DNA from: Dendrobates tinctorius
Lineage: Eukaryota
Assembly: GCF_039654945.1 (NCBI RefSeq)
Contig: NW_027361716.1
Span: forward strand, 14,074,001 to 14,138,000
Reading direction: 5' to 3'
Length of the DNA: 64,000 nt
A program made the position numbers and the translations under genes. The notes beneath the pieces were generated by a model. That model worked only from the letters and a program-made list of their open reading frames with translations. It had not been told where the DNA came from and searched no databases. Below are positions 1 to 64,000 of this stretch, piece after piece (the stretch's first letter is position 1; every line of letters begins with the position of its first letter).

Positions 1-657
1 GTCACGGTCCTGGCAGCGCCGGCGTGCAGCCACCGCTGAGCAGAAACTCACCAACACTGCAGGGGGGCTCGGGGTCAGATACGGCTGGGAAGCTCAGGCA
101 AACAGGACCTGGAGACGCTGAAGTTAGCAAGCAGTGAAGGACCTACGGTCATGTGACTGCAAGGGGCGGGGCTTAGCATCCTGCTGCCAGAGATCGGCAG
201 GACACAACTACAGGAATGCTCAGGTCAGACAAACGGGGGTCATACACAGAGATAGCAGTAAAGTACCAGGGATGAGACAGAGCGGATAGTCGGGGCCAGG
301 CAGCGGTCAAAGCCAAACAGACATAGAAGGTACCAAGCAGAATCCAACAAGCAGTATCCAGAGAACAGACCGAGTCGAAACCAAAGTATCAGGCAAACAA
401 GAACACAGCACAAACACACTCAGGGGTCAACACACTCTGCCAAGGGCGAAAGTATAACTGACGAGGATTAGAGCTTCCTGAGGCTATAAAAAGCTTTCCC
501 AGAACCAAGGAGAGGCCACAATAATAAGTCCCAGGTGTGCAGGTAAGAGCCTGCACTGAGATCATAACATTTAACCCCAGAAGTGCAGGTCCACCAGCAC
601 TGGTTCCAGACATTAACCCAAGCGTGCGGGTCCAACCCGCACTGGGATCATGGCACA
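1..657 (-). mobile_element. Probable solo LTR (Gypsy-like), running off the window start
   Basis: Reverse complement reads TGCCATGATCC...GGACCGTGAC, matching the termini of the solo LTR at 20140-21302 (TGTCATGATCC...ACCGTGACA). The TSD cannot be checked at the window edge. Confidence 0.45.
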
Positions 658-2259
658 TATGTACAACAACTGGAGATAGATCTGGGTTCAGAAACCTCCA
701 GAAGCTCCATCGTACAATATAGCAGGTGCTGCAGCAATAATGTATTACATTGTGACTAAGTGAGAGCTGCTGTGTCCTGGGCCTTTTGCTCTTACTATTA
801 GAAACCTCTCCTAAACGGCAGATTACCCTCTATGATGTCCATATTTCCCTACTAGGGTTTCCCTATTAGCCTCTTTACTGCAAAATGGAATTCTTTAAAA
901 ATAAAGTCCAGTTTTTACTTAGGCTGTTTGGCATAGCAACAACTTTTTGCAAAAGACATCCTTTCCTTATTTGAAAGGGTCTGCTACAAACATTTTAGCG
1001 TTACACAAGGCACAGGAATCTCTATTCCAAACCAGATTTCAGAGGTGATGGGTGTAATATGTTCCAAGCATAAATTTGTTTTCTGTATTTTACGAAGTAA
1101 TGCCGAGTATAAAAACTGTGCCAACAATATTGGCTTCATATGCCCTATAGACATGGTTGGCAGTATGCCAAAGAGACCATCTAGTGGACTCCAAAAGATT
1201 GTAGTTATAGGCTCATTATTGGGTAAGAGGGAAAAAAAAATATCTTCCCAGTTACATTTTTGGGGAATTTTTCTTTGCATTCTTAGATTTTTAAGCAGGT
1301 GGAGGTATCAGCACTCTCGTTCATAAAAATAATGCCAATATTACTGCAACACTCTGTAATGAAAAAGGGATTGTAACTCTGTATGCCCAATCAAATGTCC
1401 AAATGGCCTAAGGAGTGTCATAGAAATGACTGCCAGTAGAGGTTGGAGGTCTACTATTTTACCCTTAAAAATGGTGTAGGTGCTTTCCAGACTCTAAGGC
1501 ACCGATTAAACAAAATGGACTAGAAATTTGTCTTAAAACAATTTGAAAATTTAGCTGTTTTTACACCTGTTTTATTCTGCTCTGTCTAAAGGCATGTAGC
1601 TGAGGCAGTAGTGGTGAATCAGGGCATGAATCCTTCATCACTCCCAAACAAATTATAGTCTTGTCTCCTAGACGTCATGCACAGAAGAGGCTCGATCCCA
1701 CCAGTCTCGATATACCCTTCAGCCTGAGCTCCAGCAGCTCCCAGTGCCAAACACAAGTGTTCATCTCCATGCACAGTTCACACTGAACTGGCTGCAGCTT
1801 CCACTCGTTTCTCTGAAGCTCCAACACACAGACTTCTCAGTTTTCCTAGCTGATCCGTGTGCTCTCCATGCGGGGAGAGACTCTGGCTTGTCTCTATCCC
1901 AGCTACAGCTCACATTTTTGGCCGGTAACTCACCTATTTCAACACACTGCATTGTGCTCAGTATCCAGCAGATTGACACCCTTGTTAACCCATTTCCTGA
2001 TTCTTAGTCAAAGCTGGCCAGGTGCGGGTAATTAAGACCTGCAGTGCTAGGATTTAACCCTGTCCTACCTGACATTGCTGCAATAAAACTTTGTCGGATT
2101 TGTGAATTCATATTGATACTCCAGCAACAAGTCTGTGGTGTTTTCATATATTTGAGGTCTCCAAGCGTCTTGGTTGGTGAGCAGTGTGAAGGTCTACAAA
2201 GGAACTGAAAATGTCTCAAATATTACTCATTACATTTTTTTTTGGATGGGGGCGTTCGG

Positions 2260-2790
2260 AGGGGGACGAAAGAGTAACTTGTTTGCAAGCACAATAGGGA
2301 ACCAGCTTTCTGAATATGCAGATATCTGCAGACAGACATGAGGTGGTGATTGTGAATGATTTACCATATATATTTTATGTAATTAACTCCACATGACTTG
2401 ATAAACATAATTGAGGTGATGTCCTCACCAGCAGAGGGAGCAGTGATCGTTTCTGTCGCGTCTCTGTCACTTTCCCACCTGCATGAACTCTCTTTCCCAT
2501 CCAGTCTCCCATCTGGCCCCCGGATTGCCAGCTTGCATTTGATGACAAGCTATAATTTTGCACTCAATATAGGATTAGTCTAAGCTGATTTTAAACTTTA
2601 GTATCTTTTAACCTGCCACTTTATTGTAGACATCAGCTGGATGCTCAGTTTGATATTTGGGTACTAGCAATTATTTGTGCTGGAGGCAAACTTGCTTCCA
2701 AAATCATTAAACTGAAGCAACTAATTAATTTGGGGAACTTTTCGCTTACGTAATGTCATCTTTCAGCTGATTTACACCCATTCTCACTCT
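2260..2790. promoter_or_regulatory. Candidate conserved non-coding element (possible PAX6 long-range enhancer) with a CTCF-like motif
   Basis: Repeat-free island in an ELP4 intron. Multiple TAAT/TAATTA cores; CACCAGCAGAGGGAGCAG at 2426-2443 resembles the CTCF core. Function is inferred from location only. Confidence 0.4.
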
Positions 2791-3127
2791 GTTGTATACC
2801 ATGTGCTCCCGTTTTACGCTCCTTACCATCGTTGGCACTGTTATTACTATTAGTGTAGCTTATATACATGTGCAATTCGTGTGTCATCGAGTCTCCTTTG
2901 CAAATAGATCTTTGCCACAACCGGACTAGCTACGCTTGCTGTGAACAAATGGTTAATCCTGGTAGATGTCACTCACTATTATCACCACTATTGTGGCGTG
3001 TATGTGCCGGTCTCAGGAAGCCCTCCGATAGAGAACAGGGATAATAGATATGATATCAGTATATGTTACTGGGCAAGTCAAACTGAAATATATTATCAAA
3101 GGGTTTTTAACCTCAGTAGGAAGGAAC

Positions 3128-3478
3128 TAGTGATAGGTGACCGTGGTCGGCACTGCTCGATCATTGGTCATCGGGGTGTGCTTGATCGAGTATCGGGCAC
3201 TGCTGAGTATTGTGTGGTGTTCGGGTCCCCGTAAGACGCTGATTTGACTCATTTAGGCACCGCTGAAGCGGGGGGTGTCCCCATACCGGACTCCTTTATC
3301 AGCCAGACTCTTTGTGACCTGTAGAAGTGAGAGAGAGAGTCCATCTGTCCTCCAGAAAATGCTTGAGCTTCACATTCAATTGCATGGTTCTCACTACTCT
3401 AGACGAGCGCGTCCGGGCGTCCGACGTGCTCAGTGCGAGTACCGAACGCTCGAGCGTTTCACTGCTGGATCAACACTA
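3128..3478. mobile_element. hAT-type MITE
   Basis: Imperfect TIRs TAGTGAT...CAACACTA flanked by an exact 8-bp TSD GAAGGAAC (3120-3127 and 3479-3486). Confidence 0.8.
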
Positions 3479-3859
3479 GAAGGAACATGTAAAGAAGGTA
3501 GAAAGAAGCGTCGTGCATGTTGAACACCAGTGCCTTATCCTTTTGTTCTCAGAGGAGATGAACCACTGACAGAAGTGTCTGGCTGTGGCTTAATCCCTTA
3601 TCCACATTTATATAACACATGCACACTCAGAGGAATGGAGCATGCATATATATAGGGGATTTGGAAAAGAGACCTGTTAGTGGAAAGTTTGGCTAAGTAT
3701 CTGTATGGCCATCTTACCTTTAGCTCACACTCCTAGAGGTAAACTGTATTGATATCTCAGTATAAAAGTGTGTTACATACACAATACTTTCCTCCCTTGT
3801 GCAGGTACCAATTTACCTGAACTAAAAAAACCTATCCCAGGATAAACAGATAAGTTACA

Positions 3860-4270
3860 TTTAGAGGGCATCTGTCACCAGGTTTATGCTGCCACATTTA
3901 AGAGCAGCATAATGTAAGTGTCGATTCCAGTGATGTGTCACTCACTGAGCTGCTTGCTGTAGTTTTGATAAAATCCCTGTTTTATCTGCCGCACATCTAC
4001 CACTCACTGATTGTTGAGCTCGGTATAAGCCCACCCACATTACTGATGGGACAGCTGTGTACACTGTGCGTAGGCAGTAAGCTTCCAGTCAGTGATGGGG
4101 GCAGGGTTGTTCAGAGCTCCTGAATATGGAGCACTACATCTCAGCAGGTTTACTAGTCCTCTGTTGATCATCTCCTGCTGAGAAAACTGTTACTTCATCA
4201 AAACTACAGCAAACAGCCCAGTAAGTGACACGTCACTGGAGTCAGAGTCTCCAGTGATGTAATGCTAGTG
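3860..4270. mobile_element. Degenerate Kolobok/T2-type MITE
   Basis: Starts TTAGAGGGCATCTGTCACCAGG (AGGG-ATCTGTCA type terminus) and is internally palindromic. A similar body recurs at about 26050-26265. Confidence 0.5.
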
Positions 4271-4431
4271 ACATAGAAAAACACCTATTAAAAGGTAAAT
4301 TGAACTAATATTTGAATTGCTCTTCAGAAATGAAGTAACTGCGGATAACATTGGTTAAACTAATCTTACAATTTTATGTTTACAGAACAAAATTGTAGAT
4401 TTTTAATCACCGCTATTTGCATATTCGCTAC

Positions 4432-4439
<8 letters not shown>

Positions 4440-4472
<33 letters not shown>
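4440..4472. repeat. (TA)n microsatellite
   Basis: Run of TA dinucleotides. Confidence 0.95.
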
Positions 4473-4473
<1 letters not shown>

Positions 4474-4813
4474 CTGGGGAGCTAAAATGAAAGGTTACAT
4501 TTTATAACCAGGGTTGTATTGTTTGCTGACTTTTGTTCTATGAGATTTTTGAAACTAGTTAGCACAGATAACTGTTAACGTGCGCAGCAATGCCTAGAGA
4601 GAACGATGATGACACTTATGGCGTAGTTCTAAGCTGTCACTGGTGTGCACTTACATGTCAGACTGGCACACATCACCGGGAGTTTATTGGAAATGGTAAA
4701 AGGTTTTGCTTCACAAAGAAATAAAGATGAATAAATGGCGCCACTGGATCTCTATACACACCGATATGAAAAAAATACATATTAGTCAGGACTGTCTTGA
4801 ATGTTATATTTAA

Positions 4814-6041
4814 CCCCTTCACCCCCAGGCCATTCACCCCCAGGCCATTTTCCGTTTTTTTTTTTTTTTTTTGCTTCTTTTCTTCCCAGAGCCATAACTT
4901 TATTTTTCAATATGGCCATGTGAGGGCTTGTTTTTTGCAGGATAAGTTGTACTTTTGAACAGCACCATTGATTTTACCATATAACTTACTGAAAAATGTG
5001 AAGGAAGTTCCAAGTGGGGTGGAATTACATAAAAAATGCAATTCCACAATTGTTTTTTTTTTTGTTTTGTTTTGTTTTTTACTGTTTTCACTAAATGCTA
5101 AAACTGACCTGCCATTGTGATTCTCCAGGTCATTACAAGTTCTCAGATATTAAACAGTCTACATTCTTTTTTTATTTAAGTGGTGAAAAAAAATGCAAAG
5201 CTTGGTTAAAAAAAAATGACGTCATATTCTGATACGTCTCCATTTTTCATGATCTCAGGTTGGGTGAGGGCTTATTTTTTGCGCGCCGAGCTGATGTTTT
5301 TATCACTAACACTTTAGTGCAGATACAATCTTTTGATCGCCCAGTATTGCATTTTAATGCAATGTTGCAGCAACCAGAAAAACCTAATTCAGGCATTAAT
5401 TTTTTTCTCATTACATCATTTACTGAACGGATTAATTATTTTTATATTTTGATAGATTGAGCGATTGTGAATGCGGCGATACCAAATGTGTATTTTTTAT
5501 TTATTTTTTATTGTTTTAGTTTGAATGGGGTAAAACGGGGTGATTTGAACTTTTATTTTTTTAATATTTTTAAAAACATTGCTTTTACACTTTTGCTTGC
5601 TTCAATAGTCTCCTTAGGAGACTTGAAGCTGTGATCATCTGATCGCTTGTGCTACACATAGCAGGGCTCTGGCAGAAATGCTCATCTGCTATGAACGCCA
5701 GACATGGGCCATTGCTCATTGCAGATCGGCAATGATAACCACAGGGGTCTCCTACTGACCCCAGGTTGTCATGCCAATTCATCAGTGCCCCGCGATCATG
5801 TGCCAGGAGTGCGCCAATGGGCAGAGCTAATGGCTCGTTTCTTGCGTGATCATGTTATATGCCGCTGTCAGAGATTGACAGAGGCATTTAGCATGTTATC
5901 ACTCGTGGATATTAGGGGCACATGACAGTTGATTAAATCCGCTGTCATGTGTTGGAAAAGATGGCAGCTCAGTGCATGAGCCCGGATCAAAGGGGGAGAC
6001 ATTACGTATGATGTACATCTACGTCATATGTCATAAAGGGG
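4814..6041. mobile_element. Non-autonomous piggyBac-like element
   Basis: TTAA|CCCCTT...AAGGGG|TTAA termini with TTAA TSD; no coding capacity. Related copies lie in the opposite orientation at about 34290-36768 and 39662-40769. Confidence 0.75.
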
Positions 6042-6587
6042 TTAAACATTACATGGCTCCAAAGTCTCTCACATAAAATCACTGTATATGGTAGGATAAG
6101 ATGTTAAAATGCACAGTACCAGTCAAAAGATTGGGCACACCTGTTAATCGAGTGGTTTTTCTTGTTGTTATTGTGATGTGCACATTGTAGATTCAGACTG
6201 AAAGAAGCAAAACCACAAAGGAACACTTACAGGAACAAGGAGTGAAGAAACAGGTGAGGAATAAATCCAAATGTGTTAAACTTTAGATTCCTCAAAGTAC
6301 CCCCTTTTGCTCCAATAACTACTGTACACTTTGACATTTTTTCAAGCCGCTTCATCATGTAGTCACCTGTGATTGCTTTCGTTGAGCAAGTATGCCTCCT
6401 CAAGAGGTTACTTGTGGAATCACCAGCCTCCAGAAAGCGTTTGCGACCATCAGGTGTGTTTTGTAGAGGCAGCATAGGTACACAGTTCGATACAAGTCTG
6501 AGCCCAAAAACATCAATATTGAAAAGCAGAAGAAACAGTTGCAGAGGAAATGTAAATTCTCACAGAGGAAACACAGGGAGGCGCTAT

Positions 6588-7801
6588 TATGGCGCCCCTG
6601 AGGCTTCAGTCACCACAGAGGTACTGCACCTCCTCCTGAAGTGTGGTACCCCACTATACAGGTAAGGTGGAGACACCTGACCACACTCCAACACTCACAT
6701 CCCACACGCACACCAGTAGTGTGGCAGAGCAACCTTTGTGGCTCCCTGCTTGGAACAGTGCTGGGAGCTGGGTGGAGCTTAGACTGCACAAGAGAGCGGG
6801 AGAATATTAGGAAATAGTCAGTTGGTGAGAGAAGATCCCCAGAGAGGGATGGAGTGAAGGAAGTGCTGCAGCAGACTCCTGTGACCTGGAGCTGCTGGCA
6901 CAGGAAAGAGCCATAGAAAGCCTGATTCTTCAGAGGGAAGAAAGATTAGTGCGGAACATAAGGAGAAGAGAACTATGGACTGGTTTCAGAACAGAGCCCT
7001 TCCTCAAGTTTGAAGCGCATGGCCGGAGTCCGGTCTCCGAGGTTGTATGGATACTGATGTTCCTGCAGCAGAAACCGGAGGAATAGAAGTCGTCACCACT
7101 TTATTCCCATCGAAGACTTGGGGGCACAACAGCAACATGGGTGAGCCGGGACATGATAGCAAGAAGTCCCCGAAGCAGGCTACAGCTGTCTGCCATACAA
7201 GTAGAGTTGTAAGTAACATCAAGAAGGAGGAACTTCAGTTTAATACTCAAGTACAACTCCTCCAGATTTGGCGCTAGTATGGAGACGTTCAGAGAAGGCA
7301 CATGTTGGAGGAGTGCTGGAAAGGTGTACTTTACCTTGCCTGGGAGTTTGGCTGAGCCCCTGACCTGGAGGACACGGCACTGAAGCGGGCATCTGTGCGC
7401 ACCAGACTGTGAGTATAGCCTTTGGAACTACATGCCCTTGTGTCCTCCACTTCTTCCTGCGCCTTGCACCCGGCTCTGCTACATCTACTTCTTTACACCA
7501 TCTCCCCATTTACCACCTTCATCTACTCTGCCCTGGGACTACAGCTCCACCTGTGGGGAGCTTCAACATCATTGCTGCACCACAACATCTGTCCCAGAGG
7601 AGCAACCCTGCAGCGCTGGTCAAACTGACCAGAAACCACAGGTGGCGTCACGAATCATCCACTTATAAACTTTAATCAGCCACGCTTTACCCCTTTTACA
7701 TGGACGCCCAGGGCCACGGACCGGGTCACCGCTACTGTGACACTTCCCTCTGAGATACCGGCCTGGTACCGAGTACCCCACGGCCCCTGGCGGGCGATCC
7801 A
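6588..7801 (+). repeat. 5' LTR
   Basis: TATGGCGCCC (TG mutated to TA)...GGGCGATCCA; roughly 95% identical by eye to 10269-11479. Confidence 0.92.
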
Positions 7802-7804
7802 TTT

Positions 7805-7822
7805 TGGCGTCACGAACAGGAT
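7805..7822 (+). promoter_or_regulatory. Primer-binding site for tRNA-Ser(CGA)
   Basis: TGGCGTCACGAACAGGAT, 3 nt after the LTR end, is the complement of the 3' end ATCCTGTTCGTGACGCCA of a vertebrate tRNA-Ser(CGA) as I recall it. Confidence 0.85.
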
Positions 7823-8024
7823 GACAAAGCCTAGTATCACCGGGTCCTGTGTGCTGAAGATTTATTGGACTTAAAATTGCTGAGAATGTGCAAAAGAACC
7901 AAAATGATAGACTATAAAATGGACTCTCAAAATGGCCACCGGCGCGGTGAAGAAGGGCATAACAACATGGGTGGCCCTAAGAAAAGAGCGCGAACTGTCC
8001 TGGGCCTCCCCTGCCTGAACTTCT

Positions 8025-9593
8025 ATGCAACAGCAACATGGCCCACCCCCAGAGGGATTTGTATACTGGCTTGGTATGGAGGAAGAGGAAGAAGGCGCCG
8101 CCCTAGGAAGGAGGAGCAAAGCCCTGTGGCAGGAAGGGAGCCCAGAGAGAAGCCAGGTCGCCATGATGGAAGGACGGAGGCCTGAAGAGCGCGAGGAAGA
8201 GGAGCTTGCCTTCTCTGGCGCAGTAGTTGAAGGCTCCAGCCCTGCTTCTGTGATGGACCGTCAGCAGCTGGAGGAAGAAATCGCCATGCTGAACCGCAGT
8301 CTGCGGCTGAAGCAGGAGGCTCTGCAGGCCTTGGATCGGCAGTGCACCCAGGAGGGGCCTGCAGAAACGGTACCTCCACCACCGGTACCCGCCGCCGCTG
8401 CACCAGTTCCACCCCAGGCACCACCTGTGAAACCTGCGGCCGCTGCAATGCCATCGGCAGCGCCTGCCAGCACCTCCACGCTGATACCGCTGCTGGGTGC
8501 TGGCTGCCAGGAGGAGTTACCAGAGGACCCGGGAGCTGAATGTGAGGCAGAGACTGTGTTTTTGTCTGGACCTGGCGCGGCCGCGCAGGTCCCACTGGAG
8601 GTCTCCGCCGTTCCTGAACCAGCACCAGCTCCAGTAACCACCGCTGCCACCAGCCGCCGTCCAGTGGATGCACCGGAGTTGGAACACCGTCCTGAAGCGT
8701 CAGGTATGACCGCCGCCCCTGCAGCTGGGGAGACCTCTGAGTTCCCGTCCGCTCCAACGTCCGGGTAGGTTGTGCTGGACCTAGTCTGTGACCGGGATAC
8801 TAGTCCCGGGGGGGAAACACCCGAACAACTGGCAGTGGTGCGCATGTCCGCTGTTGGCAGAGGCCGGTCCCGAGAGGAGGAGGAGAAGGAAACCCGCTGC
8901 CAGCAGACTATCCGCAAGCTGGCAGCAGAACAGCGGGAGCAGAGGAGGCTGGCAGTGCTGGGCCCTGACCTCGACAGGAAGCAAAAGGCCCACGCCGGAC
9001 ACTATGGTCCTCAGGACTCAGCCGGATGGGGTCGGGTCCTGAATTTTAATTTGGAAAGGGGGTTTGGTTTCATCTCGGACCCCCAGAAAATCTCTGACTT
9101 GTTTGTAAGCCGGAGGGATGTAGAGTCCCACCTCCGGAGGGGACACCCCGTCTGTGATCTACACAGGGGGGATTACATGACATTCACCCGCCATGAGGGG
9201 CTGCGCGGCTGGTATATCCTGAATGTGCGCCGCATCTCTGAGGAGTTCATAGCGGCCTATGAAAAGGACAGGCCTACGTTCCTCTGGCAGAGGCCGTTCC
9301 CACCTTGGTATTTGCACCCACCAAAGCCAAGCAGGCCACATCCACGGAAGTAAAGCACCGTTGCTATCCCTGCTGTGCCACAGGCAGCAGTTCCGCCAGC
9401 TGTCAGGCCAAAGACCAGAGCAGCTACCACGCCATCAACAGCTGCTGAGCTACCACCGCAGGCAGCCATTCCCCAAGCCCAGCAGGAGGACTATGGACCA
9501 TATGTGATGCCACCAGGTGGCGGCCATCCTGAAAGTCTTCCCTGGAAACCGAAGAAACCTGCTTCCACCACCCCAGGAGGGGACCACCACTAA
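8025..9593 (+). pseudogene. LTR-internal reading frame of about 520 codons: coiled-coil / Pro-Ala-rich / cold-shock domain / Pro-rich, interrupted by two in-frame stops
   Basis: ORFs 8025-8768, 8772-9353 and 9375-9593 share one frame and are separated only by TAG (8766-8768) and TAA (9351-9353). The CSD at 9030-9236 reads GRVLNFNLERGFGFI...DLFVSRRDV...GDYMTFTRHEGLRGWYILNVR. Confidence 0.75.
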
Positions 9594-10268
9594 GTACATT
9601 TCTAACTGAACTGTTACCCAGGAGGGTATGTGCCCTCATTTTCTGTGTTTTCCCAGTTTGCCCAGTTGTCACCCATTTTATTGAACTGAGTGATCATGAA
9701 CTTGGAGTGATCCACAAACTTTGCTTGTAAATAGTTTGCGCCTCATAAGGTGCTGTCTCTTGGTTTTACATGAGCAGTCTTCAACAAGGACTACCTCAGG
9801 CCCGAGTTCTACTTCAGCTACAGAGACACTGCAAGAAATCCCGGCTGGGATCGGTGTCCAGCCCTTGCAAGAATTATTGCTGTCTTACTGTGAAGTCTTT
9901 TATATTGTACCTTATAAAAATGTTGGTAGCAATGTTTAGCTGCAGTATTAGAAATGGATGTTTTGCAGAAAGTAGTTTAGAAGTGATCTTTGATAAAAAT
10001 GTACAGTTCTTTGAATAAAAACTTGAATTCAGGTGATGAACCAGGGTCAGCGGTTGTCACCAAGGTAGCGCTTCAGATAGTAGTAGTAAAACTAAAGTTA
10101 TCTTAGGTAACGTTAAAAGTAAAAGTGCCTCTCTTAGAAGATGTTTTATTAGTAGTATAAGTAATGTTTACTTCAGGCAGTACTGTTAAAATAAAAATTT
10201 TGTATGTTCCTTATGTAGCATCCTTTGTTTCACTTGCAGCCCGGGACGTGCTGTGTTTAACGGGGGTA

Positions 10269-11479
10269 TGTGGCGCCCCTGAGGGTTCAGTCGCCACAGA
10301 GGTACCTCACCTCCTCCTGAGGTGTGGTACCCCACTATCCAGTTAAGGTGGAGACACCTGACCACACTCCAACACTCACATCCCACACACACACCAGTAG
10401 TGTAGCAGAGCAACCTTTGTGGCTCCCTGCTTGGAACACGAAGAGTGCTCGGAGGTGGGTGGAGCTTAGACTGCACAAGAGAGCTGGAGAATATTAGGAA
10501 AGAGTCAGTTGTTGAGAGAAGATCCCCAGAGAGGGATGGAGTGAAGGAAGTGCTGCAGCAGACTCCTGTGACCTGGAGCTGCTGGCACAGGAAAGAGCCA
10601 TAGAAAGCCTGATTCTTCAGAGGGAAGAAAGATTAGTGCGGAACATAAGGAGAAGAGAACTAAGGACTAGGGTCAGAGCAGAGCCCTTCCTCAAGTTTGA
10701 AGCGCATGGCCGGAGTCCGGTCTCCGAGGTTGTATGGATACTGATGTTCCTGCAGCAGAAACCGGAGCAATAGAAGTCGTCACCACTTTATTCCCATCTA
10801 AGACTTGGGGGCACAACAGCAACGTGGGTGAGCTGGGACATGATAGCAAGAAGTCCCCGAAGCAGGCTACAGCTGTCTGCCATACAAGTAGAGTTCTAAG
10901 TAACATCAAGAAGGAGGAACTTCAGGTTAATACGCAACTACAAGTACTTCAGATTAGGCGCTAGTGTGGAGACGTTCAGAGAAGGCACATGTTGGAGGAG
11001 TGCTGGAAAGGTGTACTTTACCTTGCCTGGGAGCTGGCTGAGCCCCTGACCTAGAGGAAACGGCACTGAAGCGGGCATCTGTGCGCACCAGACTGTGAGC
11101 AAAGCCTTTGGAAGTACATGCCCTTGTGTCCTCCACTTCTTCCTGTGCCTTGCACCCGGCTCTACTACATCTACTTCTTTACACCATCTCCCTATTTACC
11201 ACCTTCATCTACTCTGCCCTGGGACTACAGCTCCACCTGTGGGGAGCTTCAGCATCATTGCCTCACCACAACATCTGTCCCAGAGGAGCAACCCTGCAGC
11301 GCTGGTCAAACTGACCAGAAACCACAGGAGGCGTCAAGAATCATCCACTTTAATCAGCCACGCTTTACCCCTTTTACATGGACGCCCAGGGCCATGGTCC
11401 GGGTCACCGCTACTGTGACTCTTCCCTCTGAGATACCGGCCCGGTACCAAGTACCCCACGGCCCTTGGCGGGCAATCCA
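10269..11479 (+). repeat. 3' LTR
   Basis: TGTGGCGCCC...GGGCAATCCA, preceded by AACGGGGGTA (PPT) and followed by the TSD CTAT. Confidence 0.92.
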
Positions 11480-11953
11480 CTATTGTACACTGAGCTTGAG
11501 ATGAGTGAATTGCAAAGGAACTTTAATTCACCAGACTAGAAATATGATATGGCACTTGGACTGTTATTATTATATTAACTTAAGAACGAAGCATTTCTAT
11601 TTCGGCTTGAGGTCTTCAACAGGATTTTGAAAAACATCCTTCTCTTGGAGCCCAAGAGTAACCCTCTACCCTGTTATGCATACTTTCTTATTGTTGCTCC
11701 ACTGGAAGGTGTTCAGCTACAGGGTTTGGCAGCAGTAGCAGAGTAAAACCTCTTTGTGGAATCCTGATGTAATTGTTGGTGTTGTGCCAGAAGCACAACT
11801 ACCTGAAGTGGTTAGTAAACTGTATTTCTACGAGGTGTTTATTTTTTTTCTTTTGCTAATACAGTCATGAAAACAATCAATCATTGTGATGTTGATGGAT
11901 TTGAGCCCACTGGATTGGTGTGATTAAGTGAGTACTTGGGCTTCACTAAAGCA

Positions 11954-12490
11954 TGTGATGGTAAGGATAGGCTTGGGCCATTAAGTTAGCCATCAGGTGC
12001 CTTTCCAGGGCAGTACCTGGACCTGCAGCAGCTGACCAGCATGTCAAAGCAGAAACATGAGACACAAAGGGCGAAAACAGAGACGTGGTCAGTAAGTCCA
12101 AGGTCAGGGCAGGCAGCACAGGTTCAAAGTAAAAAAGCCGTAGTCAGGAGCGGATCGATCAGTCAAAACGAGTAAATAAGCTTGGTCAGTAACAGGAGAG
12201 ACGAAACAGGAAAGCACCTAGACAGGTAACTAGAGAAGTACTGCAAAAAGAACCTAATCACAGGCAAGGTGTGGGAGGAACTGCCTTATATATCCTCTGC
12301 TGGCAGGGGAAGCAAAACTCTGTAGCGCACAGGGGTTTTAAATTCCTGCAGACTCTGGCCGTGCCTCCATATAGCCGGGTGGAGACTCGTCAGCAACAGG
12401 AGGATGTAGCAGTGCTGATGCAGCTCTGCGAGATTGTTTGACACAGGGAGGAGCAGAGCGGTACACACAGTGAGTAGGATGGCGGTTACA
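11954..12490. mobile_element. Probable solo LTR
   Basis: TGTGA...TTACA termini with near-TSD AAGCA/AACCA; sits inside the old Tc1 remnant. Confidence 0.5.
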
Positions 12491-14989
12491 AACCATGCAT
12501 GTCACCGGCATGACAATCATTATGGTGATACTGGGTCTTATGAGGACTTTTCCCAAGAAAGGAAGACTAAGAATTACTTCTACTGCAGAGGATAAGTTCA
12601 TCATAGTTACCAGCCTCAGTAAATACAAATATATAGCACCTCAGATAACAGCCCTCACAAAAGATGTACAGCTAACAAGTAGCCAGACACATCTCAACAT
12701 CAACTCTCCTGAGGAGCGAGTGAGAAGCAGTCTTTATGGTCGAATTACTTAATTGAAGACCCTACTGAGGATCTCAAACATAATGAAGAGACTTGTCTGA
12801 GACACGCAAAATAAAGACTGGATATTCAATTACTGGAAATTTGTACTTTGGTCTGATGAGTTTAAATGTGACATTTTTTGTATCAACCGCCATGTCTTTG
12901 TGAGATGCAGAAAAGGTGAGCAAATGGTTTCTACATGTGTGTTGCCATTAGGAAGCAAGGAGCGGGAAGTGTGATGGTGTGGGGGTGCTTAACTTGTGGC
13001 ATTGTCGCTAATTTATTCCAGATTTAAGGCACACATTATTATTTACAGAGCATTGCAATTAATTACAGTGCTGGGCTACCTACAAATTCAATAACAACAT
13101 GCTATCCCATGTGGTTTGTACTTAGCGGGACGATCATGACCCAAAACTCACTTGCAGGCTATTTAAGGGCTATGTGACCAAGAAGGAGAGTGATTGAGTG
13201 CTGTGTCAGAGAAGGAGAGTGATGCAGTGCTGTGTCAGATGACATGGCCTCCAAAATTATCCAGTCTTAGCCCAATTGAGGTGGCTTGGGATGAGTTGGA
13301 CCACAGAGTGAAGGCAAAGCAGCCAACAAGTGCCCAGCACCTTTGGCAATTTCTTTAAGACTGTTGGAAATCCATTCCAGGTGACTACATGATGAAGCTT
13401 CTTGAGAGAAAGCAAAACCTTTCATCAGAATAATAGGGTGATACTTTGAGGAATCTAAATTTACAAATATTCTGGTTAGTTTCACAAATTTTTCTTTACT
13501 CCTTGTTTCCATACGTGTTCCTTTGTGGTTTTACAGTCTTCAGTCCGAATCTACAATGTGCACTTTCTAATGCAGGACCATTTAAATTGTTAAGCAGCAG
13601 TTATCAGAGTTTATGCAAGTTGCTGCTGTTACAGGCAGATGTGCTGGGTATGGTGCGGGACCCAGCTTGTAAGCATGCGCTTAATACATGCCGACTGGAC
13701 GTAGGGCATACTATTACATCTTACGTCGGGAAGGAGTTGATAATAATAGTAATTCTGTACCTCATTGGGTTATTGTGAAAGTTCTGCTTCATGTTCGTGT
13801 TCACCCTTTGTTTTTAATTGGTATGTCTGCTGTGAGGTAGCGCTGTCATTCACATAGGGGATCACTCGCTTGGCAGCCAAATTATCACGTCCGGCACAGG
13901 TTTTACACAAAATCCTAACTCCATGCGGTTTATTATGCAGCATAAACCAAGGCAAGCAACATAAAGTTCATATACACAGCGTAGCGTCCATGACAGAGTT
14001 TCCCTCTGTAAACCCTGTGGTCACACAGGGTGTGCAATGTCCAGCACACAGGCTCTCTTAGCCTCAGTTATAACCCCTCAGGATTACCTCACGGCTGCTT
14101 CTCCAGACTGCAGACATTCATTCCCTCTCCTGGGAACTCTCAGATGCTGGCAGCTATTACACACAGCCACTTCACATGCTGTTAGCCAGGAAGCCCCATC
14201 TCAGCGGGACCTTCCACACTGGACCAACCGGGTCCCAGCATTCACAACATGTGAACTACCCTGGCCACCTTATACGGTCCGTAGCCATGCCCACCGGGCT
14301 ATGACCTCATCACAGGTCCTTGAACCTATTCACACACTTTTATCACAACATTCTCAAACGCACCCCCTGGGTGGGTTTGTAGGTAACTAGGCTCGCCCGT
14401 CTCGCAAGTTACCTGGCGACTTCTCCCTGACAGAATGAAACAACACCTCAGCAATATCATTGCTGATCAACACACACACACATAAGTCTCCATCTCAAGG
14501 ACACCCACCTTGAGATACATAACGGTCCTTCATGATTCTGCCACTCATCCTCTCTTTTGGGACATCCACACAGCTCCCCCTAGCAGACACAGTGGTCACT
14601 ACACCACACTGCACTCTGTTTTTTCCCCTGACTTTAATTCCATGTATCATACTTCAAATGACTGTATGCAAATTGATATACCCATGCTCCTCACACCTTC
14701 CATCCTTCGATCTTATCCCACCTCTTTCTTCAACTTTGATGCTAGTCAAATGTCCCATTAACTGCAATCTGTTAATTGCTCCCTGCTGTGAACCATCCTC
14801 CAGCCCTCTTCTCCTCCTCCCTCACTCACCTGGCTTCATTTCATGGACATTTGAATGGTATAAGTGTGAACAGAGCAGGTCAGATATGACCTTGGTCAGA
14901 TGTGACATCATCTGAAGTGACATATTTAAAGTGATACATGAGAAATATACCAGAAATAGTCCAGAAATCGGTCAGACGGTAAGATTAAC

Positions 14990-17900
14990 CACTGCTTTCT
15001 TACTTTACTTGCTTTTTTTTCCTCTGCTCTTTAACCATGCTCACATTTGCCCTCACCATTTTTGCTCCACTAATCTAAACTCTCCTTCGCTATCCCCAAA
15101 CCTCTGCACCCTCGAACCAAATAACTATCTCCCCCTCTCTCTTACCCCCCCACCTCGCTTTATCTGCAGATATACTCCTTAACCTCAGACCTCTCCTACT
15201 AAAATACAATACAAGACGATCACTGTCCTTCACCCACCTGCTTTCCCTTTCTCTGCTTCTTCTCACTGCTGGTGACATATCCCCCAATCCTGGCCCCCCT
15301 TGCCTCATACATCTCACTAATCCTCACCTCTATCTTTCGCACACTAAGACAAACTACCGCAATCCCTCACACTTAAAACCTGTGCCACTGACCCCCTCCC
15401 TCCCGCACCCTCTTTCTGGAGCATTTTGGAATGCTTGCTCCATCTGCAACAAGCTCCACGTGATCCATGACCTCTCTACCTCCCGCAACCTTTCCTTCCT
15501 GGCCCTCACTGAGACCTGGCTGACACCCCCTGACACGGCCTCACTGAGTTATGGCGGCCTCCACTTTACCCACACTCCTCGCCCTGGCAACAGACAAGGT
15601 GGAGGAGTGGGTTTCCTCCTTTCTAAAAACTGCTCCTTCAACCCTATCCAACCCCCACCCTCCCTTATCCTCCATTCTTTCGAGGCTCACTCTGTCCGTA
15701 TTTACTCTCCCTCTAATCTCCAAATGGCTGTCATATACCGACCACCGGGCTCAGCCACTGCCTTCATCGACCAATTCTCCACCTGGCTCCTCCACTTTCT
15801 CTCTGCTGTCATCCCCACCATCATCATGGGGGACTTCAACATCCCCATTGACACCCACCAGCCAGCAGCCTCCAAACTCCTGTCACTTACCTCATCCTTT
15901 GGACTTACTCAGTAGTCCTCCACAGCCACCCACACAGATGGACATACATTAGACCTCATCTTCACCCGCCTCTGTTCCCTTTCTAATCTCACAACCTCTC
16001 CCTTCCCCCTATCTGACCACCATCTACTCACCTTCTCATCCTTGTCCTTCTCACGTGCCCCCCATGTCCAGCCACTAGCTCATCCTCGCAGAAACCTCGC
16101 ACACCTCCACAGACTCTCAGACTCTCTTCTACCTCTGTCCTTCATATCTTCACTCCACAACACGCACAGTGCCACCGCTTTCTACAACGCCACCCTCACA
16201 TCAGCCATAGACTCAGTCGCTCCTCTCATGCATGGCAAAGGGCGACAAACCAATAGGCAACCATGGCAAAAAAACCTCACCAAAAAACTTCGACAAGCAT
16301 CCAGGGTCGCAGAGCAGCATTGGAAGAAAACACGCCTGCCAGACGACTTCACTGTTTTCAAACAAGCTACACTTGCCTTTAAATCAACCCTCACCTCTGC
16401 TAAACAGACCTATTTCACAAACCTTGTCTCTTCCTTATCCCACAACCCAAAACAACTGTTCAGCACATTCAACTCTCTCCTCCGCCCACCACTGCCACCT
16501 CCAACTCCCCTCATCTCTGCTGAGGACTTTGCCACGTACTTCAAAAACAAGATTGACCAAACAAGGCAAACCTTTACAGTTCCACCACCCTAATCACTCC
16601 ACATACCAGACCTCTGCCCTTCCTTAATAACCTCCCTCTCCAACATCACTGAAGGAGAGCTTACTCATCTCCTTTCCAAATCACTCCTCACCACCTGTGC
16701 ACTTGACCCCATCTCTTCCCACCTCCTCCCCAACCTCACTAACATGATCATTCCTGCCCTAACCCAACTCTTCAACCCTTCAAATATGCCACCATAACAC
16801 CCATCCTCAAAAAATCAATCCTTGACCCAACTGCTATGCCCAGCTATCTCCCCATATCACTGCTCCCGTATGCTTCCAAACTCCTTGAACAGTATGGCCT
16901 TGCTCAACTTTCCTCCCACCACTCATGTAACTCCCTCCTTGACATCCTGCAATCTGGATTCCGCCCCCACCACTCCACTGAAACTGCCCTGACCAAAATT
17001 ACTAATGACTTACAGCCAAAGCTAACAGACAGTTCTCCTCCTTCTTGACCTGTCCTCTGCCTTTTACACAGTTGACCACTGCCTTCTGCTACAGATTCTT
17101 TCTTCCCTTGGCATCAAAGACCTTGCCCTGTCCTGGATTTCCTCATACCTTTCTGACCGCATATTCAGCATTTCCCACTCCCACACTACCTCCTCATCCC
17201 ACCCCCTCTCTGTTGGAGTCCCCCAAGGCTCTGTCCTGGGACCCCTACTTTTTTCCATCTATACTCTTGGCCTAGGACAACTCATAAAGTCCCATGGCTT
17301 CCAGTACCACCTGTATGCAGATGACACTCAGATCTACCTCTCTGGCCCAGATGTCACCTCTCTGCTGTCCAGAATCCCGTAGTGTCTATCAGCCATATCC
17401 TCCCGCTTCCTAAAACTCAACGTAGACAAAACTGAACTCATTATCTTTCCTTCATCTCACGTATCTTCCCTACCCGATCTATCTATTATGGTAAACGGCA
17501 TCACGCTCTCTCCCGCACCTGAAATCCGCTGCCTCGGAGTAACTCTCGACTCTGCCCTGTCCTTCAAACCACACGTCCAATCTCTTGCCACCTCCTGTCG
17601 CCTCCAACTCAAAAATATTTCCAGAATCCGTCTCTTCCTCAGTCCTCAATCTACTAAAACTCTTGTACATGTCCTCATCATCTCCCGCCTTGACTACCGC
17701 TACACTCTCCTCGGTGGCCTCCCTGCTAACTCTCTTGCACCACTCTAGTCTGTCCTCAATTCTGCTGCCCGACTAATCCACCTCTTTCCTCGCTACTCCC
17801 CTGTCTCCCCCCTCTGCAAATCCCTCCATTGGCTCCCAATTCCCAAACGAATCCAGTTCCAACTACTAACACTGACCTACAAAGCCATCCACAACCTTTC

Positions 17901-18388
17901 CTCTCCCTATATCTCTGAACTAATCTCCCAATATCTTCCCTCACGTAATCTTCGATCCTCCCAAGACCTCCAACTCTCCTCCACACTTATTCGTTCCGCA
18001 CACAACCGCCTCCAAGATTTCTCCCGAATATCCCCTATCCTCTGGAATACCATGCCTCAACACGTCCGATTATCCACCACCCTCGGATCCTTCAAACGGA
18101 ACCTGAAAACCCATCTTTTCAGGAAAGCTTACAGCCTGCAATGACCATTCTGCCGCCTCACCACCGCCTGAGCTGCTGTCTCATCACCACCAGAGCTGCT
18201 GCACCCCCGACCTTCTGTCTCTTCCCCACTATCCCGTAGAATGTAAGTCCGCAAGGACAGGGTCCCCTCCCCTCTGTACCAGTCTGTCATTGTAAATTTG
18301 TTTACTGTTAGCGATATCTATAACTTTGTATGTAATCCCCCTTCTCATGTACAGCACCATGGAATTAATGGCGCTATATAAATAAATA
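14990..18388 (+). mobile_element. L2-clade LINE, decayed ORF2 (APE endonuclease + reverse transcriptase)
   Basis: EN motifs LALTETWL, GGGVG, VIYRPPG, IMGDFN and SDHH; RT motifs [24 protein letters not shown] and [12 protein letters not shown]; several stops and frameshifts. 3' end TGTACAGCACCATGGAATTAATGGCGCTATATAAATAAA. The 5' boundary is approximate. Confidence 0.92.
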
Positions 18389-20024
<1,636 letters not shown>

Positions 20025-20139
20025 TAATATTAATAATGATGTTCGTGTCAGTGCAGAGGAGGAAGCCTGTCCAAGAAAAGCCTCACAGTTGCAAGATGTA
20101 ATATTTCCCCACCCCTCACGCCAGCACTTGGGTGATATG

Positions 20140-21302
20140 TGTCATGATCCAGCGTGGATCTGACAGTTTAAATGGACAAAGTGAACTTTTTTTCCTTTGG
20201 CTTGGTGCCAAAGTGGGTTGATTGCCCCCGGTGGCCATTAGAATTATTACACGTGGTGTTTCATTCTGAGTTGCCCGGTGGTGGTGAGTGGTATCGCACC
20301 TTAGTTTTAGGGTTAATGTGCACGCAATTACAAATCAGGTGTTAGGCTCTATAAAAGGGAGCCAGATGGGTTCAATCACTGTTGGTGATATTGATTGTGT
20401 GTTAGTCATTCACAAGGAAGCCTGGGTGAATGAAAGAGCTGAACATGAGTCCTGCGCAGCCCAGCCAGAGGGGACGAGTGGCAGCTAGGTGGTCTGCAAG
20501 AAGGGCTGGCATGGTGTGGTGGAGTCACAGTTTATGTTGTTGGCAGGCAGTGCTTGCATGGCTTGGTGGAGTGACGACTATGGAAAGAGTTGCACTCAGC
20601 ATGCGGGACTTGGTTGCTGAGAGCTGGACTCAAGCATGCTTGACTTTTTGGGCAGGAGCTGAACTCATCTTTGGGACTCTGTTACTGGACTTCTGCAATT
20701 GGTGGTGGACTCTGCTCCAAGGCTGCACTATGGTGAAGGATCCAGTTATGGTGATGGATCCGGGTGGAGGAGAAGATGCACACAGGTGGTGGGCTCTGTT
20801 GCTAGGAGCGTACACAACAGAGCAAAGCTAAGTGGTGTTTTCCCTGTTTTGTCATCTTTCCTCATGTGTGTTTTAGTGCAGTGGTGGGATTAGTTTCCTC
20901 ACCAACCAATTCCCTAGTGAGGGTTTAGGTCAGGACGAGCTAGGGTTTTTAGGTTCCTGTTGCGCGCCTGATGCGGAACCGGCATAGGGAACGTTAGGAG
21001 TGTAGGGACATTGGCTCAGGGGAGCTCAGGAGGTCTCCACTTCCCTATTCCCTATCGCAGGGCCCACCATTGTTAATGTTTCCCAGGTTTCCCTTATTGT
21101 TTAAATTCGCCTTACTGGAGGCGGGGTTTCCAGATGTGTATATACGTGTAATGTCTAAATTTGCCAGTTGGAGGCGGTGTATCCAGCTGCACGTGTTTAT
21201 TATTTAAATTCGCCCCACTGGAGGCGGTGTATCCAGGGTCACGTGCGTCACATGGGTTCGCCTTGCGGTACTCGCTGCATGCAGACACACGTGACCGTGA
21301 CA
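20140..21302 (+). mobile_element. Solo LTR (Gypsy-like)
   Basis: TGTCA...TGACA termini with an exact 5-bp TSD ATATG; TATAAAA at about 20350. Confidence 0.85.
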
Positions 21303-21811
21303 ATATGACCGTATTGCTGTAGCGTTGTCATTCTCTCTTCAGTCACTGCTAATTTGTAATGTTTCTGCTGTTGTTGCATAAGGCCATGTTCAACTTGCAG
21401 ATTTATTGTCTCTATCTTTGCCAGATCTTCTATGAAGTCGTACTCGGGTCACTGCCATTCATCAAGAGTGTCGATCACAAGGAAGGCAGTTTCCTCTGCT
21501 TATTATTTTACAGCAAATAACAGAAAACAAACACTATCTTATACTATCTTATAATACGGTAACACCTTTTTTTAGGCAGGTTCAGACTCATTATCTAATG
21601 TATGCACGCCCACTCAACACGCCTGATGGCACTAATAACATCTGGGTGGCAGATCATGTTGAGAGAAAGAAATGTTATAAAAGTGAAACCAAGGAACTAG
21701 CTGATCATTGGCATATATGCATGTCTCAATAAGTGTTGAGTTTGTTTTTTAATTATTTTTTGGTCTTTTTAAAGGAATAATAAATACATAATTTCATATA
21801 TACAAAAAATG

Positions 21812-23306
21812 CACTGCTCAAAAAAAATAAAGGGAACAATTAAACAACAGAATATAACTCCAAGTAAATCAAACTTCTGTGTCATCAAACTGTAAATCAA
21901 ATTAAATCAAACTGTCCACTTAGGAAGCAACACTGATTGACAATCAATTTCACATGCTGTTGTGCAAATGGAATAGTCAACAGATGGAAATTATTGGCAA
22001 TTATCAAGACACACTCAATAAAGGAGTGGTTCTGCAGGTGGGGACCACAGACCACATCTCAGTACCAATGCTTTCTGGCTGATGTTTTGGTCACTTTTGA
22101 ATGTTGGTTGTGCTTTCACATTCGTGGTAGCATGAGACGGTCTCTACAACCCACACAATTGGCTCAGGTAGTGCAGCTCATCCAGGATGGCACATCAATG
22201 CTAGCTTTGGCAAGAAGGTTTGCTGTGTCTGTCAGTGTAGTGTCCAGAGGCTGGGGGCGCTACCAGGAGACAAGCCAGTACACCAGGAGATGTGGAGGGG
22301 GCCGTAGGAGAGCAACACCCAGCAGCAGAATCCGACTCCATGAGGATGGTCTGAGTGCCTGACGTCCACAGATGGGGTTTGTACTCACCGCTCAACACCG
22401 TGCAGGACGCTTGGCATTTGCCACAGAACACCAGGATTGGCAAATTCGCCACTGGCACTCTGCGCTCTTCACAGATGAAAGCAGGTTCACACTGAGCACA
22501 TGTGACAGACGTGGCAGAGTCTGGAGATGCCGTGGAGAGCGATGTGCTGCCTGCAACATGCTTCAGCATGACCGGTTTGGCAGTGGGTCAGTAATGGTGT
22601 GGGGTGGTATTTCTTTGGAGGGCCGCACAGCCCTCCATGTGCTCGCCAGAGGTAGCCTGACTGCCATTAGGTACCCGAGATGAGATCCCCAGACCCCTTG
22701 TGAGACCATATGCTGGTGTGGTTGGCCCTGGGTTCCTCCTAATGCAAGACAATGCCAGACCTCATGTGGCTGAAGTGTGTCAGCAGTTCCTGCAAGATGA
22801 AGGCATTGAAGCTATGGACTGGCCCGCCCGTTCCCCAGACCTGAATCTGATTGAGCACATCTGGGACATCATGTCTCACTCCATCCACCAATGTCACATT
22901 GCACCACAGACTGTCCAGGAGTTGGCGGATGCTTTAGTCCAGGTCTTGGAAGAGATATCTCAGGAGAACATCTGCCGCCTCATCAGGACCATGGCCAGGC
23001 ATTGTAGGGAGGTCATACAGGCACATGGAGGCCACACACACTACTGAGCATCATTTCCTCGTCTTGAGGCATTTCCACTAAAGTTGGATCAATGGATCAA
23101 TCTGTAATTTGATTTTCCACTTTGATTTTGAGTATCATTCCAAATCTAGACCTTCATGGGATATTAATTTGGATTTACATTGATCATTTTTATGATTTAT
23201 TGTTCTCAATGCATGCCACTATGTAAAAGATTTGCAACTGGAATATTTCATTCAGAGATATCTAGGATGTGGTATTTTAGTGTTCCCTTTATTTTTTTGA
23301 GCAGTG
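21812..23306 (+). mobile_element. Tc1-like transposon, second family, decayed DD34E transposase
   Basis: TIRs CACTGCTCAAAAAAAATAAAGGGAACA / TGTTCCCTTTATTTTTTTGAGCAGTG. Fragmented ORF at 22132-23047 with FTDESRF, GSVMVWGGI, QDNARPH and SPDLNLIE. Confidence 0.93.
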
Positions 23307-25844
23307 TATATATAATATTCAAGTCATTGGATCCCATCGCTGTCCAAGGTCACAAGTAAAAGTCTTGCCACGGACATAGGATGAAGCTGGCTGCAGACAT
23401 AGGATATCTTCTAGATATGGGATGAAGCTGTCTTTAGTTATAGGAATGCAGCAATGCTAGTTCTCACCATGCTACCTATCCAGTACACAAAAGTAACTCC
23501 AGTTTCCACAGTCCTGTTCCATTTCCCTTGTTTGTTAATGTTACCGTGACTTTGGAGGTGGATGACTTGGGTATGGAATGAGGATTATGAACTAGAGAAG
23601 AATGGAAAACCTTAGCATGGGACTTCCATGTCATGTTCACGTGAAATTCCTTCATGTTGCACACCTTCTGTGTTTTTCTCTGCACAAAAGATGGGATCAT
23701 TGGACCATAGAATGAAGTGTAGGACCTCGAATTTCTATTAGTTCTATATGATCTTTTTCAGTTTAGTGAGAGTTAAGCCAGGTAAAATGTAGTTAATGAG
23801 GTGTAATTTTTCTGCAACCATTGTGGTAGTGACATTGTTGCTCAGTTTCAGTGTTGATCCTAAAGTTCTCCTAAATGTAGTTTTTTCATATCTAAGTATC
23901 TGGAGTACAACTAAGTCCTACAGGGGACTAGAATAAAAGTTTTGAAAACAAGCCACTTAAGAGATGAAACTTTGTCTAACCTTCAGCCCTGTGAGCACTT
24001 AGGCCCGATTTATCAAGACAGGCGATGTTTCTCATCAGTCTTGACGAGGGGACATTTAGGAGTCAGATGCTCGTGATTCATTAAGAGGAGCACACTTTTC
24101 CATAAATCCGGAGCGTCTAACTATTTCTTAAAAGATGTCACCATTTGGCAAGGCTTGATCTTCCCTTCAGACCTTGTCAATGCTGGTGGGACCACCAGGA
24201 GGTAGTTATTCTCTTTTGTAGGAGAAATAGAAAGTGCGGGTAAAGATTTTCTAAAATGCTGGAAAATTTTGTTGTGCAATAATTCGGCTTTCTTGTTCCC
24301 AGAATTGTCTAACATGTTTTACCGCTGGCATTTATAAACCATTTTTGTAGGATAAATTAAATGCTCTTATGAGGACATCGGGATAGCTGACCTTCAGTGT
24401 TCATTGATATAATATGGAGAGCAAGATTTAGGGAAGAATCTGCGCATTGACAGTGACCTTCCTGGAGATTATACCTGAAGCGGACGACACATAGAAAAAG
24501 GAAAAAAAATCCTAATAACATAACAGAATGATGTTGGGGCTACACAGCGGCTTTTGTCCACAACACAGGTCAAGTGGCCAAAGATCGCTGTATACCGCTG
24601 CTTCAGTGCAGCATAGTGACCTGCAAGGGGAACAAGGAAAATGTTGGTGGTTATTGGAATTTTTGGAACTTATTTGTCGCGATAGTGATGCCTTACAGGT
24701 CACTGGCATCCCATTCACTTTTTAACGTGCCGTGATGCAGCGAACTTTGGATTTGTGACCTGTGTCTCGTCCAAAATCTTACCCCCCCAAATTACTGGAG
24801 TCAGCACCAATCTGTTCTCTGTAGCTCGGCTATAGTCGAAAGTCAATTTCTTACAACTCGACCCAACAATGTCTTATCAACAGCTTGAAAAAGTCAGACC
24901 ACAATATATCACAAAATAATGAATGATGATAAATTGGAAAATGTGTTCCTATTATTTTACGTTTTAATTGAGCTGCGCAAATTCTCTGCTAGCCGTATTA
25001 TATATTAGCGCCACATATCAAAAGCTAGTAAGGCAGGCAAAAGGCGCTGGCACGAGTCGCTGCGTAGACCTTTTAAAGCCACCCAGGCTTTGTACTCCAA
25101 TAAAAACCAATCCAGCAGTCTTCCAAATCATGTGAAATATTAAAAGTCCTTGTAACGTTCCTGCTGCTCTCACCTTACAGCCGCACGTTAACTAATGATA
25201 GCAAAGACAAGTGTTTTCTGATTTCAAAATTAAACTGATGGTCTTAAAAGCAATTTTTATGTGCAATTAATAAAAATGTATAAATTATTAATTTGGGAGA
25301 GGCACATCAATAATGGATGGCGAGCGGTAAGCACACATCAGGGACTGGGAAGTTATTTTAGCAGTAAGTGCCTGTCTGCCTTGCTCGCGCACGGGCTAAG
25401 CTACATGTTCCAGGTCTTTTATATCTGCAGAGTGCTGGGTAATTTGCCCACACCAGGAACATAGCAATGGTTTCTGCGTAATGGACCTGCAAGAGTTTGT
25501 TAAAATAGCTGATGTGTCATGGAACATTTTCTGCCAGCTAAAAGATTACCTTTGTTCCCGAGTAAGAGAGGTTCTACCATTCACAGGTCTCCTATGCTGA
25601 CATAACCCATGGACATGAGCGGTATTTTTACTTAATGCACATTATATTAATTATTATATTGTAATGTTTTTAGATTTAGGTTTTTGTATTTCGGTATTTT
25701 TTGCTAACCCTTGTGAGAGCATCATGATGTAGTGGCAGAAACAATGATTCTAGCATAGCAATATCTCTTACTGGGCTGCTTGCTATATTTTCTATGAAAT
25801 CCCTGTTTTCTCTGCCGCATATCTGAATGCTGAGCTCTGTATAC

Positions 25845-26004
25845 GGCCGGGATCAGACTTGCGAGAAACTCGCACGAGTCTCGCACCTCAATACCCGGCA
25901 CTCGGACCAGAGCGTTCTGCTGCATAGAAACACATGCAGCCACACACTCCGGTCCCGAGTGCCAAGTATTGAGACGCGAGTTTCTCGCAAGTCTGACCCC
26001 GGCT
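25845..26004. mobile_element. Harbinger-type MITE
   Basis: Long inverted termini GCCGGGATCAGACTTGCGAGAAACTCGC / GCGAGTTTCTCGCAAGTCTGACCCCGGC. Confidence 0.7.
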
Positions 26005-26692
26005 TGACCCCACCAACAGCACGGATTCAGAGCTGTCTGGGTACGTTCTGCATAGGCAGAAAGCTGCCAATCAAAGGGGGTGGGATTATATAGAGTTCAT
26101 GAGTATGGAGCAAGTTTACTAGTCCTCTCTTGCTAATAACAGTGATTTTATGAAACTACAGCAAGCAGCCCAATAAGTTATATATTGCTGGAATCAGGGT
26201 CTTTGTCTATGCATCATGCTGCTTTCAGATTAGGTGGTAAAAACGTAGTGACAGATTTCATTTAAATTTCCATTTTGTGCCATATTACAATTTCCCCTAC
26301 AATATTTTAGAGTCTAGTGCTGTAGATGGTTTGGTCTCTAATGCATAATGCATATTTTGCCATATATCATATATAACTTATTTTTGAACAATTGGATTAA
26401 CAGTATTTTTGTTGTTAAAGTGACGTAAAATACATGACTTATTTAAAGCCAATATAAATCATGTTTTGTTTCGTTTCTTTCCCAGCAATCTACCAGTGTT
26501 CTATGGTAGAGTGTAAGGTTCTCTCTTCTTCATGTTGTGGCCTCCGCTCTTACATGAGGCTGCAGAGTGTGTGTTGTCTTATAGTCTTAATGTATTTCTG
26601 GCGGTTTTTCCGCTCATTGATAAGTCACAGATTGATTACACAAACAATAATTACATTCTTAGCACTGTGTACTTTCTTTGCTTGTTTTACAG

Positions 26693-26801
26693 AATAAAGC
26701 AATTATTGCACGAGTGAGAAACTTGTCCGATACGGTAGTTGGCCTTGAATCATTTATCGGCTCCGAGAGGGAATCCAATCCATTATACAAAGACTATCAT
26801 G
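26693..26801 (+). CDS. ELP4: Elongator complex protein 4, internal coding exon (human exon 8 equivalent), 109 bp
   Basis: Acceptor ttttacag, donor G|gtgagt. Encodes [36 protein letters not shown](G), matching ELP4 as I recall it ([37 protein letters not shown]). Ends in phase 1, compatible with the next exon. Confidence 0.95.
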
Positions 26802-27939
26802 GTGAGTTCAATTGTTTGGGGTTGTGGAACGACTGAGGAGCGTCTATGGATAACAGTAATATCAAATGCATGGCCCTTATTCACTTTTTAGCCAAATAAA
26901 GGCATTGAGAGCTTTAGATCATCATTTGCTTAGTTCAGAACTTGCTGTTTATTAAAGCAAAGCACAAGGTCGTAATATCCATACTATCATTTTGTCCCAG
27001 TGATTGTCCATTACTAGTCTGCAAGTGATTGAAACTTCAGATCTTCTCTTGTCACCACCAATTAAAAGGTGCTCTGTAGTCGAGACCTCAACTTGGCCGT
27101 AAATGTAAAGTTTGTCCGTGTATCTTAAAGGATAAAAAGCAAAGAGAATGTGGCATTGAGAAAAATGTCTTTGGAAGATGCAGGATCAAACCGCAAATAT
27201 CCAAATAATTTGTAGATTGTGATAGATTACAACAACCCTGATGAGCGATTGAAGAGAAGATTGGCTCTTGGTCAACGCTGCTGTCCACTTTGTTCGTTGA
27301 AGTAGTAATCGCTCTAGAAGAAGCTACAATCCTAATGGATGACACCTAGGAAAACGTATGAAGTCCAGATCATGCCGCCACCAAGAAGGACATTTCTAGT
27401 CAAGCATAGCTAAAAGGCATATTAGAGGTAAATTATATCACTTTTGGTTTCTTTGCCCAGAAGAGCCAAAAGTGTTGTCCTTTTCTAATACAATCTCCAC
27501 TAGCATTCCTTGACTGGATGCTCCATTTCTGTGGGATCACATTGGGGGCTTCCCATGCATTGGGATCGTTCTCTCTATGCTGGAGTGAATTCTTCTTTAC
27601 TGTAATAATGGTAACCAACGTACTGGAGGTGAGAACAGTGCAATGGGAAAATACCCAGGACAGCATTTAACCCGTGCTGAGTCTTGTTACAGTTTGTACT
27701 GATTAAATAAATAATTACTAATATAATAAAAAATGATACCTACTTGGGGTTACTTCTGTACAGTCAGCTCTAAATTAGTGTTGACCATAAACATGAATTT
27801 ACAGCTACCCAAGTTCTTATTTGGACGATTGCTCTACCCCATGACCCCCCCAATAAAAAGAGATATTGAATTCCAACATGATTGATGCTTATTTCTTCCA
27901 ACATCTGCCAATAAGGGCTGTGTAAGGGCACTATAGGCT

Positions 27940-28316
27940 TAAATCACCACTCTAGGGTTTTTATTTTTTTATTTCAGTGCTGTATTGGTGATACTAATCT
28001 AAATTCTCTCACCCTAGTAATACATAAACAGTCGCGGTCTTCAGCTGTTCCCAGTGCTGCTCTGGTCCCACACTGCTGTCTTGTGACCACAGCTGGATTC
28101 TGGATCTCATAGACTTACATTGGGTTGTGACTTATGAATCACAAACCTGACACTGGAGCGATCCGGCAGGTCACAACCTGCAGAAGATGACCGGAGCGGC
28201 ACCAGGAGCAGAAGACAACAGTGCCTGGTAAGTATAATGCTAAGGGCAGGGAATTTAGATTAGTGACACCACTCCAGGGCTCCAATTAAAAGCAAACAAA
28301 CCTTGGAGTGGTGCCT
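27940..28316. mobile_element. Degenerate Kolobok/T2-type MITE
   Basis: Inverted ends CACCACTCTAGGGTTT / AAACCTTGGAGTGGTG and internal inverted segments. Confidence 0.55.
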
Positions 28317-28356
28317 TAGATTGTAGAAATTGACACGTTCATCTCACTTTGATATA

Positions 28357-29516
28357 CAGGGGTTGGACAAAATAATGGAAACACCTAACGTTTTGGCATC
28401 ATAATCTTCGAACATGTTATAAACATGCAAACCGTGACATATGGTAATGTTTTGTAGTTGATTATTTGTGTTGTGTGATATGTGTATGTAAATTAACTGT
28501 TTGTTTTGCAGAATTGTAAGAACATTGATGAAAACCTGATACCAACGGCAGACCTCTCGGATTTTCAAAGAGCCCAAATTGTTGGTGCTCGTATGGCAGG
28601 CGCTAGTGTAACAGAAAGTGCCCGAATGCTTGGCGTGTCAAGAGGTACTGTCTCCAAAGTTTTGACTGCATTTTAAAGAGAGGAAAAACGTCCGCAGCAA
28701 AGCACAGATCCGGCCAAAAATCGAAGTTGACTGAGAGAGACCGTCGGACTCTAAAGCGAATTGTGAGAGAGGATCGCAAGACCATGGCTCCGAAAATCAC
28801 TGGTGAGCTCAATGAACACCTACAGAACCCAGTTTCCACGAAAAATGTTCGTCGGGAGCTGCACAAATCTGGATTCCACGGAAGAGCTGCAATTAGAAAA
28901 CCGCTGCTCTCAATGACAAATGTTTCCAAGCGTTTGGAGACAGCCGAAAGAAGCATTCCATCCAGACTGCCTTCTCCCAACCGTAAAACATGGCGGAGGT
29001 TCTGTGATGATCTGAGGTGCTATTTCGTGGAGATCCGCCGGGCCAATGATATCTCTTCATGGAAGAATTTACATCCGCGATTATTAGGCATTTTGGGCGA
29101 CCAAGTGCATCCTATGGTTCAAGCACTGTTCCCGGAGGGGAACGACACCTTTCAGGATGAAAATGCACCAATTCATACAGCTAGAATCGTTAAAGCATGG
29201 CACGAGGAACATTCTAATGAAGTTGAGCATCTCATCTGGCCCCCACAATCCCCAGACCTCAACATTATTGAGCATTTATGGTCGATTTTAGAGATTCAAG
29301 TTAGACGTCGATTTCCGCCGCCACCACCGCTCAAAGAACTGGAGGGTGTTTTAACTGAAGAATGGGCTAAAATTCCTTCGGAAACAATTCACACCTTGTA
29401 TGAATCCATACCTCGGAGAATTGAGGCTGTAATCGCCGCAAAAGGTGGACCTACACCATATTAAACTAACTTTTGTTGATGTTTCCAGGTGCTTCCATTA
29501 TTTTGTCCAACCCCTG
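28357..29516 (+). mobile_element. Tc1-superfamily element with DD36E-type spacing, internally deleted
   Basis: TA|CAGGGGTTGGACAAAATAATGGAA...TTCCATTATTTTGTCCAACCCCTG|TA. Transposase remnant has QDENAPIH...SPDLNIIE (36-residue spacing), but the first catalytic-D block is missing and the ORF is frameshifted. Confidence 0.85.
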
Positions 29517-29531
29517 TAGGTATGTATACCT

Positions 29532-30110
29532 TTGTGAAGCAACAAAAAGAGCGGTCTATAGGAGCGCTAAAGGAGAGGCAGAAACCAGAAAAAGGGTAAA
29601 AAACATTCCACCTGAGGAAGACGGCTGTGACTGTAGAAACGCGTTGTGGGTACAATAAAAGCTGAGTTTTTTACCCTTTTTCTGGTTTCTGCTTCTCCTT
29701 TAGCGCTCCTATAGACCGCTCTTTTTGTTGCTTCACATTGATTTTTCCTCTCTGAGGATTAGCGGCAGGAGCAGCTTGGAGGGAAATTGTTTGTGAGAGG
29801 ACCTGCATTTGCTGGGCGGTGCTGGGAGGCTCCGAGACCCTTGGTGTTCACTTACGGCTGGGATTGGTTTCAACTTCACATCCGGAAGCCGGTGAGAGAT
29901 GGACTGACCAGGAGAGTGGAGGTTGCTGACAGCCACGCACAGTGCCCCTCTGGGTTGCGAGGACACGCTCCCCAACTACCATTTACGTTCACACCGTGGT
30001 TGTGCAAGGGTGGCACAACCCTGTAAGGTGAGCACCCTGTGGATTCAGTTAGGGAATTTAATTTCAACACAGGTACACTCATTGCATTTTATTTTTCAGG
30101 TAAGTATAGC
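29532..30110 (+). mobile_element. Penelope-like element terminal fragment (inverted pseudo-LTR)
   Basis: About 70-bp arms (29533-29603 and 29666-29737) enclose a hammerhead core and AATAAA, the typical layout of PLE ends. Confidence 0.6.
29607..29650 (+). ncRNA. Minimal type I hammerhead ribozyme motif
   Basis: TCCAC-CTGAGGA-A-GACGG-ctgtga-CTGTA-GAAAC-GC-GTT|GTGGG. Helix I is TCCAC/GTGGG, core boxes are CUGAnGA and GAAA, and helix III is palindromic. One mismatch at the base of helix II. Confidence 0.55.
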
Positions 30111-30151
30111 TTATCAGCATATTTTTGGTTATCTGCTATATAATCGTCTAA

Positions 30152-30701
30152 TTCTGTCTGTAACGGACATCCTGCGTCACTGATTGGTCGTGCCCGGACG
30201 GCTGCGACCAGGCGCAGTCCAGCCGCGAATTGGTGCGGAATTCGAACGACGCACACCACCGCTACCATCGGGAGATCTGCGGCGCTAGCCTCTGATCTCC
30301 CGACGGTTGACGTGGGTCATCTCCTGCCGCACGGAGATGGTATCGAGGGTCCGGAGGAGAGGAGACTCTCCTTCATGCCCTGGGTATCATAAACCTGTAA
30401 AAAATAGAATTAAAATAAAAAATAGTGATATACTCACCTTCCGACGGCTTCCGGACTCTTTCCCTCCTCTCACCATGCGCCCGGCATCTTCCGGTCCCAG
30501 TAATGCTTTGCGCTAAAGACCGCTGATGACGTCGCGCTCTCGCGAGAATGATGTTATCTCCGGTCCTTCGTGCTAAGCATTACTGGGACCGGAAGATGCC
30601 GGGAGCGTGGAGAGGAGATCGGGGGCCGTCGGAAGGTTAGTATAACCCCCGCTGGCCATATTCTAGAATACCCGATGTGTTAGAATCGGGCCACCGTATA
30701 G
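30152..30701 (+). mobile_element. Probable non-autonomous Helitron
   Basis: 3' hairpin CCCGAT-gtgttaga-ATCGGG followed about 10 nt later by a CTAG-like end (ATAG|T); internal inverted segments. Confidence 0.5.
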
Positions 30702-33700
30702 TACAGTATAAAGTGTGATATAAGGCCTCTACTTTAGTTTATGCAGGAAAGGTAATAGAAGAAAAGTGACAAGGTTAACAAACTCCCTATCAGACCCTAT
30801 AAGGTTCTGTCTGCAAATTGTGCCTTTATTCTCTCATTGTAATTAGCAGACTTCTCTATTGGGGATCCTATTCCATTTATGTCTAGGAGACATCCCCATT
30901 ATCTTCTGGCCTCCATGTTCTGCTGGCAATACCTCTCCTGTGAGAAGTCCTAATTGCAAACTATATTACAAAGGAAGAAAAAGCCACCGAAGCAGCAGTA
31001 CTTAAGATCCATGTATCCAAGTGTTGGGCAGCACAGTGTAAAGTGGCTCCGTCGGGAAGCTACATCCAGACATCACTGTTAAATAGTGGCTGGAATAATT
31101 GGGGGGATATTTCTTATTATTATCACTAGTGTCCATTCATTTGAGATAATGTCACTCATGCCTACAAGATTTCAGACCTTAGTAATTGATTTCTTTTATA
31201 ATAATCAAATAGGTTTCTAGAATAAATCTTCCACATTTCCTGTTTGGTAATCTGTAAAAATATTCTCCATCCCCCTTCGTAAAATGCATTAGAGAACCAA
31301 AAAGGAACACGGAATTTCCTTGCATATTGTCAAGTCAGATTAGCGAGGCACATCTCAAGCAGACGAACATCTCAATAGGCAGGCTTTGGGGAATAGGCAG
31401 GCAGGGAGGGCTTGGCAGTCATCTGACCAACCAGTCGAAGTTGTCATGAAATCAATAGTTTTAAACTGGGAAGCTCTGTAGTCAGAGATTGGGGAAAGCA
31501 TTTACTCTAGCTGCTCGTACTCAATTATTTATACATTTACTGAAAGAAAAATTACAGTGAAGTTCAAGCTGAAGAGGGCAGAAGACAGTGGATGATGAGG
31601 TGTCGTTTCTTGGTTCTACGTGCTTTTCACTGGCCGTACTGATCAAGAATGAGAATGACTTCAGCTGACTACGAACGTAATGATTAATGAACCTTATAAA
31701 ACAAAACCCTCTGATTCCTTAGAATGTCTGTACGCTGCAGTCCTGCTTACCACACTATGGTTTCTATTCTAAATATATTACATTCATTCATTTTTGGAGA
31801 TGATTTTTTTTTGTTCTTATTTTTTGGGTTAATATTTCAGTAGCCAGTAGTACACACAGATTGGGTTGACATTTACTGCTTTCTTTAACCCACTTGTTAA
31901 CTTTGCTGTATAGACTTGGTAAGAGTCAGCAGTCATCTCATTATCATTGGGGGGAATTGATAGTTTTAAGGTATATGCAGTTAGCATCTTTTTCTAGTGG
32001 GCAAACCTGTGGGTTTTTCAAGAGTAAAACGCTTGAGAAAATCCAGTCTTTTGTTTCCCGAAATTTTTTTTTTTAGCATCTTTTCTAGTTGGTCGTTTCT
32101 GGAGTACTTCTTCGACCACTGGGGGTTTTTCACAATTTTCCAGCATTTTTGTTTCATCTTTTTTACTTGTAATTTTCCAGTCATTTTTTTTAACTCCATT
32201 CAACAATTTTAGAAACCACTTGCATTTTTTGAAGCAAAAACTCTGACAAAACCCTCTTCCCGCTGACTTTTGTATAGTGCGTCTTCAGAGAGGAAAATGC
32301 CTGACCAATGGTCCTTTATTTTTTTTTTAACCGCTTTGTGTCTTTGGAAAACTGAAGTGGTTAAAAAACACTCAAAAGACTGACCGTATGAAGAGCAAAA
32401 TTTTTTTACATAGAAATATATGTTCTTGCCTTTTTTAGCGTTTTTTTTCAGGCAAGTTTTGGATTGGAAACCACCTGAAAAATTTGTTGTGTGCCCATAA
32501 CCTTAATTTACTAGCTACAATATACGAACGGACAAACTCTGCAGCTTCCCTGCCTCCGTGGTCTCCGAGGGGGTTTGGGCACCATTTCTTTCTGGAGAAT
32601 GTATTAGTCTAGGAACATCTTTCTGACTATAACTCGGAGTTACATAAGATCATTAAATCATTTCGCCAGTTTACATCCATACTGATCAGAGATTTGTTAG
32701 AAATGAACCCGAAATATGTGTGTGCCTTGCTTCACCATGTATGTATTTATCGGAAGGTATAGAAAAATTTTATTTTTAATATCTTTTATTCCTGTTAGAT
32801 ATTTCACATCCACGTTTCAAGTGCGGACCACAATGTATGGACTGGCCACCAGTCTCCTGACCTGATCGCTATAGTCTCAAAGTCATATATGAGGCTGTTG
32901 AGTAACTTTGTCGGATAGCACTCGACCCAAAGTTATACTATGGGGCAGAGTAGACTTTTTTGTTTCTCATGCCAATTTTGCTCGAGAAAAGAATTGCAGC
33001 CTGCTGCAAGTGGCTCCGCAATTCATAGCGCCCTCACCCTTTCAAGTCCAAGTGCAGTCTGAGGTATGCACACAGAGACAATGGAGAAGATAGATAGATG
33101 AAGTTCTCCATCTTCTCCGCACCAAGGAGTAGTGTAAGGGGTTGAGAGCTGGATATACAAGGCTTTTCCTAAAGATGATCTGTCACCAAGACAAAGTGGC
33201 CATTTTTTTCTCTTCTCTTATTCCCGCTGCTCCTCTGAGTATTCCATTCTTTGCTTTTTTAATCTATATGGATCCTACCATACGGTCCGAGACGTAATGT
33301 ATGGCCCTTTTATAATTTGTGCTAATTTTTACTGTCTGTGGGTCAGGAGATTCTCTCTAGGCATGTTTTCAGGCTGCTCAGCTTGAGTACCTTTGAAGCA
33401 GCGCCCAATGGTAAAGATCACAAAAATGATCTCAAAAGGAAGAGGTCCATATCTTTTGAACTGTATGGCAGATTTATAAAAAAAAAGAATACTAAGTGGA
33501 GCAATGGGAATAGAATAAGCAAAAAAGCGTCTTTAGTAGCCCGAGAAGCAAGAGAAAACAACTGACTGGAGTGACACGCGTCACTGCTAGGAGCCAGCAG
33601 CTCTGTTATACTGACAGACATGGGATCATATGATCTAGGTCCTACAAAAGCATTGGCAGTGCCGTTGTTCTGTACTTTACAGTAGTGCTCAGTGAGCGCC

Positions 33701-33863
33701 TGTAACGTAGGTGGCTGAATCTGGCTCTAATGGCTACAATGTAGCCATGTAAATGCCACTGCCAGTCTCTGCCATAAGCATTTAAATGATACCATTGTCT
33801 GTGCCCTCCCACACCAGCTTCCATTATCCTGCAGGGACGTGATTGCGGGGAGTGGATGAGTTA

Positions 33864-34203
33864 GGGTATGTTCCCACGGTCCGTAATCGGCATCGCTTTG
33901 GACTCAGCACATGTCCGCCACGTCAAAAGCGCTGCCGATTTTTGAACACAGGTGATTCAGCATGTGTTCATTGAACCGTGTGGAATCTCCGCGTCCAATA
34001 CATTTTAACGGTGACATTTATCTTGCGGAGACGAAAATAAATAAATTGACATGATGCAGTCTGGAAAGATGCTCCTTGTGTCCGTCTCCACAGGCAAGCC
34101 GTGGGCGTCTCTGGACGCTGTAGCATCAGGACGCTGCGGGTCAGACGCTGCGGATGTATGCAGCATCCAACCTACATCGTTTACTAACCCTGGGAACATA
34201 CCC
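33864..34203. mobile_element. Harbinger-type MITE
   Basis: TTA|GGGTATGTTCCCA...TGGGAACATACCC|TTA. Confidence 0.85.
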
Positions 34204-34289
34204 TTACCAATGCAGCAGGGGGCTTACTGAAGGATCCTGTACCTGTCGTCGTCCCCCCATAAAGCTCAGTCATAGGTTGACAGTCATAG

Positions 34290-36768
<2,479 letters not shown>

Positions 36769-37574
36769 AAATATACTTCCAATTGTTAGACTGATTTTTA
36801 TTTCTTGTACTGTAAGATCCATTTTCCTCTGATCTGTAATAAGCTTGCTCTGTCTTCTCTAATGTTCTCACCATTTACTCCTTCTAGTGTAAAATGAATT
36901 AATATTGTTTCTGCTGTGACAGACGTGGCCGCGCTCCAGAATGTTTGTATTTGTTATTTCAGTTGTCTACAGAGATTTCTTTCCCCAAACAAAATACAAT
37001 ATGTCTACCAGAGACTCCTTTATATTATGTGTTTTGGAAGCAGCAGAAATTTGACTGGTTGCCAAGTTCTAGATCTGGCATTCTCAGCATATTCCTGATG
37101 AATGGCAACGGGGCCAACGGGATAAAGATGGGGACTGGGAGATTCACTGGTATTTTCTTCCCGTAAGTCCAATGTAGATGTAAACTTGTAGAACTCTATA
37201 TTTCATTACACGTATTGCCCACAATACAATACATTGTTCCTACGATCAGCCATATTTGCAATCTATTGAAATTCCCTTTTACAAACAAGGCTGTTATCCG
37301 TCTCCCTCCCTAGTACCACCTTTGGGTAGTAAACTTAAAGAGAAAACATCTTGTTATTTTTCATAAATGAATAACACACATGAAAATAAGAAAGTGTATG
37401 AAATCTTATGACAGAAATCTGCTTTTTTTCTCCTCCAGGACTGATCATTCTCAAAATTCTCCATTCTCCAGTAAAATCTGTATTCAGTGAAGACAGATTT
37501 TACCCATGGATTGAGATTGAAAAATCAGACCTGGAGGCGACAGAAGCAGATTTCTCAGTTTCTTATTTTCATGT

Positions 37575-37990
37575 TGTTATTATTATTAGTAGTAGTAGTA
37601 GTAACGGCCTTCAGCTCGATATGAGCCATGGCAACTTGATAGATGAACGCTCTGTAGGAAGATCGATCTTGTACAAGACAAGATAGGTCCACTAGGATCT
37701 TCTTCGCTATTATTTTGATTGTATCAAGCCATCAGGTTTCCGGTCTTCCTATTCGCCTTTCTCCTTCTATTCTTCCCACCCCAATGTTCTTATCCAGTGA
37801 TTGCTCTCTTTGTATAATGTGTCCAAAGTAGACAAGTCATAACTTAGTGATCCTTGCTTTGAGTGTCATGTCTGACTTGATTTATTCCAAAATTGATTAG
37901 TTTGTTCTTCTACCATCCAAGGTATTGGTAATTTTTTTCTCCAGCACCACATTTCGAAGGCGTTGCTACTTCTTCTGTATTGTTTATTGT
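37575..37990 (-). mobile_element. RTE-clade LINE 3' fragment
   Basis: Minus strand encodes AFEMWCWRKKLPIPW, the RTE C-terminal motif; a short trinucleotide tail lies at 37575-37602. Confidence 0.65.
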
Positions 37991-39198
37991 CCTGGTTTCG
38001 CATCCCTATATTTTCATGTCCACTGTTGATATGTGAAATAAAAATGAAACAGACGGTTGCTCTACAAAGAAGTTTTAAAAGACACATATAATGTTGTAAA
38101 TCGGCGTAATCATTGGTGAAAAAAACAATGTTTTATTCTTTATCTAAATTGTATTGCAACGACTTTGTGGTCAGTATCCGTGTGTCAGTAATCCTTCTGA
38201 TCATTCATGGCGCCTGCACCCAGCATCTTCCTTCTGCTTTAATGTGAAGTCTTGCCCCATTAGGAGTTGCGCCAGTGCAGTGCTTTTAGCAACTGTGGAA
38301 ATCCAGCTGCTTAATCCTTCTCTCTAATGACATCCATCAATAGGGAAGAGTTTTGAGGTCCTCATATACATCAGATAGTAAGCTGGGTTAAGCCATCATT
38401 TATGTAGTGTATATTGCCAACTTTAGGTACTGTTCACATTTGCATTGATGCCACTATTGCAGATTAAATAGGTAGAAGAACACTGCACATGACCCTGTAT
38501 TTGCCATTAAAACAACAGGATGAACATGATGACATTCCACCGGACACAAGAGCATAGATTGAGCCCAACAATTACTGGTAGTACCTATGTTACAGTGGAC
38601 GGGACAGTGCTTTGTGGCTTCCAATATAAGTGGAAGTCATGCGCCATTTGTGAACAGAGCCTTAGCCTAAATATAGATTTGGTGATACGTGACAAAAATG
38701 TTGTAAAATGTCTTCTCCTGTCCTGTTTCTGATATTCTGCTGCAGCTATTAGACGTCAGAGGGGATTCTGTTACAAAATAGATTGTAACGGTTCCTTTAT
38801 ATTTTTTATGATTCTCATTGTAGACAACCTAACTGTAAAGTGGAAAGTTTTGGCACCTTTGCCCTAACCTTATGACCGAGAGGTAGTATTAAATAGTGCA
38901 GGTATGTTCCTACTGTGGGGGCATTGTGGCGGTCTCAGGTAGGCCTCAGAGTGTTTCACTGTCTGAGAAGAGGGGTCTTTGCCTGGGTCTCTGTGGAGGT
39001 GGAGTAGGCGCCGTGGTTGTGTCTATAATTCCCACCTTACCTGCCGCACATCACTATGTTGGAAAAAAGAAAAAAGGGGAGAAGAAAAGAGTCCAAAACT
39101 ACTATAAAGTAACAACTTTTATTGTATAGGACAAAAGGAACAAGACACAAAGGCATTAAAAGATCAAATAGAAAAATATCATAGTCACCGGATACAAA

Positions 39199-39640
39199 AA
39201 AGACCTTGAGCAAGGTGATTCATGGTGAATATGGGTAAAAGTGATGAAATCCCTCATAAAAAGCGGGCAAATTATCAAAAATAGCTGGACCCTCCAATCC
39301 CCTTTCAATAACCATACCCTGGACATATAATCATAGAACATAACAGAGTGGGGTGGAAGGAACCGATAAACAATTGCACAGAGGCCTCTCCTGGTCAGTG
39401 TGCTTCTGGTGTTTACAGTGATGGGTATGTTGTAACTTTAACCCTTTTCTTTTCTAAATGGGCTATGTGCAATTGTTTATCGGTTCCTTCCACCCCATGT
39501 TCTATGATTATATGTCCAGGGTATGGTTATTGAAAGGGGATTGGGAGGGTCCAGCTATTTTTGATAATTTGCCCGCTTTTTATGAGGGATTTCATCACTT
39601 TTACCCATATTCACCATGAATCACCTTGCTCAGGGTCTTT
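39199..39640. repeat. Long inverted repeat (about 180-bp arms, 85-nt loop), probable Penelope-like end
   Basis: 39199-39380 is the near-perfect reverse complement of 39466-39640. Confidence 0.85.
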
Positions 39641-39661
39641 ATAACTCTCTAACAGACTTAA

Positions 39662-40769
39662 CGCTTTCACGACGCTCGTCTTACATATACGGCGCATGTA
39701 GGAAGTGGGTGTCAGGAGCGGAATCCCGCAGCGAGACTGCCCTATACCTCGCAGGTAATGGCTGTGTATTACAGGACCTGCCGTTAACAATCTGCCCGCG
39801 ATTGTTGACCTGTTCAATGCCGCTGTCCATCACTCAATAATAGTGTCATTATGCATGCATGTCATTTTCTCCGCCCATCGGCGCACCCATGACGTGATCG
39901 TGGGTCGCCAGTGGGTTGTCATGACAGCTGGGAGTCATCTGATGACCCCCGTTCCTGTAAAAACGGAGCTCCATTGAAACCCTGCCTGTGGCCAGGCTTG
40001 AAAGGAGACTGTCTTTTGTTATACACAGTGATGCTTTGGCATCGCTACATATAGCACAAGCAAAGTCAGTGGAAAGGTAAAAGAAAATGAGAAAAATAGA
40101 AAAAAAATTTCTCCATTGAAAAGAAAGGTATTTAAAAAAAAAAGTCTGATCTATCAAAATATAAAAACAACTTAACTCCAACGGTAAACACCGTAAGTGA
40201 CAAAAAAAAATCAAGAATGCCAAAATTAAGTTTTTTTGGTTGCCGCAATTCCACAAAAAAGGCTGTAACAAGCGATCAAAAATTCATATCTATCCCAAAA
40301 TGGTGCTTATAAAAATCATGTCTCGCCCCACAAAAAATAAGCCATTATACAGCTCCATCGGCCAAAAAATAAAATTGATACAGGTCTCGTAAAATGGTGA
40401 CACAACCCAAAAAAATTTTTTTTCCCAAACTTCTGATTTTTTTTTTCCTCACTAAAATAATAACAAAAATCTGGACATGTTGGGTATCGCTATAATTGTA
40501 CTAATGAGTAGAATTATATTTCAAGGTAATTTTTACCACAAAATGTACGCCGTAAAAATAATTCCCAAAAAACTATGTCAGAATTGCGGGGATTTTTTTT
40601 TAATAATTTCACCTCACTTGGAATTTTTTGTGCCCATTTTCCAATACAATATGCGGTAAAATGAATGAATGGTTTCTAGTACAACTGGTCCCGCAAAAAA
40701 AACAAGCAGACAGAAAAATAGAAGAGTAATGAAACTGACAAAACAGAAAATTGGCCGCAGGTGAAGGGG
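39662..40769. mobile_element. Non-autonomous piggyBac-like element
   Basis: TTAA|CGCTTTC...GAAGGGG termini; body is reverse-similar to 4814-6041. Confidence 0.65.
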
Positions 40770-42379
40770 TTGTAGCAAGCAGGCTTGCCATTCAGGAGTC
40801 TGGGAAAGCCAGCTGACGACGTCTTTAGAGTTTTCATAAACTCCAATATTCTCTCATTTTACCAGTAAGACTAATACAGTCTATCTAGTGTGTTGATTCC
40901 CAGCTAGGGTCTTTTTCATGCTTATTCTGGTAACTTATTTTTCAGTTGTTCAAATTAAGTTAAACTATTAGAATAAAAATAAATAGACTTATTTACCTCT
41001 CTAATTTCTAAACTTCTGTGGTTACCGTATTTAACAAATTAATAGCAATTCCAAATTGGGGAAAAAAGTTTTCAAAAGGGTTAACTTGTGTCCATCGTGA
41101 CTGGAAAGAAATGAATGGCAAGCGGTTGTGATTCAGGGCGGTGCTCGCAGTTTGCATAAATTACTGCCATTATTATGGGTACAAATACTGTAGTCCCATG
41201 GTAACCTTGGGGAGAATGCGCTTCCCTTCTAGACTTCTAGCTGCAGGATCAAATTTAGATCAGATTTTCCTAAATCTGGTGGAAAAACAAGCAAACAAAA
41301 AGCAGCACACCAAAACTGCAAACGTTTAGATACTCTTCCCACAATGAGAGGAAACTCCGACACTCCACCATGGGCAGCTCTGACTGTCACTGGTCCAGTG
41401 TCAGCTCCAGGGTCGCCAGATGATTTCTTTTCTCCGTGACCTGAATGTACACATTTGTAGCTTCTGCTCTCTGTTTTCTGGTCTTCGTCCCTCCTATGTA
41501 CAATTTACATCTACATCACTGATCAGATTCTCCAAACCAAACGGCAATGATTTCCTTTGGCCATTTCGTAGTCATCAGCCGTGGAAAATTACCCCTGGGT
41601 TGTTTAAGAAATTATTTTCGGCAGCACAAAAAAAAGCCATCCAGCGTCCTTGTCAGAAGGGATCAGCATAAATTTTCGCTGACAGAATGCCAGCCTGGCA
41701 GTCTACCTATGGCATTCGAAACTCCCGTATTTCAGGATGGAACACTAAACACACACTCTCTCGCGCGCAAAAAGAGAATATCGAAAAAATTCAGACCGGG
41801 AGAGATGGAAAATGGTTACAGTCGTCTCTCCAACCGTTTACCTTCTAAAAATAACTGTTTCTCACACCCGAAAAAGCTGAAGAGCAAGGTGTAAAATGAA
41901 ATGGCCTTCATTAGAACTTCACTGGTTCTCAGTAACCCAGAAAACCATGTTGTGTTGGCTGCTTACTGGTGCAGTTAATAAAATAAGGATCACTCCACAG
42001 AGCCGTGGGCAGCTTGGAAGGCGATAGCCGTATTTGCTTACTGTAAATACAAGCCGAAAATCGCACACAAATCTGCCGTAGCTTTGACAAGTCTTAAGAT
42101 CCCTCTTTACATCTGTACATCTGTACCAAAGTGCAATTAGTGTGCCTTGCACAAGGATTCCTCCATCTTCTTCTGCTTCATTACTTGAGCATAATCACCC
42201 AGCTTGCTTGAGTGGTCTCAGTAGCAAGCTTCACTTTAAATAGGGAAAGCAAGTGAATGTGTTCAAATATACCAAGATTGCCTTTTAAGACTCTAATTTA
42301 TTCATTCGTAGACAGGAGCGCTTTTTTTTTTTTACTCTAATTTTGTCCCTGATTCTTTTTTTTCCCTCTCTCTCCCAAG

Positions 42380-42486
42380 GTTTATGTCTTGTTCACAAGA
42401 TTCCTCGACTCAATAGTTTGATTTCTGATGTGTCAGACACCAAGGATCTGGCGTTTAAATTAAAAAGAAAGATGTTCAGTATTGAG
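42380..42486 (+). CDS. ELP4: Elongator complex protein 4, penultimate coding exon (human exon 9 equivalent), 107 bp
   Basis: Long polypyrimidine tract, aag| acceptor and GAG|gtaaga donor. Encodes (G)[35 protein letters not shown], versus ELP4 [36 protein letters not shown] as I recall it. Splices in frame to 26693-26801. Confidence 0.95.
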
Positions 42487-43879
42487 GTAAGAATCCCAAT
42501 TTTATTTTTTTATTAATTTAATTTATTCATTTTCAAATTTCCCAAAAATGACATTGAAGAAAAGCCGGGTGTACTGTTATGTAAGATACAATGAATATAT
42601 TGGTTGGTCCGCTCCAGCGCACAGACTCCTAATTATTCGCAATGGCTTAACTGTTTGTCATATCCAGGCTCGGCAAATATAATACCTCAAATTAGAGAAA
42701 ACACAATAAAGTCTTAAAACATGCAGGGAAACTAGGCCAGAGACGTAATTCAATAAAACTAAATGTCTAATGATTAATTATTTGCTCTAATTTGGTGAGA
42801 TGGGACAAACCGGGGAGCCGTATATATTTACATTGTTGGCAATTATCTCTTGATGTGTGCAGACAGGAAAGGGGAAAAAAAAATATCCCAGCCACTTAAT
42901 GTTTTTATTTTATGTCTTAATTTTATTTTTTTTGTTTGAAAAAGTAATTTTCTCCACTTATCACACATAAAAATCCTCCAAAACATCCAAAGTATTTCTA
43001 AGGTACGATCTCTTCCTTTTGAAGTCTTTAGGTAGCTTATTCCTCAAATAAATCCATGACATGACCCCCACCCCATCCCACAATCCCGTGTGTCTCTAAT
43101 CTCCTTTGAAATGAAAAGGTTTTCAGTAAGCCACTTGTCCTTAACTGCCATAAACCATAAAAAAGAGAATTGTCACCAATAAATTAGCATATTCTAGACC
43201 ACCACCAAATGATTGGCAATGAAGGCTGGCATGGCTTTGGTCTCTGGGACTTCACCCTTAGCTGACTATTTTGGCCCTTTCTTGACCCTACTCCATCTTT
43301 GGTTGGCCACTTCCAAGGGACAACTTAAGAGCCCTCTTTCACTTTCTTATTCTTTACTTTTGTAAGCAGGTTTGTGCTATAAATCAGGCAGGAAAGTGCT
43401 AGCTATTGACAAATTAAGGTGCCCTCCTCCTAAGTAATGCTTACTAGTGTGTTTAATTATCTGATCTTCTGGGGAGTAGTTAATCGTTAATCAGGCAGAC
43501 TGTCCTTCAAGAAGGTCATCTCTGTATGGGTGTACCAAGACACTTCCTTAGTAGCTACTTAAAACCAATTGAAACAAAGGCTGACGTATTCTTTGTGACT
43601 ACTGTGTCCTCAGAAGCAAAGAGGAAAGATGTTGATTCTTCTGTTAATATTTTGATTTTCTACTTGGATTTGTAAATGTTTTGGTAACATTTACATAGCT
43701 GGATTCAGTAAAGGATGAAATGGAGACCTTGGGTTTTGTAGTGTATCTACATAAGGAGAGCAAGGTAATGCCCAAAAAGAGGTCTGATTGAGATTAATAC
43801 GTACCTAGTGAAATGCAATTATCTAGGGTAGAAAAATCATTGCACAAAAGGTGGCTGTAAAGTATAGATGTTCCATAGC

Positions 43880-44280
43880 ATGGATGGATAGAGGGGAGGG
43901 ATGAATAGAAGGGATGGATGATAGAGGGGAGGGATGGACAAAAAGGATGGATGAATAGAGGGGATGGGTTGATAGTGGGGACTGGGTGGATAGGAGGGAG
44001 GGATGAATAGAGGGGAGGAATGGATAGAGGGGAGGAATGGATAGAGGGGAGAGATGGATAAAGGGGAGGGATAGACAAAGGATGGATGAATAGAGGGGAT
44101 GGATTGACAGTGGGGATGGACGGATAGAGGGGACTGATGGCTAGAAGGGAGGGATGGACAAAGAGGATGGATGGATAAAGGAGATGGATGGATAAAGGGA
44201 TGGATGGTGGATGAATAGAGGGGATGGCTGGATAGATATAGGGGACAGAGGGATGGATGAAGGGCTGGATGGATAGATAG
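43880..44280 (+). repeat. Purine-rich GGAT/GAGG low-complexity repeat
   Basis: Degenerate GGATGGATAGAGGGGA units. Confidence 0.85.
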
Positions 44281-45017
44281 TAACAGTGGCATATTCCACA
44301 TTCTGACCTGCTTTCAAAAGAGATTAATGAATAAATTGAAATGACAGATATACAGAACTGTTGGGCCCTCATGCCTGACAGGGTGTAAAGAAAAATAAGC
44401 TGAGACAGCCCAAAAGTTGGCCCAATTTGCTATATTTAGAGAAATTGATGACCAATTTAATGTGTATGTGGTTAGCCCATACACTGGTGATAATGCCTAT
44501 CTTTTTCTGTGCATCTTGGGTCACGGATGACCCAAAAATCCATGTTAAAATAAATTATTTTTGGTGCAATTTGTGATGCTTTTTTGTCTAAGATGCATTT
44601 TTTTCAGCTTTTACTGCAACTGGATATTCACCACTTTTTCAACACAGAAAATGCACCAAGAATTGACATGTTGCTTTTTTTTTACATATTTGAAATAAGC
44701 AGAAAAAAGGCACATTTCCCATTGAAATTATTGGGAAGCTTATGACATATGGATTTGAAGCAGATTTTAGTGCAACTTCTGCTACCATATCAAGAAACTC
44801 CATGTAAACCCGATCATAGGATCCGGTAACACTTCATTTCTGAACTACTTTGAAACCTTCCTTTGAGGTATACATCCTGAAATCCTCCTAAAATATACCT
44901 TGGAAGGTCCTAACATAGCCAAAATGTGTATAACGGGCATAGAGTGTGTTCACACCACTTTATTTCCATACATAATGAATGTGTTTGTAGTAATGTATAT
45001 TACATTGTTCTCACTTA

Positions 45018-46184
45018 GGCTGGTTTCACATTTGCGTTTTTTAGCGCTGGAAAAAAACGCATACCTGCGCATGCGTTTTTTCCCCTATATTTAACATGGG
45101 TGCGCATACCTGCGCGCTGGTAAGCGCATGTATGCGATTTTCATGCGCTGCGTTTTTTTGGGGTGTGCGTTGGTATTTTCCAGACGCAGCATGTTGCATT
45201 TTTTGGCCCTGCAAAAAAGCGCATGCGCACATATGCGCACGTTTTGCGCTAAAAATGGCCATTATAGCCTATGGATGCGCATATGTGCGCACTGGCATGC
45301 TCATGTATGCGTTTTTTTGCATATGCGTTTTTTTTTTTTAACCATGGAATTTAGGGGTTTGGGTTAGAGTTAGGGTTAGTTAACGGGGTTTAGGGTTAGG
45401 GTCAGGGTCAGGGTTAGGGTTGGGGTTTGGGTCAGGGTTAGGGTTAAGTATGGTTTGGTTAAGGGTTAGGGTCAGGGTTAGGGTCAGGATTAGGGTTAAG
45501 TNNNNNNNNNNNNNNNNNNNNNNNNNNNNNNNNNNNNNNNNNNNNNNNNNNNNNNNNNNNNNNNNNNNNNNNNNNNNNNNNNNNNNNNNNNNNNNNNNNN
45601 NNNNNNNNNNNNNNNNNNNNNNNNNNNNNNNNNNNNNNNNNNNNNNNNNNNNNNNNNNNNNNNNNNNNNNAAGGATTAGGGTCAGGGTTAGGGTCAGGAT
45701 TAGGGTTAAGTATGGTTTTGTTAAGGGTTAGGGTCAGGGTTAGGGTTAGGGTTAGGGTTAAGTATGGTTTTGTTAAGGATTAGGGTCAGGGTTAGGGTCA
45801 GGATTAGGGTTAAGTATGGTTTTGTTAAGGGTTAGGGTCAGGGTTAGGGTCAGGGTTAGGGTTAGGGTTAGGGTCAGGGTTAGGGTTAGGGTCAGGGTTA
45901 GGGTTAAGTATGGTTTTGTTAAGGATTAGGGTCAGGGTTAGGGTTAGTAAAGTCATGGTTTGGGTAGTGTGAGGGGCCACCTAAAAATGTTGGAAAAAAA
46001 CGCAAACGCGGTAAAAACGCACTAAAAACGCATACAAACGCATAAAAACGCTGCGTTTTTTTCATGCATGCTCATAAAAATGCTTGAAAAAAACGCAGCA
46101 GTTGTATGCTTATATATGCGTTTTTTCAATGCGTTTTTTTGCGGGAAAAACGCGCTGCAAAAAAAAGCAAGTGTGAAACTAGCC
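45018..46184. mobile_element. Harbinger-type MITE carrying a telomere-like array
   Basis: TTA|GGCTGGTTTCACATTTGC...GCAAGTGTGAAACTAGCC|TTA. Confidence 0.8.
45351..45948 (+). repeat. Interstitial telomere-like repeat (TTAGGG/TCAGGG) with an assembly gap at 45502-45670
   Basis: Tandem TTAGGG and TCAGGG units punctuated by TTAAGTATGGTTTTGTTAAGG; contains a run of 169 Ns. Confidence 0.92.
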
Positions 46185-46328
46185 TTAGTCTTGGTAGAAA
46201 ACCTATCTAACATGCTGTCAGTCTTTTTTATTCTCCTTGGTGATTACATGCTAAAATAATTGTAAAACATAAGATAAAAGAATAAATAAAGCGACGTGTT
46301 CATAGTCTACAGCTGCTGTTGAGACTTA

Positions 46329-46724
46329 GGGTACCGTTACACTAAGCGATGCAGCAGCGATCCCGACAACGATATGGATCGCTGGTACATCGCTAAGTGG
46401 TCGCTAGTGAGCTGCCACACAGGCAGATCTCACCAGCGACATCGCAGGGGTCGGGAGTCGCTACTTACCTGTCAGACGCGGCGATCCTGACGTCCTCCCA
46501 CCCGCGTCCATGCGTCGCTCGTCGGCACCACAGGAAGCCCAGCAGGAAGTGGCCGACGAGAAATGGTCCAGGACGTTCTCTCGCGACCAGCGATAATCAG
46601 CGGGGGAGCCGGTCGGAGGTAAGTATCAGACATAGCGATATCGCTAGCAATATCGCTGCTGCGTCACAAAACCAGTGACGTTATAGCGATATTGCTAGCG
46701 ATCTCGCTGTGTGTAATGGGGGCT
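46329..46724. mobile_element. Harbinger-type MITE
   Basis: GGGTACCGTTACACTAAGCGAT...TCGCTGTGTGTAATGGGGGC imperfect TIRs; TTA flanks; internal AGCGAT/ATCGCT repeats. Confidence 0.65.
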
Positions 46725-47277
46725 TTACGATCACATCACAAATGGCAATTTTTCAAAATTTCCAAATATGGCTGAAAAACAGTATCTGTTGCTTATCAGT
46801 TGCCTTATTTTCTTGATGAATTTAGTCAATGGAGTCCACCTTAAGGAGAAGCTTTCACCAAAGTTTTGATCTTCAGCTGCACACGTGATGTAATAATTAC
46901 TGCCGAGCGAAATAAAGCTCTTTTTTTTTTATTTTCGCCCTTCCGTTGTGGAGATATTAGCTACAACAGTATTTGGCACCTAATGAGTTAACTTTAGTTA
47001 TGGCCAAGTGGGTGTTATCAGATAGGTCTCACTAGGGGTGTGGACTTCGTCTCCCGGCTTGACTTGTTCTCTGATAAAGGCCATTTTGACGAAATGTAGC
47101 ATAAAGCCAATAACTTGTCTAATGTGGACAATTCCCGTAGCGCCTTGTAGTCCCTTCTTTATAAGATCTGCAGAACATGGCATTAAGGATAGAATCTAAC
47201 TAGATCAGCTGGATTCTCCCGAATGGTCCTTGAGACCTTAGATCAGATGTCCAAATGATGAACTGACTATCAAACTA

Positions 47278-47456
47278 CAGGGTGGGCCATTTATATGGAT
47301 ACACCTAAATTAAATGGGAATGGTTGGTGATATCAACTTCCTGTTTGTTGCACATTAGTATATGGGATGGGGAAAATGTTTCAAGATGGGTGGTGACCAT
47401 GGTGGCCATTTTGTAGTCTGCCCACCCAGGTATATCCATATAAATGGCCCACCCTG
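47278..47456. mobile_element. Tc1/mariner-type MITE
   Basis: TA|CAGGGTGGGCCATTTATATGGATA...TATCCATATAAATGGCCCACCCTG|TA. Confidence 0.9.
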
Positions 47457-48724
47457 TATTGCTTTCCCAGAACCTGGAGTACACATGGCCGACAGCAGTT
47501 TAAGGGTCCGTTCACACATCTGTCCTTGGTGACCATGGTTTAAATATTATTTTACTCACTTCTTTAGTGCTATCATATTCCGCAGCACTTTGCAGACATT
47601 ATAGTCACACTGATGTGTGAATGCACCGTCCGACACAGATGACAAGCCTATTTCAATCTATTTAAAAAAAAAAAAAAATCCCCAAATTATTTAGAGCTAA
47701 TAATGGAAGTAGGGGATCCTGTAATTGAAAGTTTTTTTAATGATTCCTTATAAAGATAAAGTTAAAGATTACTACTGACAAGTAGTATTGATTACCGTAC
47801 TATGAATTGCGCCTAAGACAAACTCCCATAGGAAGCTATTATAAATAATGTATTTTATAAAACTGAGATAAGTTTTTAGCCAATGCTGTCCATCATCTCA
47901 CTTAGAATATTTGGGTTCACAAGATCTCAGAGATTTTGCAGAAGAGTAAGAGACAAAGGAAAACATTCTTGAGGGGGAGGATAACAGCAAGAGTTTTATT
48001 AAAAGAAAAAAGACCGTTTTACATCCTACAGAAGATTTTAATTGCTGTCTCATCTTGTCTTTTTCAATGGGTCACTGTCACCATAGCCACCTCGTCAGTG
48101 CCGTGCCACAGGAATGTCTCTGCTGTGCTTCATAAAGGAAGTCCCATTGAAAAATGTTGGCTTTGATAGTGAGGTTGTTTCAAGTTCCTTTTTGTCTGGT
48201 GTGTTTTAAGTCTACTTTATTTTTCATTTAGAATTTCATGTTTCATATGAAAAATGTTCATAATTCTTATAAAGGCTCAGTATGTCGGAAACTGGCTACA
48301 GATATTAGATTTTTACAGACAGATCCTAATCTGATGTTTGCAGTGATACCAGTCAATGTTTCGATTGCTTGGTTGCCCTTTTAACTGTCCAGTTCCTTGC
48401 CTACTCCCACTTTGGCCAATCCAAATGGCAGTGATTGTTGTGACTTCCTGGTTGCGACTGTAATACTCTACACATGTATTGTGCTGCAAAGGTTGGTTGC
48501 ATGACAGGCGTCTCAGCCAATATTGTTTTGTAGCCCCAGACTAATTTGGCCATGTTCCCAAATGAAAACGTACCATGCATGAAAGATACTTTACTATGAC
48601 TAAAATGCTATTTTTTAATGAAAAAAAAAGTATTTCAGATTTCACATTTACCTAGCTTGGAATTTTTTGGTTCATTGATGTTAAACATTGCTACAAGGTT
48701 CTGCAGGTTGAGGAAAGGAGAAAA

Positions 48725-48965
48725 AGAGCGGCACTCACCACTGATATGTAAAATATCGGCACTTTATTGAGGTTGTCACATGAAGAGTGAAGACATGAGC
48801 GAGTGATTGAGCGACAGCTGTTTCTCGTAAGCTACTCTTTTCCAGCTGAGAGCCAGAAGAAGCGTCGTTTATGCGAAACAGCTGTTTCTCAATCACTCCC
48901 TCATGTCTCCTCTCCTTATGTAATGACTTCAATAAGGTGCTGATACTTTACCTACCATTGGTGAA
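48725..48965. mobile_element. Penelope-like inverted end with decayed hammerhead cores
   Basis: Imperfect palindrome with GAAACAGCTGT on both strands; GAGC-CAGAAGA-AGCGT..ATGC-GAAACAGCTGTT at 48850-48890. Confidence 0.45.
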
Positions 48966-50140
48966 TGTTGCACCTTTTCTCCTTTATTTTAACCTCCATA
49001 ACCTTGCTTCAAGGTTTTTTCTCTACGAGCTCAGCAGTGCTAGATCTGGTTGCATTTAATAAGTTTTTGCCATTTTGCACTTCTGGACTAATTTGCTGTA
49101 CAGGTTTGGTAGCAGTGCCAACCTTTTTGTCTTTTTTAGGTGTTAACTGTTGCTAGTAACTAAGAATACATTTTACTCCTCCATGACATTTTTGACACCT
49201 ATCAAATTTCTCACTTTAGACATGGAGATGGTACCGGAATGGCACTAGCTTTCATACATTTATGGTCAATCCTGTATATATGTAAACAATTATCAGAAAC
49301 CCCCTTCAGGTGAGACTGTATGAGTACATCATTAATATTTAATTTCAAGGGGAAGATAAGGAATACATGTATAATGACTTTGTGCACACATTGTGACTCC
49401 ATAGAGAATAAAACCTTTAAAAAAAAGTCATATTGAAGTTCAGCTGTCTAATCCTATTCCTTCCACCTTTTGGAATCTTAATTACAAGGAGATAAAAACC
49501 ATCGTTTGACTAAATTATTGTCTTGAGTCTTGTAGCAAAAGGTATAATCCGCAATTGGGCCAATTAGTAAAGCCCATAGTTAGCACTGCGAAGGCAGCCA
49601 ACGTGATTAGATGTGACACCAGTCTAGTTCCCACTGTAGTTATGCCAGGTATGGTGGTCAGACTTCAAAGGGCTTGAGGCATCAGCAGGGCAAGGTTTGT
49701 AGGCCAGCTTAGGTCCGGTCGTTAATCTCCTTGCTAAAACCACAGCAGCCCTCGCACAAAACAAGCTTACACGACACAATCATGCGGTATTAAAGTTTGG
49801 GTTGAGTCATGCCAATTTGCCTTTGATTTTCTGATGATTGACTAAAAGATGGCTACATGACCAGACACATGCTAAAACTTCCCTGATTAGGTAACTTCTC
49901 CAAGTATGTCAGATATGTTAGACATTTCCCAGCTAAATGATATGATTAACAGGACTCTGCTGAAACTTTGCTGTAAAAGCTCATTCGCCGGCTTGGAGCT
50001 CGGGGAACGGAGCAAACGTTAAAAAGGGAATTTTATATTAGTGTTTTAAAACTATTATAAGTCAAGTTCTACAAGTTGGTGGTTTTATCTCTTCTATAAA
50101 ATATACTCCACTGATACGTCGGCTAAAGTAGGATTGTCAC

Positions 50141-50341
50141 CAGGGCTGTGGAGTCGGTAAGCCAAACCTCCGACTCCAACTCCGACTCCTCAATTTCCAT
50201 GACACTGACTCCAACTCATCGACCCCGACTCCCTCATACCCGGGCTGTGGAGTCGGTAAGCCAAACATCCGTCTCCGGCTCTTACTCCTCAATTTCCATG
50301 ACTCCGACTCCACCAAAATGGGCTCCGAATCCACAGCCCTG
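50141..50341. mobile_element. hAT-type MITE (short form)
   Basis: CAGGGCTGTGGA...TCCACAGCCCTG with an exact 8-bp TSD ATTGTCAC; the 5' end is duplicated internally at about 50240. Confidence 0.9.
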
Positions 50342-50839
50342 ATTGTCACAGTGCAGTCACGGTGTCTATGACACTTAAGATTCCCGACATAACCAAAGTT
50401 TGGCTAGATAGTTATACAAGAATTTCTTCTGCTACCACAATGTGACCAAAGAACAAGACAGATTTTTCCCTTTTCTAAGGCTTGACTTTTAGGTTATGTT
50501 CACACTTGGCATATTTGCTTCGAATTGAATACTTGCGCATAATATGTCAAATCCTATCACACTGTACCAGCAAAGAAAGAGAGATCTCAGCAAATCTTAT
50601 ATGCATATTGCCAAAATTTCATCAGCAGAAAATCTACAGTGTGTTAGTCCTTTGTGTGGAATTGTACCACATATTTCACTCTTTGCTTTTACTGACTGTA
50701 TGCAACAATATGCACAGTAGAATCTGCAGGTGAACTTATTCTAAGGTGCATTAGTCCTGCTTTGGTGGATCCAGGCCCCCTTATTCACTGTAATGTTAGC
50801 GACATGTACTTTATTTCTCCACCACAGTTACAGCCTGAC

Positions 50840-52195
50840 AAGTTATATTATTAAAATATTCTCCTTCAAAAGTTGAAGTCCGTTTAAAATTGTTGCAGTG
50901 GGATCATTACAGTGAACATAAAAAGTCCTAATACTGCCTCCACCATGCCTAATTGTGAGTATGGTGCTCTTTTGGTGATGCACAGTGCTTGCTTTGCTCC
51001 AAACATATCTTTTGGAATTATGGCCTAAAAGTTCAATTTTGGTCTTATCAGACCATAGCTCATTTTCCCACATGCTTTTGACAGACTTGATGTAGATTTT
51101 GGCCAGACATAGTCGGGCTTGGGTAATTTTCTTTGTAAGAAAAGACTTCTATCTTGCCACCCTTCTGTACAAGTCAGATATGTTAAAAATATGAGAGATT
51201 GTTGTGTGTCACATGCCTTACTCAACCAATACTTGCCAGAAATTCCTGCAGCTCTTTTAATGTTGTTCTAGGCTAATTATTATTCTCGTGTTTTAATAAA
51301 TTTAAGAGAGACGTCCAGTTCACTGCAGTGCCAAATTCAAACTATTTTTTGATGACTGTCTTCAAAGTATAACGAATACCTAGGACATCTATCTAATACC
51401 TAAGACATTTATTGCACTGTTCTCCTTATTAAGTCCCTTTGCTATGTTGTAAGCTGTTTACTGCTTTTCATGTAAAATGCAGCTTAAAATGTCAGGAAAA
51501 TCCAACTAGAACAGCTAAACTTTGTAAGTGCTTTGTCAGAATCGCTGTAAGGCTGTGTTCATACACAGCAGGTTTTTTTCGTGTTTTTCCCGGGGAGTTA
51601 CCAAAAAATCCGCTCAAAAAAGCCTAAAAGAAGCTTCCCATTCAATTTAATGCATTTTGCACTTTTTGTGCATATTGATGCTTTTTTACCGCGAAAAAAG
51701 CGATTCACGGTAAAAAACGCAGCATGCTCATTAATTTCGCGGGAAATTCCGCATTTCTGGCTATTTTATATGTCTCTGGGGACGCTCCTGAAAAAATTGC
51801 GGCAAAAACGCGGGGGAAAAAAGCGTGTTTTCTATGAAGGAGTCCGGTTTTCATGCAGAAATTTTCTGCATGCGTGTACACATAGCCTAAATGATGGCAG
51901 CTGTGCAAAAACTATTATTTGCTATTTTAAGTGTGATTGGCTAATTTTGAGCACAGCCATATCCCCAATTATAATTATAAAAAGGTGTTCATACTTTTGC
52001 AACCACAATATTTTAGATTTATTTTTATTTTCCTCTCAAAATGATTTCAGTTTGTTTCTCCAAGGATTGTTAGAGATTATCAGTAAACATTAAAGATGGG
52101 AAAGTTCTGAAATTATTCTTCTTGGTGTGATTTTTCTTTTACATGACAGAATCCTGACATTGTAACAGGGGTGTGCAGACTTTCTGTATCCAGCG
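50840..52195 (-). mobile_element. Decayed Tc1-like element containing a MITE
   Basis: Minus-strand LWSDKTKIELLGHN...TIRHGGGSI transposase remnant. Confidence 0.7.
51551..51887. mobile_element. Harbinger-type MITE
   Basis: TAA|GGCTGTGTTCATAC...GTGTACACATAGCC|TAA. Confidence 0.8.
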
Positions 52196-53808
52196 TATAT
52201 GCAATTTAGATTTATTGCAAGTTTGACTTCAACTTTTGAACGGTTTTCTTTTAAGCAAATGACTAATTCTTATAGTGAAGAAATGCGTGAGAAAACATGG
52301 TGGGGGGCGTCATTGCGGGCGCTCCGCTACAAGGATGAAGAACACTCTCCATTACTCCGTGACTGTTATAAGATCAGCTATAGCCATGGCCAAGACTGGC
52401 TCTCATGGACTGAAAGGCCATGAAGAATATACTGTAAAGTGTGGTGGTGGTTCTTTGTTTTTCCATTTTAGACATTTCAGCCTCAACCTTGCAAGTTTCC
52501 TTCAATAAGTATGCATCGAAAATACCTACTGTTTTAGTGAAGTTACATTTCATGTTTGAGTTGTGTATTTTTATTGCCTGTAAGTAATGTTTTAATATAA
52601 TACATTTTTTCTGATTTGTACTCATATGATGCTGTAGTGACAGGGACATGTCTGATTGATATAGTAAGCCTCAGGCGGCTCTTCTGTGTCTCCAAATGGG
52701 CTGATACCGCCATCTTGTTGACTTTCCCGTGGGCCAAGTATTCTTATTTATTCTCCCTTTTTTTTTGTCATGAACTTTCCTGGAGTTTGAGCCGCATGTT
52801 AGATCCCATAATTGGATGTTGTGTAATGTGTTGCTACTAATTCTTATTCTGATGAAAGCATCTAACAGTTTATTTCTAACATATGTTACATGTATAGGGT
52901 AATGTTACCCATCATTAGTTGATTGTATTTACCATTCTGTTTGCCTTTAGTTTAGCATATGTCGATATTTGTAGGATTGGTAAGGGACTTGTATAATAAT
53001 GGAGTAATAATTCAGCATTTTTGTTAATACTTTTTAATATTAATAATATGTGTATAAAAATAGTATAAAAAATGACATGATCAGTCATTCCCAACTTCTC
53101 ATAGCTTCAGTTCCCTAATGTTTAGATAATATATCAAAATGTATGTTTTAAGAATTTTTCTTTCTTTTTTTCTTTTCCTCCACCGAGTATGCTCGCTCAT
53201 CACTAGTATTGATATTTAGTTCTAGATACTCCTGCACCATCCTCTTCATTCATCCACCACATGTAAGTATTGGACTCTGTTGTGCTGGTGCACGAGTTGG
53301 TCTAAAAAAAAGTGTCAAAGGACTCGAAGAAATTGCTTCTTCCACCTCATTCTGTGATCTTTACCTATTTCTGGGCCACCATCCATCTTTGAGCTTTATA
53401 GATCTTATTTGGCCACAGACCTGCCTGCGAGTCAGTGTCTACTTTGGATCTGGCCTTAGGTCATGGAATAACCCAGTTCTTAAATTTTATCAATTCAGAG
53501 CTCTGTTCTCTTCATCCCTGGGTTTGCATTGCTGTTGATTTGCAAGAATAACAAAGAGGTGCTATGATTATGTCAGTGATATCTGTCCGTATTGGCATTC
53601 AAACCTCTCATGGTTCCATTAAAAAAAAAAACAGATTGTTCCTTTGAAAAGAACCTGTCTAGTCCTCGGCTATGGGAACAATTGTGTGTTTGCTGTTTTA
53701 TTTTCCATTCGATTGAAGTGATCCTTAATGGCATGATGTTGACAGCGCACCAGAGATCTGTTCTTGATTTCTGTGGTCTTCTTCATCCAAAATGATTGGC
53801 GTTGCCAG

Positions 53809-55861
53809 CAGGGCTGTGGAGTTGGTAAGCCAAACCTTCGACTCATCAATTTCCCTGACTCCGACTCCGCGACCCCAACTCCACGACCCCAACTCCACAG
53901 CACTGATCACTACTGAGCATGTACATAAAGTGCAGCACAGATTCATCTCAGCGCCAACTCCACAGCACTGGTCACTACTGAGCATGTACATAAAGTGCAG
54001 CACAGATTCATCTCAACTACAACTCCACAGCACTGGTCACTACTGAGCATGTGCATAAGGTGCAGCACAGATTCATCTCATCTATGACCCCACAGCACTG
54101 GTCACTACTGAGCATGTACATAAAGTGCAGCACAGATTCATCTCAGCGCCGACTCCACAGCCCTGGTCACTACTGAGCAAGTACATAAAGTGCAGCACAG
54201 ATTCATCTCAACTACGACTCCACAGCACTGGTCACTACTGAGCATGTGCATAAGGTGCAGCACAGATTCATTTCATCTATGACCCCACAGCACTGGTCAC
54301 TACTGAGCATGTACATAAAGTGCAGCACAGATTCATCTCAACTATGACTCCACAGCACTGGTCACTACTGAGCATGTGCATAAGGTGCAGCACAGATTCA
54401 TCTCATCTACGACTCCACAGCACTGGTCACTACTGAGCATGTGCATAAGGTGCAGCACAGATTCATCTCATCTATGACCCCACAGCACTGGTCACTACTG
54501 AGCATGTACATAAAGTGCAGCACAGATTCATCTCAGCGCCGACTCCACAGCACTGGTCACTACTGAGCATGTACATAAAGTGCAGCACAGATTCATCTCA
54601 ACTACGACTCCACAGCACTGGTCACTACTGAGCATGTGCATAAGGTGCAGCACAGATTCATCTCATCTGTGACTCCACAGCACTGGTCACTACTGAGCAT
54701 GTACATAAAGTGCAGCACAGATTCATCTCATCTACGACTCCACAGCACTGGTTACTACTGAGCATGTACATAAAGTGCAGCACAGATTAATCTCATCTAT
54801 GACTCCACAGCACTGGTCACTACTGAGCATGTACATAAAGTGCAGCACAGATTCATCTAGTCTACGACTCCACAGCACTGGTCACTACTGAGCATGTACA
54901 TAAAGTGCAGCACAGATTCGTCTCATCTACGACTCCACAGCACTGGTCACTACTGAGCATGTACATAAAGTGCAGCACAGATTCATCTCATCTATGACCC
55001 CACAGCACTGGTCACTACTGAGCATGTACATAAAGTGCAGCACAGATTCGTCTCATCTACGACTCCACAGCACTGGTTACTACTTACCATGTACATAAAG
55101 TGCAGCACAGATTCATCTAGTCTACGACTCCACAGCACTGGTCACTACTGAGCATGTGCATAAAGTGCAGCACAGATTCATCTCATCTATGACTCCACAG
55201 CACTGGTCACTACTGAGCATGTGCATAAAATGCAGCACAGATTCATCTCATCTATGACTCCACAGCACTGGTCACTACTGAGCATGTGCATAAAGTGCAG
55301 CACAGATTCATCTCATCTATGACCCCACAGCACTGGTCACTACTGAGAATGTACATAAAGTGCAGCACAGATTCATCTCATCTATGACTCCACAGCACTG
55401 ATCACTACTGAGCATGTGCATAAAGTGCAGCACAGATTCATCTCATCTATGACCCCACAGCACTGGTCACTACTGAGAATGTACATAAAGTGCAGCACAG
55501 ATTCATCTCCACTACGACTCCACAGCACCGGTCACTACTGAGCATGTACATAAAGTGCAGCACAGATTCATCTAGTCTACGACTCCACATCACTGGTAAC
55601 TACTGAGCATGTACATAAAGTGCAGCACAGATTCATCTCATCTATGACTCCACAGCACTGGTCACTACTGAGCATGTACATAAAGTGCAGCACAGATTCA
55701 TCTCAGCTAACAGCCCAGATCCTTATATCAGGGACAGAACAGACATTTATAGGACATTTCAAAACTTTCCCAAATTTAGGAGTCGGAGTCCGTTAACTTT
55801 AAACCTATTCAGACTCCACCAAAATAGACACCGATTCCATGACTCCGACTCCACAGCACTG
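53809..55861. mobile_element. hAT-type MITE (same family as 50141-50341) expanded by an internal satellite
   Basis: CAGGGCTGTGGAGT...ACTCCACAGCACTG with an exact 8-bp TSD GTTGCCAG. Confidence 0.9.
53891..55706 (+). repeat. 65-bp tandem repeat, about 28 copies
   Basis: Unit GACTCCACAGCACTGGTCACTACTGAGCATGTACATAAAGTGCAGCACAGATTCATCTCATCTAT. Confidence 0.95.
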
Positions 55862-56874
55862 GTTGCCAGTTGAAGACCGTCAACAAGCAGCTTACCTCCC
55901 TGACCGCATGAGCTAACTTGTGTAGGCTTCCATGCATACACAGTCTAAGATATTCATGTTACAGTATTTTGCTGCAGCTGTCTATCTTCATGCACTTGCA
56001 TCTTGTGCCATGGAGAACCTAAACATCATTCATAAAGTGAAAGAAGAGATGACGATGTGAACCCTGTTTTGAAATCCAGAGACATTTGTAGTAGGCATAT
56101 CCATGTGTTTGCATGTGATTTCTTTTATGTTGGGGCGCTGTCACTCTTAGAAGAAAAACAGAATATTTCTAACTTTTGATTTCCCATTGCTCTATAAAAT
56201 GTCAAATTACATTTTTAGGACTGCATTGCCCTTTTAGTATAGAGCAGCAACAAGCCATAAATTAAGCATGGGTCACTTCTTCCTAGTGTAGATATGGGTA
56301 TAAACTTTCAAAAAAATACAAAACATTTCTATTTTCTCAGAGACTGGCAAAGAGTAGTTAGAAAAAGAAAAAAAATAAAGCTAATTGCTGGAATTTTAAT
56401 CTTCTCTTGGACTGTTTCTGCTTTGTCTGCATCATCCTGCTGTATAAAAATAACATTCCCATAGCCCTGGTGTCACAGTTGTTCTAGTATGTCCCTTAAT
56501 TTTATTGAAGAAAAAAAAAAGGTAATTCATTTTTTTTTTTTTACTAATGCTTTTCTAGTAACCAGAAGTAAGACTTTTTTGTTGTGAGAAGTATACGTAT
56601 GTTATAGAAATAGATCAATTTAAATTCAATATCTATATGTCAATAGGTGTTTTTCTATACTGCTGTTATTTCTCCAAAAATAAGGGCCTGCTCATTCCAA
56701 GGACCAAACCATAAAAAAGTAGGTCTACTTGGCCTCAAAAAAAATCATGGGATGTTGAGATGATGAACTTGCCAAATAGGCTTCTTTCTTCTTGTCTCAA
56801 AAGCAGCATGTTGTGGATTGACCTTGGTTGGAGTAGTGGTATTGCAACTACTAGGGGCAGCACTGACAGGTAGA

Positions 56875-59010
56875 GTAGTCAGGATTAGCCAGAGGTCGGT
56901 ATAGTGGAATGATCAGCAGGTTGCGTAGTCAGGAATAGCCAGGGGTCGGTACACAGGAGCAGCAGTATGGTTGAAGGATCAGCAAGTTGCGTTATCAGGA
57001 ATAGCCAGGGGTCGGTATACAGGAGCAGCAGTATAGTGGAATGATTAGCAGGTTGTGTAGTCAGGAATAGCCAGAGGTCGGTACACAGGAGCAGCAGCAT
57101 GGTTGAAGGATCAGCAGGTTGTGTTGTCAGGAATAGCCAGGGGTCGGTATACAGGAGCAGCAGTATAGTTGAATGATTAGCAGGTTGCGTAGTCAGGAAT
57201 AGCCAGAGTACACAGGAGCAGCAGTATAGTGGAATGATCAGCAGGTTGTGTAGTCAGGAATAGCCAGAGGTCAGTACACAAGAGCAGCAGTATAGTTGAA
57301 GGATCAGCAGGTTGCGTAGTCAGGAATAGCCAGAGGTCGGTACACAGGAGCAGCAGTATAGTGGAATGATTAGCAGGTTGCATAGTCAGGAATAGCCAGA
57401 GGTCGGTACACAGGAGCAGCAGTATAGTGGAATTATTGGCAGGTTGCGTAGTCAGGAATAGCCAGAGGTCGGTACACAGGAGCAGCAGTATAGTGGAATG
57501 ATTAGCAGGTTGCATAGTCAGGAATAGCCAGGGGTCGGTACACAGGAGCAGCAGTATGGTTGAAGGATCAGCAGGTTGCGTTGTCAGGAATAGCCAGGGG
57601 TCGGTATACAGGAGCAGCAGTATAGTGGAATGATTAGCAGGTTCTGTAGTCAGGAATAGCCAGAGGTCGGTATACAGGAGCAGCAGTATAGTGGAATGAT
57701 TAGCAGGTTGCGTAGTCAGGAATAGCCAGAGGTCGGTACACAGGAGCAGCAGTATAGTGGAATGATTAGCAGGTTGCGTTGTCAGGAATAGCCAGAGGTC
57801 GGTACACAGGAGCAGCAGTATAGTGGAATGATCAGCAGGTTGCGTAGTCAGGAATAGCCAGGGGTCGGTACACAGGAGCAGCAGTATAGTGGAATGATTA
57901 GCAGGTTGCGTTGTCAGGAATAGCCAGAGGTCGGTACACAGGAGCAGCAGTATAGTGGAATTATTGGCAGGTTGCATAGTCAGGAATAGCCAGAGGTCGG
58001 TACACAGGAGCAGCAGTATAGTGGAATTATTGGCAGGTTGCGTAGTCAGGAATAGCCAGAGGTCGGTACACAAGAGCAGCAGTATAGTGGAATGATTAGC
58101 AGGTTGCATAGTCAGGAATAGCCAGGGGTCGGTACACAGGAGCAGCAGTATGGTTGAAGGATCAGCAGGTTGCGTTGTCAGGAATAGCCAGGGGTCGGTA
58201 TACAGGAGCAGCAGTATAGTGGAATGATTAGCAGGTTCTGTAGTCAGGAATAGCCAGAGGTCGGTATACAGGAGCAGCAGTATAGTGGAATGATTAGCAG
58301 GTTGCGTAGTCAGGAATAGCCAGAGGTCGGTACACAGGAGCAGCAGTATAGTGGAATGATTAGCTGGTTGCGTTGTCAGGAATAGCCAGAGGTCGGTACA
58401 CAGTAGCAGCAGTATAGTGGAATGATCAGCAGGTTGCGTAGTCAGGAATAGCCAGGGGTCGGTACACAGGAGCAGCAGTATGGTTGAAGGATCAGCAAGT
58501 TGCGTTGTCAGGAATAGCCAGGGGTCGGTATACAGGAGCAGCAGTATAGTGGAATGATTAGCAGGTTGTGTAGTCAGGTATAGCCAGAGGTCGGTACACA
58601 GGAGCAGCAGTATAGTGGAATGATTAGCAGGTTGCGTAGTCAGGAATAGCCAGAGGTCGGTACACAGGAGCAGCAGTATAGTGGAATGATTAGCAGGTTG
58701 CGTAGTCAGGAATAGCCAGAGGTCGGTACACAGGAGCAGCAGTATAGTGGAATGATTAGCAGGTTGTGTAGTCAGGAATAGCCAGAGGTCGGTACACAGG
58801 AGCAGCAGTATAGTTGAAGGATTAGCAGGTTGCGTAGTCAGGAATAGCCAGAGGTCGGTACACAGGAGCAGCAGTATAGTTGAAGGATTAGCAGGTTGCG
58901 TAGTCAGGAATAGCCAGAGGTCGGTACACAGGAGCAGCAGTATAGTTGAAGGATTAGCAGGTTGCATAGTCAGAAATAGCTAGGGGTCGGTACACAGGAG
59001 CAGCAGTATA
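56875..59010 (+). repeat. 66-bp tandem repeat, about 32 copies, with a 9-unit higher-order duplication
   Basis: Unit GTAGTCAGGAATAGCCAGAGGTCGGTACACAGGAGCAGCAGTATAGTGGAATGATTAGCAGGTTGC; variant patterns recur at 594-bp spacing. Confidence 0.95.
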
Positions 59011-59374
59011 ATCTTGGATAAAGCAGCAGGTAAAAGGAGAGCTTGACTAAATCCTGTTATCTCAATAATCTTGCAGGGAAGGAAGTTCAATGTCAGCTTA
59101 AAGTAGGATGCTCAGTCAGAAGATCACAGGGTGGAGACAGTCAGAAACAACACAGGTACTAGCATGCGGGTTAACAAGAAACTGTCCAGCTAGCTGAATA
59201 GCTCAGGTGCACAAGAGCTGCTGGGTTCGAGTCTTATAATTCAAATAAGTATTTGTATTTATTTGTGGTTCCTCAGCCTCTAAGATATGTCCTTTTCTCC
59301 CAATAGTGATTCATGCACAGATACAGCTAAAAAGCCCTGATAAGAAAACCACTGCTTAGACGGAACCCCCGTAT

Positions 59375-59652
59375 GCAGCACGGTGGCTCAGTGGTTAGCA
59401 CTGCAGCCTTGCAGCGTTGGGTCCTGGGTTCAAATCTCACCAAGGACAACATCTGCAAGGAGTTTGTATGTTCTCCCCGTGTTTGCGTGGGTTTCCTCTG
59501 TGTTCTCTGGTTTTCTCCCACATTCCAAAGACATACTGATAGGGAATTTAGATTTTGGTCCCCATCAGGGATAGGGATGATGATGTGTGCAAACTGTAAG
59601 GTGCTGCTAAATATGTTGGCACTTTATAAATAAACAGATTATTATTATTATA
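59375..59652 (+). mobile_element. tRNA-derived V-SINE with an L2-type tail
   Basis: A box TGGCTCAGTGG, B box GGTTCAAAT, V-domain GGAGTTTGTATGTTCTCCCCGTGTTTGCGTGGGTTTCCTC, and tail ...TTTATAAATAAACAG(ATT)n. Confidence 0.9.
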
Positions 59653-60688
59653 ATTAACCTGTGATCAGTTTTATGCTTTCTGGACCACGAAAAGTCGTCC
59701 TTAGGACTATGTGTCTCAGTTGGATAGTATAAGGCCGTTCCCTGTTAAGTTTTTCCCGCCCCACTTCACTTCTGACAGTTTTCTTCCTGTATATTTACTT
59801 AGAAAGAGATCTATCATTCAAAGCGTTCTGATTAAGAAAGAGAAGAAAAAAATATGATCAGCTCACCTATGCACGAGTGCACAGGTTCGGTAATCCAAGG
59901 AAAGGGGTGGATCCAGCACTTCAAAAGAAGCCCAAATGTTATTTTCATCGATTAAAACATTATTCCAGGGAAAAATTCACATTGTACAATGGATGAATAT
60001 AACGTCTGTGGAGAAAGTCTCAAGACAAATGTAATATCCTAGTTGACGCGTTTCAAAGTGATATTTCTCATCCATAACCTGAATTCTGGTATCACTTCGA
60101 AACGCGTGTTCTTGTTGTTCTAGGCATTCATATCCCTCTCTGCCTTACATGTGGCATGCACCTATGCACTTTATATCCATGTTGCTTGACCCTATTCTTC
60201 ACCATATTATTATTTGCTTCAGGGTCTATATCATTGTCCTTTTTGCTTCCGGTTTTTTATTTTTGATATTGTAGGTGCTATACTTTTTGCCACATGGTGC
60301 TGTGAACATAGACCTACGATATGTTAGACAGGTTGGGTTTTATAAGCTTGTACTTCTTTTTCAGCTTGATGCACTAACTTATTCATGTTCTCAGTCATGT
60401 CATACCCACTAACTTAGTTTGTGCAGAGTCATATATGGGGCCATTAAAAAAAATAATACCGTACTTGCTGATCTCCCATCTCTTGTTGTAACACTTCTCA
60501 GGTCTGGTCTCTGCTACCTGGTTCCTCAGCCAATCATCGGCCACAGGAATGACCCATCTCAGCCACCGATTGGCTGAGTGGTTCATTGGTGTCAGTAGAG
60601 ACCAGGAAGCACAAACCAGTTGGGACTTGGGAAGCGTCAGAGCAGGTGTGATGGGGATCAGTGAGTTGGTACCACTTCTTTTCTGACA

Positions 60689-62160
60689 TCTAATATATAA
60701 AGCTCAATGTGGATGTGTATATATGTTTGTGTGTGTGTATGTCCGGGATTGGCATCCGCACCGTCGCAGCTACAGCCACAAAATTTGGCACAGTCACACG
60801 TCTGGACCCGTCTTAGGCTATGTTGTGAGGTGAAATTTTAACCCCGCATGTTCCAATTCACCAATTTTGCCCCTATCTACATAATGGGGAAAAAGTGTGT
60901 GTATCAAGCCCCACCCCTCATTATGATGTCATAATAGTTGCCATGGTGACGCTGATGTCATCATAGGTTGCAAGCCCGGCCCCTCATTATGATGTCATAA
61001 TGGTTACCATGGCAACGCTAATGTCATAATAGGTTGCAATGGCAAAGTTGCTGTCACAATGGTTGTCATGGTGACGATGATGTCTTAATAGGTTGCAATG
61101 GTGACGTTATGTCATAACGGTTGCCATGGTGATGATGATGTCATAATGGGTATATGGGCACGGGAATATGGGATGGAGGATGTGTGATGGGTATATGGGC
61201 ATGGGACTATGGGATGGAGGATATGTATGATGGGTATATGGGCACGGGACTATGGGATGGCGGATATGTATGATGGGTATATGGGCACGGGCCTATGGGA
61301 AGGTGGATATGTATGATGGGTATATGGGCACGGGACTATGGGATGGCGGATATGTATGATGGGTATATGGGCAGTGGGCTATGGGAAGGTGGATATGTAT
61401 GATGGGTATATGGGCATGGGACTATGGGATGGAGGATAATTATAATTTGTTATAACTAACCACAGTTAATTACTATGCCTGGGCAGCGCCAGGCTCTTCA
61501 GCTAGTATATATATATATATAAAGCTCAATGTGGGTGTGTATGTCCGGGATTGGCATCGGCACCGTCGCAGCTCCAGCCACAAAATTTGGCACAGTCACA
61601 CGTCTGGACCCCAAGAGGGTCATAGGCTATGTTGTGAGGCAAAATTTTAACCCCGCGTGTTCCAATTCACCAAACAATTTTGCCCGTATCTACATAATGG
61701 GGAAAAAGTGTATGTATTGGCATCTGCACCGTCGCAGCTACAGCCACAAAATTTTGCACAGTCACACGTCTGGACCCCGATAGCATCATAGGCTATGTTG
61801 TGAGGCGAAATTTTAACCCTGCGCGTTCCAATTCACCAAACAATTTTGCCCCTATCTACATAATGGGGAAAAAGTGAAAGGAAAAGTGTTGGGAGGCAAA
61901 TTGACAGCTGCCAGATGTGAATAAGGGGGACTGAAAGAATGAGCGCGATGGCGCCAAAGAGTATATATCGTACAGTTGCTAAGGTGGGGCCCTGACATGG
62001 GATACTCACCACACACGGGGATATGAACACACACAAAATGCGCCACACATTACCACGTGCTTCAACACATATACCACCCTCAGCACACATTTCACCACAC
62101 ATACACCAACCTCGCCACATAAAAGTCAAAACAGAAAAGTCGGCACTCAAAACTCGCCAC
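60689..62160 (+). mobile_element. Head-to-tail non-autonomous Helitrons
   Basis: A|TC start at 60689; 3' hairpin GCCTGG-gcagcg-CCAGGC then CTAG|T at 61502-61506. A second copy of the same 5' sequence starts at about 61510 with an internal duplication. A 43-bp minisatellite lies at about 61147-61435. Confidence 0.75.
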
Positions 62161-62367
62161 GTTGTCCCAGAGCTGTTTAAAAGCTGAAAAATGAGCTGTG
62201 ATTGGTTGCTATCAGCAATAGTTTTCTTTGCAGACAGTTGTGGTAACTGAGGCCTATTATTCTTATCATTTCTATGGTGTTATCGTCCTTCTGTAAAGCT
62301 GGAAATAACACAATTTATTACCATGCCAACATAGACCATCCTCTGACACAGACTGCAGGGGGTGCCC

Positions 62368-62885
62368 AGTATCACACAGGATAGGATTAGATACTCTGCT
62401 CAGCAGACAGTATCACACAGAATAGGATTAGATACATAGCTCAGCAGTCAGTATCACACAGGATAGGGTTAGATACACGGCTCAGCAGACAGTATCACAC
62501 GGGATAGGATTAGATGCACAGCTCAGCACACAGTATCACACAGAACAGTATTAGATACACGGCTCAGCAGACAGTATCACACAGGATAGGATTAGATACA
62601 CGGCTCAGCAGTCAGTATCACACAGGATAGGATTAGATACACAGCTCAGCAGTCAGTATCACACAGGATAGGATTAGATACACAACTCAGCAGTCAGTAT
62701 CACACAGGATAGGATTAGATACACAGCTCAGCAGTCAGTATCACACAGGATAGGATTAGATACATGGCTCAGCAGGCAGTATCACACAGGGTAGGATTAG
62801 ATACACGGCTCAGAAGTCAGAATCACAAAGGATAGGATTAGATACACAGCTCAGCACACAGTATCACACAAAATAGGATTAGATA
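62368..62885 (+). repeat. 41-bp minisatellite, about 12 copies, cut by an LTR insertion
   Basis: Unit CAGTATCACACAGGATAGGATTAGATACACGGCTCAGCAGA. Confidence 0.92.
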
Positions 62886-64000
62886 TGTAGGGAAGGTGAC
62901 CTGATGGACGGACGGACTTGTCAGTATAGAGAAGGAAAGGTTTGCACAGTTTAGATAGGTGTCAGTTTCTACAGTGAGGAAACAGCTAGGAAAGTGTAGT
63001 GGACGTGCAGTACCTTGGGTTGACCATTAGAGAGCAGGGAGGAGTGTGAGCAAAGGACTTGACATCAGCTTAGGGTTTATGAAACCGTTGGTCATGGGGG
63101 GCAGAGTTACAGGGAACCGGGAAAGATATAAATTTGAAGGAGGGTTCCAGAAAGTTCCAGTCCCCAGGGGGAGCTCCAGTGACAGGAGGACTACGACAGT
63201 TTGTGCGCTGTGAGGAAAACCATACCAGGAGGACTGAGGAGAGAGAACGTCAGGGGGGTGGTCCTGACAGGACGAACCGCAGTAGAGACGAGGCTCTGGG
63301 TGTAGGACACCGTATTTGTAACGACGAAACTGACCAGTAAAGTTCTGATGGTGTACGGGCCTAAGGCGGCCACAGTGACTGAGCTGACAGGATCGTCACC
63401 GCGTGAAAAGGGGCGGTACGTATAAATACGTCCCTGGTGTAACGTACGGTGTGTGAAGCGGCCCTGGACACGGAGGGCCGTGAGAGAGACATATAGTGGT
63501 GTGCTGCGAGGGCCGTCAGTCGGACGGTGGACAATAAACTTGGACCTGTTGCACCCAGAATCTGTCTCCATCTTGTCTCTGTTTCGTCTCTGCGCGGTAA
63601 GAAGAGGGACCACCCCCCAGCCCGGCCCACGACCCTACACTTGGCGTAGTCGGCAGGATCAACGCTGCTAGTACGTCATCTTCTGCGGCAGGCCTGCCCT
63701 AAAGGATGGAGAAAGACTTGGACAGTGCTGCTTGGATTACAAATACCTGTGGATTACAAATCACCCACCTGTGGATTATAATTCGGGAGCGCTGTGGCAT
63801 ATCTGCGTCACCAGCAGAAGATTCGGGGAGGTACCAGGACTGGTGCAAGATGGCGGTGATGCTCCAGTGCAGAGGAGAGATCCAGATGTTTGCTGTTGTT
63901 CCCAATGGACTGGGGCCCCCTCCTACGTACCCCGGGGACCAGCGCTGTGTCCCGGGAGGCCGATGCTCCCTCATACTGGACCCTGACAAATGGGTGGAAA
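62886..64000 (+). mobile_element. 5' end of an LTR retrotransposon (LTR 62886-63639, tRNA-Ser PBS 63642-63659), continues beyond the window
   Basis: TGTAGGG...CCCTACA inverted termini; AATAAA at about 63533; TGGCGTAGTCGGCAGGAT is complementary to the tRNA-Ser(AGA/TGA) 3' end. A frame from ATG 63706 stays open to the window end. Confidence 0.85.

What the first reader, a model, noticed from the sequence alone, without database searches (positions are those of the whole stretch)
6588..11479. LTR retroelement whose only recognisable cargo is a Y-box-like cold-shock-domain protein
Seen: every cis signal of a reverse-transcribed, integrase-inserted element (paired LTRs, CTAT TSD, 18-nt tRNA-Ser PBS, PPT), but no capsid/zinc-knuckle, protease, RT or integrase motifs. 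The interior encodes GRVLNFNLERGFGFISDPQKISDLFVSRRDVESHLRRGHPVCDLHRGDYMTFTRHEGLRGWYILNVR (9030-9236). Known: this lines up with the YB-1/FRGY2 CSD (GTVKWFNVRNGYGFI...[43 protein letters not shown]), including RNP1, RNP2 and the longer Y-box loop. It is far too diverged to be a simple YBX retrocopy: the stacking W is N and the RNP2 H is S. Inference: a non-autonomous LTR family that maintains its own OB-fold nucleic-acid-binding protein. Possible roles are an RNA chaperone or packaging adaptor that hijacks helper particles, a mimic of oocyte mRNA-masking proteins, or an anti-silencing factor. I do not recall such an element being described, but I could not search.
Basis: partly seen in the sequence, partly recalled or inferred. 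Interest (0 to 1): 0.9.

Follow-up and report, generated by a model that had tools for sequence, protein, structure and literature searches.

The report
Frog LTR retroelement carrying only a cold-shock protein
This is an old, broken copy of a frog mobile-element family that has all the signals for reverse transcription and integration but encodes only a conserved RNA-binding (cold-shock-domain) protein, so it must borrow its enzymes from another element.

Summary
Window 6588-11479 is an LTR retroelement. It has 1.2-kb LTRs (94.4% identical, TG..CA ends), a 4-bp CTAT target duplication, an 18-nt tRNA-Ser-type primer site and a G-run polypurine tract.

The 2.5-kb interior holds one reading frame, 8025-9593, broken by two in-frame stops. 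It shows no Gag, protease, RT, integrase or Env.

The frame contains a real cold-shock domain (CSD):
- The window copy scores Pfam E=3e-5, just under the curated cut-off.
- Relatives pass the cut-off.
- A family profile matches YB-1/YBX2 at E~1e-11, ungapped through the long Y-box loop.
- The AlphaFold model matches CspA-type structures at TM 0.86-0.89.

It is a family, not a one-off. Six other loci, in poison frogs (Anomaloglossus, Ranitomeya, Phyllobates) and Bufo bufo, carry homologous ORFs between their own LTR pairs (95.6-100% identical). Four have the same or a one-mismatch primer site. One uses another tRNA-Ser.

Synonymous sites in the CSD are saturated while the protein is kept (omega about 0.04). 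A hairpin after the ORF shows compensatory changes.

The most likely role is a self-encoded RNA chaperone or packaging adaptor for a non-autonomous element. The helper element, copy number and expression are unknown. Bird ERVs that captured CSDs were reported in 2025, so this is a new variant of a known kind.

The parts
6584..6587 (+). Target-site duplication, 5' copy (CTAT)
   Evidence: Same four bases at 11480-11483. 4-bp duplications also flank L004 (ACAA) and L007 (TATC). L001 fits 5 bp (GGCCC).
6588..7801 (+). 5' LTR (1214 bp; starts TA where the 3' copy has TG; ends CA)
   Evidence: 94.4% identical to 10269-11479. The first ~65 nt and last ~90 nt are similar to the LTRs of L001, L003 and L007.
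7805..7822 (+). 18-nt primer binding site, tRNA-Ser type
   Evidence: Identical 18/18 in L001, L005 and L007, and 17/18 in L006. L004 has TGGCGTAGTCGGCAGGAT instead, which equals the 5' end of antisense template oligos for human tRNA-Ser in PMC3299991. Assignment of the window's own variant to a tRNA-Ser(CGA)-like gene rests on my memory of that tRNA.
7823..7860 (+). Conserved leader just after the PBS
   Evidence: blastn block window 7758-7860 matches L001 9690-9794 at 76%. A similar string follows the PBS in L004 and L007.
8025..9593 (+). Single long reading frame (about 520 codons), broken by two in-frame stops
   Evidence: All three pieces are in one frame. The middle piece finds frog proteins at E 1e-16 to 1e-12. 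The last piece shares a C-terminal motif ending LPWK with P0002, E=0.014 for that single comparison.
8253..8342 (+). N-terminal helix, probably a coiled coil (begins MDRQQLEEE)
   Evidence: The counterpart in P0001 is modelled as helix 82-123, pLDDT about 70-76. Sequence similarity of this part between copies is not significant.
8766..8768 (+). In-frame stop TAG (first break)
8871..8999 (+). Long charged helix directly before the CSD
   Evidence: AF2 helix at residues 35-77 of the middle piece, pLDDT 82-96. The same helix appears in P0001 at 230-275.
9030..9236 (+). Cold-shock domain, Y-box type with long loop
   Evidence: Invariant residues across eight family sequences are G88, V90, G98, G100, I102, F112, V113, G134 and G147 of the middle piece.
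9351..9353 (+). In-frame stop TAA (second break)
9683..9769 (+). Conserved non-coding block after the ORF, with hairpins 9692-9712 and 9738-9753
   Evidence: 81% identical to L007 9382-9466 and L003 7270-7333. For hairpin 1, 5 of 6 pairs show changes on both sides across six copies and 91.7% of cells pair, against 19-48% when slid. 0 to 3 of 500 shuffles reach the observed values on four of the five measures; on the fifth (further pair types) 396 of 500 do. Hairpin 2 was seen by eye and only.
10237..10268 (+). Conserved block plus short G-run polypurine tract abutting the 3' LTR
   Evidence: Window 10233-10299 matches L001 11997-12066 (83%) and L005 8292-8345 (85%). The same arrangement is seen in L004.
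10269..11479 (+). 3' LTR (1211 bp; TG..CA), with a 7-bp terminal hairpin at 10269-10298
   Evidence: The terminal stems differ between subfamilies by paired changes: window TGTGGCG/CGCCACA, L004 TGTAGCA/TGCTACA, L007 TGCAGCG/CGTTGCA.
11480..11483 (+). Target-site duplication, 3' copy (CTAT)

Best explanation
Shown: the window holds a dead copy of a non-autonomous LTR retroelement family of hyloid frogs. The copy has two stops. Its LTR divergence of 4.6% implies roughly 8-23 million years if the neutral rate is 1-3e-9 per site per year, which is my assumption.

Each member of the family keeps these cis signals:
- LTR ends with a terminal hairpin
- a tRNA-Ser primer site and a short leader
- a block plus G-run before the 3' LTR
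- a hairpin-bearing block after the ORF

Each member keeps one ORF. Its product has an N-terminal helix, a proline-rich disordered stretch, a long charged helix, a Y-box-type cold-shock domain and a disordered tail. None encodes capsid, protease, reverse transcriptase or integrase, so those must come in trans from an autonomous element.

Inferred: the CSD was taken from a host Y-box gene long ago and then remodelled. Two of the four base-stacking positions of YB-1 were replaced family-wide, and the loop became strongly conserved.

Inferred, the mechanism I think most likely: the protein binds the element's own transcript, possibly at the conserved hairpin block. It would act as the element's RNA chaperone and packaging adaptor. 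That is the job done by nucleocapsid in retroviruses and by ORF1p in LINE-1. The effect would be to stabilise the RNA and steer it into the helper's particles, where the tRNA-Ser primer and the helper's RT and integrase complete a 4-bp-duplication insertion.
For: Structure and family:
- (window)
- (L001, L003-L007: LTR pairs 95.6-100% identical, same or related PBS, different flanks and TSDs)

No enzymes or capsid:
- Pfam is negative on all interior ORFs.
- AF2 of the intact 481-aa P0001 shows only helices plus the CSD, the rest below pLDDT 50.

CSD identity.

Constraint:
- dS is saturated or not computable in all 21 pairs, with dN 0.38-0.93.
- Codon-model omega is 0.04. The fit with omega fixed at 1 is worse by 2dlnL=163.
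- Flanking protein parts are not alignable.
- Copies with 99.5-100% identical LTRs have open ORFs.

Cis RNA element.

Plausibility of the role:
- YB-1 supports HIV RNA metabolism and virion production (PMC6040738).
- YB-1 is in assembling MMTV particles (abstract of PMC4486188).
- CSDs were captured repeatedly by bird ERVs (PMC12287698).
Against: - No binding, packaging or expression data exist.
- No helper was found.
- Copy number could not be measured, because no frog genome collection was searchable.
- W65 and H87 of the YB-1 stacking platform are replaced in every member. Canonical CSD-type RNA binding is therefore not assured.
- The omega estimate rests on 66 codons from seven very diverged copies with saturated synonymous sites.
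- The N-terminal part is similar between copies only in architecture, not in significant sequence.
- Hairpin covariation rests on six sequences.
Confidence: 0.55

Rival explanations
1. The protein works on the host rather than on the element's own RNA. It could be a Y-box mimic or competitor that relieves translational masking in germ cells, or that blunts RNA-based silencing. Either would raise expression of the element or its helper.
For: The loss of two canonical stacking residues, together with a very conserved loop, fits a shift from generic RNA binding to a specific partner. The family profile is closest to YB-1/YBX2.
Against: Nothing here points to a host target. A conserved structured RNA block sits next to the ORF in the element itself. 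A trans-acting benefit would be shared with ORF-less cheaters, so it explains long-term retention in every copy less well.
Confidence: 0.2
2. The short elements are deletion derivatives of an autonomous frog retrovirus that carries the CSD protein as an accessory gene or as part of Gag, as in the bird ERVs. The full-length form is the real replicating unit.
For: Bird ERVs of two major groups carry CSDs and were found by their RT. Frog ERVs with tRNA-Ser primer sites exist, for example XtERV-S (PMC8278194).
Against: - All seven LTR-flanked copies, from several frog genera and deeply diverged subfamilies, have the same short form.
- The only longer interior, in L005, is due to a Penelope-like insertion.
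- HMMER over 1.84 billion representative proteins found no Gag-Pol-length protein with this CSD.
- XtERV-S-type elements make 5-bp duplications, whereas three of the five copies whose LTR ends were read here make 4 bp.
Confidence: 0.15
3. The ORF is a passenger: a transduced host fragment with no function, carried along by successful LTRs.
For: The window copy itself is broken.
Against: The CSD is kept at 30-59% amino-acid identity while synonymous sites are saturated and the rest of the interior has diverged beyond alignment. Omega is far below 1. ORFs are open in young copies of four species.
Confidence: 0.05

Closest known systems
CSD-carrying endogenous retroviruses of birds (Mol Biol Evol 2025, PMC12287698)
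   Same: Retroviral-type elements that acquired a Pfam PF00313 cold-shock domain. The authors infer repeated capture and possible benefit to the virus.
   Different: Those were detected through RT, so they still have pol. The CSD sits at varying positions. Here the CSD protein is the only ORF of a pol-less family in frogs. Whether the bird and frog CSDs share an origin was not tested, because no bird sequences were available to me.
MaLR elements of mammals, non-autonomous relatives of ERV-L (from my knowledge: Smit 1993)
   Same: LTR pair, PBS and PPT, no pol, an internal ORF unrelated to retroviral genes, mobilised in trans, long-lived family.
   Different: MaLR make 5-bp duplications and their ORF has no recognised domain. 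Here the duplication is mostly 4 bp and the ORF has a defined RNA-binding fold.
LINE-1 ORF1p (from my knowledge: coiled coil plus RRM plus C-terminal domain, nucleic-acid chaperone with cis preference)
   Same: Architecture of helix or coiled coil followed by a small single-strand nucleic-acid-binding domain and disordered regions. This is the role proposed here.
   Different: No homology, a different fold (OB versus RRM) and a different element class. Oligomerisation here is untested.
Vertebrate Y-box proteins YBX1/YBX2 (FRGY2)
   Same: Best profile match, E about 1e-11, ungapped through the long loop. The RNP1-like GFGFI and the FV of RNP2 are kept. NCBI named the Bufo copy 'Y-box-binding protein 2-A-like'.
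   Different: The YB-1 W65 and H87 positions are never aromatic or His in the family. The flanking domains are unrelated. The gene is single-exon and lies between LTRs.
XtERV-S, class III ERV of Xenopus with a tRNA-Ser primer site (PMC8278194)
   Same: Anuran host, tRNA-Ser(AGA/TGA) PBS like L004, and LTRs that begin TGT.
   Different: XtERV-S has gag, pol and env, 705-bp LTRs ending ACA, and 5-bp duplications.
Gag-only or host-fragment-carrying non-autonomous LTR elements of plants (BARE-2, Bs1; from my knowledge)
   Same: Parasitise an autonomous partner while keeping one ORF, or carry transduced host sequence.
   Different: BARE-2 keeps a true Gag. Bs1 fragments are not conserved as a functional protein family.

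Membership tests
LTR retroelement (structural definition) | Two direct long terminal repeats with TG..CA ends | tested here: met
   6588-7801 and 10269-11479, 94.4% identical
LTR retroelement (structural definition) | Target-site duplication | tested here: met
   CTAT on both sides
LTR retroelement (structural definition) | tRNA primer binding site after the 5' LTR and purine run before the 3' LTR | tested here: met
   PBS at 7805-7822, conserved across loci. The L004 variant matches published tRNA-Ser antisense oligos. G-run at 10262-10266.
Autonomous LTR retrotransposon / retrovirus | Gag capsid, protease, reverse transcriptase/RNase H, integrase | tested here: not met
   No Pfam hit in any interior ORF of the window or relatives. 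No further folded domain in AF2 of P0001.
Cold-shock domain (Pfam PF00313) | Score at or above the gathering threshold (27 bits) | tested here: inconclusive
   The window copy scores 24.2 bits, below the threshold. Relatives L006 (43.5), L004 (35.9) and L005 (32.1) are above it. L007 (26.5), L003 (23.8) and P0001 (23.7) are just below.
Cold-shock domain (Pfam PF00313) | Five-stranded OB barrel matching solved CSDs | tested here: met
   AF2 strands 86-94, 99-103, 110-114, 136-144 and 147-155, pLDDT 76-90. Foldseek TM 0.86-0.89 to CspA/B/C and 0.77 to YBX1.
Y-box protein family (YBX1/2/3) | CSD with the extended loop between strands 3 and 4 | tested here: met
   Ungapped profile alignment to YB-1 across the loop. 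Bacterial Csp proteins need a gap.
Y-box protein family (YBX1/2/3) | Conserved stacking residues W65, F74, F85, H87 (YB-1 numbering, from my knowledge of the YB-1 CSD-RNA structures) | tested here: not met
   The F74 and F85 positions are kept. The W65 and H87 positions are replaced in all eight family sequences.
Y-box protein family (YBX1/2/3) | Multi-exon host gene with a C-terminal domain of alternating basic/acidic clusters | tested here: not met
   Single-exon ORFs between LTRs. The tails are proline-rich and not alignable to each other.
Transducing (acutely transforming-type) defective retrovirus | Host cDNA nearly identical to the cellular gene, flanked by remnants of gag/pol/env | tested here: not met
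   No retroviral remnants. The window's CSD gives only E 0.8-1.7 to Y-box proteins on its own, and aligned identity to YB-1/YBX2 structures is 26-29%.
Bird CSD-bearing ERVs | RT-bearing provirus with an inserted CSD | tested here: not met
   No RT here. Homology of the CSDs was not testable (the paper's supplements are not held).

The most novel reading that the evidence does not exclude
Helix-plus-CSD is a third kind of retroelement RNA-coating and chaperone protein, beside zinc-knuckle nucleocapsid and LINE-1 ORF1p. It would let a pol-less LTR element package itself into a helper's particles. On this reading CSDs were recruited for the job independently in frogs and in bird retroviruses.
Probability: 0.3. 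Interest if true: 0.8.

Novelty: new variant of a known kind. Interest (0 to 1): 0.65.

Why it matters
Non-autonomous LTR elements are usually thought of as non-coding hitch-hikers or as Gag-only parasites. This family has kept one non-retroviral RNA-binding protein under strong constraint. It has done so across frog lineages as far apart as toads and poison frogs, with copies young enough (LTRs up to 100% identical) to be active now.

Together with the repeated CSD captures reported in bird retroviruses, this suggests that Y-box-type domains give retroelements a recurrent advantage. It also gives a simple system for asking what that advantage is: one ORF, defined cis signals and a candidate RNA hairpin.

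The family may also contribute to the repeat load of the very large dendrobatid genomes. Its ORFs are currently annotated as host genes, for example 'Y-box-binding protein 2-A-like' and 'uncharacterized protein'. That annotation is worth correcting.

Tried and rejected
Searches that gave little or nothing:
- Word-indexed protein searches found nothing, or only the query plus one relative. Few copies are annotated as proteins, and low-complexity words swamp the index.
- An exact look-up of the window's 247-aa piece found nothing, so the source genome was not identified.
- Rfam and tRNA scans of the window were empty.
- The bacterial-type promoter/terminator scan is irrelevant to a eukaryote. 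It only happened to list hairpin 9738-9753.
- NCBIfam gave only weak Csp hits.
- The N-terminal piece has no significant pairwise similarity to relatives.
- The supplement of the bird paper is not held.
- The window's own PBS string occurs in no paper searched.

Readings considered and rejected:
- Gag-pol-style read-through at the TAG. Relatives have no stop there, and the copy is old enough for the stop to be decay.
- The 1142-aa ORF in L005 as a helper pol. It is a Penelope-like insertion.
- The second LTR in L007, on the minus strand at about 1684-2905, as a helper. It has no PBS or interior on the side held.
- A class III (ERV-L-like) helper is weakened by the 4-bp duplications.

No fetched contig looked human.


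Full report
**1. What is in the window**

Direct-repeat search, blastn and MAFFT agree on two long terminal repeats, 6588-7801 and 10269-11479. They are 94.4% identical over 1218 columns, with 54 substitutions in 1204 aligned sites (K2P 0.046) plus 15 gap columns.

- The 3' copy starts TG and both copies end CA. The 5' copy has TA at its first two bases.
- CTAT lies immediately outside both ends, at 6584-6587 and 11480-11483.
- Three bases after the 5' LTR comes an 18-nt primer binding site (PBS), TGGCGTCACGAACAGGAT (7805-7822).
- A G-run at 10262-10266 abuts the 3' LTR.
My own first reading of the inner LTR end was two bases off and was corrected.
- No second copy lies in the window.
- If the neutral rate is 1-3e-9 per site per year (my assumption), the insertion is roughly 8-23 million years old.

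**2. Coding content**

The 2.5-kb interior has one long frame, 8025-9593. It is interrupted by TAG at 8766-8768 and TAA at 9351-9353, and the three pieces are in the same frame.

- Pfam finds nothing retroviral in any interior ORF.
- The middle piece hits the cold-shock domain (CSD), PF00313, at E=3.1e-5 and 24.2 bits. That is just under the curated 27 bits.
- On its own it gives weak hits to solved Csp and Y-box structures.

**3. It is a family**

HMMER of the middle piece against 1.84 billion representative proteins gave 57 hits. The top five, plus two further hits, are frog proteins:

| Protein | Species | Source name |
|---|---|---|
| P0001, P0005 | Anomaloglossus baeobatrachus | uncharacterized |
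| P0002, P0036 | Ranitomeya variabilis | uncharacterized |
| P0003 | Phyllobates terribilis | uncharacterized |
| P0004 | Ranitomeya imitator | unnamed (NCBI); 'CSD domain-containing protein' (UniRef) |
| P0051 | Bufo bufo | 'Y-box-binding protein 2-A-like' |

The remaining hits are multi-CSD proteins, mostly from environmental or transcriptome sources.

I fetched the DNA around all seven. Six lie between their own LTR pairs:

| Locus | LTR pair | PBS | Note |
|---|---|---|---|
| L001 | 1284 bp, 99.5% | same 18/18 | |
| L004 | about 1245 bp, 100% | tRNA-Ser(UGA/AGA) type | |
| L005 | 99.9% over the part held | same 18/18 | ORF split by a Penelope-like insertion |
| L006 | 1132 bp, 96.8% | one mismatch | |
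| L007 | 1174 bp, 99.7% | same 18/18 | |
| L003 | 339-bp repeat, 95.6% | no match within 3 mismatches | further LTR-like matches nearby |

L002 is a fragment inside a mis-annotated gene model.

- Flanks and duplications differ between loci: ACAA in L004, TATC in L007, GGCCC in L001. These are independent insertions.
- The L004 primer site is identical to the start of antisense oligos for human tRNA-Ser published in PMC3299991. That ties the family to tRNA-Ser priming.
- Assigning the window's variant to a tRNA-Ser(CGA)-like gene rests on my memory.

**4. The domain is a real, Y-box-type CSD**

- Relatives pass Pfam's threshold: L006 43.5 bits, L004 35.9, L005 32.1.
- A profile of eight family sequences finds YB-1, YBX2 and zebrafish YB-1 at E about 1e-11 (48 bits). 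The alignment is ungapped through the long loop. Bacterial Csp proteins score 45 to 31 bits, LIN28 24 and CARHSP1 23.
- The AlphaFold model of the window piece has a long helix (residues 35-77, pLDDT 82-96) followed by five strands (pLDDT 76-90).
- Foldseek gives TM 0.86-0.89 to CspA/B/C and 0.77 to the YBX1 CSD.
- The YB-1 W65 and H87 positions are replaced in every family member. The F74 and F85 positions are kept.

**5. Nothing else folds**

The AlphaFold model of the intact 481-aa P0001 shows the following:

- a low-confidence N-terminal helix
- a helix at 82-123
- about 100 disordered proline-rich residues
- a helix at 230-275
- the CSD
- a disordered tail

There is no capsid-like domain. 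Outside the helix-plus-CSD core, copies are not significantly similar. The exception is a short C-terminal motif ending LPWK, shared by the window's third piece and P0002 (E=0.014 for that comparison). That motif supports reading 8025-9593 as one gene.

**6. Constraint**

I compared 66 CSD codons from seven natural copies.

- Synonymous distances are saturated (1.5-3.4) or not computable.
- dN is 0.38-0.93 and amino-acid identity is 30-59%.
- A codon model gives omega 0.04. Fixing omega at 1 worsens the fit by 2dlnL=163.
- Saturation and the small sample make the number rough, but the direction is clear.
- Two copies within one species (L001 versus L005; L003 versus L007) are only 48% identical in the CSD. 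Old subfamilies therefore coexist.

**7. Conserved non-coding parts**

Between otherwise unalignable copies, blastn recovers four blocks:

- the first ~65 nt of the LTR
- the LTR end with the primer site and ~40 nt of leader
- a block just before the 3' LTR
- a block 90-150 nt after the stop codon (window 9683-9769)

The last block contains a hairpin at 9692-9712. Its stem differs between subfamilies by paired changes: 5 of 6 pairs show changes on both sides and 91.7% of cells pair, against 19-48% when the partner column is slid. Between 0 and 3 of 500 shuffles reach the observed values on four of the five measures; the fifth measure (further pair types) does not separate from the shuffles (396 of 500). 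A second hairpin at 9738-9753 is less well supported.

The LTR begins with a 7-bp terminal stem that also co-varies between subfamilies.

**8. Interpretation**

- Shown: this is a non-autonomous LTR family whose only gene is a constrained helix-plus-CSD protein.
- Inferred: the CSD came from a Y-box gene.
- Most likely mechanism (inferred, about even odds): the protein coats and chaperones the element's own RNA and delivers it to a helper's particles, like nucleocapsid or LINE-1 ORF1p.
- Supporting context: YB-1 aids HIV RNA metabolism and particle production (PMC6040738). It is also found with assembling MMTV Gag (PMC4486188 abstract).
- The helper is unknown. The mostly 4-bp duplications argue against an ERV-L-like helper such as XtERV-S, which has a tRNA-Ser site but makes 5-bp duplications. 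From general knowledge they fit class I or foamy-like retroviruses, or Ty3/gypsy elements.

**9. Novelty**

The only precedent I found is the 2025 bird study. It reports 46 RT-bearing ERVs with CSDs captured several times (PMC12287698). I found no paper describing a pol-less CSD-only family, or this frog family. Repbase and Dfam could not be searched.

**10. Limits and rules**

Consensus lines that alignment tools print by themselves were not used.
- The breaks are described, but no repairing change is given.
- No contig looked human.
- The 169 N in the window lie outside this region and were left alone.

Noticed in passing
window 7643-7654 (and the matching place in the 3' LTR); L001 about 13171; L007 about 1814 (-): About 150 nt before the LTR's 3' end there is a second, partial copy of the primer-site string. 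12-15 nt are identical to the real PBS, preceded by CCACAGG. It is conserved in other copies. Its meaning is unknown.
   Followed up: partly
window 7662-7669: An 8-bp indel holding the only TATAAA near the end of the 5' LTR is absent from the 3' LTR.
   Followed up: no
L005 about 1367-5983: A Penelope-like element interrupts the CSD ORF of a young Anomaloglossus copy. Its ORF has RT-like motifs and a GIY-YIG-like end but no Pfam hit at E<0.01. It is bounded by a perfect 263-bp duplication (1104-1366 and 5984-6246).
   Followed up: partly
window 18726-19805, 28727-29464, 34850-35581 (-): Three Tc1/Sleeping-Beauty-like transposase ORFs. The first is 359 aa and open, with HTH and DDE_3 domains.
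   Followed up: partly
window 53892-55709 and 56899-59010: Two satellite arrays of 65- and 66-bp units, 28 and 32 copies, 92-93% matches. The 596-aa 'ORF' at 57177-58967 (-) is just the in-frame 66-bp satellite.
   Followed up: partly
window 45672-45947: Interstitial telomere-like (AGGGTT)n run of about 47 units.
   Followed up: no
window 14001-18000: Strong negative GC skew (-0.43 to -0.56), next to a LINE endonuclease fragment at 15382-15915.
   Followed up: no
L006 7515-7982 and 8001-9089: In the Bufo copy an upstream 155-aa ORF is in the same frame as the CSD ORF, with one stop between them. It contains a PPAY (PPxY-like) motif not seen in the other copies. The tail after the CSD is much longer and holds a predicted coiled coil.
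   Followed up: partly
L001 7784-8450 and 13320-13860; L007 11571-14167: Two young copies sit inside or beside tandem satellite arrays. L007 also has a second, 76-80% similar LTR in reverse orientation at about 1684-2905, with no PBS beside it.
   Followed up: partly
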